Source: Phoronis australis
Taxonomy: Eukaryota; Animalia; Phoronida
Length of the DNA stretch: 64,000 nucleotides
Assembly: GCA_002633005.1 (NCBI GenBank)
Contig: NMRA01000034.1
Span: 643,766 to 707,765, forward strand
Direction of reading: 5' to 3'
In this document: positions 1-64,000 of the stretch, piece after piece
Layout: the number at the start of each line of letters is the position of its first letter
How positions within the stretch are numbered: the first letter of the stretch is position 1
The notes under the pieces: generated by a model
The model's input: the letters and a program-made list of their open reading frames with translations, nothing else
What the model was told of the DNA's origin: nothing
Databases searched by the model: none
Translations under genes and position numbers: made by a program

Positions 1-980
1 TCATGAACAACTTACGAAACTGGCGTTCATTTTTATAAGCAAAAATGTGATCAATTTAGAATGTGGCAAGAAAGTGCAAACAGCCTCCTAGAGGAAGAAA
101 ACTCTTTCACAAAAAGATTATAAAAGTTGTTTTGTGCAGCCATTCACAAACAATTGTTCTTGAAAGAATGGCACAAAAATGATGAATAATAATCTCCAAT
201 TTCCCAGCTTTAGGTATTTCGATTCAAAAACATTCACATGCCAATCTAACATGGTCCACACCACACAAGTTGAATGTCTAGGCAAACACCTAGAATTCTG
301 ATATTGTTAGAAAGTCGACCAAATGGTAAACCACGTCTGACATGGGTAAATAGTGGCGCGGTAACACTACACTGGCAAACAGCAATGTTTAAAAAAGGTT
401 AAACACTTTGCTGAATACAAGGGCTGGTCCATAGAGGCTATATAGTTGGAGCTAATAAAACTGTGGCCATATTGTTAGACTGTATCAACTTAAGGTGTCA
501 CTGTCCTATTGTATGCTTACGCTAATGTTTGTCTGCACTGTTTACTTATGAAATTGTGAAAGCGTTCCAATGACAGCGTCTCAAATTTACGCCGAAATAC
601 AGGTAAACTGAGTCAAGCAAACAAACATACCATTTACCCTCTATTTACATTGTATACACCCATCACTGTGGCTTTGTCCTGTGGTTTTATGCTAAAATTG
701 ATATTTGGAATTAATTACTTTCAGGTAGACAGTAATTAACAACCAAGCGGGGCCAGATCTTTCACAAGGACACAAAGAATTACAAAAACAGCGAAACCAT
801 ATATTGTGGCAAACAAAGCTTTGTTTGAACCCACAATACATCAGTAGACAATCAACTTCCTGTTTGGACCTGAACGTCACCTCTGTATCAATGGGCATGA
901 CCCAAAAATAACATTGTCTCAGCTTTCACCTTTGGCCTCATTCCAAAATCAGAACAATCAGAAACGACACCGTGTCACCA

Positions 981-2573
981 ATGAACACAAAGATGGTTGT
1001 TCTGTTCTGCTTCCAATTGATGGCGCTAGTGACTGGCATGAGGGCAGCAAAAATTCTTCTGTATCCCTATGGAAACTGCAGGAACAGCCACTTGCTTCAC
1101 ATGGAACGACTTGGTGCGCTTCTAAATAGCGATGGCTATGAAGTGTCCATGTTAATTAATTCCAAGTATAATCAACCAATGGGAGACTTGGACTTGGGAT
1201 CCGTAACCCTCATGCAATGGGATGGGCCTGAAAACATCCCGGTGATATGCGATTTCAACGGCATACACCGGATAATACAGACATCGATGAACGAGGTCAT
1301 CAGCACATTTATGAACGCTGCCTTGTATTACTGTGAGTCCCTACTAGCTGATAAGGAACTTTTGGAACGTTTAAAGGCCGAGAAATATGACATGTTTCTC
1401 TACGATTACATGGACATGTGTGGACCCATCATTGCTACATATCTGGACATACCAACGATTCAGTTCCTTAGTCAAGGGCTGGGAGGTCTTGCTGACATGG
1501 ACTGGCCCTCCCCATTGTCCTACTTACCGTCTGTTGTATCTGATTATACAGACCACATGAACTTGTTCCAACGAACTGTTAACACTGTATCACAGTTGTT
1601 CATGAGGACCATCTTCGAATGGACGGTCTATCCTAAGTTTCAAGCTCTTCGCGAGAAGTATGACCTCAACAGCAGCATTACCTTTCAACAGTCACTATCG
1701 ACATATTCACTCAGGTTTGTTTTCGCCGATTTTGCGCTAGACTACCCGAGGCCCACAATGCCTGACTTGGTGTTCATTGGCAGCTACTTTGCTAAGTCGG
1801 ACAAGCCGATGACTAACGATCTTGTCACATTCATGGATGACGCGGACACGTACGGAGCCATCGTCTTCAGCTTTGGTTCTTTTGTCAGGGACTACACATT
1901 GGAATGGGGCAACAAGTTTGCCAACGCGCTGGCTCGCTTACCACAAAAGGTCATATGGCGATACAATGGGCCAACGCCAACTGAACTAGGTAACAACACA
2001 CTTCTGTTAAAATGGCTGCCCCAGACTGCTTTGCTGGCACACAAAAATACAAAGCTTTTTGTCACTCACTGCGGTCTGGGTGGCACCTACGAGGCAGCCT
2101 TCTTTGGTGTCCCTGTGGTGGCAATGCCCCTGTTCGCAGACCAGCACCACCAGGCGAGTAAACTGACCAATCACGCCCAAATGGGAGTCCAGCTGAACAT
2201 CAAGAGTGTCACATCCGACAACTTCTACAATGCAATGAAAACTGTTCTGGATGACCCGCGTTATCACAGCAATGCGCATGCCGTCTCGCAGAGGTTCAAA
2301 GACCAGCCCGTCAATACGAAGGACAACATCCTTTTCTGGGTCAACTATGTTCTTAAGCACAACGGTGCATACCATCTTAAAGCTCAGGGATATCGCCTTC
2401 CATGGTATCAATACTACTGCCTTGATGTGGCGTTAGTAGTCCTAGCAGTGATGGTCGTGACGGTTACCATCCTGAAATTGGTTGCCAAGGTTACTTGGAG
2501 TTATCTGCGGAACTTCAAAATTTGTGTAGCCTTACTAACATACTTAGATTTGAACTGTTGGACCATTTGGTAA
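981..2573 (+). CDS. UDP-glycosyltransferase (animal membrane-bound UGT family), single coding exon, 530 aa
   Basis: Long uninterrupted ORF from ATG 981. N-terminal signal peptide (MVVLFCFQLMALVTG), catalytic-His motif SHLL, UGT signature WLPQTALLAHKNTKLFVTHCGLGGTYEAAFFGVPVVAMPLFADQ, WVNYVLKHNGAYHL and WYQYYCLDV followed by a hydrophobic transmembrane helix. Possible 5'UTR splice acceptor ttactttcag ending at 724. Confidence 0.96.
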   Translation: MNTKMVVLFCFQLMALVTGMRAAKILLYPYGNCRNSHLLHMERLGALLNSDGYEVSMLINSKYNQPMGDLDLGSVTLMQWDGPENIPVICDFNGIHRIIQTSMNEVISTFMNAALYYCESLLADKELLERLKAEKYDMFLYDYMDMCGPIIATYLDIPTIQFLSQGLGGLADMDWPSPLSYLPSVVSDYTDHMNLFQRTVNTVSQLFMRTIFEWTVYPKFQALREKYDLNSSITFQQSLSTYSLRFVFADFALDYPRPTMPDLVFIGSYFAKSDKPMTNDLVTFMDDADTYGAIVFSFGSFVRDYTLEWGNKFANALARLPQKVIWRYNGPTPTELGNNTLLLKWLPQTALLAHKNTKLFVTHCGLGGTYEAAFFGVPVVAMPLFADQHHQASKLTNHAQMGVQLNIKSVTSDNFYNAMKTVLDDPRYHSNAHAVSQRFKDQPVNTKDNILFWVNYVLKHNGAYHLKAQGYRLPWYQYYCLDVALVVLAVMVVTVTILKLVAKVTWSYLRNFKICVALLTYLDLNCWTIW

Positions 2574-3697
2574 CTTAAGTACTCCCTCGTTAATAGTTCA
2601 GGGTTTCACTTGTGCTGGCAGACATGTTTTTAGACAGCAGGGGTTTCCATTAAGCTGTTTAATCTTTCAAAACAATGTGCAATCAACTATTTTAAACAAA
2701 AACTAAAAGTTGCAACCTGAGTAGTGCCAATATGTCTGTGGTAGGGATGGTAAAACTACTTTGGAGATACTGGCCAAAACATAATTTAAAGCTGCTATAA
2801 GTCCACGATGCCTCCAAAAAGCAAAGTTTTGATTAAGACCACTCACCACTATAAAATTGGTCTCAGTTAGTTGTTACTCAGATGGGAAGTGATTTCTGGG
2901 TTTGCCAAAAACTGACAGTTTCTTGTTCCTCGAGACCAGGTTCGAGCAATAACTCACTGTTAGTTCTTTCAAGTCCTGTTATAATCTCATAACAGTAAGT
3001 GGCCTAAATCAAAATTTGATTTCTGTGATGGTGAAGGCTGGTTTATAACCACTTTGTTAGCTCAGGTAGCAGACTGTCCACGAGTGGTTTGAGTGTAACT
3101 CTCGGCAAGGCATTAAACCTAGGTGGAGAGATTGGCTACTGAGTCAGGTGCTTGTGTAACGGCAATCTTGGGAGAAACGTATGCGTAGCAAGTGGAATAG
3201 AAGGACACATTCTGCCGCCGTTTTAGACATAATCTCTAACGTGATATTTAACTGTTAACGTGTTTCACTGAGCTGGTTTTCAGGATGAACACGATTTTTT
3301 TTTAAATAAAACTGCCTACTAAATAGTTTTGAGCATAGTTTTATCCGGTGAGCACATCAAAGACAACTATTCAGGGTCTAGTTCCCATGGAGGCAAAAGC
3401 AAAAACTGGCACTGAATAATTGAATGTAAAACAACCGGACACGTAGGGTCGGTTCATTATAGGTGACTTATGACTTATGGTTTTACGCTGCTCCCATTTC
3501 ACAATTGCTAAATAGATTGTGGCCAAGTAGTTATTATGAACCGTATGACAGCTTATAAATAATTTAAAGGCGTTATCTCAGTAACTAGCAGCTGGTGTAT
3601 ATATTCTCAGACTTTTCACTTTTGCTCAAGTGAGATTTAATTATTTTCCAGAATTAGATGCGTGGAGCATTAGTCCAAATTTCTGACACCTTTCACA

Positions 3698-3750
3698 AAA
3701 CAGACCCCTAATGTTTGTGTTTAAACAGACCCCTAATGTTTGTGTTTAAA
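3698..3750. repeat. Two-copy direct tandem repeat (25-bp unit aaacagacccctaatgtttgtgttt)
   Basis: Exact adjacent duplication read directly. Confidence 0.9.
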
Positions 3751-5329
3751 CTTAACCAACTGCATGTCTATAACTTATTCTTAAATGTTCATAGCTAAGA
3801 ATAAGTATAAGTAGCATTCTTTCCTAAGTTGAAATATCCATAGAAAAAGTTCAGTTGACTACTGTTTCAAACTATGAACTTTAACTTAACAATAGTTCAG
3901 TTTGTGATCTGATTTCTATTACATAAAAATGAATCCTATTTACTGTTAAAGTTTTAGAGCTTAGCTTGGCTTGGGTACTACGAGGATTCAAAATGTAGAC
4001 TGCAGGAACTTGATTATGCAGGCAGTGTCCTCCATAGTTTGTAAAAATTCCTTCAAATTCCTTCATATTGGATACTGAAAATTAATTTGTTTCTTAACAA
4101 TTAGTTGTCATGTCCGTGACTTTGAAACTCCTTTTTGTTGTAAAGAATGCTGAATTGTAATAGTGTCTAAGAGTGTGTAAATGCCTTCCAATGAAAAATG
4201 TTGCATCCTCAAATTAAACAGATTGAAAATTTCAAGTTTTTGTGTCAAATTGAGAAAAAGTCCTAAACTAAAGAGTTCTTATGTGTCACTGTGAAGCATG
4301 AGCCATTGTGTTATTTGGGACTGAGCTTGTTGAGTTAATTTGTCTGTCTGTAAAGGCTATTTAATTGACTTTTTATTTAAGGAAATATAGTAGTGAATAT
4401 GTACATGTTCGATATATGATGTACCTCAAGTTGAAATAATTGTGCCAGTAAAAAATTGGTTCTACAAATTTCATGAGACACCTTAATTGTCCGACAAGGT
4501 ACTCTGAAAAACGGCTGTTTTTGTAAATAGATTAAAGACACTGCTTTTGAAAATGACTGCTTAGACAGTGTTCTTTTAGGTGATGTTGGACGTTTAAGCA
4601 TTAATTTTTAACTCAACCACAATGTATATTTTCATGTCGTACTTGAGTAATATCAGCAAGAATATATAAATTTATTTAAGGTAAAAAGCGTAATTGGTTC
4701 TGGTCTGTGGCTGTTTTGAAAATTGAAGCAGGGATATTATTATTTAGTTTATTTTTCCAAAAACAGCCATTCACCTGATAACAGTTGAAGTGGTGCAGCA
4801 ATGCTTTCTCACCTTAAACCAATTGGCACAGCAGGCCTTTACAAAAGGGAAACCTTACGATGTAACTGATTCACAGTAACTTAAGTTAGTAACTATAGCC
4901 GACAGTGAGGCTTTTGAAAAAAGGTAAACATTTTGACAAAAAACAATGCTGGTGGGCCCTTTTTTAAAGGTGATAGGTATCTTCAAAAATGATGCAACCG
5001 CAGAGCAGAACCAAAAATCCCTTTTTTGGAATAGAAAAGTTTTTTCTGTACATTACTGTTTTTATCAAAATGACTGCTGCATAAGAAGAAAGTGTGTTTC
5101 AGTAGTGTTTCAAAGATTGATTATTTGTTATGTAATATTATGTAATGCAATATGTATGCTAACAAGTTGTGGCCTAGAAGACAGAACGGAAAACAGGGTA
5201 ATCGTAACTTAAACATTGTACTCGTGATGAAATGGATATTTTTGTGATGGTTTGGTTTGAAAATGTTATTTTATGAAATAAATTGTGATTTTATTTGTTG
5301 TCAGGCATGTTTATGTGTTTCTTTACAAA

Positions 5330-6490
5330 AAACAACCTATGCGTGTATAGCTCACCACTTATTTTGCACAAACTGAAAATGCGAACAGATATTTTCTAGC
5401 CTGAAAATGGTCAATACCAATTTTTAACATAAATTAAGCACTCATCAAAAAGTATGTGTATTTGGCCTAAATATCTACAAACCTAGACTTAACACAGTAA
5501 CAGTATGTATTTTATAAACGCCGAAAACTTGTAGAATTTGATTTTTGGCTGCGAACCCGTGTGCCATCACTTGGGTCATATTTCTGTCTTTTTAGCAAAT
5601 CTGACAAAGAAGAAAGGTATATTCATAGCAATACAAAAAATATAAACAAATATTACCAAAATGACCAAATTTCATTTGATGCAAATGTTCAATATTAAAA
5701 ACGCTGTTCAAGTTGATTGATTCATTATTTTGTTTTCATTTCATGCAGGTTTTGAGTTTCTTCCTAAAAACCATAAGGACTATGTATTGTTAGCCCCTCG
5801 TGCTAATCTGGATCATTTCAAAAACAATTCCTAGTATTGTTAGAGAACAGTGCATAAGGCGTGCTACCTGTAAGTTTCATCTGAATCCAACCAGCCATTT
5901 CTGAGATATGGTGTTCCCGTGTTAGCCAAATTTGGGTATTTTTCTCACCATAAGTCTGTGTAGGCCCTTATTGACAAGTTTGTGCAATTCAGCCAAATAT
6001 ATACGAAAGCATAAAATATTAACTCAGCAAAAATGTATATTTTCTGAAAGTAGAAAGCCTGTGAAATTTGATTTTGACTAACGTCACTCTGCCATTGATT
6101 GGGTCAAGGGACCACACCTTTTCAGCAAATTCCGGCAAAAAGAAACATACATTTGTAGCAAAACACCAGCATCAAATGCATGACCTAATTCTAAGATGTT
6201 CAAGATTAATCTCAAAAACAGTTTCAGTTTTTAAAATGTCATTTTGTTTTCATTTCATGCAAGTTTTGCATTTTTGCTTCCAAATCATGAAAGTCCTCTT
6301 TTTGATAACACTTCAAGTGAAACTGTGAATGCAAAAGTGGATCATTTTACAAAACAATACCAAACAGTGTATTGGAAAACATTGCATACACCAAAGTATC
6401 GGACAGTTTCATTTGAATCTGAACAGCCATTTTTGAGATCTGATGTTCTGAAGTCGGCCAAATTAGGACACGTTTCTAGGGTACTACACA
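5330..6490. repeat. Two diverged ~530-bp tandem units of a probable non-autonomous repeat element
   Basis: Parallel motifs ttttagcaaatctgacaaagaagaaa / ttcagcaaattccggcaaaaagaaa and aatccaaccagccatttctgagat / aatctgaacagccatttttgagat; a related motif recurs near 14130-14200. Boundaries approximate. Confidence 0.55.
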
Positions 6491-6645
6491 ATCTTAATTC
6501 AAACCTGCTTTTATTGAGATCATAAAAGTCACTTATCATTAACATCTCTTCTATCTACCTTAAGTGTACCATGAGTTCTAAACAGCATGTTCTTGGTCTA
6601 TATTAAGATCAATTCAAAAAGATCTTTGGTAATCAGGGCCCCTTA

Positions 6646-7090
6646 CATCAAAGAAGTCTTTGTGCAGGACATAAGAGTAGATGGTTGATTGGAAGCCACT
6701 GTTCCCTGAGGCGTAGTAATTTACTGTATAGTTGATCTTGTGGCAATAATAGAAGTGCTGATTGAAGAGTGGTAAACCACTCATTAAGGACAATCCAGAG
6801 TCATTTATCCTCATGCTGCTGGCCTGATTGAATCTGTGTTCTGTCTGCAGGTAGGGTTGTAAACCTGGGCTTTAACCTCTAGTTCACCCTCTGGCGGAAT
6901 GTGTACAGGTATCCAGCAGAGGTCTGGGCATATGGGAACTAGTCAGGGTTCTCCAGATCAGTGAAGGCATAGCCTGGAGCGAACGTGTGACGCTACACCT
7001 GCAGTGATACACCACGATTTACACGAACGGTGCTGGCCACTCAAAGGCACGTTCCAGTACGTGGTACGGCCAGTCAATTAGACTGCCCAC
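6646..7090 (-). pseudogene. Decayed coding-like fragment of an unidentified protein
   Basis: More GC-rich and codon-like than its flanks. Reads ...LIDWPYHVLERAFEWP / TFAPGYAFTDLENPD*FPYAQTSAGYLYTF / YLQTEHRFNQ...YSYVLHKDFFD, with stops and frameshifts, and ends at a GT donor (GAT|GTAAGG). Family not recognised. Confidence 0.35.
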
Positions 7091-10000
7091 CAAAATAGAA
7101 CTATTCTGTGGGGAGGTTTGACCACAACGGTTTCAAACAATAAGATTTTGTTCGACCAGAAGAGCACCTACAGAAAACAAATGAGCACACACCACAGCAC
7201 TGTATTGAACTTAGAACATCAGATTAGAATGTTTTGGTAGTACGGTAAGACTAAAATTACTATTTTAAGAAATGAATTATGGTATCTCTGTTGCTGATTT
7301 CATAAGATCGGGCCACTCAACTTGAAAGTAAAAAATATCAAACAGGAAAATAATACACCAATACATAGGGAAAAAATAAGTAGTAGCAAACCAAGAAATC
7401 AAATTCAAAGACGCTTATTTAACAAATACTTTGGTAGGCAGTATGTGCCAAACCATAAAACGAGAAACAGGTGAAATGAATCTTAAAAAAATAACTTACA
7501 CAATATTAATATTCTGGACCACAAGAAATTCATTACCATTTCAAATATCGAATAGGTACTATAGATCAATAATGTCAATCAATTCAAAATGGCTTTTCTG
7601 GTATTGTGATAAACAAACGAGTCAAAAATGCATCCAGCAATGGGTCATTCCGTGCTGACGTATATTTTAATACCAAATGATTTCGAATGCATTGACAAAT
7701 TTCAGTGGAACGTGTCGGAAAGCCTTTCTCATGAACTAAGCTCAAATTCCGTCTGTTTAAGTTTGACTGCATGACAATAGTTTTAACTTAAATCTTTTCA
7801 ATAACAATGTGTCACGGGCACTTGACATGCACTGGTTACAATGTACCATAAGAAGTTGAATACTGAATGAAATTAAACATAATTAAGGTAAATGTCAATC
7901 TTTATAGATTTTTCAAAAGTGCAATATTCACATACTGTATAAAATTTTATCTGTATTTTATCTATGATGGCGTATTATTTATGTGCCAAATACGGAAGTT
8001 GCTCTAGACAACTTCTAACGATCTCAATTACATGGCAAATTTTTATGGGCTATGCTCAGGCCTTTCGATTTTCAATGATTTTAACAATTTTGAACATTGA
8101 TTTTTTATTGTACAGATCGTTTTGCATGGAATTTCACAGATTTAATTGCTGTGGGAACATTTGTCTCAGAGTTTTAAGTTTCCTTTGCATAACAGATTTC
8201 AGTTACCGTTCGATTTCACCAGGTGTTGCTCCCAGCAGTACGTACATCTGTGTTTAGCCAACCCTAACACCAGCTTCACAGCTTCGATAAAAACTGAAAC
8301 ATGTAATTTTTCCGGCTCCTGTCCAATATTCAGTTTTGTCTAATTACCTTATTGTCTACACTGACAATTTCTGATGTTATTTATACAAAATGGCCTCTGT
8401 GTTCAACATTACAAAATCCCTCATTTAGTTTTAGCTCCACACTGCTGTTTCTAAATAGAGGCTACACACACATATCAATAAGCATTCCTGTTGTCTTTAA
8501 TCCAGCATCACGACCCAGAGGACAATTATCTATCACAGTTAAAAGTGTTACTAGAACCAAAAGTAACTACTTTCATCAACATGTACCAGAGAACCAAAAT
8601 CTAACGCATCTATTTTGGGTTATTTCTATCACGTTTTTGGTAAGAAATCCCCTTCATCAAACTTTTTATGAGGAATTCAATTTTAGAAGACAAACAATTC
8701 AAACAAAACATACGTTTTAGCCCACAATATTTTTAATTCATTTTACCCAATCTTTAATTACACTAGCTAAAGTCCTCACAAATGGGGCTACTGTTCTGCG
8801 ACACACCACACACCAACCGACCAGAGATCAGCTCTCCTGATAAACAGCATAATGCGAAATGTTCGTTCGTGATAGAATCTCAGGGGTTACAGGGACTACA
8901 AACTTGACACTCTTTTATCAGCGATTTCAATAGTTTATTTCCCATTCTGGCTGTAGGAGCAATGAACATAGTAATTATGCCTGGTCTGGCAATGGAACTT
9001 AACGCCATCAGGTAATGTGTATAGGCGTGAAATCGCATGCTACCCACCAAACAAAGGTTTGGGGGTTTCTCAGGAATTTCCACCAACCCGAAAATGAGGC
9101 GAGTTTTTCGGGTCGGTCTATCACGACCAAAACGCGATTTGCTTCTCAATGACAACAGTTCTTGTACAAATCTGTTGATGAGGTACAAGGTGCCTAGAAA
9201 CGGGTCGGGTTTCATGTTTTTGAGCGATGGCAGAATAATAATGCAATTTTTCAACAAAAGTCTGCTCCAAGAATTACTGTTATGCCCTATGTTTTGTCCA
9301 TGCACAAATCGGGCTAGAATTAAACAAAAGATTCACTTTGGTATACCACAGTTGTTCTATGGTCTAAAAGGCTTAGGTTGCAACAATCTTGTTTCACATT
9401 CCATTGTACTTGTACCTTGGGCTATTTATCAAGTACCGTATTTCATGTGTTTGAACAAACCAAGTACAAATATTGTTTGAAGCCTAATGGTAAAGTCCTG
9501 TAAAGTGAGATAACACATAGCAAAATTAACAGAATGTGTTGACGCCTCACAGCATTTCTTCAAATCCAAACGGGAAATACATTGATCTATGCTTCAAAAA
9601 TGAGCAATAACCCTACCAGATGCATTCTGGCATTTGCATGTGTTAAAACATGCCATGTATTCTGGTCCATAAACTGTTGCAAAATGAACAATATATCTAT
9701 TATGTTGTACCATTCAACAATTTCAATAAACACTGATCCACCCACCTTAAAGTGGCGAACCCCCCTCCCCCCTCCCACATTTCATCACAAAAACCAATTT
9801 CTGATTTAGACCACTTTACCATTAGGTCCCAAATAGAGGTGATACATCAGGGCTTCAAAAGAACTAACACTTATTTTTTGATACCAAGCTTACTAATCTT
9901 CTGTAATTTAGTGCAAAACTCAAAACCGCTGCATTTGACTAACAGTTGGGTCCAGACTTAAGCACAGAGGCAGTGTGCCTATATTTATGGTAAAATTTCT

Positions 10001-13000
10001 ACAGTTAGTAAAATTCAATTACCTTGGTGAAGGCCAGAATGCGTACCAAATTTTAGAAATAGGAAATACTGGCCATCCCAAATTCAAGAATTACAATAAT
10101 GATGGCAAAATTAATCATGTCTGAAATTCTGAAATAAATGTGACAAAATACAAGCTACATGTTTCAATTTTGCAGATATACGTTGTAACATGTCACTTAA
10201 GTCAGAAATATCAAGGACTTAGTGCATGAGTAATTTGGTTCAATTACAATCCAAAACAATTCTGTAACCAGGTAAAGTACCCTTCCAGGAACCCAACAAA
10301 TTGAACAACCACATATAGATCTGTGATCGCTTTGGATTGTTTTAACTATTCACGGTGAACCAAGTATGAAACTCACAAACTGTCGTCATACAAGAGCGAT
10401 GTTGTTACAAATTCAAAGCTCCTCGCATAGATCGGTAGATAGGTGTATCCATTGTTCACATTGTTTTTCTTCTTTATAATAAAGATAATGGCAAGCATTT
10501 ATCGGTAACAGGCTGATGAGCGCCCAAGGTACGATATCCGTGCCACCTATATTGTTATGTCCAACAAAGGAAGGAAAACAATGGAAGTGTTCCATTAGCG
10601 ATAACCATGCGACGTGCTTATGTTGTCGCATGGATGTCGCAAGTTAAACAATAGCTTGCGACCTCCGTACAACGTCGTTTGGCATGGGAAATCAATAATC
10701 CTGTCCAGCTGAACATAGGCTAACAATGGTTTCGTTAGGGTTTTGTGCTGGATGCCAAAACCACCCAAAATGAGGTGGCTCAATTTTACTAGGATAACTA
10801 TAGCAGTGAAAGGGGAATGAGGTGTGAAAAAGTAAGAGTCTTGTCTTCCTGAGCTTAGAGATAACTTCTGAACTAAGTAAGAACCACACTTAAACCAATT
10901 TTATAACGATAAGTGGCCTACGGTAAACCAACATTTCCTGATTTTTTACAGAAAACACAGGTTCAGTGTTATTTTCAGTGGTAACATAGTAAGCATAAAG
11001 GAATTACAAAATGGTGCGTTTCTCATTAATATTCACAAATGTACATATGACTTGAATAGAATCCTGCAACAGATACACGAATGTGTCAAGCAAATAGGTC
11101 TTGCGCAGGTTTCACAGGAACCGTTTCCACAATGTAATTGTCAATATTTTTATGGGTAAACATCAGATTTCGTGTGGATCCGTTTACACGCATATTTCTT
11201 ACTTTCATTGAGATAACATAGCTCTTGACAATAATCTGTGAATCACTGGTACAGTTTTAAGCTGATAACCCAAATTCTCTGAGGAAGAAACGCCCAACAC
11301 TGAGCCCTCTGTTTACAATTGAACTGAATTATGGGATTGCAGCAATTAACTCTTGGTGGTACCATCTGTAAATAACATTTTTAAAATAACTGAGATTTAA
11401 AGGTTGAGGACACATTTCTGGTCGCCTGGACACACCTAATGCTTGGTTCTGCATCCCAATGGAACATGAAGCTTGAAATGATGGAGAAACTGCATTTTGA
11501 ATTTTCAATCACGATCCATTTTGGCTGAATTCCCAGGGCTTTATACCCTAATTGAGTACACCCAAAATAAGGAGCTGGACGAGCCGAATACATCAGAACT
11601 TGGGTATTCAAAAATGGAAGTCGTGGTTGAAAATCTGTAGGTAACTAAGCTGGATACAAGTGTCAGCAAATCTCGACGTAGGGCAAAATATTGCCACAAA
11701 GTTATGCACAGATAAATGCTTCAAAAAACTGGCAAGGGGAAGGTGCTTCCTAAACATGGACTCTTAACACAAGGCAAGTATAGAAAAATAGGTCAGTTTC
11801 AAAACGTCACGTGACCTTGATATACCTGAGTAAAATTTGTTGTAGTGCACACTGAAGGTCCACAGTTGAGTATGGTCTCAGTAAGTGTCTATATCAACAA
11901 TGTGGCAGTTTTAATGGAAGACGCTAACGGAATGCAATATCTCCAGGTACGACTGCACCAAAACCGAAATTAATGCAGTTCTCAAATTCAAAACCACACC
12001 TTTACCATTTTGAAAAACTAATTAATGAAATAAAGCACCGGTGGAGGTTCCCAAAGCAGTGGGTGCTGAAATGAAAAATTGTCAAAAGCAGGGAGAGGGA
12101 GCTAATCCCAGCAATGGACATTTGAAGTGGCATGAAAACCCTGCTTTCTGTCAGAAATACAAGTTTTCATTTAGGCCACTTATCACGAAATTGGTCTAAA
12201 GCTGTTCCTCACTCAAAATAGCTGTCATTTCTAGGCTTGGAAAGATGCGACTGTTCGCCATTTCTTCAGAACGAGCTTGTCAACTTTAAGGTCACAGCAT
12301 ACCTCATTAAAATATACCTTGAAAAATTAACTTTGAAGATTTTTCTTCCATGTAAAATTTTGATCCACTTGAATTATACAATAATGCTTTGTTTGTATAA
12401 TTTCAAAATACTTTAAATAAGTATTTTCAGAACAACATGTGTAGAGCGATAAAAACCCGTTTATGTGTTAAATCAGCTTATAAACATCGATCTACTCAGA
12501 CATATTTTCCACAATAATCGAGTAACGATACACAGTGCATCACAGAAACAAGTTCTCTCAATTATCGTTGAAGGGGAATAGATCGGTGCCAACAACTAAT
12601 GTCACAACACTTAAGTTTGCCCCTCAATACCTGGCCTTCACTGAATATGTGCACATACATAGTTTCTAGTTGACAGCCATACCTCTGTTACCTAACATGT
12701 AAACCTTTTTGAGACATGTTTAGGTCCATAATGCTGATAAACTTTGTCAGTTAAAGTTGTAACCACAGGGACTACCACATTGTGAATATGTACATTAAGC
12801 CAAAAATGCGGAATTTAACTTAACAAAAGTACAGAAATGTTTCACCTAATTAGCACATTATATAGGTGACAAGTGAGATTCCATATGACAAAATTTTCCA
12901 CAAAAATTGAATTTAGTTTGTTGTTGGCTTGATTTCAATTATGTAGATGCCACGTAGCCATATTTGCTGAAAATATTTGCAGCATGGTGTTCAGCCTTTG

Positions 13001-13480
13001 AAAAATGGAAAGTGACAATTTTGTTATTTATTTTTGTGTGAAATTAGTAGAAAGCATCTAGAAATTCATTTTGACATTATACCATATGCCATTAACTGGA
13101 ACAAGTGACCATGTCTTTTAAGTAAAATTTATTTTTAGTAAAATTAAACAAAAAAGAAAGATAAATTAATAGCAAAACATGGGTATCAATAAAATGACCA
13201 AAATTGTTATATGAATGTTTTAGGAGAGATCTCATGAAGACTGTTATAGTTTTCCTAATATCCCATTTTGCTTCAATGGAACTTTCTAATTTTTTATAAG
13301 AATCCCAAAGTCTTGCTTTTTCCTATTTTAAAATCATTTCCTAACAGTGTTTATAATTACCTGGTATGAACCACAGTATCTCAAAGTTTTGAAGTAACAC
13401 TCAAATAAGTCGTATTTTCCCTTAACTAGGAGAAAGTTCAGCGGTATACTTGTTTTAGTTTGTGCACTTGGGTATTCAAA

Positions 13481-14078
13481 TACGGTAATTCTTCACTTAT
13501 TTTGCCCACTCAACTCATTTCGCACACCAAAAATATTTTGCAAAATAATATTTTGTCCCTCACCTATTTTGCACCAAGCTACGCGGTGGGAAATTCTTGT
13601 CTCACATGACTTGCACACGGTCAGTTTTGAACTTCAGAAAATTTTAACGGAAAGCTCTAACTTAAATCCTAGCAACACACGACTGTTAACTGTGTTAATA
13701 AGGTCTGAACACGTATAGTCCCCAATTGATTCATCCATTCAAATCCGATATCTTATGCTATTGAAGGGGAGACCTTAGAGTGTCGAAGAGGGTTGCATGA
13801 CCCAGTCACATGCAAGAAAGAGTGTCTCACCAACGATGGGATAACGTTCTTTTATAATGGAACAGGATAACATAACATTACTGCAACTCATTGGATCATG
13901 TTGGCAGCCCGTAGGTTTCACTTCATTAAATTCGCACACAAGCAGTTGGCGATGCTTGTTTACTATTAATTCCGCATACCCATAACTATGAAAAATGTAT
14001 ATTCAGTTTATTTGGCACACCCCGACTATCAGGAAAACATTTAACATATTTAGTGCGAAATTAGTGAGAATCAAAGTA
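13481..14078. mobile_element. MITE-like element with imperfect terminal inverted repeats
   Basis: tacggtaattcttcacttattttgcccac at the left versus gtgcgaaattagtgagaatcaaagta at the right; internal repeats of ttcgcacac / ttggcacac. Confidence 0.5.
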
Positions 14079-17000
14079 AATCAAATTTTGCCACATACTT
14101 GGATCTAATGTATACGAGTTTAACTGTATTTGAATCTGGTCAGCCACTTCTGAGTCCTGATGTTGTGAAATAAGCCAAACTTGGCATTTTTTCTAGGTTA
14201 ACAAATAACCTTAGGGAGTCAAGTTGCGTAAGTTGACTTATAGATGACCTAGAAGAGGTAATTATACAAATTGCACCATTTCGTATTGACGTCAGGGACA
14301 CAAAACTCATAACAACCTTAATGAGATGTACACTAAGGACACGATCACAATACTACCAGTAATTAAACTGTTATGCATCAAGTCAAAGACAGAAACTTAA
14401 AATGAATATTGGCCATCTTCTTTCACGAAATCAGACATTCGATATACAGTGCAATTTCTTTAAGTCTCGTGATGAAACCAAAACAATACAATCTCGCCAA
14501 TTTTGGACACATCACGATACACAAGTGAATTTTTCCATACAACATATTAAAGTCGCAATAAACCCGCTTTCTGCCAAAAAAAACAACTTTTAATTCAGAT
14601 CCCTTACTACAGTAAAATTGGCCTTGACTTGTTTCTCGTTCAGATGATTTGTGGTCCCACATGCTCAACGAAAAACTTGAAAAGCTGTGACAGCTCCACT
14701 GACTTGCAGAGTCTCGTCTCAACCAATAACTAACAGTCAGTTCTTTTCAAGGTCAGCAATTACAACTAATTTGACCAAGAAACAATATGACACCAATTTA
14801 ATAACAGTAAAAGATCTGAATCAAATCTGTTTTTTGTGATCAGAGTTTGAAATATGTAATTGTCTCCTAAATATGTACAGCTTGGCGATCTTCTTTAAGA
14901 TGTTATCAACTCAAAATTAATCAACCGATATCATTCAAAAAGTGTACTATAAACATAGTGAACTTGGCCTCCTTCACTTTTATCTTGTTGTTTTCACTAC
15001 AGGGTACAAATGCGTTGTTTTAAACAAAATCTCTTGACATAAATAAGCTTGTACTGGCCATTATGCTCACCCCTGTAGTGCTTCATCATTAGATGATCAG
15101 ATGCAACCAGTGGTTTTAAAGTCTCATATTTTACGAATAACGGGATAATGAAAACACGACAGGTGTGGTGTTTTAGTTCAAGTGGATGCATCAAACGAAG
15201 AAATTAATAGCTAATTTGGACATAGAGATAATCCAAATGAAAGATAAAATTAAATCTTCTGGCTGGATTTAACAAATGAAAAGCAAATTGTGGCAAAGCT
15301 GAGTTTTCTCAGAGAAATGCACTGATATGAGAATTACTTCTACAATTGCATCCTAGATTTCCTCAAGACTAACAACAGTTCTACACAATTTAACCAAAAC
15401 ATGAAGTATAAACCCAGGTGACTCCATCTTTGAAAATTTATTTAAAAGCAATGCTAGATTTAATTGCTTTAGAAGCTAAGCACCAGAAATACACAAAAAC
15501 ACAAAAAGTGATATGAACCATCTTTCAAAGAATGTAGAAAAAATTTCTCTCATCTTCAAATATCTAACCATGTTAAGGCAAACATTCTAAACAAAAACAT
15601 CTATAATGGTACTATAACTTAACACAAAACCCACTTTGTTCAAATTAGCTAGAGGACTAAAACCTCCTAAAGAAATTCCCCAGAATTCAGCCAAAGGCAG
15701 GAGATTTGATGGCAGGAAATGTAAATTGTAAACAGCCCCAGGCTTGCATGGAATCAAACTATCCCTGTTTCCATAAACATAATTGGAATTAGCTTTAATG
15801 GCTAGATGAACATCAACAAGCCAGCCACAAAACCTCAAAGAAGCATTTAAGGCTGGTTACTGAGTACATGTGGTTTTCATGTCTGACCAGTTAGGCAGTT
15901 GAAGAAAATAAAAATAAACAAAACAGGAGAAAAGACTGGTGAAATTCCTTGCAAGTTTTGACTGGAAAAATCCCAATAATTCTGATAAAACGAAGCACTG
16001 AGTCAACAGTGAGTACGATGAACTTTCCTCAAATTCAAACACAAATAACAGCCAAATTTTTTATTTTTACTAGATAAAATGGAATTTCTTCAGGTATGTT
16101 GCTTTGTCATAATTTTTTTTTTATTTTTTGTTTCTATGTTCACACACTACAGATAACAATTCTTATGCGATCAACTTGAAATTTACTCACAACATGTGTC
16201 CCATGAATGGCTCGAAGCCTATTGTGTATGGTTGAAATTGGAATCAATATGGCACTGTGGCAGCCATTTTTCCTTTTTTCATTTGTGGAGCCACAGCTCT
16301 GCTGTTTCTAGGGGGATTTTTCCATTTTTTTTCTGTGGATAGATCATTCCAAAAGCTATCACAAATGTCTCACCTATTTTTCTATAGCTCGTTTTGATGA
16401 CTGGCTTCCAAATAAGTAAGTTTTTGTGCCGTATCTTCGCGTTTCTCGAATGATCTGTCTGAAATTTGGTACGTGGATAGATCTTTTCAAGAGCTACCAG
16501 CATTGAAAAACTCGTCTCTTGCTAAGGTTTACAGTTCTCACGATATTCGAGATTTACTGCTCAGGCGACTGTTCTTTTGTTGAAGTTATTTGTATATGCA
16601 CTTCGTTGTAATAAAGATTCCGAATTTTGTCTGATCCATGCACAGTGCTCACTTAGTCAATAGGTCGAGGGTTTCTGTTCTTGGGTGAAATCGGATGCAA
16701 GAAGGCATCGTGACGGAATTATGTTTGCGGAGTTCAAGCTCCACAATTCTTTGACCGATTTTTTTTAAATTTGATAAGTAAACAGATCTCCTCAAGCGCT
16801 ATCTAATACATTGGTCGCATTGGGGTCATGATTGTTTACGTCATCCACCTCACTTTTTTATTTGATTTCACCAAGTGTCATTCTTCATAGTGCTTTCATT
16901 TCATTTTTCAAATTCTCATTGCATTGCAAGAATTATTGGAGATTTCATTGTGTGTTTGTTGATGACAGCCATACTATATAAAGTTGTCAAATAATCAATT

Positions 17001-17872
17001 CAAAAAATTGTCTTCTCGTTTACTCTAGCGGAAACTTCGATGAAATAAATATTTTAATGTTCCACCATATAGTGTTCTAATTTGAAGAAGCTTTGTTATA
17101 GATCAAAGGTAAACCAACCAGTAGATATGAGATATCAAAATTTCTCAATACAGCATGATTCAACCGGAATTCAAACACACACTTGTTAACCTCTCAGTAT
17201 TTTTATGAATTCAACCTTGACAATCAACCCCCCCTGCTACAGCAACATTACCTAGTTCAGGTAAGCTGACATAAAAACAAGCAATAAAAGACCAAGTTAA
17301 AAAGTATGACTGACTGTACATTAGCACCACGCCTGGTCAAACGAGTTTAACATAGTAGTTGAAGGACCACATCTCATCATGTGGTCAAATTAAATCAGAG
17401 ATTCATGACAAAGAAAGTCAGTCAAGCTTAACTAGTAAACACTTCAATTTACGCAAACATGGAAAAACAAGACATAACAGAACCAGTGTCTCTTGTTTGA
17501 GGAGACAAGAGGGACTTACTTCATTGAAGTTAAATATTCCTCAATTTCAGAAGGGTTATCATGAGCAGTACTACTTGTAAATATGTACTTTTCCCCAAAA
17601 GAAGAAAGAAAATGGATTCAGAGAATATGCTTGTAACCAGCCTCTCCATATTATTTTCACGAGGTCAGTCTTACTGACTTTTTGAATGAAAAATTCATTT
17701 AAAAGCAAAGTAGCATGAAATTAAAAGACCAGACTACTTTAGGAGTTATTTACTTCAAAAAATATGTACTTTTACTAGTTGACACTGACACGTTTTATCT
17801 TTTGATTACTGAGTAAGAGTAGGGGTTGCTTTGGTACAAAACTGCATAAATACCGGTTTATATACACAAAAC

Positions 17873-18001
17873 ACAAAACGTACTGAGAGTGAGGCAGCTG
17901 AAGTAATATCCCACGAGACATTATTCCTTCGGTCTCGGTCGATACACAGAATTATGTCTTGAGGATATTACTTCATTTGCGACACTCTCAGTACGTTTTG
18001 T
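17873..18001. repeat. Imperfect ~130-bp palindrome/hairpin
   Basis: acaaaacgtactgagagtg...gaagtaatatcc...agacat pairs with atgtct...ggatattacttc...cactctcagtacgttttgt. Confidence 0.85.
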
Positions 18002-21000
18002 TTTTAACCCATACGCTTCAAATTCCTAAGTTTCTTTCATTTTTCAGCGGATTTTTTAAAATACTTCACCCAGACTGTTCATGTGGCGGATCACATCCTA
18101 TATGTATGCACTTGCGGGTTAGGTTGCAAGTTTCCTCCAGTAAAATAAAGTTTTAAATGTAACCATTTATTACTTGAAAAGAGATAACAAAGATGAAAAT
18201 AACGGTAATTGTGCACTGAACTTATAACATTTCATGAAAATAATTAAAGAACAACATTTGATATTGTAGCTACTGAGGAATCGATGCCTGAGTTGCAGAC
18301 GATATAATATTTAGCAACTGAAAACTGAGACAGAAATTCCATATAATTAACAGAGTTGTACCAGATGTTATGTTTGAGACCGGACTGCATGTTATTTTTT
18401 TATACTGCTGCAATTGTAATATTTTAAACTGTTTTAGGAAAGTTTGAAGATCGAACTGGCTAATGACGTTGAGTCGACATCGACCTACCTTTTGAACTTT
18501 CCATGTCAGAGGGCAAACACTATCACATGACTGTATTGCATTCGACTGGTTCAATGCGTATGGGATGAAGCTTTGGAACGATTGGTTAAAAATAATGACA
18601 AAATGAAATCTGACATAAAATTAGTGTCACTAAAAACTTCACTCTTCTTTGAGTAAAGCCTATCGATCATGGGTCCCACAAAATTACTGTCATACTGTTA
18701 TAAATAAACTTTTTTGTGTTACAAAAGTAGGGGAATGATGCAAAAAAATGACATTTATTAAACTGTTTTTCACTTACACTGTTTTAACAGGCAAGGTGTA
18801 GGTTGACTCTCAGATTTTGCATGCACCCTGTAAATTCGTAAGCTCTACATGTTGATTATAAGTTTCATGACAAGGGATGACCAGAACTACCTAGGCAGTG
18901 TGAAATTTTGAGATTTATATAAAATTGAAACACATCCCTTCCTAGCTATTTTTTCAACATCAGCCTTCACACAGCTAGATGGCTGGCTAGAGTAGCGATA
19001 ATTCAATAAAGTTTCTCACTGTTTGGAATGGTATGTTTGTCAAAAAAGCTTTGATTTGGACCATTTACTGGCATGAAATTGGTCTCAACTTGTTCCTTAG
19101 TCAAAATAGGTGTGACTTTTGGGCTTGGATAGAAGTGACTGAGTTCGCTGTTTGGTCAGACAAGGCTCACAAAATTACACAAGGGCTGAAGAAATAACAA
19201 ACGGACTATCAGTCTTTCTCAAGCCTAGATATTCCTTCTAATCTGAGCAGTGAATAAGGCAAGACCAAATTTAAAATGTTAAGTAGGTAAATCAAAACTT
19301 TGATTTTGACAGTAATTACGAATTTAATGACACGGCAACACAAGTTGTATATGAATTAAAAAATAGTATGTTTTGAATAGTCTCAGAGAATTCAAGAAAA
19401 TTTATCACTTATAATGAGACATTATCATTTTTTACAGCTGAAAAACACATTTTTGGGGTCACTGTTGGACGGGATAACCTTTGACGAGAACTATTATAAT
19501 AAAACAATAAACTCTGCTGTGTTTTTGTGATTTCATAACAAATCGCAAATTCTCGACATAGTCTACCAAACATTTGCTTAAATCACGATGGGTGACAACC
19601 ATTACATAATATATTGTGTCATTTAAGGTGAGGGAAATAGCTCGGAAGCAGTGTGACTGGGTGCGTCACAAAATCACTTTTCTCGCCAATATCTTCACTT
19701 TAAGTGATTAAAAGAGATTTTCAGTATTTTAAACAAAAATCTTCATGCCATGCAATATTGCATGCTTAGGATAAAAGAAGAAAAATAAGACATATTTTTG
19801 TAAACACTAACACTGACAAGTTTAAAACGAGAATCAAGTCTAGCAGAAATATATCTGCTTTTCTACATTGATGAAAATGAGTAGATTCTGCCGCGGTGGT
19901 TGTGATGATGATGGCAGTGCTGGTGGTGCTGATAATGTACCACGCCATACACCTATGCTACGCATTGAGAAGAACCGGAGATGTTTGTTTAAATACAAGT
20001 TCGCACCGATCAAGCACAAACAACTGTAACTCATTAGGGCGTTTTCCCATTGCTCCCAACTTTTTCATTTCTATAACCCAACAACAAGTTGGGAAGTTTC
20101 CCCCTGTAGCCAATATCTTACATGACTGATTAACTCCATTCTGGCATTCATGGTTGGAGGGCCAGCTCTCTTTTGTTCAGTAATTGCTCTAATCTTCAAT
20201 AAGATTGTATCTAGCCTGACTGGGCTGTGCTATTAAAAATAAAAGTTATAACATATTTGAACATAAACCAATAGCATTTTTGAATTCCTCGTCAAATGGT
20301 GATAATGTTTAGTTTTTGAATCGCCAAAATCGCCCAACAGGAACCAAAGTTACGATAATCTATTCTTTGCGAATGTACCAAATGGGTTTATGGTGTTCAG
20401 GTGTTCACATGTGGTCTGTAATAAACCTGGTAGATAATTGGCGTGCCTGTTGTCATAACAGACAAAAGACTGAGCTTGGCAGTTAACAAAGACACTAGAT
20501 GTTATCACATGCTCACAACCCTCTTCTTGGTCTGGTAAAGTCACTGAACGGGAAAACGCTGTCATGAGTAAAACTGACAGGCACAGGTGTCTCCACCTAG
20601 TGTCCAGCTGTGGAACTAGCCAGCAGGACTGTCTGGTAAATAAAGGACAGCAAAAATTGTGACGCCAACTGAGTTAGAAAAAAGTAACGCAAGGCTATTT
20701 ACTACTGCTCATTTAATAAGCATTGAGATAAAAGAAACATTTAGTTCAAATTAACAAAGGAAGTTTGACCTGTAAAAAAACAAACAGCACACAGTCAGCT
20801 CTTAATTACTGGTTCAGGGCAACTCAATTATTCTAAGGAAGAAGTAGATTGTGGACCAAAATACACGTTTTTGTGGAACAATGTTTGATACAGTTTCTCA
20901 TTTCTAACTTGCACTGGTCAACTAGAATTTCAGCGTAAGATATAAAAGATATCAGAGAGGCGATAACCATTCAATCTATAGTATCTGAAGGGGTTAAGAT

Positions 21001-21745
21001 ACATGTTTGCCCAAACCTCCCTCTTAAAAATTTGATTTTAATATGATTTTAATTTTCAAAAAAAATCAAAATTTAAATTCACAGCCACCAGTACGTAATA
21101 CATGTTCGTGGGAATAGACACAAATATAGATAACTTAAGCCCAACAAACCAATCAGTGACAAAAACACAATACATTGCATGCATCAGAGAATGTCCAATT
21201 TGACTCTTCCATACTACGCTTATATCTGGTTTTATGGTAAAAAATCTCCCACTTCGAACAGTCTCCAAAATTTGGGACACATGACTCATCTGTTACAGAA
21301 CAGCTCAACTTGACGTTCATTCAATTTAATAAGAGCCATGCAACGCTAATTAGACTAAGGCAAACAACAATAACCTCAAACCCGGAATAAATCAAATTAT
21401 GGCAGGGAATCTTCAAGTTGACTTGAACCAATCAATGATTTCCATGAGTTTATCATTGCATAATTAGGAACTCGGTGTATCTAAGAACCAAACCAAAGGG
21501 TTCTTGCAAAAGAACATGGACCAAAGCTATAACTTTCACACATGGCACTGCATGGTGCTTTAACTATGAAAAGTACTAATATTGAACAAAAGTCACCTAA
21601 AACACCCAATTTAACACGTGTAAGTACACAAAGAATATCTGGTCAGTACACTTAAAAAGGAAGTGTATAGGTGTATCCGCCTACATGCAAAGCACTCGGG
21701 CGAATTCTTTGAAAAATGCATCACATAACGCTTAATCGTCGTGAG

Positions 21746-21787
21746 AGACCGTCCCGAGTTGGTATGTGGTGCAACTCGGGACGGTCT
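21746..21787. repeat. Perfect 16-bp stem hairpin (small palindromic element)
   Basis: agaccgtcccgagttg, 10-nt loop, caactcgggacggtct. Confidence 0.85.
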
Positions 21788-24519
21788 GGGGTCTACAAAA
21801 AACCATAGTTCAACTGTGAGTCTATACCAATGTGATAATCGAGAGTAGTTCTACTTGCTGCGTCAGCTGCTGGTATGCTTATCTCTTTTATGACACACAA
21901 TGTGCGACTGGGCAAAGTGTTTTCATAATAATGTGGATAAATCAGTGGAGTGTGAAACCCCTGAGGTCCCTGTCAAGTCCTCACGGCAATTTTACGTTAT
22001 CAATTGTGACATAGGAGCACGGGACGAAGTATGCGTATATAAGGCAAGTCGAACATAGCCACAATACTGGCCACTAGAGGGAGCAATAGTCATCAGCTTT
22101 TCACAGCCTAACCAATATCTTCCAAGTTGTTACGGATAGCAGCACGCTTGCATAGGAACAGACAGAGAATGATTGTGAACATGAAGGTGGAACAGTCGAA
22201 AGAACTCGCAACTTCATAATTTATTTCCTGTTTTGCTTTCTCATGCACTCGCAATAAGTGTATTTTGTAATTTGCTTGATGGCATTTTTGCTGGTATCAA
22301 AAAAGTACGTCATTTCAGAAGGTCCAAGTAATTTTTCTGGTGCTTTACCAGCACTTGAATTACCCAACAATGGCATTTTTAGCACTTTTATAGCAAGACT
22401 ATTCACTTCAAAGGACACATAAGTGCAGGGGAGAGACAGTCAGAACATATGAACCAGTGTGTTCCCAGTTTTCGCAAGCATCGGTATTCAAAGTAATTTG
22501 GAATGCTCTACCTTTGCAGTTGCTTCAAAATATACCTTTATCTTAACATAATCAGACTCTGTTCTGTTCACGTCCTCCACAAGAACCCGCAATCCCAAAT
22601 TAATGAAAATTGTCATTGAAAATACCACTTCCAGAACAACGACTCCTTTGTCTGTTTCCGCTTCCGCTGCACGAAAACCTCAAACACTAATCTTGTGTCC
22701 AAATGGCAATCGAGTAAAAATTGCTCAGTAAGTTAAATTTTGACGTCTTTTCTCAAATCATGACATTAACTTGATGGCAAAAGTACTAATGGTAAAATGG
22801 CGTCGGGAATAAGACATATGTCTGGAACATGTTGATATTTCCGCATATACTGCTAACTTTTTCATCATGTGACTTTTTTTGGTTTCTATGTTCGTTAGCA
22901 TCCGGTACTGCACTTTGGTTCAGTAAGGCCTTGCAACTGCCACTGGTAAAGTTTTTATTTACAAAATTTAGACAAACTTGTGTTCCAAGGGGTAACAACC
23001 TTCTACGTCGTATCTATAAACAGTTATTTCATGTTACGCGTCTAAGGAAAGAGCACCTTATTATTCATTGTGTTAATCAGTTGACTACAGAGAATGAACG
23101 AGCCCTGACCAAATCTCTCATCATCCAGGTGGTGACGAAATAAACCAATAATTCTTCACTTGTTTCACACAAAATATCCCAAAATTGTAATTTTTCTAAA
23201 TTCCAAATGATGGTTGTCTTGCTGCAAATGATGGACGCTTTACAAATGAATTCGAGCATTTAGTAGACTAAGTTTCTTAATTTTTATTTTGTTGGGAAAT
23301 GTAACAAAAATTTCACTTGTCCGCCACATTGTGTGCTAAGTGGGTGGAGAATGTACAGCATAAGTCAAACTGACCTCTTCACTGACTGCATACCTGCCTC
23401 ACTTAACCACTGGCATTTTTACAACTGAAAAATTGCTAGTGTTATATGTGAACCCCATAAAAGTCATCAACATAATCACGTATCAGTGGCTACCAAGCAT
23501 ATTAAACAAAACTATTTAACCAAGACGACAACCAAAAAGTTAATGTTTTGTACTCCGGGGACAATTGTTCTTTTGAAAGCAAGATTACACTATCTAATTG
23601 ATGACGATAAGCAAAGATTCCCAGCTGCGAACAGCAAACCCCCATGCAGAGCAGGAGCTTGGTCACCAGACTCCAGGTGTTAAGGAGTTGAAATTCTTGG
23701 ACTGTTAGATTCAATCAAACCCCTGCTGCGCATATCTCAGTGAGATCCAGGCCACTTATCAACTGACATCTTTATTGGCAGCAGTTAAGATGCTAACAGA
23801 GCTATTAGGCAACAATTAATTACTTCATAATTTAGGCCTAATCTTTTAGGCTGCATCCTTTGGAGACACCATATAAACTGGGTTATCTGTATTGCAATAC
23901 AAATAGGTCACCTAGTTGCGTAAACTGTCTTCAACTGGTTTGTGTTGTGTGTTAGCCAGGTTGGGTGAATACTAAGTTATTGGACCCACAAAACCTTGCT
24001 CAGCAAGTGAACTGTGTCTTCTATAACAGCACCTCACCAACAATACTCATTATACAACTTGATATCATTCAGAAACAGTCAGAGCGTTTCAAAACGACAA
24101 GGTACCCCTAAGTTCTAAAACAGATAGTGTGTGCAGCTCCAAACCTACCATAATACTTTTTAAGAGACTGGGACCCACCTCAATTTTTGTAGAGGTCTTC
24201 TGTGAACGAAAACATCCTTTCATTAAATTTCATTCCAGTAACATAACTCTTTGGGAACTGGAAGGGGTGAGGGAAGTGGAGAGGGTGAGGGTGGGGCGAT
24301 GGATGGAAGGGGTGGGGGGATGGGTGGGGGATGGGAAGAAAGGGATGAGAATCGGACTGTTGGGGGTAGGGTTTGCTGTGAGTAAAGGGGAAAGAGAAAA
24401 ACTTATTCAGAAAAAAGCAGCACCGATGGTTCTCGTTGGCCCCAGAAAGATATAAAACTGCTAAAATCAGAGGCAGAGGACACTAACACAATTCAAGTTA
24501 ATATAGCCCATAACAATTA

Positions 24520-26015
24520 ATACATTTATTTATACTGAAGGCCTCTGGCCCAAAGCACAATAATCGGAAAAAATTAAACAGGCACATTTGCACACACAGT
24601 CAACCCATTTAAGAACTGTTCTCTTCTTTTAAGGGCAGAGTACACAATATTTAACAACAGATATATCTGGATCAGCTAGCAGGCCTATACAGGATTCTTG
24701 AGTTGGGTGCTTCCATAGAACTTCCTTCATAAAACGTGACCTAAGTTCATAATATCCCTTGCAAAGCTGACCAGAAAGTGGCATTCATCCTCTAAAAGAC
24801 CTTCATTGCAAATCAAACATAATCTATTATAATATTCCACTTTCTCGTGTCTACCCACTTCCACTTGTAGTCTGTGGTTGGAGCAACGTAACCGAATAAA
24901 CAATTGAGTAAGACTAATGTAGTGGTAACTTAAGATATGGTTCAAAACAGTACATAGTCATAAAGTTACAGAAATCTTTTCGGACTTATATACGTTAGGT
25001 CACTTGATGTGATCAAAAAGATGGCGGATTGAACGGGATAAACTAATTGCAACATATTCCACGCCTCACTGAAAAGATGATATTTACATTAGTAGTACGG
25101 TATTTAAGTTTTGCATTATGCTCAATTTCTAATCGTCAACCTAGCTCATAGCAGTGATTAACTCTTTGCGCGAAGATACTTAAAAACGAGACTTCGCACG
25201 TGACAACTTGATTCAACCAAATTTCATAAAAAACCTACTTTGATACCAATTGTCTAACAGAAGATACCCAAATATTTCTCCCATTCCGATCTAAGTCATC
25301 CAACATGCCATAAGCCGCTTTAGCGTATCTAGTAGGTGACATTTTCAGTAACTTCAGCCAATATTTTACACATGTGACATAGTACTTTGCATAAAGTGGA
25401 TTAATTCCACATTCAACCAATACAGCTGTGATTGAGCAAGAGTTTCTAACTCCAAGAGCAATTTTACAGAATTTAACAGTCCCCAGTTGGCACAGCAATT
25501 TTATCAAACAGTTCAAGTGATAGGCTCAATGGTAATTCCGTGCACGGTTTCTAATTTTAGAGATAGACATAGCACCTTTACTACCTTGATGTGAGAGTTT
25601 TAGTGGCTTTGGACCAAACTAATCTTGGTGTAAAAATATTCCAAGATATTTATATTGGGAGACAACCTCCACTATTTGATTTCCATAATACCACTTCTCA
25701 TACGCTCGGAGTGGCCCGCCATTTCTAAAAGCAATGACCTTAGTTTTTTCACATTTACACTCATGCCCCAAGAAGAACAATAGTCATAAAGGCAGTTTAA
25801 CATTCTTTGCAAATTAATTTGAGTGCTCGAACACAGAACCTTGTCATCAGCATACAACAGCGATTTGACTTCCAGCGCCTCTTTATTGATATAAATCCCT
25901 CTAATATTTTGGGCATTATCTAGGACTTCGATAAATTCGTTCAGATAAATGATAAATAATAGTGGTCTGATCATACACCATTGTTGGATGCCGACAGAAC
26001 AGTCAAAAAAGTCGG
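24520..26015 (-). mobile_element. 5'-truncated, decayed non-LTR retrotransposon (LINE; RTEX-like) reverse transcriptase and C-terminus
   Basis: Fragments PLLFIIYLNE, SLLYADD (RT catalytic motif), LQRMLNCLYDYC..WGMSVN.KK, KFCKIALGVR...VLVECG, LRCSNHRLQVEVGRH...RLCLICN...EDECHFL, broken by frameshifts and stops; AATAAA near 24530 on -. Clade assignment is from memory of motif style. Confidence 0.9.
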
Positions 26016-26069
26016 TTAACCCTTCTGCATAACAACTAAATTGGATACGATCATAACTACATATAAGTC

Positions 26070-27200
26070 ATAAATTACGAAAAAAAATTTAAAACAAAAC
26101 ACAAAAACAAGACATTTCACATATATAAAACTTATAACAAGAGCAACGCGGAGCGTTGAAATGCGCCCATGAATGCATCGCAAATGGTGTACTTTTAGGG
26201 TTGTTTGTGTCATAAAAATGGTCACTAGATGGTATAAAAACGTACAATTCATCCGAAAACGGGAACATGTCATTGCTTCTTAAACAGAAAGCTATACAAC
26301 AAATTTCATACAAATCCATCATGGAACTTCAGAGAAACAAAGGAAAACAGAATAAAATGAAATTGCCACTGGGGGGGGGGGGCATACTGTTCAGTGGATC
26401 CGCCGGAAAGTCGTCATTGTCTGTTTTTAGCTTCATATAAATACATTTACAAATTAAATTTAATAAAGATCCTGGACACTAACAACAGATGCAAAAACAG
26501 TAAAAATGGCCATTAGGTGGCACAAACTACGTCGAATCCATCCTTAGATACCTTTTTACCAATTTTTGTGAAAATATGTTGAGGACCTTCGAAGATAAAG
26601 AGGTAAAGGTAAAAAACTAAAATTCCCACTAGGGGGGCACACCAGTAGTCGGATTCATCCGAAAGTTTGCTCACGCCGTCCCATCCATGAAAGGAACACA
26701 TGTGCAAAATTTCATGAACATACGTCAATCGCTTTTGGAGATAGAGCAGCGGACGCCAGACACCGGACTACGGACGGACGGAGATGACGGCATAATGCGT
26801 CCACATATAAATATGTGGGCACATAAAAATTACAGCCAGATTCTGAATACATTCACCCATTACCCTGAGAGCAAGAAAACATATTCAAAGAAGCGTGCTA
26901 TATTTATTACAAAGAACTTTTAACCACAGTTAGGAGGGAGTTCTCTTGCCCATGTTCCAGAAACCAGGTCAAATGACGGAAGCCACCAATAACCATAACA
27001 TTGAATGTGCTTCCAATTTGTGATGTATTTTAACAAGGCCATTTAAAGATGGAGCACTGACCTAGGTCCCAGCTGGGAGTATCCAAAACAGACTGACCAA
27101 GAAACAAGTGTCAGAAATTAAATTATACCTAAACATGTGTGCATCACAATCATTTATTCTTTGTAATCAAAACATAATTTTAAGCACTTTTGCTTTCTTG
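26070..27200. repeat. Copy 1 of a ~1.1-kb near-identical tandem duplication flanking an N
   Basis: Nearly identical to 27202-28313 apart from a few SNPs and indels; contains (acgg)n motifs of the kind seen in invertebrate non-autonomous elements. Confidence 0.92.
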
Positions 27201-27201
27201 N

Positions 27202-28313
27202 ATAAATTACAAAAAAAAATTAAAACAAAACACAAAAACAAGACATTTCACATATATAAAACTTATAACAAGAGCAACGCGGAGCGTTGAAATGCGCCCA
27301 TGAATGCATCGCAAATGGTGTACTTTTAGGGTTGTTTGTGTCATAAAAATGGTCACTAGTGAACATGTCATTGCTTCTTAAACAGAAAGCTATACAACGA
27401 ATTTCATAGAAATCCATCATGGAACTTCAGAGAAACAAAGGAAAACAGAATAAAATGAAATTGCCACTGGGGGGGGCATACTGTTCTGTGGATCTACCTG
27501 AAAGTCGTCATTGTCTGTTGTTAGCTTCATATAAATACACTTACAAATTAAATTTAATAAAGATCCTGGACACTAACAACAGATGCAAAAACAGTAAAAA
27601 TGGCCACTAGGTGGCACAAACTACGTCGAATCCATCCGTAGATACCTTTTTACCAATTTTTGTGAAAATATGTTTAGGACCTTCGAAGATAAAGAGGTAA
27701 AGGTAAAAAACTAAAATTGCCACTAGGGGGGCACACCAGTAGTCGGATTCGTCCGAAAGTTTGCTCACGCCGTCCCATCCATGAAAGGAACACATGTGCA
27801 AAATTTCATGAACATACGTCAATCGCTTTTGGAGATAGAGCAGCGGACGCCGGAAACCGGACTGCGGACGGACGCCAGATGGACGGACGGACGGAGATGA
27901 CGGCATAATGCGTCCACATATAAATATGTGGGCACATAAAAATTACAGCCAGATTCTGAATACATTCACCCATTACCCTGAGACCAAGGAAACATATTCA
28001 AAGAAGCGTGCTATATTTATTACAAAGAACTTTTAACCACAGTTAGGAGGGAGTTCTCTTGCCCATGTTCCAGAAACCAGGTCAAATGACGGAAGCCACC
28101 AATAACCATAACATTGAATGTGCTTCCAATTTGTGATGTATTTTAACAAGGCCATTTAAAGATGGAGCACTGACCTAGGTCCCAGCTGGGAGTATCCAAA
28201 ACAGACTGACCAAGAAACAAGTGTCAGAAATTAAATTATACCTAAACATGTGTGCATCACAATCATTTATTCTTTGTAATCAAAACGTAATTTTAAGCAC
28301 TTTTGCTTTCTTG
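27202..28313. repeat. Copy 2 of the ~1.1-kb duplication (probable haplotype overlap at a contig join)
   Basis: Starts immediately after the N at 27201 and ends with the same gcacttttgctttcttg that precedes the N. Confidence 0.92.
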
Positions 28314-29559
28314 GGCAGTTGGAAATCAAGCTAAATGAAGTAAGTACACAATAGCCGAAGTTCATAATTTTTACCAAAAATGAATAACCATAAATGGATA
28401 ATCACTGATTCAGCTAACATGGAATGTGTTGGCTAAACTGTTTTTAATGTTACTGGTTGACAGCCAAGAAGTTAGTGTAGAAATACCAAAGTAGCATGTA
28501 GTCCCAAAACAATACTGTGCTATAACACTATGAAATGCAGCTATCGGCATACATATGTCAAGTAATGGTATTAAAGTCTGCCTAAGACTCATGGAGCCAT
28601 GGGTACTAGACAGCCGGCAACTGCACTAAGTGACATTTAAAAACTGGATTAATCAGTTTTCGGTAAAGAAAAAATAACAAAAATAGAGACATTCTGTGCC
28701 ACAAAGAAGCTGGGTTAGTGACGTACATTCTGAGCAATAATTAAGATAAAGTTGATGCCAAGAAAAAATCAAACGGCGTTAGGATAAAGAGTGTCATGTC
28801 TGCACGACTCATGAAAAACAGTGTGTGAAAATAATCACCAACTTCATCTGCAGTACATAAAGCTTTAAAAATAAACAATAATGCGGAGGTTAATAAATAT
28901 TGTTTTTTAAATTGGAACACGCCCAGTAAGAAAAATTAGGACACCAACATCATTTATAACAGCTATGTCATGAAATCAGCAGTGGTACCAGTCAGGGTGA
29001 GAGGAGGCCAGAGCCTGTTATATAATGGGGGAAGCCAGTGAATGAAATGGGTTTAATCGCAGGTCAGTCCAGCTGATAACCGAATTCCAAAGCAGATAAC
29101 ACAATTTCAAAATAATGTTACAGTTTATTACAACAATCCATGTACATCATCGGAGAGATAAAAGGAACACAACCCATTCACCAATGACCTTCTTGGAAAG
29201 TGCCAACTTGAGAAGGGATGTCAGAATGCCAGGGTGGCAGAAGATAATGTCAGACGGAAGATTAAAAGGAGCATAAAACAATAAAATCAGAACATGCGCA
29301 TCCCTACCAACTTTTCCAGGAACCAAAGGAAAATGAAATGAAGTAAACAAAGTCAAGTGTTTGATAAAACTACATAAAATAATAAATTAATCACACAAAA
29401 AGACTGCTTGAGGCACCCTACAAGATGTCTTCGTCTACACTAATAACAAACATAAATTTTGGCAAAAAAGATAATCGTTATTTCATAATGTAATTGACAT
29501 TAACATATTTAAAGTAAAAGATACAAAATCACTGTTAATAAGGTACATGAAATCGCAAT

Positions 29560-30121
29560 ATCATCACCAACATCATCATCGCCATCCTAGTCATTATCAT
29601 CATCATCCACATCATCTCCACCGTCATCATCACCACCATCAACATCATCATCATTATTGTCATCATCATCATTGCCATCGTCACTGTTAATGTCACTGTC
29701 ACCATCATTATTATCATCATCATGACTGTCATCGTCATCATCACCACCACCACCTTCACCGTCATCATCACCACCATTGTCATTGTCATCGTCACCACCA
29801 CTGTCATTGTCATCATCACCACCATTGTCATCGTCACCACCACTGTCATTGTCATCATCACCACCATTGTCATTGTCACCACCATCACCTTCTTCGTCAT
29901 CATCACCACCATTGTCATTGTCATCATCACTACCAGTCATCGTCATCACCATTGTCATTGTCATCACCACCATTGTCATCATCACAATCTTCATCGTCAC
30001 CATCACCACCATTGTCATTGTCATCATCACCGTCACTGTCACCACCATCATCATCACCACTATCATAGTCGTCATCAACACCACCATAACCATCATCACC
30101 TTCATCAACACCATCACCATT
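29560..30121. repeat. Compound (CAT/CAC/TGT) trinucleotide low-complexity microsatellite
   Basis: Degenerate catcatcaccaccattgt runs; produces overlapping low-complexity ORFs on both strands. Confidence 0.92.
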
Positions 30122-32619
30122 CTCTTTGGTACTGGGGTGTCTTATTGGAGTCCATCCACTCAGGACTTTTGGAATGCACAAAATATATTCATACACAAAC
30201 CGTCACTACAACAGTTCAGGTATGGACGTATTGCAGAATGTGAAATTTTCACTTGATGGCAAAATTAAATGTAATTGCCTGTCACGAGTTTCTATGTATC
30301 AATCACTTGTTGAGGAGACATTTAGTAAACAATTGCTAGCTGTCCTTGTTTCAGTCACCTAAACTAAACTAAGTCAAGCATGCCAAGCATACCAAATATT
30401 AAATTCCCTAATCACAGAAACCTAGACCTGTAGTTGGGAGAGTCACTCCTATTGTGAGGAATCAGTCAGCCGATTGACACTATACTTTGTAACAGGACAC
30501 TAAAACGCTAGACAAAGCCCGCCATTCACTTGATTAAGTCCAAATAAGAAATGCCTGTTTACAAAGCAGTACGGTTGACCGATTTCCAAGGTGGCCCAAC
30601 TGTTTAAGGGTACAGATCTAGATCAAAACTTGCCAAAGGCTCATCTTGAGACCATTATGCAGGCCTGTCGATGACCTGTATCTTGTACAGGCAAGCATGA
30701 AAAATTTCCAATGCAGGTTCACCACAAAACTCTGAAAAAACTATCGATGCACGAGAAGCACTGCACGCACGCTTTTCAACCCAAATAATGTGTAAGTGTA
30801 TAGAGGTCTTCATAAAGGAAACATGCTGTTTTATACATGAAAATTAATACTGAATCTCGCTCTCGGTGGGTTCTATTTAAACACACTTCCAAAGTCATTA
30901 AGAGCGGTTATGATATCATCAGAAGCTCGCGTTTTATAGAAAATTGCATGCTCAGTTGTAATTTTAGCTTTTACAGCTCATCAAAGTGTGAATACAGACA
31001 ACGGTTGACACCAGTTAGTTGCAATGTTTTGTTTTTTAAAATAGCAAAGCGTCCAGAGCAAGCTACCGACGCAGCGTCAACCAGACGTAGGGCCTTTAAC
31101 AAAACATCCTTTGAATAATAATCAATTTTCACGTCACTTATCTGAGCACACTGACTTAATATCATCTCCGTTCTTGCTAAGTGTCATAACCATCGTTAGG
31201 GCCACAACTTCAAAAGTTGAGCGTTCAAACATTCAAACTTTAGAACAGGCAATTACAAACAACCTTGATTTCGTATGAATTTTTTCTGCTGAGGTAAGTG
31301 CTCGCATTTCACAAACCAAAATTAACCGAACAAAATGACCAAAAATCTCCCCAACATGACAGGTGGAGTTCTCATGTTGGTGGCTGACTGAAAACAAAAT
31401 TCACTGCCAGAGAAGCTCGACCAGTCTTGGTGAAGCGATAGTTTGTCAGATTATTTTCAGCGCATACTGTAACTTGCAAGATAACAAGTAATAGGAAACT
31501 TACTATGTTAGGAATGAAAAAATTCGGCTAAACACATAGAAATGCAACAGCGCTTTAAAGGTTAAATATGAGATCATACCCATTCTTCCTTTTACGTACA
31601 GCAGTAAGAAACTTGAACCCCACCACACATCATGAGAGAGAAGCAAAGAGCTTTTATTTTCAACCACAGACTTAGTATGATACAATAGATAAAAAGTTTA
31701 TGGTCTAGTCCCAGTGGATGTTAATGAGACCAATCAGCTATCATCTCCTCATATTCTTTTTAATGAGGAGCTGTTCAAGTGTAATAAACTTTTTTATTTT
31801 TACCAATTTTTCATCAGTCACCATTAATTTCCAAATAACAACAATTTTATGTAAGTCTACCGGAATGCCACAAAATAATATTTACAGAGGTGTCTTTTTA
31901 CATTCTTATCTCTCTTCCTTCCAGCAAATAAGGTGTTTACATCGTATTTTCAACAATAATTTTAAGGGGAATGTAGTCTTTCCAAACCAAACTCAATCAC
32001 ACCACTATAATGACACAATTCACGGTGATGTTCTTGCTAAAAAGCCTTCTAATGAACAATTTGCTTTGTCACCACAACACTAAGGAAAACTTTTACATTG
32101 AAAAAACAATAGCTGAATTGGGAGAAGATTAAAAGAGCAGTACACATTGCGCCACCTGGTGACATGATGTCACAAAATGAGCACAAGTACACATAGCTAG
32201 TCTACCTGCAAGAGCCAAAAATTGATTTTGAGTGGCATTTTCATACATTTGAGAGACGCCTGAATTTAAATTTAATATTTCAATGAAAATGAATATGAAT
32301 GTCAAAGATTCAACACCAAATTTATGTAGGATTCTAACTATAATCAATCCTCACCATAGCAACTTTCTTTGGTAATGACACACAATTGACCGCTTAGTTA
32401 CAAACAAACGGTTAAAAATGGAAACTTTTTATATGACCTTCTTTGGTTTGAAGGTCAGACCTGCAATAGCAAAAATAGATTGATGACGCAAGCGTCAGTC
32501 AATTTTACAAATGACCGGTGGTTGTTTGCTCACTTCTTGGAAAATGAGAAAATTGGCCTAAATGGCAAGCAGAAAATGACTGACATTTTGTAACATCGCC
32601 CAAATAGTCAATAATTTAC

Positions 32620-32682
32620 CTGATGGAGTTTTTCTTGTGTCTTCAAATAGGTGGCTTGTAGATCACTGTGCTTCAACTTCAC
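32620..32682 (-). CDS. CCDC93: CCDC93 exon 10 ([21 protein letters not shown])
   Basis: AATAG acceptor, CAG|GTAAAT donor, 63 nt; corresponds to the LRASHTSLQARYNEAK segment. Confidence 0.88.
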
Positions 32683-35600
32683 CTATTGGGTAAAAACAGA
32701 TCAATCAGCAAAATCATTCAACCTCATAGTCTAAAGGAAAATACAATTTCATCTTGTCCAAAAATTTAGACACCACCGATGTACTATTTAACAAACATGC
32801 AGCCTAAGACACAAGTATATGCAGCCATGTTTGGAAATATTCAAAAGGGAATTATTGAACAACTGTACTATAGAGAAATTTACGTAAAGAAAAAATGTTG
32901 TGGCCGCCCTGCTTGATGAACACTTAATGTTGCTTCATGTTCCTCAGATATGAAAGTGACGTGCAAATAAAAATACCCCAGGGCCCGGGTTCTAATTTTT
33001 TTACTCAAAATGGAATTTGAAGTTATATGTTTGGCATTTTCTATTCACTTTTGCGTGAACTCAAGATAAGTGTCTATTATTCTATGCTCGGGTACGTAAT
33101 GACTTGCACGGATAATTTTTTAGTCCTAGTCCATTAAGGATAAAAATTTGAGTTTGAGCTCGAAATTTCGAGTTTTTACTCGAGTTAGTAGCACCAATAT
33201 AAGGGTTATCAAGTGCAAACTCAAGTGCGTAAACTATAATGTATTCCAGCACAGTGTAATGTAAACTATAATGTATTCCAGCACAGTGTAATGTAAACTA
33301 TAATGTATTCCAGCACAGTGTAATGTAAACTATAATGTATTCCAGCACAGTGTAATGTAAACTATAATGTATTCCAGCACAGTGTAATGTAAACTATAAT
33401 GTATTCCTGCACAGTGTAATAGCCTCTTATCTTGAGTTCGCACAAAAGTAGCAGAGAAATTGCCAAAAATAATTTTGAGTTCATTTCGAGTACAAAGATT
33501 AGATTCCAGGCCCAGGTGTAATGTATTATCTATATTAGTTACCCTATGCAATGTGTATCACGTATTATAACTATGTGTTTGGAATAAGCGTATGACAAAA
33601 GACAAAACTGGCAAAGGTATTTAGCTTACAGTTAGAAAGCAAAATTTGTTCTGGTCTCATTTTGAGATCTGCGCTCACTGACTAAAAACCCGTCAGCCGT
33701 ATCAATTTCAACCAAGGTTTTGATACTTCTTAAAACCTGCGCCACAAAGACACGTAACCAATGGTAAGCAAGGTTTGAAACACCATGATTTGCCAAACGA
33801 TGAGTAAAAACAAATTTCGCATCATAATTGCTTGTTTCAGGTGGATTTTTTTCAGAAAAAGTGATCAACAAAAATAAAATACCGCACCACCGAATAACAT
33901 TTCCAAAAAAGACAGAGCAAAAACAATTATGCTTTTTTGGCCTTACAATATGAGCTTTCTCTCTCATTTGCAAGTGTCTCTTTGTTTCAGCTCATCATGT
34001 GTCAAAGCACGCATCATGCACACAAATGAGTATTACCTCGTTGATACGTTCCTTCTGCAGTTGAATTTGCTTGTTGAGTGACGCTGTCGCCCTCTTGTGT
34101 TGCTGTACTCCACCTACTCTCTCTGTCCGGTCAAGTTGCTCCAGCTCAGCTTGCTGTAACATGTGCAGATAATGCGTGATACACAAGAGCTGAATTGCGA
34201 AGTCACACAAATCACGTCTGCTCATTTTAAAACATTTCAATCCTAAAGAAATCAGCAAAAGACACCTGTTAAAGGGGAACGTTAGGTTTTGAAGGCATTG
34301 CTATTCAATCTCGAATACTTTATTTACCATAAAAAATATTTGGAACGTTTTTAGCCAATTAAATTAATAAAAATAGCACTTTCTTCAACAGAGAGCAAGT
34401 TCCCAAAACATCAGACTGTCCAAAAAGCTTTTGTGCTCTTCTATTCGGATATCTTAACACAATGACTGTAATACCCGCCAATTTTCAGTACCAGTTCTGC
34501 AGCATAACAGTTAAAGCCACTGGCAATTATGATGCCAAAAACTGCAGTAAACTAATACAACAGGAATTCAACCAATCTGACACACAGCGTTTTATTGTAC
34601 CACCTGATAACAGCGTCACACCTCCAATTTGAATAACTGAATTTAATTTTTGGTGACCACCAAACATAACACAAAATTCGACTTTAAAGACTTGTTTTTT
34701 CAAATACGTAAAATAAAATGCAAACAACAAAACACACTACTACATTTTCACATGCTCCTAAAACCAAAAACAATGAAATTATTCTTCTACTACATTTTTT
34801 GCCTACTTACGTGAAAAATGTCAAACTGCAATGATTAGCAAACTTCGGAAAAAAAATGCATAGAGGTAAATGCACTAAATAACGATAGTACATTTATCAA
34901 TTAAGTCCCTCGCAATGCTAACTAAGTCATGACGAAATCGAAAATTACGAAACAACTTAGGAGGGGTGAATCTTTCTATTGAAGCAATCAATGAACTCCA
35001 TTCTCTCCATTGTTGTATTGTGCGTAACGAAGAAAGCTATCTTGACTTATTAAAAAAAACAAAGATGGCAATGCATACGACTTTAAGACAAGAGGGCCTC
35101 CTAATCAGTATAAAAAGTCAACCCACATTGACTGCAATGCAAATTAGGAAAACTGGCAAGACAAGTGCAAACATTTGACAACAGGACAGTCCCATACAGA
35201 AATCTCCTGCATTCTAGAGATAGGGAACCGCGTTGTTACATTGGTCGTGTTTTACAGATGTCCGGCAGAGTCTAAGAGCCATGCCGGCAATTATCACATC
35301 CATGGATACTTGCCATGTGCTGTTGAAGTCGTATCCCACAGCACAACAGTAAAACTTTGCTGGCATTGGAAGGTCATATATGATTAAAGCAGTCCCCAAA
35401 CCCTTCAAAAAGCTAGACAGCAACAAATAACACAAGAAATTTCAATGGCCAAAAACGAGGCAAGAGAACTGCCTAGTGAAAGTTTCAGCATTTTGGGTAA
35501 ATGTCACGAAATCAAAGTGTCACTGTGTACTCTGGGACCGCCTTATTACATCACCATTAAGTGAAATTGAGAATCCACGAGAGATCCAATTCCGTGAATT

Positions 35601-38600
35601 ACGTCCCCCAATTAATAGTCTGTTTATGTTTCCTCCACTGAGAGAGGATATGTAATAGATAACAAGTGAAACAATAGAAGACTAACCTTATCAGCATAGT
35701 CCGCTGCAGCCTGTTGAATCTGTTGTGACTGTATGCTGACAATAGATCCAACCACACTGGCTGACAGTTTGGCCTGAAGGTAAGACATCAACTGTATAGT
35801 TTTTTTACAAAAAAAGGACAAATGATTCAGCATCTTTTCTAAAATACAGTTCGTTAAAGGGTACAATAACTCCAATGTAATTTCTTGGAATAACTATAAA
35901 CTCATTTGTAGGAGATTCAGGTGCGAAATCACAAATTACACAACTATTCAGCGGGACAGGGACAGCCTTTTTTTGCAGAGAACTAAGGCAAAATAAATCC
36001 TCAACAAAGAATCAATCTTTGGTGAGATTTTGTGATTGAAGAGACTTTTACAAAATAAATTCCAAATAACAAAACATCAAAATTACCAAACCCCCCGCTT
36101 CAATCAATACTATTGAATGGACAATAAAAATAAAATACTTACATCTTTCGTAACAATTAAACCAAAAAGCCACTCGGTAGATCTTAATTGTTTAACACAC
36201 GTTTTCACGAACAACTGTCCAAGCAATACCAAATTTATAGAAGACATTCAACTGAAAACATTAAGCAGCTATTGTACCACCCTTTGTCAAGAAAATGTTT
36301 TTTATTCTGGGTTAAGCTCACTTATTGTTGCAAAGTTTAAGTTCAATTTTCCTTGCTCAGAATAGAAATTTTCCGTTTATTGGGAAGAAATGACAGTTTG
36401 TAATTCTATAAGACCAAGATCGATAAGTTGACTTCCCGACTCAGCAGGTTACTTCATGCACCTAACATGAGTACAATCAATAACAAACTGCTTCCCAAGC
36501 CAGAAAATCACTGCTAATCTAAAAAGACCAGTTTTGTAACCATAAGATGTTACAATCAAAATTTAACCTTTTCTAAGGCAGTTATAAGCAGGGCTTGGAA
36601 TGACCAATGACAAAAAACGCGGAAACTTTTACGGCCCAAATCATGCCCGCTAACCAGCTTTGAAATGGTTAATGTGAACCTTTTCTCGACAAAAATCGGG
36701 AGGACTAAAAAAAAAAAAGACTTCACCACCATCAGTAGCATGGGTCTGCGTCCTTTTAGCTGGCCCGTCCACTCCCAACCCCACAAATTTTTGGCTGCAG
36801 AGCGGTAGTATTTGTCGCCGCGCTTAACAATAACACGAGACGCCATTGAAATTCCCACCACGCTGTCCCAGGTGCCCCGGCAATGTTGACAATTTACGTT
36901 CCTCCGAAACATAAAGAGCAACTTCCGCTTTTCGACGTGAACATCGTCTGCAACGCCGCGGTAAGAAAGGAATTTGCCGCGGAAATTTTATATCAAATCC
37001 GATTTTTTTTTACGCGGAAATATTATAAAAAAGCGGACAGCACATTTGAAAAAAGCGGAAATCCACGTTTCCGCGGAAAATTCCAAGCCCTGTATAAGGC
37101 AGGGTTACAGCCACTATCAAAGACAAATTTATTCTAATGGATTTCTGCTCATTCTGTGACCATTTTTTAATCAAATCCAAGACAATGACGAAAATATTAA
37201 AAATATATGCAAAAACATAAAACACATTTTTCACAACAGAAGCAGAACATAGCACAGTCAAGAGGGAAAAAATGTTGCCGCTAAACTAAACCAAACTAAA
37301 TTCCATTTAATTGAACAATACTGAACAAAAGGCCATGCTGTCACAAACAAGGTCAAGAACAGAGAAAATAACAAATAATTTCATGAATTCCACGACAAGT
37401 ACAACAAAATCTCACCAATTTCGGACAAAAATAATTGCATTATTCAAATGCTTTTAACATTGTTGTGAATGCCCACAAATTCTCAAAATATTGTCCAATG
37501 GCAGCTTAACCGTATAGAAACTTAAAGCAATAAAGGATTTGTTTGGTGCTAAACCTTTTAAATCACAAAAATAATAAAAAATAAATTTCACTAACTTCAG
37601 CCATATTGTGTCCTACATTGGTTGGATTTTACTCAAAAAGCATTTTGACCAGCCATGTACATGACCCAATGCAAAAACATGAGGCAACATCAAACTCAAC
37701 AGGGGGCTCCACTGACAGAGACCAGCAACACGTACCATACGGGGTGATAATGACTGTGAACAATTAAGACAATTTCAGGAAATAGCAACTGTCTGACAAA
37801 AACAAGAATACACTGGGCACATCAATAGGAAAGGCTAGAAGTGATAAGCGGAGGAATTTTTTATGTCACTTTAGTAATAGCACAACAGAAATGAAGTGGC
37901 ATTTCGCCACAATTTTGGAAGCAAAAGGTTACATTAATGAATTACATTATTTACATCATTTACGGCATCAAGCATCATTTAATTAGTAAAAATGAACTGC
38001 TTTGTGAAAAGTATAGTCAGTTTCATTCATAGTACTCCTTAGCCAGAAAATACAGTATACAGTGTTGACACTCTAGCTTCCTACGTGGCTCAGGGGTGAG
38101 TGAGGTGGCACTACACCAAAAGATCGTGGGTTCAAACCCTGGCGACTGCAGTGATGTTTCTGTTGTTCTTAGAAAGCCACTCAGTCTGCATATGCTCCAG
38201 TCAACTCAGTTGTGTAGAAGATAAATTCAACTGGGATGTGCCAGTGATAGTGTACCACACTGGGGGTATTGGCAAATCTTCTGAGACTGCAGAAAGCAGT
38301 ATTAACAGAATGACGTAGACGGTTTGTGAAAACTTACTTTTTACAAGCTTCCATGAATGAAAACCAAATTTTCTAACAATGATAAATGTTTACGACTGCA
38401 TGGACTTATTAGTAAAAAAATCATTTTCTCATTAATAATTAGTCTTGTACTGGACTACTTTCTCGACCAGAAAGACTGCTTGAAAACATTAAGAAGCCAT
38501 CAACTCTCTGTAGTTTAACTGAAGACACAGAACAAATCATGGTCTGTACAAAGTATTCCAAATGACTCGCTTTTGTTTTAAGGAAAGTAAACATGACTGA

Positions 38601-41600
38601 TCTTGTTTTCAAAATGTCGTGCAGTTTTTTAGTTGAGCAAATTGCAATGCAGTGTTCATTTACAAATATTTGCAGCCGTCAACATTCCACGATATTATGC
38701 ACAAACTTAGCAAATAAACATCATGTAGTAATAAAACTTATACAAAACCTAGGTTTCATTGTGCAACCCTTATCATACCTACAATTATACAGGTATACAA
38801 ACACCATACATCAGCAGGTGTAATCAGTCATACCTGATGACCAGCCATTTCCGACATTCCACTCATCAAAGCTTTGACACGTTTCTGAAAAACAAAATTA
38901 ATTTTGAACATTATGTAAATACAAGCTGTGTAAATATTCAAACACCACAATAACCCAAGTTTGGTATAACTTAAGTTCTCAAACTTATTAAAATAGTGTT
39001 CATAAGAGAATTTTTTAAAAACTTAAGGCAGATATCGCACATCAGCAAAACCCCAGCCTCCCATTCCCAGATTACTGGTTGCCAAGAGTTTGTAAAAATA
39101 ATTTCGAAACTGTGATGTGCCAACACTAAGATGTCCAAAACTTTTTTCAGCAATGATAACGTAAATCAAAATTTCAGACTTGAGTTGTTTTGTGCAAGGT
39201 TAGGAGAAAGTCCGAGTTTGAATCCCAATCATTTCAGACTTAACTATAGATCAGGTGAAGTGACTAACATGCCGTGTATGAAGACTAATAATTCGTACTT
39301 ATCAGTCTAAAAGTCTTTTGCTATGTGTCAAAATAATAATTGCGACAGTTACACACTGCCTATATAACGGCCATTTTCTGACACAGCAGAGACACAGTGA
39401 AATCCACCTTGTTGCTAGATGATGCTAAGATAGATGGTGGAGTGTTCTGTATTCTTGAACACATATAATGCGGCGGGTTATTTTCCATCATATTTTATAT
39501 TACAACTCTATCCATAAAAAATTATTGCCACTACATTCGCATACACTATACCTCTTCCTCGGCCATAAGCTGTTCAGGAGTTTTCTCCTCTTGCCCACCA
39601 GCCAACCCCGCGGCAACAGCTTTCTTCTTGGCAGACTTGTCATCGGTCTCGTCAAATGATGTCTTCGAGACACCGTAGCGGCGACCGTACTCAAGCAGCG
39701 TGGAATAAATACGGGTCGACTCGTCACGAATCTTTGCTGCATTTGGTCGCCGATAGCGACGCTGTGGCTTGTACACGTCCTTTACCATGGCAACAGTGCT
39801 GACAGCTTTCTCTTTGGTCAACTCCAATTTTTCGTCCTAAAGTAAGATGGAAACAGAAATCACAAATAACAAAAAAGTTGCTATAAGGTTGCTTTTTTAC
39901 CTCATCAAGATACAACAGATAAAATAATGAATGAAAAATGTAACTTTATAATCCCAAAAGCGATATGAAACACAATTCGGTTGGACACTGAAATATTATG
40001 TTATTGTAGGGGAAATCTGCTATGCACAAAATCCATTTTCAAATGACAAGGCACTAAACGTCCTCATGATTTTCGTTCAACAAAACCAATGTGTTATTGC
40101 ATCTGAGTATTTGAAATTAAATAAACAAATCTTGTGGGCACAGTACAAAGATCTAAAACACGTATAGGGTACAAACATCAATACACTAACGACAGTTTTC
40201 GAGTCTCACATACCTCTGGGGTTTTATGATTTTTGCTGAACTGGGAAATGGAAAAGGCACGAATGTAGTCTCCCATCTCGGCTCTACTCTCGATGGCTCT
40301 CTTCACAAGCCACTGTAAGAAACGAGAGATAATGAGGTTGTTGTTATCAAATGTAGTAACTGTAAAATTTCTTTGCACACAGCATGGTGACACATTGTAT
40401 TTGTTTGTTTTCTCAAATTTTGTCAATACACTATTGTACAATCTAACCAATTCTGACAAAAATAATTACCAAAATCACCTTTTTTATTTTTCAAGGGCTT
40501 TTAAACATTTCTGAGAACACCCGGTTTTTCAAAAAATTGTCTGTCGACAGATATGTTACACAAAAAAAGTTTGATACAGCACAAATTTGATGCTACGCAT
40601 CTTTTATGAAAAAAATCTTGTGACAATGGAATTCCACTCGTTTTACTGTAAGGAAATTTTTCTTCCTCAGCTACACAGTTTGCACTCAACCTGTAAAGCT
40701 GTGGTAACCATTTCCAACAACAATTTCTGCACTTGAGTAATGAGTCTACACCAGGGACCAGACTGCACTTCGTTCATATAACTTGGAAAAGGCTTAACAT
40801 TGTGAAGCAGCTGGAACATGGATAAGTAGAGTAACGATAAGTGAAGCACTAATGCCTGGTCACGAAGCGCAACTGATCACTGACTCATCAACCTTTTCTA
40901 TTTCTTAACATTTTACTTGAACCTTTTTTAATAGTTACTTATGAAGGAATAAAGATCGTCTTCAAAGAATACCTAACAATGACCATATGGTAAATCATTT
41001 TAGAAAAATGAATACACGCTACAGTGATGAGCTTTAGAGAGGTTGTCTATCATGTTGCATTTTCATTTTCCATGAGTTTTTCTGTGATATAAAGCGATGT
41101 TCAATCAGTTCACAGATGTCAAAACATGAGAGTGCTGTTCCAGTCACAGGCACTCGAACCTAACATCCAAAAACCACCCACCTGCACCACAGGGTAGATG
41201 TGGATGAAGTCCAAGCCTTGAATCTGATGAGGCTCGATACGATGCGGACACTTCATCTTGGGCAGAACGGCAACAATCTTCTCAGTGAGGGCACTGAACA
41301 GAGACGAGACTATTGCGTACACAACTGCTAAATGTGGCACATTTTTCACAGAGCATTTTCAGCAACTGGCAAGATCACTCAAGATGGTACTAGTGAATGG
41401 CAAGTGCCAACAATACGGGCCTAGGCTAGCAAAAGGGTGTTCACTGAGAAGTACATCTGAAGGCCCCTCAAAGGATTTTACTACACATTACAGGCAGGAG
41501 TGGAACACATTTTAAGGGCTCATTATTTCCTGATAAGCTCAAGTAATCTAAATCAGCCATGACTCCTTGTTCACACTTTGGTCAGTGAGACCTTGCTATG

Positions 41601-44600
41601 CAAAACTAAGACTGACCTGAACTCCACTGACAGGCTTTCCACTGGGAACTAGTTTCAGTTTCATTGATAGTAAATAAATTGCCGATAAGGATCTTTGCCT
41701 TAGAAGACCTATATTATTGTTAGCCGATTTCAAAGACGAGATGCTTAATATATGCACTTAGTAGCAGCTAGTAAAGAATACGTACTCCAGTTGAAAACAC
41801 TGACACAGAAAAGAACAAGAAACTACTGACTTTTGAACAGGGGTAAAAATGGCGACTCTCATAAAAGTTGGCTAGATAGTGCATAACATTTCTGATACAC
41901 TATTATCAACCTTCATGCCCTATAATCCCACTGGTCTGTGTTGCTCTTGAAGGAAAGTCAACAAACCTAGTCTAGCATTGAAACTGAACAAGTTTGAGTA
42001 AAAAACTGAGTGACTATAAATTCAAAACTGACCACATAGTTGTTGAGTTCAGATACACATGATATGCACAAACTAGTCGATAATCCGCTCAGTAAAAACT
42101 AGTCATTAGCAAATACAGTGCCACAACACATGTCGAGCACTTGACCTACATTTTCTGACCAATCGAAGAGTTCTCCTGAAACAGCAGGTCCACATCTATG
42201 TCAACATTGCAGGTAGTGATACACCAGGTCATTCCGCCTACCACCTGTGAAGACAAATGTACACGCTACACTATACTGCAGGAGACGTACCCGTCACAAG
42301 GTACCATACTCGATTATTGAAGTGCACGTGTCTTAAAGCTTTCCTAGAACAAATTTCTGTTATTTTTGATGCACCAAGCAGCAAAAATAGTCTCAGGAAT
42401 ACTTAAGCAGTATAACAAAATAAGACTTAATCACACTCAAACATACGCTCACAAAATGATGAGTGAAAAAGACTTTTTCTGCCGTATTGCATCATCATGA
42501 GAACACAAAACAAAGATCAAATGGCTGAAAGTAGTTGTATTGAATAGGGGTTAGAACAGAATACCAATATTCTCTCGGTGACATAACATCCTTTCATAGT
42601 AACTTAACTCCAGTATAAGAGGAGCATAATCCACGCTGCTTTTACGCTTTGAAAATAGACTGTTAAAAATTTATACAAAGAAAAGTGAAAGGACTAACAA
42701 AAGGTTGACAGTAACCTTAAAAATCTATTCCATTTTAAACAAGATCTCAATTCTAATTTCTGACTGACAGACGAAAAAGGAACACAGTGGTATCCCGATT
42801 ACAATAATCTTTAAGTCAGTAAAGCATATATATCGCAAATTTTCTAGTGTTCAGGTACCTTGTCGAACGGAGAGAGTCCCTTGATACGAGCTCGGAAGTA
42901 ACCAGCGGCCAGAAGTAGGTCAATTGTCTCGTTCAACTTCACATTCTGTTCTTCATCTTCGCGAGTTTCGACCTGACGAAAAATGACATGCCAAATCAAC
43001 CATCACGTAAACCAAAGTTTGACTGCTGGAACAGTTAGGAGGGTGGAGATTGGTGAAGTACTTGCAGCAGGATACCAAGATCTACCCCTGACGTGTTTGC
43101 TTAGCAACAGATTAGCACCCACTCTCCACTACTGAGGATCATTTTGACCAAGATTAAAAAATAAATATTGCTTTATAACCAAACAAGATCATTTTTGCAA
43201 ACACTAACGAATGGTCTTGTATTTTCCAAAAGGGTTGCTTCTTTTATAACCCCGCAATTAAATTACAGCTTGACAAAAATGAATGGTTGAAACTCTGTCA
43301 AATACGTTACTAAGGGGCGTGTCATAGAATGAAATTAAGATTTGACGTTTAAGTGACATGCTACGTAACATCAAGTAAACGTTTCACGTCACCAATCAAA
43401 CATATGTTTTTTCAAGACGCCACCACGAGATCTGTTTCCAATGATTTAGAATTTAAGCCAAGTTGCTGTCTTGAAATGAAAGTCGGAGGTTCCATTTCAA
43501 CTTGTATGTACCATTTATGTGTCTCTTATGCCTGTGCAACTTTCAGTCATTTTGGTCTATCGTATTCGAGATGCACTTTGAACGCGACTTTGAATTCTTG
43601 TGATTTATCACAAACTTTAGACATCATTTGAAGGGGCATATGATTGTAACGTATTTGACTTGTTTTTAATGTAATCGTAATGACAGTAATAAAAGTATGG
43701 CACGTGACCAGTAAGAAATATCAAAATAAAAATGATTAAGCAATTTGCAAACACCTAGATGGTAACATAGTTGACGTGAAACTATTTATGTCGTAATCCT
43801 TACTCCTGAACATAAAATTTTAGACACCCCCTTTGGGGACTCGGTTCATGGTCAAGTACGGAATTACCGGATGAGTTACAGATGGACAATGGCAACTGCT
43901 GGTTCATCATGGAAGGTTAGTAATCGAGTGAACCAAGTCCCGTGACCTGTCTACAACCATTGTGACACTTCGGCCTTTTGGGAAGATTTTTTGTTTTGAT
44001 CGCGAATTAGTTGCAAACTAGCAGTCGCTGGAGCTGAGCACTGCAACTGCTATCAGGAGAAAGAACAATTGCTAATGTTTTGTTGAATCCCTATTGAGAT
44101 TTGTGTATGATATAGATGCCTAAAATTGAAGCACCATCCCCTGGAATTCCTAATCTCAAGTGCCATACCCTGTAGTATAATATATAGTGTATTGGGGACG
44201 ATCAGAAACTAAGGACATCTGTGGTTATCACCTGTAGTTGCAAAATGAAATGCTTCATAACCTTCCTTCGATGTTATTTGTTGTATTTTTAATTAAGCAA
44301 CTTTTCACAGAGGATGTACTACCACTTGTAGGGCGAGCTATACCACAGGCTATAGGCCATAGGCGTAAACGGTAAAGTCCAGTAAGACCGACAGTAATAG
44401 TAAATTGAATTTTTGTGAATATGGGGTCCTGCAGATTAAAGGCAGACACATTTTTGATGATGCATAACCACATGACATAAATTTGGACACTAAAACATTG
44501 CCGAGCCTAGGCTCTCAACTTCAGCTATCCCAAATCCAAATAAAATCTGCGTGCACCTCCCTCACACTACTAAATGCATTAACCTCCAAAGCCTCATCAT

Positions 44601-45667
44601 CCCCTGATTCCATTCAATTGTCCTTGTGAGTGGTGAATTGGCAACGAAATTTTCAAAACAACCAGAAATCTCTGCTAAATATTGGTAGTTAGCATGGAGG
44701 ATTTCAGTTGTGCTTTAACTTGTATGCCTGTCAAAGATAAAATTTTGTGTTTGAGCAAGCAACCTCTATATCAAAGTCAAGAAATTTGTCCACAATTTAA
44801 ATGATTGAGGTTATTAAAATAAGCCTTCCACTTATGTGCAATTTGATTCTTCTGATAGCTCATTTTTTTAACTTAACTGGAACTTAATGCAAGAACTGGA
44901 GTAACTTGTGTTTGATCTTGATACTATGTGCTAATGGTTGAAGTAAAACAAACAGTAGGCTTTCGGCAGAGATTCTCAATGTGTGACCTCAAGATGAGTC
45001 ACAGGAAAGCACCTATCGGAAACTGCCGGATTTCCCAGTAGGCCTACGTTAGTAGCCAGCAACCTGTGGTTTTTCAGATTTGTCACGGAAAGTTACGAAA
45101 TCAGGACAATCGGCAATTGCTGTTCATCCATAACTCATCGGATAATTCCATATTGTACTTGACCTTTGATTTACAGAGGAGTTGCTCCGGACGGGCTTTT
45201 TGGGAAGATTTTTGTGCTTTGACCGCGAAATTTCTTGCAAACTGGATGAAGCAGGAAACCGTAAATGCCATTTACGGTAAATGGTATTTGGGAGAAAGAA
45301 CAATTCCTCTGTTTGTAAATTTGCTGAGTTTTGTGTTTGCTATGGACGGCTCAAGTGAAGCATCAGTGGAATTTCTAGTCGGGAGTGTCATACCTTGTAG
45401 TATTATATAGTGTATTGTGGACGATCAGAAGCTGAGGACGCCTGTGGGTACGGTCCGGATAGCGCCAGTGAACTCAAAAAGTGCCTGTGCTGTGAGTCAC
45501 ATTTAGAGTTTGTTTGCTATTTCTAAAACTACGTAATGATAGCTTCTCGGGTACATATGTTTAAATCACTTGCTTACTTCTATTTCCTTGCCATCAGCAT
45601 CATACAATGCAGAAATCTTTGATCCAGCCCGAGCTCGTCCCGCAAACACACTCCCACTGGACGCCAT
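32620..45667 (-). CDS. CCDC93: CCDC93 (CCC/Commander complex subunit), exons 1-10 span, 371 codons, 3'-incomplete
   Basis: Ten GT-AG exons splice in frame to a protein closely matching CCDC93: [45 protein letters not shown]...[32 protein letters not shown]...[10 protein letters not shown]. Confidence 0.96.
32982..33512. mobile_element. PIF/Harbinger-like MITE with long inverted arms and CAG target duplication
   Basis: Ends GGCCCGGGTTCTAAT / ATTAGATTCCAGGCC flanked by CAG...CAG; internal inverted arms gcgtgaactcaagataag / cttatcttgagttcgc. Confidence 0.75.
33229..33420. repeat. Minisatellite, 6 x 32 bp (gtaaactataatgtattccagcacagtgtaat), inside the MITE
   Basis: Six head-to-tail copies, one SNP in the last; no spacers. 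Confidence 0.95.
34037..34153 (-). CDS. CCDC93: CCDC93 exon 9 (QAELEQLDR...SLNKQI...RINE)
   Basis: TTACAG acceptor, GAG|GTAATA donor, 117 nt. Confidence 0.94.
35687..35773 (-). CDS. CCDC93: CCDC93 exon 8 ([12 protein letters not shown]...DYADK)
   Basis: CTTCAG acceptor, AAG|GTTAGT donor, 87 nt. Confidence 0.94.
36589..37092. mobile_element. hAT-like MITE
   Basis: Terminal inverted repeats CAGGGCTTGGAAT / ATTCCAAGCCCTG, tataag on both flanks, repeated cgcggaaa subterminal motifs. Confidence 0.8.
38075..38330 (+). mobile_element. tRNA-derived SINE
   Basis: A-box-like gtggctcagggg, B-box gggttcaaaccc, followed by a SINE-core-like tgttcttagaaagccact...tgctccagtcaactcag. Confidence 0.6.
38834..38884 (-). 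CDS. CCDC93: CCDC93 exon 7 ([17 protein letters not shown])
   Basis: TTTCAG acceptor, CAG|GTATGA donor, 51 nt; corresponds to the QRIQSLMTKMTAMA segment. Confidence 0.9.
39552..39836 (-). CDS. CCDC93: CCDC93 exon 6 ([12 protein letters not shown]...LMAEEE)
   Basis: TTTTAG acceptor, GAG|GTATAG donor, 285 nt; contains YKPQRRY and [10 protein letters not shown]. Confidence 0.96.
40214..40312 (-). CDS. CCDC93: CCDC93 exon 5 (WLVKRAIE...HKTPE)
   Basis: TTACAG acceptor, GAG|GTATGT donor, 99 nt. Confidence 0.97.
41182..41293 (-). CDS. CCDC93: CCDC93 exon 4 ([11 protein letters not shown]...IYPVVQ)
   Basis: TTCAG acceptor, CAG|GTGGGT donor, 112 nt. Confidence 0.97.
42150..42244 (-). CDS. CCDC93: CCDC93 exon 3 ([13 protein letters not shown]...SSIGQKI)
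   Basis: CACAG acceptor, AT|GTAGGT donor, 95 nt, phase 2. Confidence 0.97.
42859..42972 (-). CDS. CCDC93: CCDC93 exon 2 (VETREDEEQ...GLSPFDK)
   Basis: CAG acceptor, AAG|GTACCT donor, 114 nt. Confidence 0.97.
43860..44240. repeat. Copy A of a diverged ~380-bp duplicated segment in CCDC93 intron 1
   Basis: Shares ggacaat.ggcaa.tgctg, ttttgggaagattttt, gggagaaagaacaatt-like and gtagtat.atat(at)agtgtattg.ggacgatcagaa with 45090-45450. Confidence 0.8.
45090..45450. repeat. Copy B of the diverged ~380-bp duplicated segment
   Basis: Direct-orientation homolog of 43860-44240. Confidence 0.8.
45578..45667 (-). CDS. CCDC93: CCDC93 exon 1 ([30 protein letters not shown])
   Basis: AACATGGCG start context, 90 nt, donor GAA|GTAAGC, phase 0 fits exon 2. 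Confidence 0.85.
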
Positions 45668-45712
45668 GTTTACATCACGAGTAAAGGTCAAGGTTACAAG
45701 TGGCGACCTCGA

Positions 45713-46326
45713 CCCGCAGGTTCCCTGCGTGTCCGCTAGGGGTTAGAGAACACGCAGGTATTTAATTTTCCAAGGGAAATTTTTTTCACACCGGCGTTCC
45801 TGTTTGGCTGGTCGAATTCTCAACAGGCAACGCTTTAAGGAAACAAACTGCCATGACTGATGGAAGAAGTGGGAATTTGGATATAGTTAGTGGTCTGTTG
45901 TAAAGATAAATCGGTGCTTAATTCATGTTCAAGAATGTCCAACTCAATCAGAAAAATGTGGCTGTGCCCAAGTTTTCGGAGTGCATTTTTTTTACTGTCG
46001 CTGACTTTTGTTTACGTTGCTGTCCTGTATTCACATAGTATGAATAACACACCACACCTGTTAAATCGACCAGATCACGGTGTGTGCATTGTACATGACT
46101 TCAAGCACGCGGCTATTAAACAATACCGCAAAAACGAAATTCTGGCGCTGTCACGCCACTTGCAGGACAACTTAGGCTAAAAATCGTAGTCTGCAATTCT
46201 CCGCTTTCTTTGCGTTCAAAGCTAAACAATGACTGCCGATGTTACATCAACCAATTGTAAAACACGCGCTACTGAATGATACCTGCGTGTTCTCTACTAG
46301 CGGACATACAGCAGAGAACCAGCGAG
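45713..46326. mobile_element. Inverted-repeat-bounded element immediately upstream of the CCDC93 ATG
   Basis: cgcaggttccctgcgtgtccgctag...agagaacacgcaggtat pairs with atacctgcgtgttctctactagcggaca...gaaccagcgag; the same terminus recurs at ~59270-59300 (ctagcgacacgcagggaaccagcgag). Confidence 0.7.
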
Positions 46327-47139
46327 CGACGGACGGACATCGAGGGAGAGTAGCGCCATCGAAAGGCCTACTTCTTGTAGCAAAACGTGGTGAAATTCGA
46401 CCAGTTTAGGGCATACTTCATTGCCCCAAGTTTATTCAGTTGCTTCTCTTCGGAATCTAGTGCACCATGACCTAATGTCCAGCTCAGCACTAACTGACTT
46501 TCAAGGTACTACTTTCTCAGATCAAAAGGTTATTTACAAATGTTGCTTTTATGGTGGAACAATTAACTTGCTACACTATATAAAGGGTAGAGCTTGGCGA
46601 CAATTTCTGGTGAATAACTTCAACAAGAAGCATTGTAATTTTAGTCAAACATACTTTCTGCAATATTCCAAGATTGTAATCAGAAAAGATACATATTTTC
46701 TGAAAGTATAAAGATTATGGAATTTAATTTTCTGCTACACAAATCTATCTTCACAGGACCATGTTTTCTTTTACTAAACTTTACAAAACAAACAATGTTA
46801 TAGGAAATATAAAGTATTATCGTCATGTCCAATTTCATTTTACATAAATATTCATGAACAAATCTCAAAATCAGTTTCCAAAATGCCCTTTTTATTTTAT
46901 GCAGCTTTTAAGATGAAAATCGATATTTTCATAAAAATCATAAAGCCTCAATTTTGACGGTTTCTTATTAAAAAACAAGCCCGTTGAAAGATCAGTTCGG
47001 GCAACAACGTCCGATAGCTTAGTGCCTGTTTCCTTTGAGTTCGATTAGCTGTTTTTGAGGTACGAGTTCTTATGCTGTCGACAAACAGCCGAGCCGTTTT
47101 GACAAATATTTTCCTTCACAGTCTGACTTTTACGCAAAA

Positions 47140-47400
47140 TAACTCAAGATAAAGTTTGCACCTGATGACCCCTGTGTTCATGCTACAAACTTGTAAAAAG
47201 TCTAGATTTCGAGTAAAAACTCCAAATCTGTAGTTCAGACTAGAACTTTTGTCTTTGTTCTGGGGTCATCAGGTGCAAACTAGGATCAAGTGAGCAATTA
47301 TGTACTCCAGTATAGAATAACAGACACTTATCTTGAGTTTGCACAAATGATGCCAAAAATAAATTCGAGTTCGATTTTGAGTTAAAATCTCAGACCCCAG
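47140..47400. mobile_element. Partial copy of the 32982-33512 MITE family
   Basis: aactcaagataa...gtttgcacctgatgacccc / ggggtcatcaggtgcaaac inverted pair and cacttatcttgagtttgcacaaa...tgccaaaaataa shared with the 33-kb element. Confidence 0.65.
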
Positions 47401-47983
47401 TCCAAGAACTTTTGAGCGATGGACAGCTGTAACACTGGGCAGTGTTTGGGGATTGACAAACAGTAGGGCTTTGCATTGTGGGAAAACTTCGTCGGATATT
47501 TGTTTTGATTGACAGGTTGCACGTGAACAAACTCTGCATATTATAGCCAGTGAAATGAATCATCTGTGACTGCAACACACTATCTTTTCAAAACTGGCAT
47601 GCATTTTTATTCACTTATGGAGCAAAAGTAACGCAAAGGCGATACAGCATGACGCGTTTCATTAAAGGTATACTAAATAAACCCTTTTACGTTCACTTCA
47701 GCCGAAACTGGTGCCGTTCTCTCTTGTTGCATCCTGGTACCCCCCCCCCCGAGTGATGAATCATTATTCAGCTGACTTAAAACGTCCTTCATCAACTGCT
47801 TGCGTTGGTAGTTTCTAGAGTTATCTCCCTATTTAGTGACATCATGTCTGGTTGGGTCTCCTTCATTGATACTGTGAGAGCTTCGTAAGTAAATGTTGCT
47901 GTTATACCTTTATAAATGTGCAAGATTTTACTGAAAAAAGGTTTTTCAAAATAGAATTAAAAGACTGTTTAACATGTATCAAC

Positions 47984-48094
47984 CAATGGCGGATTTGGGG
48001 GCAAGGGAGCAATGCACCCTTAAAATTCTCTGAATATCTGACGGCTCTGTCCGGTCTGCCCCCCTCTCCAACTCAAAATCCTGGATCCGCCCCT
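47984..48094. mobile_element. Small hAT-like MITE
   Basis: caatggcggat... / ...ggatccgcccct ends with tatcaac repeated on both flanks. Confidence 0.65.
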
Positions 48095-48838
48095 ATCAAC
48101 AACGGTCTATCGATTTTGTAAAATTGTAGAATAGAACAATTATACAACATGACAAAGAACGGAAAACAGAGCAGCGTCAAGGCATGTATTTCGTTAGTGG
48201 AAATTTGTATTTCTCAATGTATCATTCTTTTTATAGCTATACAATGTGGAAAACGGTCAAATTTTTCAGGTCTCCTTAAAACACTCGATTTGTAAATGTC
48301 TTATTCTTTAATATACATAGAATCTCCCGCTTTCCCTCTGCCACCACTTCCTCGTCCCCCTGACAGTTCAGTAGTATCTGAGACCATGGTCGCTCCATAA
48401 AATGACACGCCGTGACAAGCTAACTCATCGAGCCTGACCTCACAGTCTGTTCTTGCCAAAGCGCTGAGTAAGGAACGAGGTACTCTCAGATTTATAGCGC
48501 TAAGTGGTCTAAATCAAAAAGCATTTTTGATGGAAGACGGTAGTTACAGCCGTGTAACCAAATCAACTGTAACCACAAGGATAAAACGCCTGGTGTCCAT
48601 CGTTCTTTAACTGAACGAAGTCGTTCACTTTCGTACCCACACGCATCGAAGGATCCGTTCAGTTATGCACACGATCGAATTGTATTGAAGAACCACATCA
48701 TCCACACGAATAACAACCACGTACATACAAACCACGAAGTCAGTTGCTCGAATATCGAGTATATGTCGTCCACACAAACCACTCATCAATATAAGTTTAC
48801 GTAGGATTCTGGAAAAATGTCTAATTTTAGCCAACTTC

Positions 48839-49098
48839 GCATGCGCGCACCCAGGGGGGGGGGCTCAAACGAGACCCCCCATTTGGCGAAGTGGGCAAAA
48901 AGGTCCGCCTCAGAGAAACAAAAAGTCCGTGGAAACGAGACAAAAGTCCACTAAAAAGGCGCAGACGCATAGTTCGCAGTACTGAATTTGGTACCCCGTT
49001 TCTTTCTTTTTTGTCCTCCAGGTTTTCTGTTAGCAAAAGGTCCACTTGGTCAGAAATTCGATCCCTTCCCCCAAACTAGAGGCTGGGTGCGCGCATGC
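48839..49098. mobile_element. MITE with 16-bp terminal inverted repeats
   Basis: gcatgcgcgcacccag / ctgggtgcgcgcatgc perfect inverted pair; internal aaaaggtcc(a/g)c repeats. Confidence 0.75.
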
Positions 49099-50159
49099 CG
49101 GTTGGATTCACATGAAACATAGATATCATGCTTTATACACCGTTCTCCAAAACACTTTTAGTCTGGAAGCAGGGCTGAACCTGGATTTACCGGATAAAAT
49201 TATTTCTTTGCCGTTTCATCTAGCTTAGGGTTAAGTGAACATGATTTAGGGGGTTGACCATTCGCAACTATTTTTTTTAAATTAAGCAAATTAAGGCTGC
49301 CATTATGCAAAATTCTATTTTTGCTTATAACTTCCTTACCAAGCATGATTACCTTTGCCTAGGCTACATAAAACAGCAAAGAAAAACTCTACCCCGCAAA
49401 TCCAGGTTACTGATGTAAAAATACAGTCTTTGGCTCCCAGACTATTTTGCATCTGTGGCTATCAAAAATTGGACTCAATGATTTTGATGGAAAAAATATA
49501 AAGTTGCATAAAGCGTAAACGAAACGTTAATTTAGAAAACCGTATCAGTGTTTTTGAGACTTTTTCTTGAATCATTTATAACATATGAAAATTGGTCATG
49601 TTGGTGTTCTTACTGTTTTGCAATGAATGTACCTTTCTTTTTGCCAAATTTTCCTTAAAAGGCAGTCACCGGACCTAATTAGTGGCAGACTGGTATAAAG
49701 TAAAAAAATCTAAGTCTACGTTATATGTACTTTCAGAAAATAGTGCCGAGTTGAATTCTCGCTTGCCGAATTTTACTGCCAGCCCCATGACGAATTCAAT
49801 CAAATTGACCATGAAAACAACCAAACGAATATAGTAAGTAATATTTTAATGGTAGTGTTGGAGACGCATATTCTTCCCTAATGTCTTAAATGCAAATTGT
49901 ACGCCCTGCAAAACGAACGATGACACTAAAATGATGTCAACTAGTCCACTGGTAAAGAGAGAGTGACATGTCCAACTGTACAGAAGTAGTATTCCGCAGG
50001 TGCTCCGAACTCCCAGGTCTGCCAAAGTCTGTAGTGAATACCTCAAGAAGTATTTCTTTCTATTTGAGAATAAAAGTAGGCCTCCTTTCATGAAACTCAA
50101 CTTTCGGACCTTAAACTGTGAGCTGGTCTTCCACTTTTGTTTTTGTGTATTCAAAAACG

Positions 50160-50689
50160 TCATTGTCTAAGAAATCTCCTCGTTTTCATTAGTTGCTCAA
50201 ATTCCGGGCTCATTGTCAACTTTGAATCTGGTATCACGAAACGTTCAGAAAACTTTGGATTTGTTTTGCAAACACAACTTTTATCTGGATGATAGTAATA
50301 GTTGCGAGGTGTATCTTCTTGCGCTTTAGAATTAGTGTTATAGAACAAATGGCTTTCAAACACTTTTAGCACCGCCTCATCACAGTCGTTAAATGGAATT
50401 TTACAGCCTTGGCATCTCTTCATGTTCCCGTTTCTCTTGGTCAAAACATATTTGCGTTTCTCAGATGGCGCTACTGGCGTGTTGCTCGCAGCACATGATG
50501 TGGCGCGAGCTCCTGATGTCGGTCGGTTCCATTCACGCTTGTGGCTTCCTGAAGAGTTCTTCTCGCTGGAGGTGCTCTGCCGATAGGCATTTTTCTGACT
50601 GTCAAACGCAACAGCGTTCTCCATCAAATGCCGACGGCTGCTCTGGAGCACGCCGCCCGCATTGTTGTTTCTCTTTACCTCTTTCTTTT
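50160..50689 (-). CDS. 2CARD gene terminal exon with zinc finger (RCQGC-x37-H-x4-C)
   Basis: TTCATTTTTAG acceptor, phase 1, open to TGA at 50160; KYVLTKRNGNMKRCQGC...NYYYHPDKSCV..TNPKF. Confidence 0.78.
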
Positions 50690-53600
50690 CTAAAAATGAA
50701 AATAACGAATAACACTGGACAATACAATATAATTAACAGGCAAAATTAACGTTTGGTAGCAAATGTTCCAAGAATTTTCAAAATGTTGTCAACTGTGCAT
50801 TAACAATACCTATATTGGAATGTGTTTGTGACAGGTTTTCTTGACATACATTTAGCTTAGGTATTTCCTGTATGTGTTCAATTTAAAGTTATTAATTGCT
50901 ACCTCTTGACATGTATTTACAAATCATCCCAGCTCTAAGCTAATCTTCCCCATTGGTGAGTTTTATATTTGGAGCACATTCTGATTGGTCGAATAGGTTC
51001 ACTTGCATGCTGTATGTTAGATCTTTATACTATCACATCAGAAGCTTTTAATACATCATACCGAGCACAAGTATTTTTCTCTATGAACAACCTCGGGTTT
51101 TATCTTTGTACAATATAAACCCACAACCTAACGCTAACATTAACAACTATGGACTTTTTGATAGTTAGTACAACACTTTATCAAGAACAAAACGGGAATT
51201 GACTTACTTTTACCGCCACTTTGGTATTCTTTGAATGATTCCTGTGAAAAACATGAAATGTCCTAAATAACAAAACAAAGTTCAGTTTTCGGTCATAACA
51301 GTATTTGCTCAGGTAGGTCTAGACGTCAGGTTATTGGTCGTTATTACGACGCAAGTGTCCCAATAGCATTATTTCCACAGATGCAACTCATTTTTATGAG
51401 GACTGTAAATTTTGAACAACGATTTTGGCCGCTTTTCTTCATGCGATTGACCTTTTAACGTCAAATATGCAAAGGATTGTGGGATAGCGGACACCCCGAA
51501 CAGCACGCCATCAGACAAAAATATTCAATTATCTGCAGAGATCATTTCATTTAAGTCATATTTCAAGCACATTTCAGAAGCTCACATCGACATGGATCTA
51601 TTCAAAATCATTTGCCAGCTTACTGAGCAGACGATACTTTCTGGTTTCTGGATAAGGGACGCGCGTCGATTTTTGCTATCAGTAAAAAGTTCAATAGATG
51701 TTCGTTTTATGAACGAGGTATTTTATACCATACCTTAAAGTTTGAATATTTTCTTTGGTGAAAGATGTTCCAGAGGTATTGCAGTAACTTAGCAAATCAC
51801 AAAAATAATTGGTTGCTTTATTATTCTTCACAACATGAAGACAAAATGGCATTCAGTTGTTCAAACTCTTAGAGGAATTTTTATATGAGAGTTGCTTTCA
51901 GAAAAGCGCAAATTTTGCGAGATATCGCTGTGTCTCAAAAGCGAAGTACGAGATATCACCATCGCTCGTGTGAACCCAATGCTGAAAGCGCCCCTAGACG
52001 TATTTTACGCTCAAGTTTCCAGTGCTAACCTGAGTGAGATGCACGGCTCCAAGCCTGCCGAGTACTCCGCCATCGTCCTCGCAACTGTAGTCCATATGGA
52101 TTGATTCCGCTGTAAAAAAGGCATAGGCGCTCCGTGTGTGTCTTTGGATGGTTGTTATAGTTTTAGTTTACAAGCTTGACATTCTCAACAGACGGGCACA
52201 CGCTGACACATTGAGATAACTATTGTAAATACATGTGTACAGAAATGCTTTCACATTATTCGTCACAAGGCAAGAGTTGTGAAATATTTTTGAAATTACT
52301 TTAATGCTCAAAAACTTCAAGAACCAAAATTAACAAGAATTTAAAAGCTACTGAAATGGAAGCCTCTTCATATTACCCTAAAAGGAAAACAAAATGATAC
52401 CATCGTCCTGGCTTGACGACTGCCGTTCATCGGAGGTGAGATCGGCGATGTAATCCCTCCCGGCAATTTCTTCTGCCAATGGCCTGTGTTTACATTTTAT
52501 TAGAACGGACATAAACTTAGCGAACCAGTTGATATTATAGCGATGGATGAGAGTTAGCAGCAGTCGAACGGCGTTCATGTTACCGCTGTTGGTTTTCTCG
52601 CACTCTATCTCCTCTCTGAAAGAAGAACAACGTTTTAAAAAGTTCAAAACACGTTCAAATTGGCACTTGATGTTGGATTTGCTTGGGATGTGATTTTGTA
52701 ACGGTCCAAAAGAATTGGTGACCATGACCATAAGTTTATGAAGAAATTTTATGCTTCGACGCACGAAATGCCGAAAACTTACCGGCAACTGAGAATGGCT
52801 GGAGAATTAGAAAAGTCAACAAGATATGATGCAGAGAGATGAAAAATGGCACTTTTCTGATAATGTTGTGTCTTTCTATTAAATAATAACCACACTTTTG
52901 GAAGTGGCCTATCTTTTTCTGTCAGCATCTTCAACAAGTTGAAGTTTGACGTACCCGAAGAAGTTCAAGATGATTGAGGAATGATTGTTATTATATGTTT
53001 TTACTACACTTTTTGCTTTGTTTAGTCACCCGTTTAGAACGCGGAACGATCTAAAAATATCACTGAACTATCACTATTTCTTTAAAATGCAACCCTGTGC
53101 GTATTTACGCACTTTAAAGTGTCAATGTTTGAGTTTATTAAAGGAGAATGCCACCCGATTTAATTAGTCTTTTTTGCCGTCTTAATCGGTCTATATCCAC
53201 ATCGCCTCGCATACGGTCGACTTTACCTTGCCAAGAGGTGTCGCGTTAACAGATGAGGAAGGTGAGAAACGACGCTAGCGACGTCAGTGGTTCATATGCA
53301 GAGTGAATGCCGCTATGTTGCCGTGCATCGTTCCCGCTTGTCCGAACTAAGCAGCTGTGAGGAAAGCGTGTATATCTTTCTTTTTACTTCCTCGAGAGTC
53401 CGAAATGCTTAGGAAGTGGCTCATGGTAGTGAAGAATGAAACGTACGCTGTAAATAGCAAGTATGAGGCCGTGAAACATCTCCGTGTCTGTGGCCTGCAG
53501 ACTTCGAAAGTGCCTGATGAATGCCGGCTCACCAAATAACTCCATAAGTTCCGTTGTCTGAGCTTGTTCACGGCGCTTCTCTAGTATTTCTTCATCACTG

Positions 53601-56600
53601 TATTCCTGTTCGAGTTGATAGCTTGTAAAACTTAACGACCTACCTGCGAAGTCGGGACTGATGAGCTCTAGCTCGTCCTAAGTCGGGATTGCGAGTTGGT
53701 ATGTTGGCGTATATTACTGAGCGTTCTGTTTCAAAATGAATTATTCTCACCCTAACCAATACTTATATCAAACTGAAACAAAGACTTTCTCATTAGATAT
53801 GCAGTTTGTAATGCCTTTGGAGTGTTCGTGAGTGCAAATGATTTGAGAAGCCAGCAATGAATAAATCACTGCGTTACCGGCTTTAGGTGCAATAAAACTA
53901 ATTGATGGGACACCTAGGCCGTGTGAGCTCATGCTAATTTAGTGTTTGCTGGCAGAAACTGTTGTGAAACAACTCGATTTCCATCCCACGGCCAGGTGTT
54001 AGGGGAATCTTTATTTACATTTACATTACTCAAATAATGATTGACAATGTACAACTTTAATTCTGCCCTGACGGTGCTGTGGCAGAAGCGGAACTGAAAT
54101 CGCGGCCCCCGACGAGTAAGTAGATTTGCAGTTTCGTGGCTAATTCACCAACATAATCACGTGCACATTACTTTGGCTCACAAGTATAATTCTTTCTTGA
54201 TTGGAAGTTTAGTTTCCACTGAACTTTGGCTGGTTTATGTTCGTGATGTCTGATCAGTTTCCGAGCAACTGGCCGGGATAACGAGTCAGTCCGGCCGCCC
54301 GCGACGGGCCTGATGGGGCTCCGAGCCACTGGCCAGGATAACAAGCGTTTTGTGTTTAGAACTCAAAAAATCACAAGTCTAAACAACACAGATCTAGGTT
54401 CTCCTGTCTGTATCTCACGGAAAATACTTCGAAATTATCTCCGATCAGACCCCAAACTCCTGCTACGGACCTTATTGGCCTGCCGAACTTTGTAGGCTAC
54501 GGTGTGTCCAAATACCAATAAATCCGTAAGAGCGAAATAAAACAACACGTTTTTATAAGAACTCGGTGTACTTTTAAGGGTTTTACATCGAAGTTTGATG
54601 ATTTATCGGTGTTAAACGATGACATCAAGAGATAAGCTGACACCAGTAACCCGTGTTGTGAACTGCTGAACAGACTGCGTGTGAAACCGATGACGTCATT
54701 GGACAATTTCAACACCTCCGTCTGCCGTCAGGTGTCAGGTAACGCAACCGTACGTGTCGTTATGGAGTAGAACTACTCGATCTAAATTGATACAAATTAG
54801 GTTGTTTTTTGGGTGGAATGCTCCTTTAAGAGTTTGCCAAGCACGGGTTAACAGCAACATGAGTTTTGGTGCGAGAAGTGAGCCTTAACGGAGATTTAGC
54901 GTATCTTTAATTCACGGATGATTTTCGAATAACCCATTATTATCACTATGCTGAAATTAAACGCTTTAGAAATATTCAGTAAGCGCATTTAGCGTGCAGT
55001 CTAAGGGACAAAGGTTTCTACTCCCAAGTTGAAAAACGGACGTCAGCGCGAACATGACACGGGACTGGTGGCGGCACTATTGAATTACAAGCCTGTCAGT
55101 TGTTAACGCGTGCAGGTCTAGATTAATGCGCTAACCTGTGTAAACACGATGACAGGCTTGGACTTCCACACGACGACGAGGCGAGTCTTGGCGCTGATAG
55201 TTGGGCGGTTTAGGAGGAAATCATTGCTGTCCCATGGAAACAATGTTAATACAGTATAGACGAAGATGGTCGTCATTTGCTGCGGTAGTTTTTTGTAGGG
55301 GCAATACCAGAAATTCGAAAATCAAACATAAAATTAGTTTCATTTTGAAAAAAAGGATGTGCAGACGCAAGATAATGGCGAGATGAGGTGCTTAGCTTGA
55401 TACGTTAGATCTGACAATGCTCTCCGAACAAGAGCATTGTCAGATCTAACGTATCAAGTTCCGAATAGTCGCTTGCAGTCAGCGGCATCACTTTGATGTA
55501 CAGGTAAATTTTACACACCTACCTGCTGCGTGCATTGAGAAGTTCTTCGGCCATACAAAGACTCATAAACTCGACGTCAAGATTGACTTCTTTCTCGATT
55601 TCTGGTGCTTTCAGGTCTATTAAGGCCATTAATTCTGTATACCGCCAGTAATCTTTGTGTGTGAGAGTATTCCCCTTTAGCAAGTGAACGAGCATAGTGT
55701 ATTCTAAAGAGATATATCATATACCGGTGAACCACAAAGCAACAAATTATAACCATCCTTTACAAGCAAGCAAAATTTACTTAGTTGGTTGTTTTAGCAA
55801 GGACAAGAATTGGTTTTGTCTAGATGACTGAAGTTACTGACAATGATACAACGAAAAAAGACCACGCGATTGAAATTTCAAGGGCCATTTCCTTACTTAC
55901 ATTTTGAGCATGAAATTCATAGCCAGTACAGAATACTGGTTTCAATTTTCTTGCTGCAATTGAAGTTAGGAAGCGTTGGCCAATCCTGATTTGTTTTCCA
56001 TCCTATTCTTACCTCCCTATTCTGAATGGCTACATTGAGAATGGAACCATTTTCTATCATAGCGTGAGAGATTTAAGTGGGTGCTATGAATAGGCATTGA
56101 GGACCAGGGGCTTGTTCCAAGAAACTGACTTAAGTTCAAGACTTAAGTCTAAGATTTGTCTTAACTTCCGAACTTTGAAACTTCCACATTTGAAAAGTTG
56201 GTCAAAATTGAGACAAAACTTAGGTCATACACTTAAGTCAATCTTAAAATATTTTTCTTGATTTGGTTTTGAGACAAATTCAACTTTCATTTTAAAATTT
56301 ACTAAAATTTAAGATTTGTCTTAGCTAAGTCAGTTTTGTTGGAACGGGCCCCAGAGCACTTAATTTTTGTAATAAAGGATGTTCTGTTTACCTCGACAAC
56401 CCTAAAAGGTTTTGAGCAAGTTTGAACACTCTTTACAAAGTCTGCTCAATCGGCGAGAGTGACTAACGTGTTGTGCAAGTTAATCAATCACAAGTTTGGG
56501 GGAAACACCTTTCACGAACCGCTTTGCGATACAGTGAGGATTTATTTTAGACGAATATTTTTTTTCTCAGAAGGTGTACTAAAAAACCAGTTTTGAGTGA

Positions 56601-59600
56601 AACCACTACACATGGTCGTGGAACACATGCTTAGTTTGTGTGATTGAGAAACCTGGTTTATAATTAATTGGTATTTTAGGCAGTGAGTATGAATTTTGTG
56701 GAGGACAAAAAGATAACTTATCGTGCTTGTAACCATGCGCATGTAAGTTGCGGAACTGGGTAAAACTGGAGAGCAAATTTCTGAAATATGTGAGTAAAAC
56801 ATAATTTATCGTAACCAAAATGGTAGACGGGTGGGTGAATGCAATTAACACTAACTACCAAATGGCACTTATTATTTCAGAATAGACAAAAATGTACGTG
56901 TGCACCCAGCTTAACACGTTCACAAATGCAAAAGACAGTTAGTTGCCCATATGCCTTACTTAAAAGCCATTATACTACGTGCACTCCAAATAGGGTCGTC
57001 CCGGATTACACAGCAATAAATCTGTCCTATGTTCTGGAGGCAAAAAAGCGAGTTGTTTTCATTGTCCTAGTTTCATGTCTTCGATTGATCTGGGAAGGCG
57101 ACGAACTTAACGTCACGCATCCACGGATACTCGATTTGTCATGCTTATCCAAGCTTCTCCCGTCTTGGAACAACGTTTGCAGAATACGACAACAACAAAG
57201 AACTGCAATGGCGCGAAATACAAAAGTGACTGGCGGATGTACCGCAAGATTCGAGTGTCGCTTTGTAAATCGGGACGGCCCTATCTTGCTTGGTACTGTT
57301 TAATTAGTGTATCACCATTCTGGCAGAACTACGATTGGTCGTTTTGCCACACTTAATTGGTATTCATACACAAATTGCCGAATATCCCATCGCCGTGAAC
57401 TTTTTTACGCTGTTCAGCGATAAGCTGTCGGGATCTGTTTTATCCACGTGAACACAGAAAGTAGCTGCTGCCAATAGGTTGCAAAACATACTTACTTTGT
57501 TCTTCCAGGGATTCGATGAAAGCCTTAAACCATCCGGGGTGTTGGCGCCCTGATTTCAATTCCCCCAATAATGCGCTGCACGCTTTAGTTTTAGTTACCC
57601 GTCCTTCATTAATCATATCCTTTACGCCTAAACAAAAGAGGTCGTGAAATTATGACTAAAGCATAGTAAGTCGGAACACTTTGGATCGCAAGAAGGGCAA
57701 AGTTAACATGCAAATGCGAAGAAGTTTCACCTACTTATTAATAGTATTTTTATCAATTGTCTACACTCTGTTTTTATATTTACAGACGCATTGCTCAAAG
57801 CGAAAACAGGTAGAACACAGTTTGGCTTAAATTTTGCATATCCAACTTTCGTGGTTGCGATGCCATTGACGCAAAATGCAATTTCACCTGAGCCAATGAA
57901 TCTCATGTCACCAGCTAATGGGGTTTCACATCATTTCAGTTCTCATCAGAAAAGAAACGAGTGACGTGACAGTAGCGCTCCCATGTGAGCTGCGTCCTGA
58001 AAAGCAGGGCTGCGTTCCACAGATCCATGACATTAGCGATGTGCGAAAAATCTTCGCTTACGGAACGAGTACTTCATATTCTATCCCATAATTTAACAAC
58101 CCAGACTCTAGCACCAATCATTTCAGCGGCCGATTTTTCGAAAAATGCTAGCGAGGTCTCAAGCATACTTGCGAACTAAAGCACCAGCGTGATTTTGCGT
58201 GGTCTTGCGTTTTCGCTAGTTTCTTGCGCCTACACAACGCACCCTTGGTATTCAAAGAAGGCAATTTGCGGTACGGGAAGTGTACGCTCGTAAATGAGCT
58301 GTTAGCAGCTGATTACTGGATAGATAGAAACAAGAGTTTTCACCAAAACAGCGCAATGCAGTAGTAAAAGCTATAGCTTTCACGGATTGCAATTAAATGT
58401 CAACTTCTACCGATTTTACAACTTTCATAGAATCTGGAACTTGCTAATTTTAGTGAAATTCTTCCAGAAATTTGTAAGCTTTAATTTCGTCAAGGGAAAA
58501 TGGTTGCGCTGCTTGTTAAAAGGACATAATCACTGTTTTTGTGTCCAAAAATCATTTTGGGGATGGGATAGAATTGGCTTTATCAGAGACATGAAACGAT
58601 ATAATTCGTTGAGTTTTTATGATTTTATTACAAATCGCCAATTCTACCGTTGTCTGTCTGACATTCGCTGAACTCAAGAGGGGTGATTTTGTCAATTAAG
58701 TACACTTAAAATACCGTCACTTATCGAGCGGGTCTCACTTTCGACACCAGAGCGTTATACTGCGACAGCAGGGTGCGGAGGTTCGATTCCTCGCTGATAA
58801 TGTCCCTCGAAATGACCTTCCGCCGGTTGAACGAGAGCTACATACCAAATTGATGCTAGTGCGTCACATAGTGCGATTCACAGTTCACATGCTTGCTAAA
58901 ACGTTTTAGCTATCGCTTTAGTCAGAACTGCTAGCATTTTTGTCCCTTATGTGATCCTAGTATTTGCTATTTGTTAATGATTCAGTTGTATTCTTTAAAA
59001 CAGCGATAGGTGTCCAACGACTTATTGAAGGAAGTGAGGTGAAATGTAAAACTGGAAACGATGTTTCTTATCAGCTGAATGAACGTTTTGTGTTCCGAAA
59101 GTACATCAAGCGGTTTCGAAAGTTGTGGTCCAGTGCAAGTTGAGTTCAGAAAGCTGTTTGCGTTCCGTAGCCGTTATAATCTAGCGAAAAAGTAAGTCCC
59201 CTCGAGATATCACCATGCATTGCCTCTCTGGTTCCGGTGCCGACTGAGCTACCAACGTGCAGGCTACTGACCACCTAGCGACACGCAGGGAACCAGCGAG
59301 CATGCATTGCAAGCAAAGCACGAGACCACACTAGTTTTACTCGCGAGATTCTCGCATTGAATAGGCTTAAATTAGAATAAGTTTGTTTCTAACTACTGAT
59401 CGTAAAAGTATGTGCGCCATTCGAAACGTTTCATTTCCAACCAAAAGATTTCTTTCAATTGTGAAATCGAAATATTGTGCAACAAGAATGAGCGCACAGA
59501 AAAAGTGTGAAACATTAATTTCACAACAAACCGACCAGACTCAACTCGAAGGTATGAAGACCTGGCGAGAGAGAACAACATTATTATAAGACTATCATAT

Positions 59601-60876
59601 TTCCACAGAAGCATGCCTTCTTGACTGTCAGTTAGAAAACCCAAGGAACTGATTACTGAAATTTTCACAATTTAGGTCGATATTGTTAATACCCGTAAAT
59701 CATTTTCCAACACTCTCGGTTAGAAATCTTAAGCTTGGCGAATAAAACGGCTAAAATTCGAACTAAAGCGAGTTTTCGTATCTTGTATATCGAAACGAAC
59801 CACAAGTTTTAATTCGGGTACATGAAATCACCAAACTCCATGAAAAGTGGGAAAATCAAAACTATAATCATTCAGGAATCTTGAATTAGTTCAAATCCTA
59901 ACCAATCAAAAATGGTAAAAAATCAGCAATTATGAGAAAAACATTTTGTTGACTTATGCAGGCAATTAAATGCTTATGAAATATCCATTTACATTGTACA
60001 CTTAATTATCTGTGTATTGTGGGGGAAGCAGTTTTAATCATGTAAACTAAAACGTGCGTAAATTATAACTACATGCCGTTATCATCATCACGCTAGTAAC
60101 GGTAGCATCATTGTCATTGCCGTGGGGCCAAAGGTAGGATAATATCAGAGGCCCCAATGCTCCGTGCTCTCACTGGCAAATATTGACAAAAGGATAAAAA
60201 ATTGTCTGGAGTATGTTTATCATCCATTACTTAAACGGTTTTTTGTGACACCCCAATCTTAAGATTAATCTTAACCCGAGATTGTCGTGGGAAATATTGT
60301 AAGTTTTTACATATACTACTGTAAATATGATAGTTGGTTTAAACTTATTCTACAACTAGTATCTAAATAAAGCAGGAATATCAGAATTTATTCACATCAG
60401 TCATGTTCGGTCAAGATTGTCACAACTAAGTGGGGTAAGTTGCGCTCTAGTTAGTCTCCAGACACCACTCAAACCTAGCGACAACTCGTTCCAGGGGTGG
60501 ACAGCACTATATAAGTAACATGGCTTACTAAAAGTACACCATAACTTAGCACTACACCTGAGGCCTCCTGCGGATTACATTTAAATTAAGCGTTTCCCAC
60601 GTTTTATAAGCGTGCTGGCCTATACAGAAAACGTAACATTGATCAATACACATTGGCAATCTATATTTCGTCTAGTCATCAGCCTGGCACAGGAAAGGAC
60701 TTACCGCCTGATATAACTACACCTCGAGAAATTAGATTACTTAAAATGTCCTTTGCCTTCAGAAATGTTTCTATAACATCTTGGTATGCTTCGATGACCT
60801 CAACGTATTTCAACTGTTGGGCGTCCATGCCACGTTCTTTCCTATCAGGGGGTACTGTCGTTTGCTGACGTTTCAT
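50160..60876 (-). CDS. 7-exon gene: tandem RIG-I/MDA5-like CARD-CARD + linker + C-terminal C3H (PARP-finger-like) zinc finger, ~447 aa, no helicase
   Basis: Exons 60705-60876, 57496-57627, 55523-55703, 52401-52615, 52030-52109, 51208-51241, 50160-50689 all have GT-AG boundaries with matching phases (1,1,2,1,0,1); total 1344 nt, no internal stop. CARD motifs GWFKAFIESLEE and EEIECEKTNSGNMNAVRLLL...NWFAKFMSVL..CKHRPLAEEI. Confidence 0.82.
51208..51241 (-). CDS. 2CARD gene exon 6 (ESFKEYQSGGK)
   Basis: TTTTCACAG acceptor, A|GTAAGT donor; phase 0 to 1 bridges exons 5 and 7. Confidence 0.72.
52030..52109 (-). CDS. 2CARD gene exon 5 (AESIHMDYSCEDDGGVLGRLGAVHLTQ)
   Basis: TTTTTTACAG acceptor, CAG|GTTAGC donor; phase 1 to 0. 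Confidence 0.78.
52401..52615 (-). CDS. 2CARD gene exon 4 (EEIECEKTNSGNMNAVRLLL...WFAKFMSVL...SSQDD)
   Basis: TTCTTCTTTCAG acceptor, G|GTATCA donor; resembles RIG-I CARD IQAEKNNKGPMEAA...GWFRGFLDAL. Confidence 0.9.
53142..54825 (+). mobile_element. Non-autonomous Kolobok-like DNA transposon in intron 3 of the 2CARD gene
   Basis: TTAA on both sides (53138-53141, 54826-54829), inverted termini AGGAGAATGCCACCC / GGGTGGAATGCTCCT, THAP remnant near the left end. TTAA target duplication with an N-terminal THAP domain is characteristic of Kolobok elements. Confidence 0.75.
53315..53539 (+). pseudogene. Decayed THAP zinc-finger coding remnant
   Basis: MLPCIVPACPN*...SFFLLP...RKWL...LRVCGLQ matches the THAP pattern C-x4-C...F..P...W...VC..H, with an in-frame stop and loss of the final His. 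Confidence 0.75.
55396..55458. repeat. Perfect 28-bp inverted repeat with 7-nt loop
   Basis: cttgatacgttagatctgacaatgctct - ccgaaca - agagcattgtcagatctaacgtatcaag. Confidence 0.95.
55523..55703 (-). CDS. 2CARD gene exon 3 (KYTMLVHLLKG...LIDLKAPEIEKEV...LLNARSR)
   Basis: CTCTTTAG acceptor, AG|GTAGGT donor; end of CARD1 and start of CARD2. Confidence 0.88.
56108..56351. mobile_element. PIF/Harbinger-like MITE
   Basis: Termini gggcttgttccaagaaactgactta / taagtcagttttgttggaacgggccc, flanked by CAG...CAG. Confidence 0.75.
57496..57627 (-). CDS. 2CARD gene exon 2 (GVKDMINEGR...HPGWFKAFIESLEEQ)
   Basis: TTTTGTTTAG acceptor, A|GTAAGT donor; RLR-type GWF..F..SL motif. Confidence 0.9.
58715..58855 (+). 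mobile_element. SINE-like fragment with Pol III B-box
   Basis: ggttcgattcc B-box; no closable tRNA cloverleaf visible. Confidence 0.4.
60705..60876 (-). CDS. 2CARD gene exon 1 (MKRQQ...MDAQQLKYVEVIEAYQDVIETFLKAKDILSNLISRGVVISG)
   Basis: ATG at 60876 (alternative ATG 60828); donor G|GTAAGT; CARD helices 1-2. Confidence 0.85.
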
Positions 60877-62960
60877 CACTTTAAAATTCTTCGAAAAATC
60901 GATTGTAAATGTAGGTCGCTCCGCCTTTCAATATTGTGTTTGGTCAACATGAATACAACTCTGCTGTGACCTCAAGCAAATGCCGAATATGCGTGACTAT
61001 AGATCTAATTCACTCCGACAGGAGGCGCGTTCCAAAACAAGGCTCGCCACGATAGCTCTGTTGGCTTATCGGCTTACTGGTTGTATTTCGCGTTGCTCGA
61101 ACAGCTAGAAAAAATACGGACAGTCAACTGTCTATTTTACAAACCCTCAGGATGTTGAGATTCGTTGGGTCGTTGCCATACGCGCGACGAAGGAAAATAT
61201 GTCCATATAAAATTTATAAATGTTTTCGGGAAGTTAGATCATATTTTGTCGCATCTCGGATGCCGAGCGTCATAGCAACGACCGGAGAATCTTCGGTCAG
61301 CCAGGCTGTGTTTTCATGACAACGGGTTAAAAGATGATGCATGTTTCTTTCCAATAAAAGACAGGGCCCTCAATCCCTCGATTTTGGAGCCGAATATCAT
61401 CCCTATTCCCCTCTCAAAAATATTTAAAAAATCCCCCGAAATTCCCCCCACTCTCCGGCGAAGTTCAAATCACCTGTATCCACACAGGTAACAATTTGAA
61501 AGAGCACAGGGCGGGTGTGTTATTGATGATGATCGGGAGGTAGACTTTTCCCTTCACTCGGCGAAAAAATGCCCCTCCCACGAAGGCACAAAGCACCTTT
61601 GGCCTCGGATGAACGAGGACCCTGAAGAAACATGATAATTACTATGCTTGCTCTGTGCAGTTAACTGAAATTGAGTTCAAAAACAAGGTTATGCTTTGGA
61701 CGAACGAGTTACGTGTTTTGATTTTAAAATGCAACTTGATCCAGATTGATATTTGAAACCTAACACATGAAATAGACGTACGTATATAAGAATTATTAAA
61801 ACCAAGAAAGCAGAATTGATGGTCAAATAATTACTTGTGAATGTGTGCAAGGGGATGAATGAGAACCTGGATATAATGCGAAAGCGATTTCTGAGGCTGT
61901 GCTCGTTTTTTTATTTTTTTTAATTTAAAAAATGGTCAAATAATTTTTCAATTACGAGCCTGTATTTTTATTTTAATAAAAATATATTTAATAACATCAG
62001 TTATTCTTTCAGATCATTAACAAATCACTTGTCCCTGCCTCACCAGGAGATAGGCTATATGCTTGATGTTAATACTTTTGATCAAAACATTAAACCAGAT
62101 GTGACTTATTGCACTTGACAGCAAAATGCGATGAGAGACTGTCGAATATATCTTCAACTCCTCAACGATACAAGAAGATAATATGTTTCGTGTAGAAAGC
62201 ATTTTTTTTCAACAATTTACAAGAAGAAACGTAACCTTCATTCAGCATAATACCTAATCTGTAACACTACCGTGACGATCGGCGCAGTTTGGTCATATTT
62301 ACTTTTCATGTTTCGGACATAGTTTTCCGAAAAAAACTTATACCCTTTCGTCAGACAACTCTTTGGTGCATTGACTTGTTCTCTAATGTATTTTCTACGT
62401 CTCTGTGGTTAATTATCGACACATTTTTAAGATTTAATATCCAGGTTGGACTCGAAAGATCGGCCATTTAACTCACGCAATGTAAATTTCCGCTTTGTTT
62501 AGGAGGCACTGAACAGTTCTCACAGGGATTTGCCTATCATAACACACATCAATGGACTCTTCACCCTTTCTTCACTCTGTCAACAACTGCATGCAAATAA
62601 AGAAAAGCTTTGAGTCACTACATCACAAGCCCTACAGATGAGCACAAAAACTTTGTTCTCTCTTGTATTTTTGACCCTTTCACTCCCAGTGGAAACCAAG
62701 CTGAACTAAGAAAAATAAGGTCAAAAAATGCAAAATCGGCACTTTTCACCCCAAAATCACCACTTCCCTGCCCATGCTCGACTAAAGCCAACATTAGATT
62801 CCGAAATCAAATTTCCTACCCATTCCAAAAATGTGGTCCAAAAGTACTGTCAACCAACTAGTTTTTTTTTTTTGAAAATCTGGCTTGTTTGAGGGCTACC
62901 TGAAATCGCGGCCAATTTCTCAGTTGCTACACAGCAATGCACAATTGCAAAAGGGGGCCA

Positions 62961-62961
62961 N
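62961..62961. other. Ambiguous base / probable contig join (another at 27201)
   Basis: Single N in the sequence. Confidence 0.8.
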
Positions 62962-64000
62962 CGAGAAAGTGGCTTTTTTGCATTCTCAGCATGTTCACAA
63001 ATACAAAAAAAAAACACATGCACTTAGCTTACATACAATACCTAACTAAAAATGCCCCCAAGCCTGGCCTACCCCTAGATTTTGATATTTTGGAAGTGCA
63101 AACTGGCCGCGGCCGCAGTCTAACTGTTCAGTGCCACCTTATCGCAGTGAGCCTCGCTTTGGATTTTAATGTCTGCCGCGTGAGTTAGGTCTATATGCAT
63201 GTGGTCGTGGACGTCAATATGACCTCAGATGCAACAATGACCTCGTTTTCCCGGCGCAAGCCAGCGAAAATAATGCAGGATTGAAATTCATCCATTAGTG
63301 TAACAATGAATCCCAGTGGTAGCTCATAGGCCTACATGTATTTTATACATCGCCGTTAGCCTACTCAACACTTTCACTCTAACAAGAAAGACTACCAGAG
63401 CACACGCGTTGGGTTGCTCTGGAGAAAGCGGTTTAGTTGATGACCAGTGACATGTCTAGGACTAGTCGATCCTTTTGTTGTTTTGGAACGCATGGCTATT
63501 AGTGCAACCCAGCAACCCAGACATTGCAGTTTCTACTATTACATATAGCCAGGGCAGTGGTCATTTAACAGAGGACACAATGCCGATAGTCAGAAGGGAG
63601 TCAATCACTTTCAGGCAATCTGGTGATGGCAAGTCTATGTCCCAGAAATGTAGCCTATCCACCACTGAGTCTACACCGCTCATCCTGCTAACCACAAATG
63701 GCACTAAACTAAGAAATGACAGCTTCCACCTGCCTGTTGTCTTAAGAAAACTTAGAGCTCAACTGTTGTGAGAGGCTGTCTAGGAAGGGTATTCGCATTG
63801 TTCTTCTGCGGTACTTACTGGAAGAAGCAAGTGTTGACGACAAATTTAACTACGCACTACGAGAATTAGATTTTGGTCATGAAGCAGATAACCGAAGAGC
63901 CAAGTGGAAATACAGACTAGGATCAGTTTCTGTGCTCTCGTAGACCCTGCGCTTTACTGGGTAAATTTGGCATGTCCGAAAATAATTTCTATTTCGTTTC

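Follow-up and report, generated by a model that had tools for sequence, protein, structure and literature searches.

Two CARDs of the kind that open RIG-I and MDA5 are encoded in the genome of Phoronis australis ahead of a zinc finger and a stop codon; is this a real gene, where did its finger come from, and what might such a protein detect? We analysed a window of 64,000 nucleotides (contig NMRA01000034.1 of assembly GCA_002633005.1, positions 643,766 to 707,765; coordinates below are those of the window). The original prediction had seven GT-AG exons with matching phases encoding about 447 amino acids, and this was borne out by the splice check and by RNA: the minus-strand gene (Table 1) has GT..AG at all six introns, intron phases in order of 1, 1, 2, 1, 0 and 1, and a spliced open reading frame of 1344 nt (447 codons plus stop) with no internal stop. 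The intact spliced frame is more than chance. Exon 1 holds a second ATG at 60828 (M17) that may be the true start codon, and an AG dinucleotide lies 2 nt ahead of the first ATG, so a further upstream exon is possible. A basic cluster, KKKKEVKR (aa 271-278), is encoded across exon 6 and the start of exon 7.

Table 1. Features of the CARD-finger gene and its introns (X1-X4 are the RNA data sets described in the text).
Feature	Positions	Strand	Content and evidence
Exon 1	60876-60705	-	aa 1-57, first half of CARD1; GT donor, phase 1; joint 1-2 in X1, X2 and X3
Exon 2	57627-57496	-	132 nt, phase 1/1; second half of CARD1; joints seen in RNA
Exon 3	55703-55523	-	end of CARD1 and first half of CARD2; joints 2-3 and 3-4 in all four runs
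TIR element, multi-copy, intron 3	53138-54829		19-nt inverted ends starting TTAA; read pile-up, loose ends at both borders
Exon 4	52615-52401	-	second half of CARD2 and start of acidic linker; Pfam CARD_2 and MDA5 CARD2 matches
Exon 5	52109-52030	-	acidic linker; RNA cover in X2 and X4; joint 5-6 read
Exon 6	51241-51208	-	34 nt; joints 5-6 and 6-7 read
Exon 7, coding part	50689-50160	-	basic low-complexity linker, finger and stop; one-strand RNA cover
Predicted zf-PARP-fold Cys3His finger, aa 350-447	50456-50163	-	13 homologues; model pLDDT 86.7; top 7 fold matches PARP1/ligase III
3' UTR	50159-49640 (at least)	-	ATTAAA at 49850; one-strand RNA cover to edge of region examined

Transcription was assessed from stranded raw reads (X2, X3 and X4, about 18-19% of each run being read) and one contig set (X1), with a threshold of 3 reads from 2 starts for listing a joint. 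Joint 1-2 is present in an X1 contig and in 1, 3 and 0 reads of X2, X3 and X4, respectively; joint 2-3 is in an X1 contig and in 4, 10 and 2 such reads, and joint 3-4 in an X1 contig and in 3, 1 and 2. The two joints that had been flagged for checking, 52030/51241 and 51208/50689, were both seen: the former (5-6) in 2 X2 reads and 4 X4 reads and in none from X1 and X3, the latter (6-7) in 3 reads from 2 starts in X4 and in none from the other three runs. RNA support extends in this way to five of the six joints, and joint 4-5 is absent from those listed for X1-X4 at the above threshold and read fraction. The RNA runs contain no loose read ends at the exon-4 donor that would indicate an alternative partner, X4 has cover on each of exons 4, 5, 6 and 7, and exon 7 with at least 520 nt of 3' UTR has an RNA depth of 0-12, nearly all in the minus-strand orientation. 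The predicted in-frame splicing of the CARD-side exons to the finger exon is seen at joints 5-6 and 6-7 (4-5 not being listed), in a transcript that reaches exon 7. The CARD-finger gene is transcribed. Its expression is low, no single read set covers the entire transcript, and same-strand X2 reads lie inside intron 4, whose retention would cut the protein to 240 aa and remove the finger. An apparent X2 joint at 50778/52379 was discarded as repeat noise (two ~20-nt matches with loose flanks).

By sequence, the N-terminal tandem CARDs are RIG-I-like receptor (RLR)-type domains, as predicted. Exon 4 matches Pfam CARD_2 (E 3.6e-12) and residues 156-202 of MDA5 CARD2 (whole-chain E 6.4e-08). Exon 2, tested as a single exon, matches CARD_2 at E 0.0025 (profile positions 50-79), below the curated cut-off, and its sole PDB match is MDA5, best on CARD1 residues 56-84; exons 1 and 3, searched singly, gave no domain match. 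The CARD exons align with MDA5 CARD1 and then CARD2, in that order, and both CARDs are full length and keep their WF motifs, CARD1 being divergent. The motifs had been given as GWF..F..AL and EEI..EK..G...A..LL; the first in fact reads GWFKAFIESL, which has no 'AL', and the second reads EEIECEKTNSGNMNAVRLLL. The location of exon 2 matches that of RIG-I exon 2, which is described as encoding residues 36-80 (PMC2860555, PMC3900705).

The absence of a helicase or CTD after these CARDs, which had also been predicted, holds at this locus. The frame ends at the stop codon at 50160 with the CARDs followed by no DExD/H helicase, none of 270 frames downstream matches a helicase or CTD family in Pfam (the same search recovered five CCDC93 frames as a positive control), RIG-I_C-RD has no Pfam match on exon 7 or downstream, and there is no helicase motif or Pfam helicase match within 50 kb. 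CCDC93 is the next same-strand gene and starts ~7 kb downstream. The CARD-finger protein is by definition not an RLR. A UGT protein gene adjoins the locus, and the cluster collection holds no entry for this UGT protein or for two exon-7 ORFs.

What, then, is the C-terminal domain? The name given to it, PARP-like zinc finger, stands as regards the predicted fold but not the profile: in a fold search of 48,161 chains the top seven matches of the model are PARP1 and DNA ligase III fingers (Z 7.4-5.0; the next match is at 3.8), and neither the finger nor its 13 homologues match the PF00645 (zf-PARP) profile at E up to 1. No Pfam family matches the finger, and a PDB sequence search with its profile gave no real match. 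Among the PDB entries matched by fold, many show a finger on DNA, a nick or a break. The putative ligands, C364-x2-C367-x37-H405-x4-C410 (canonical zf-PARP spacing is C-x2-C-x28/30-H-x2-C), are invariant in 14 of 14 alignment rows, the 13 real homologues share invariant C, G, C, E, Y, H and C residues, and the finger carries 19 K+R against 11 D+E. These data point to a predicted zf-PARP fold with four conserved putative zinc ligands. Because the top Z of 7.4 is less than 8, Foldseek concurs on the fold but at E 0.011 or worse, identity to the matched fingers is 9-19%, and the ligand spacing is non-canonical, the shared fold alone does not establish function. A fourteenth candidate homologue, P0007, was dropped as a repeat-rich chance match. 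A word-seeded protein search (a weak search) found no match for the finger or CARD2, a similarly weak finger-profile search among longer proteins found only P0011, and no protein with both CARDs and finger was found in these searches. The finger was present in 0 of 43 viral candidate loci and in 1 of 61 metagenome candidates (L001).

The relatives of the finger suggest where it came from. P0020 consists of Ulp1 (E 2e-13), a PHD-like motif and the finger, and L001 has the same layout, its Ulp1 region giving weak matches to the P0020 His and Gln/Cys motifs (E 0.10 and 0.002) and no Pfam match when five pieces were searched singly. Six of the 13 homologues have a PHD-like motif ahead of the finger, as does a sequence clustered with a seventh, and the nearest Atlas model to the finger is an 888-aa SWIM protein cluster (TM 0.67; Atlas feature searches scored below 0.9 and were treated as leads only). 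Judged from such sequences, the finger belongs to an unnamed family without a Pfam model that normally ends Ulp1-PHD or SWIM transposon-type proteins, and PMC2836005 describes Ulp1 plus PHD tails in Ginger1 and Mutator transposases. Since the finger's relatives end proteins of these kinds, a known DNA-transposase tail, the last exon is likely transposon-derived. The original idea that an RLR N-terminus acquired a new C-terminal module is correct in that the module is present, and it missed the module's transposon-type family. No DDE domain, transposase or TIRs were seen beside any finger homologue.

Transposon insertions in the introns, which had been predicted, are present as the TIR element of intron 3 and as other multi-copy stretches in introns 1 and 2 (read pile-ups on both strands). 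Around exon 7 we found no Ulp1, PHD or TIR remnant and no convincing flanking TIRs, and elsewhere in the window no second finger and no PHD or Ulp1 remnant. The capture of exon 7 looks old: reads show no multi-copy signal for it at 90% identity, and the closest relative in the library is 44% identical. In X1, 7 of the 13 differences in exon 7 are synonymous (P 0.02-0.04 against neutral simulation), in a within-species comparison with one haplotype or paralog. Among 238 replacement sites, residues 350-447 carry a single amino-acid change, whereas 303 UTR bases carry 10 (P 0.03); the finger is the part of exon 7 with the fewest changes, and its difference from the linker is not significant (P 0.11). 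These counts weakly hint at purifying selection, and we think it reasonably likely that the protein is under selection.

Our leading reading, held tentatively and somewhat more apt to be wrong than right, is that this is an AIM2-like sensor whose CARDs cluster on DNA ends, its last exon having been taken from a DNA transposon's tail. It is quite likely that the gene arose when a duplicated RLR 5' half became spliced to the terminal exon of a Ulp1-PHD or SWIM-type transposase gene, the rest of which decayed. On viral or mobile DNA the fingers would then align at nicks, breaks or free ends; a flexible linker of 130 residues would permit the CARD pairs to oligomerise, and they would seed a CARD partner of the MAVS-like or caspase kind. 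These are the weakest steps of the scheme. Free RLR CARDs are described as signalling constitutively (PMC2860555) and oyster RIG-I as binding MAVS via its CARDs (PMC5557890); here low expression and nuclear parking by the basic cluster might control the CARDs without helicase repression. If the modelled fold is right, the protein would plausibly raise a DNA-triggered rather than an RNA-triggered immune alarm.

Alternatively, the divergent CARD pair might bind the CARDs of RLRs or MAVS but seed no filaments, and the complex might be held off mitochondria by the finger and basic cluster. The weak Pfam score of CARD1 would fit such a decoy, as would the cost of keeping active CARDs without repression and the dominant-negative effect described for a human CARD-damaged RIG-I splice variant (PMC2860555, PMC3900705), but a duck variant is described as giving no inhibition (PMC3900705), both CARDs here are full length with WF motifs, and a decoy needs no conserved zinc finger, yet all four ligands are kept and changes are fewest there. 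We regard it as unlikely. It is also improbable that a truncated RLR duplicate was spliced by chance into a transposon remnant and is transcribed only weakly, without any selected function: a low read depth, 3' joints seen in few reads, intron-4 reads, a mobile-DNA-rich locus and weak searches that found no relative of the same architecture are what it would leave, but the 447-codon frame is intact despite several intron insertions, the capture of exon 7 looks old, and the synonymous excess and the finger-UTR difference speak against it. Plant NLRs carry integrated domains as bait, and bait domains tend to evolve fast. The finger could similarly mimic or bind a transposon or viral protein, with engagement or linker cleavage freeing the CARDs; it is usually found beside Ulp1 and PHD, domains that handle proteins, the long acidic linker is exposed, and a sea-cucumber death-fold fusion (below) is consistent with repeated bait recruitment, but the matched solved structures of this fold class bind DNA and no part of exon 7 is more conserved than the finger, and we consider this role decidedly improbable. 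Finally, it is very unlikely that the CARD exons come from an ordinary RLR with helicase exons elsewhere and exons 5-7 from another transcript, as the unlisted joint 4-5 would allow, given the position of CCDC93, the lack of helicase matches in 50 kb, the exon-4 donor without loose ends, the compatible phases of exons 4-5-6-7 and their shared cover in X4.

If the finger does bind DNA, as the sensor reading proposes, the gene would be a compact natural test of rerouting RLR/MAVS signalling to DNA, and it would offer one possible explanation of how foreign or damaged DNA is detected in invertebrates, which are not known to have PYHIN proteins. Such a protein would be a cGAS- and AIM2-independent DNA sensor in which a transposon's own domain is turned against mobile DNA; a neutral chimera would be no more than exon shuffling ordinarily produces. 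In either case it flags a finger family without a Pfam model that is joined to two different death folds. More doubtful is the broader idea that marine invertebrates repeatedly built DNA-end sensors from a death-fold module and a transposon PARP-type finger, here rewiring the RIG-I/MAVS pathway to broken, viral or mobile DNA.

How does this protein compare with known systems? The combination of RLR CARDs with a PARP-type finger was not found in the literature searched. The PYHIN sensors AIM2 and IFI16 consist of a death-fold domain, a flexible linker and a nucleic-acid-binding module, and signal by clustering on DNA. The Phoronis protein would share the death fold, flexible linker and (predicted) nucleic-acid-binding module, clustering on DNA being only proposed here, and it differs in having two CARDs rather than a PYD and a zf-PARP fold rather than a HIN, of unrelated origin (exons 1-4 and 7 have no Pfam match to PYD or HIN); the AIM2 likeness is a functional analogy only. 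It resembles RIG-I and MDA5 in its tandem CARD_2-type domains in MDA5 order and in an exon 2 placed like that of RIG-I, but has neither DExD/H helicase nor CTD. Host-transposase fusion genes, reportedly described by Cosby et al. in 2021, a study that PMC8700633 cites, and mostly vertebrate transcription factors, similarly splice a host domain to a transposon-derived (here likely) nucleic-acid-binding (here predicted) domain, but the host part here is an immune signalling module. The PARP1 Zn1/Zn2 and DNA ligase III fingers (3odc, 3od8, 1uw0) have the same predicted fold over 81-87 residues and are also Cys3His, whereas the finger here has a longer hairpin and H-x4-C spacing and is joined to no catalytic domain. 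The Ulp1 and PHD tails of Ginger1 and Mutator transposases (PMC2836005) and the PHD of Rehavkus (PMC6446971) are comparable to the finger's relatives (P0020, L001 and the SWIM cluster); the passages on those tails do not mention the finger, and here Ulp1 and PHD are absent and the finger alone is kept. Invertebrate RLRs with grafted N-termini, as described in PMC8998645, share the route of exon shuffling, but there the output end is swapped and the RNA sensor kept, whereas the Phoronis gene keeps its CARD output and replaces the sensor. A helicase-less DED+CTD RLR-like protein described from Patiria (PMC8662601) likewise joins a death fold to a nucleic-acid-binding module (here predicted), but retains the RLR CTD. 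A further comparison is with the sea-cucumber proteins P0016 and P0006, in which a death fold is joined to the same finger type. P0016 (Holothuria leucospilota HOLleu_44210, 'hypothetical protein') has a death fold, linker and C-terminal finger (34% identity over 92 aa), and its death fold, taken from the Atlas model (the single-sequence model, of poor quality at pLDDT 38, gave an uninformative fold search), matches echinoderm NACHT-protein N-termini at TM 0.84 and the FADD DED at 0.70. The finger tree has 1 of 12 branches supported (p-AU 0.077). This single NLR-type, DED-like fold differs from the RLR tandem CARDs of the Phoronis gene, and the two are probably separate fusions.

The seven exon positions of the gene (minus strand, 60876..50160) and its intact frame of about 447 aa agree with the original prediction. 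All six introns have GT-AG boundaries, and splicing yields an open frame of 447 codons that ends in a stop. Because an AG lies 2 nt upstream of the first ATG, the 5' end is provisional. RNA evidence came from four organism A runs in two studies, as a contig set (X1) and stranded raw reads (X2-X4, of which ~18-19% was read). Joints between exons 1-2, 2-3 and 3-4 are present among the joints listed, and the two joints that had been flagged for an RNA check were seen, 5-6 (52030/51241) in 6 reads from two runs and 6-7 (51208/50689) in 3 reads from one run. Support thus weakens toward the 3' end; expression is low, and the first mate of the joint reads is always on the + strand, which matches minus-strand RNA. 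Run X2 also has same-strand reads inside intron 4, retention of which gives a predicted 240-aa CARD-only product. Skipping exons 5 and 6 jointly (52401 to 50689) would keep the frame (409 aa), and no such joint is among those listed; skipping either exon singly terminates the protein ahead of the C-terminal finger.

The tandem CARDs of RIG-I-like receptor (RLR) type proposed for the N-terminal part are supported by CARD_2 and MDA5 matches on exons 2 and 4. When exons were scanned singly, exon 4 matched Pfam CARD_2 (E 3.6e-12), with MDA5 CARD2 as its best PDB match, exon 2 gave a weak CARD_2 match (E 0.0025), with MDA5 as its sole PDB match (best on CARD1), and exons 1 and 3 had no domain match. 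The 44 codons of exon 2 extrapolate to CARD_2 profile positions ~39-80, near the residues 36-80 that PMC2860555 and PMC3900705 assign to RIG-I exon 2, and this placement suggests that the gene descends from an RLR.

The gene is nevertheless not a member of the RLRs, since no helicase or RNA-binding C-terminal domain (CTD) was found downstream and a CCDC93 coding exon (42971-42860) lies ~7 kb beyond its stop. The predicted lack of a helicase holds at this locus: a motif scan found no helicase motifs, and none of 270 downstream minus-strand frames of at least 40 aa (465 are at least 30 aa; 3 low-complexity frames excluded, 1 frame overlapping the stop included) matched a helicase or CTD family in Pfam, whereas five frames matched CCDC93 and one matched a reverse transcriptase. 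Adjoining the reverse-transcriptase fragment at 25675-26067 is a duplication at 1.1-kb spacing (about 26080-28182, including an N at 27201) that is possibly an assembly artefact; the window also has a low-complexity, trinucleotide-like tract (29550-30250) and a 32-nt minisatellite within a short inverted-repeat element (33197-33452). The 1.7-kb intron element, presumably akin to a non-autonomous Kolobok element, gives RNA from both strands that comes from other copies, and contains what we take to be a KolX-like remnant (53387-53677, no Pfam match).

Features in the window and on the metagenome contig
Feature	Sequence	Position	Strand	Remarks
UDP-glucuronosyltransferase gene	window	981-2573	+	intronless; Pfam UDPGT E 6.5e-106
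Reverse-transcriptase fragment	window	25675-26067	-	RVT_1 E 4.1e-10
CCDC93 gene	window	about 33998-43002	-	exons detected by Pfam
Multi-copy 1.7-kb element	window	53138-54829		19-nt inverted ends starting TTAA
Ulp1-like + PHD + finger gene	L001	213-2848	+	multi-exon; metagenome contig, transposase-tail layout

The finger (aa 350-447) had been called zf-PARP-like; its predicted fold agrees with this, but it has no Pfam match. The model is confident (pLDDT 86.7). When it was compared with 48,161 chains, fingers of PARP1 and ligase III took the first seven places (Z 7.4-5.0, rmsd 3.1-5.5, 81-87 residues aligned), and the chain ranked eighth had Z 3.8. Foldseek likewise places these fingers first, but not significantly. 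Among 1.84 billion proteins searched, the finger had 14 matches, 13 of them real (29-44% identity), in which C, G, C, E, Y, H and C are invariant and the finger is always C-terminal (13/13).

Of the 13 homologues, six have a PHD-like motif ahead of the finger, and a seventh has a cluster mate with such a motif; the other six are without it, five of these being short frames whose architecture is unreadable. The sole full gene model of this type, P0020 from a jellyfish, joins an Ulp1 protease, a PHD-like motif and the finger, a layout that L001 repeats over several exons, and the nearest model in the Atlas of predicted proteins is an 888-aa SWIM-domain cluster (TM 0.67), commonest in cnidarians. 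PMC2836005 describes Ginger1 and Mutator transposases with Ulp1+PHD tails, and PMC6446971 describes Rehavkus and MULE elements that carry PHD or SWIM fingers. Because some of its relatives share these layouts, the finger is likely of transposon origin, which we infer only, as no transposase or TIRs were seen beside any finger. Unlike the intron elements, exon 7 has no multi-copy signal in the organism A reads, so any capture would be old.

A second fusion occurs in Holothuria leucospilota, where P0006/P0016, the one homologue left of the six without a PHD-like motif and annotated only as hypothetical, carries a death fold followed by a finger of the same family (34% over 92 aa). On five Logan contigs, P0006 reads as an uninterrupted frame. 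The Atlas model of the N-terminal part resembles an echinoderm NACHT-protein N-terminus (TM 0.84) and the FADD DED (TM 0.70); as this death fold differs in type from RLR CARDs, the two fusions are likely separate. A shared origin is not rejected by the finger tree (p-AU 0.077), nor does the tree demonstrate one. The sea-cucumber fusion deserves study in its own right.

What might such a protein do? With AIM2-like logic as the working model, it may be a sensor whose CARDs cluster on DNA, a reading by analogy that is possible if short of probable. The finger would bind DNA at ends or nicks, a mode of binding seen in the PDB entries of the matched PARP1 fingers. Several molecules would cluster there, and the freed CARD pairs would seed a partner; a basic cluster (aa 271-278) and low expression may hold the protein inactive. 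According to PMC2860555, isolated RLR CARDs signal without ligand, and according to PMC5557890 oyster RLR and MAVS make contact through CARDs. That the protein is instead a decoy seems unlikely. Equally unlikely is a neutral chimera. Of the 25 differences between the window and the X1 contig, which could represent either an allele or a close paralog, 23 are listed. Among them are 13 coding differences in exon 7, seven of which are synonymous, against 3.1-3.6 under neutral simulation (P 0.017-0.039); residues 350-447 have 3 synonymous changes and 1 replacement. This comparison hints that exon 7 may be under selection. A protein bait, in place of a DNA sensor, is less probable again. Joint 4-5 is absent among the joints listed, and no loose read ends at the exon-4 donor hint at an alternative partner in the organism A runs. 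A mis-joined RLR is very improbable.

Among the matches listed from the open-access literature, no title or abstract describes CARDs with a PARP-type finger or the finger family, and a strict search gave none. Invertebrate RLRs exchange N-terminal domains through exon shuffling according to PMC8998645, and PMC8662601 describes a helicase-less DED+CTD form in a sea star. The gene is of interest because the sensor end has been exchanged and a similar fusion arose elsewhere; we rate it as a combination of known kinds, RLR domain shuffling and host-transposon fusion.
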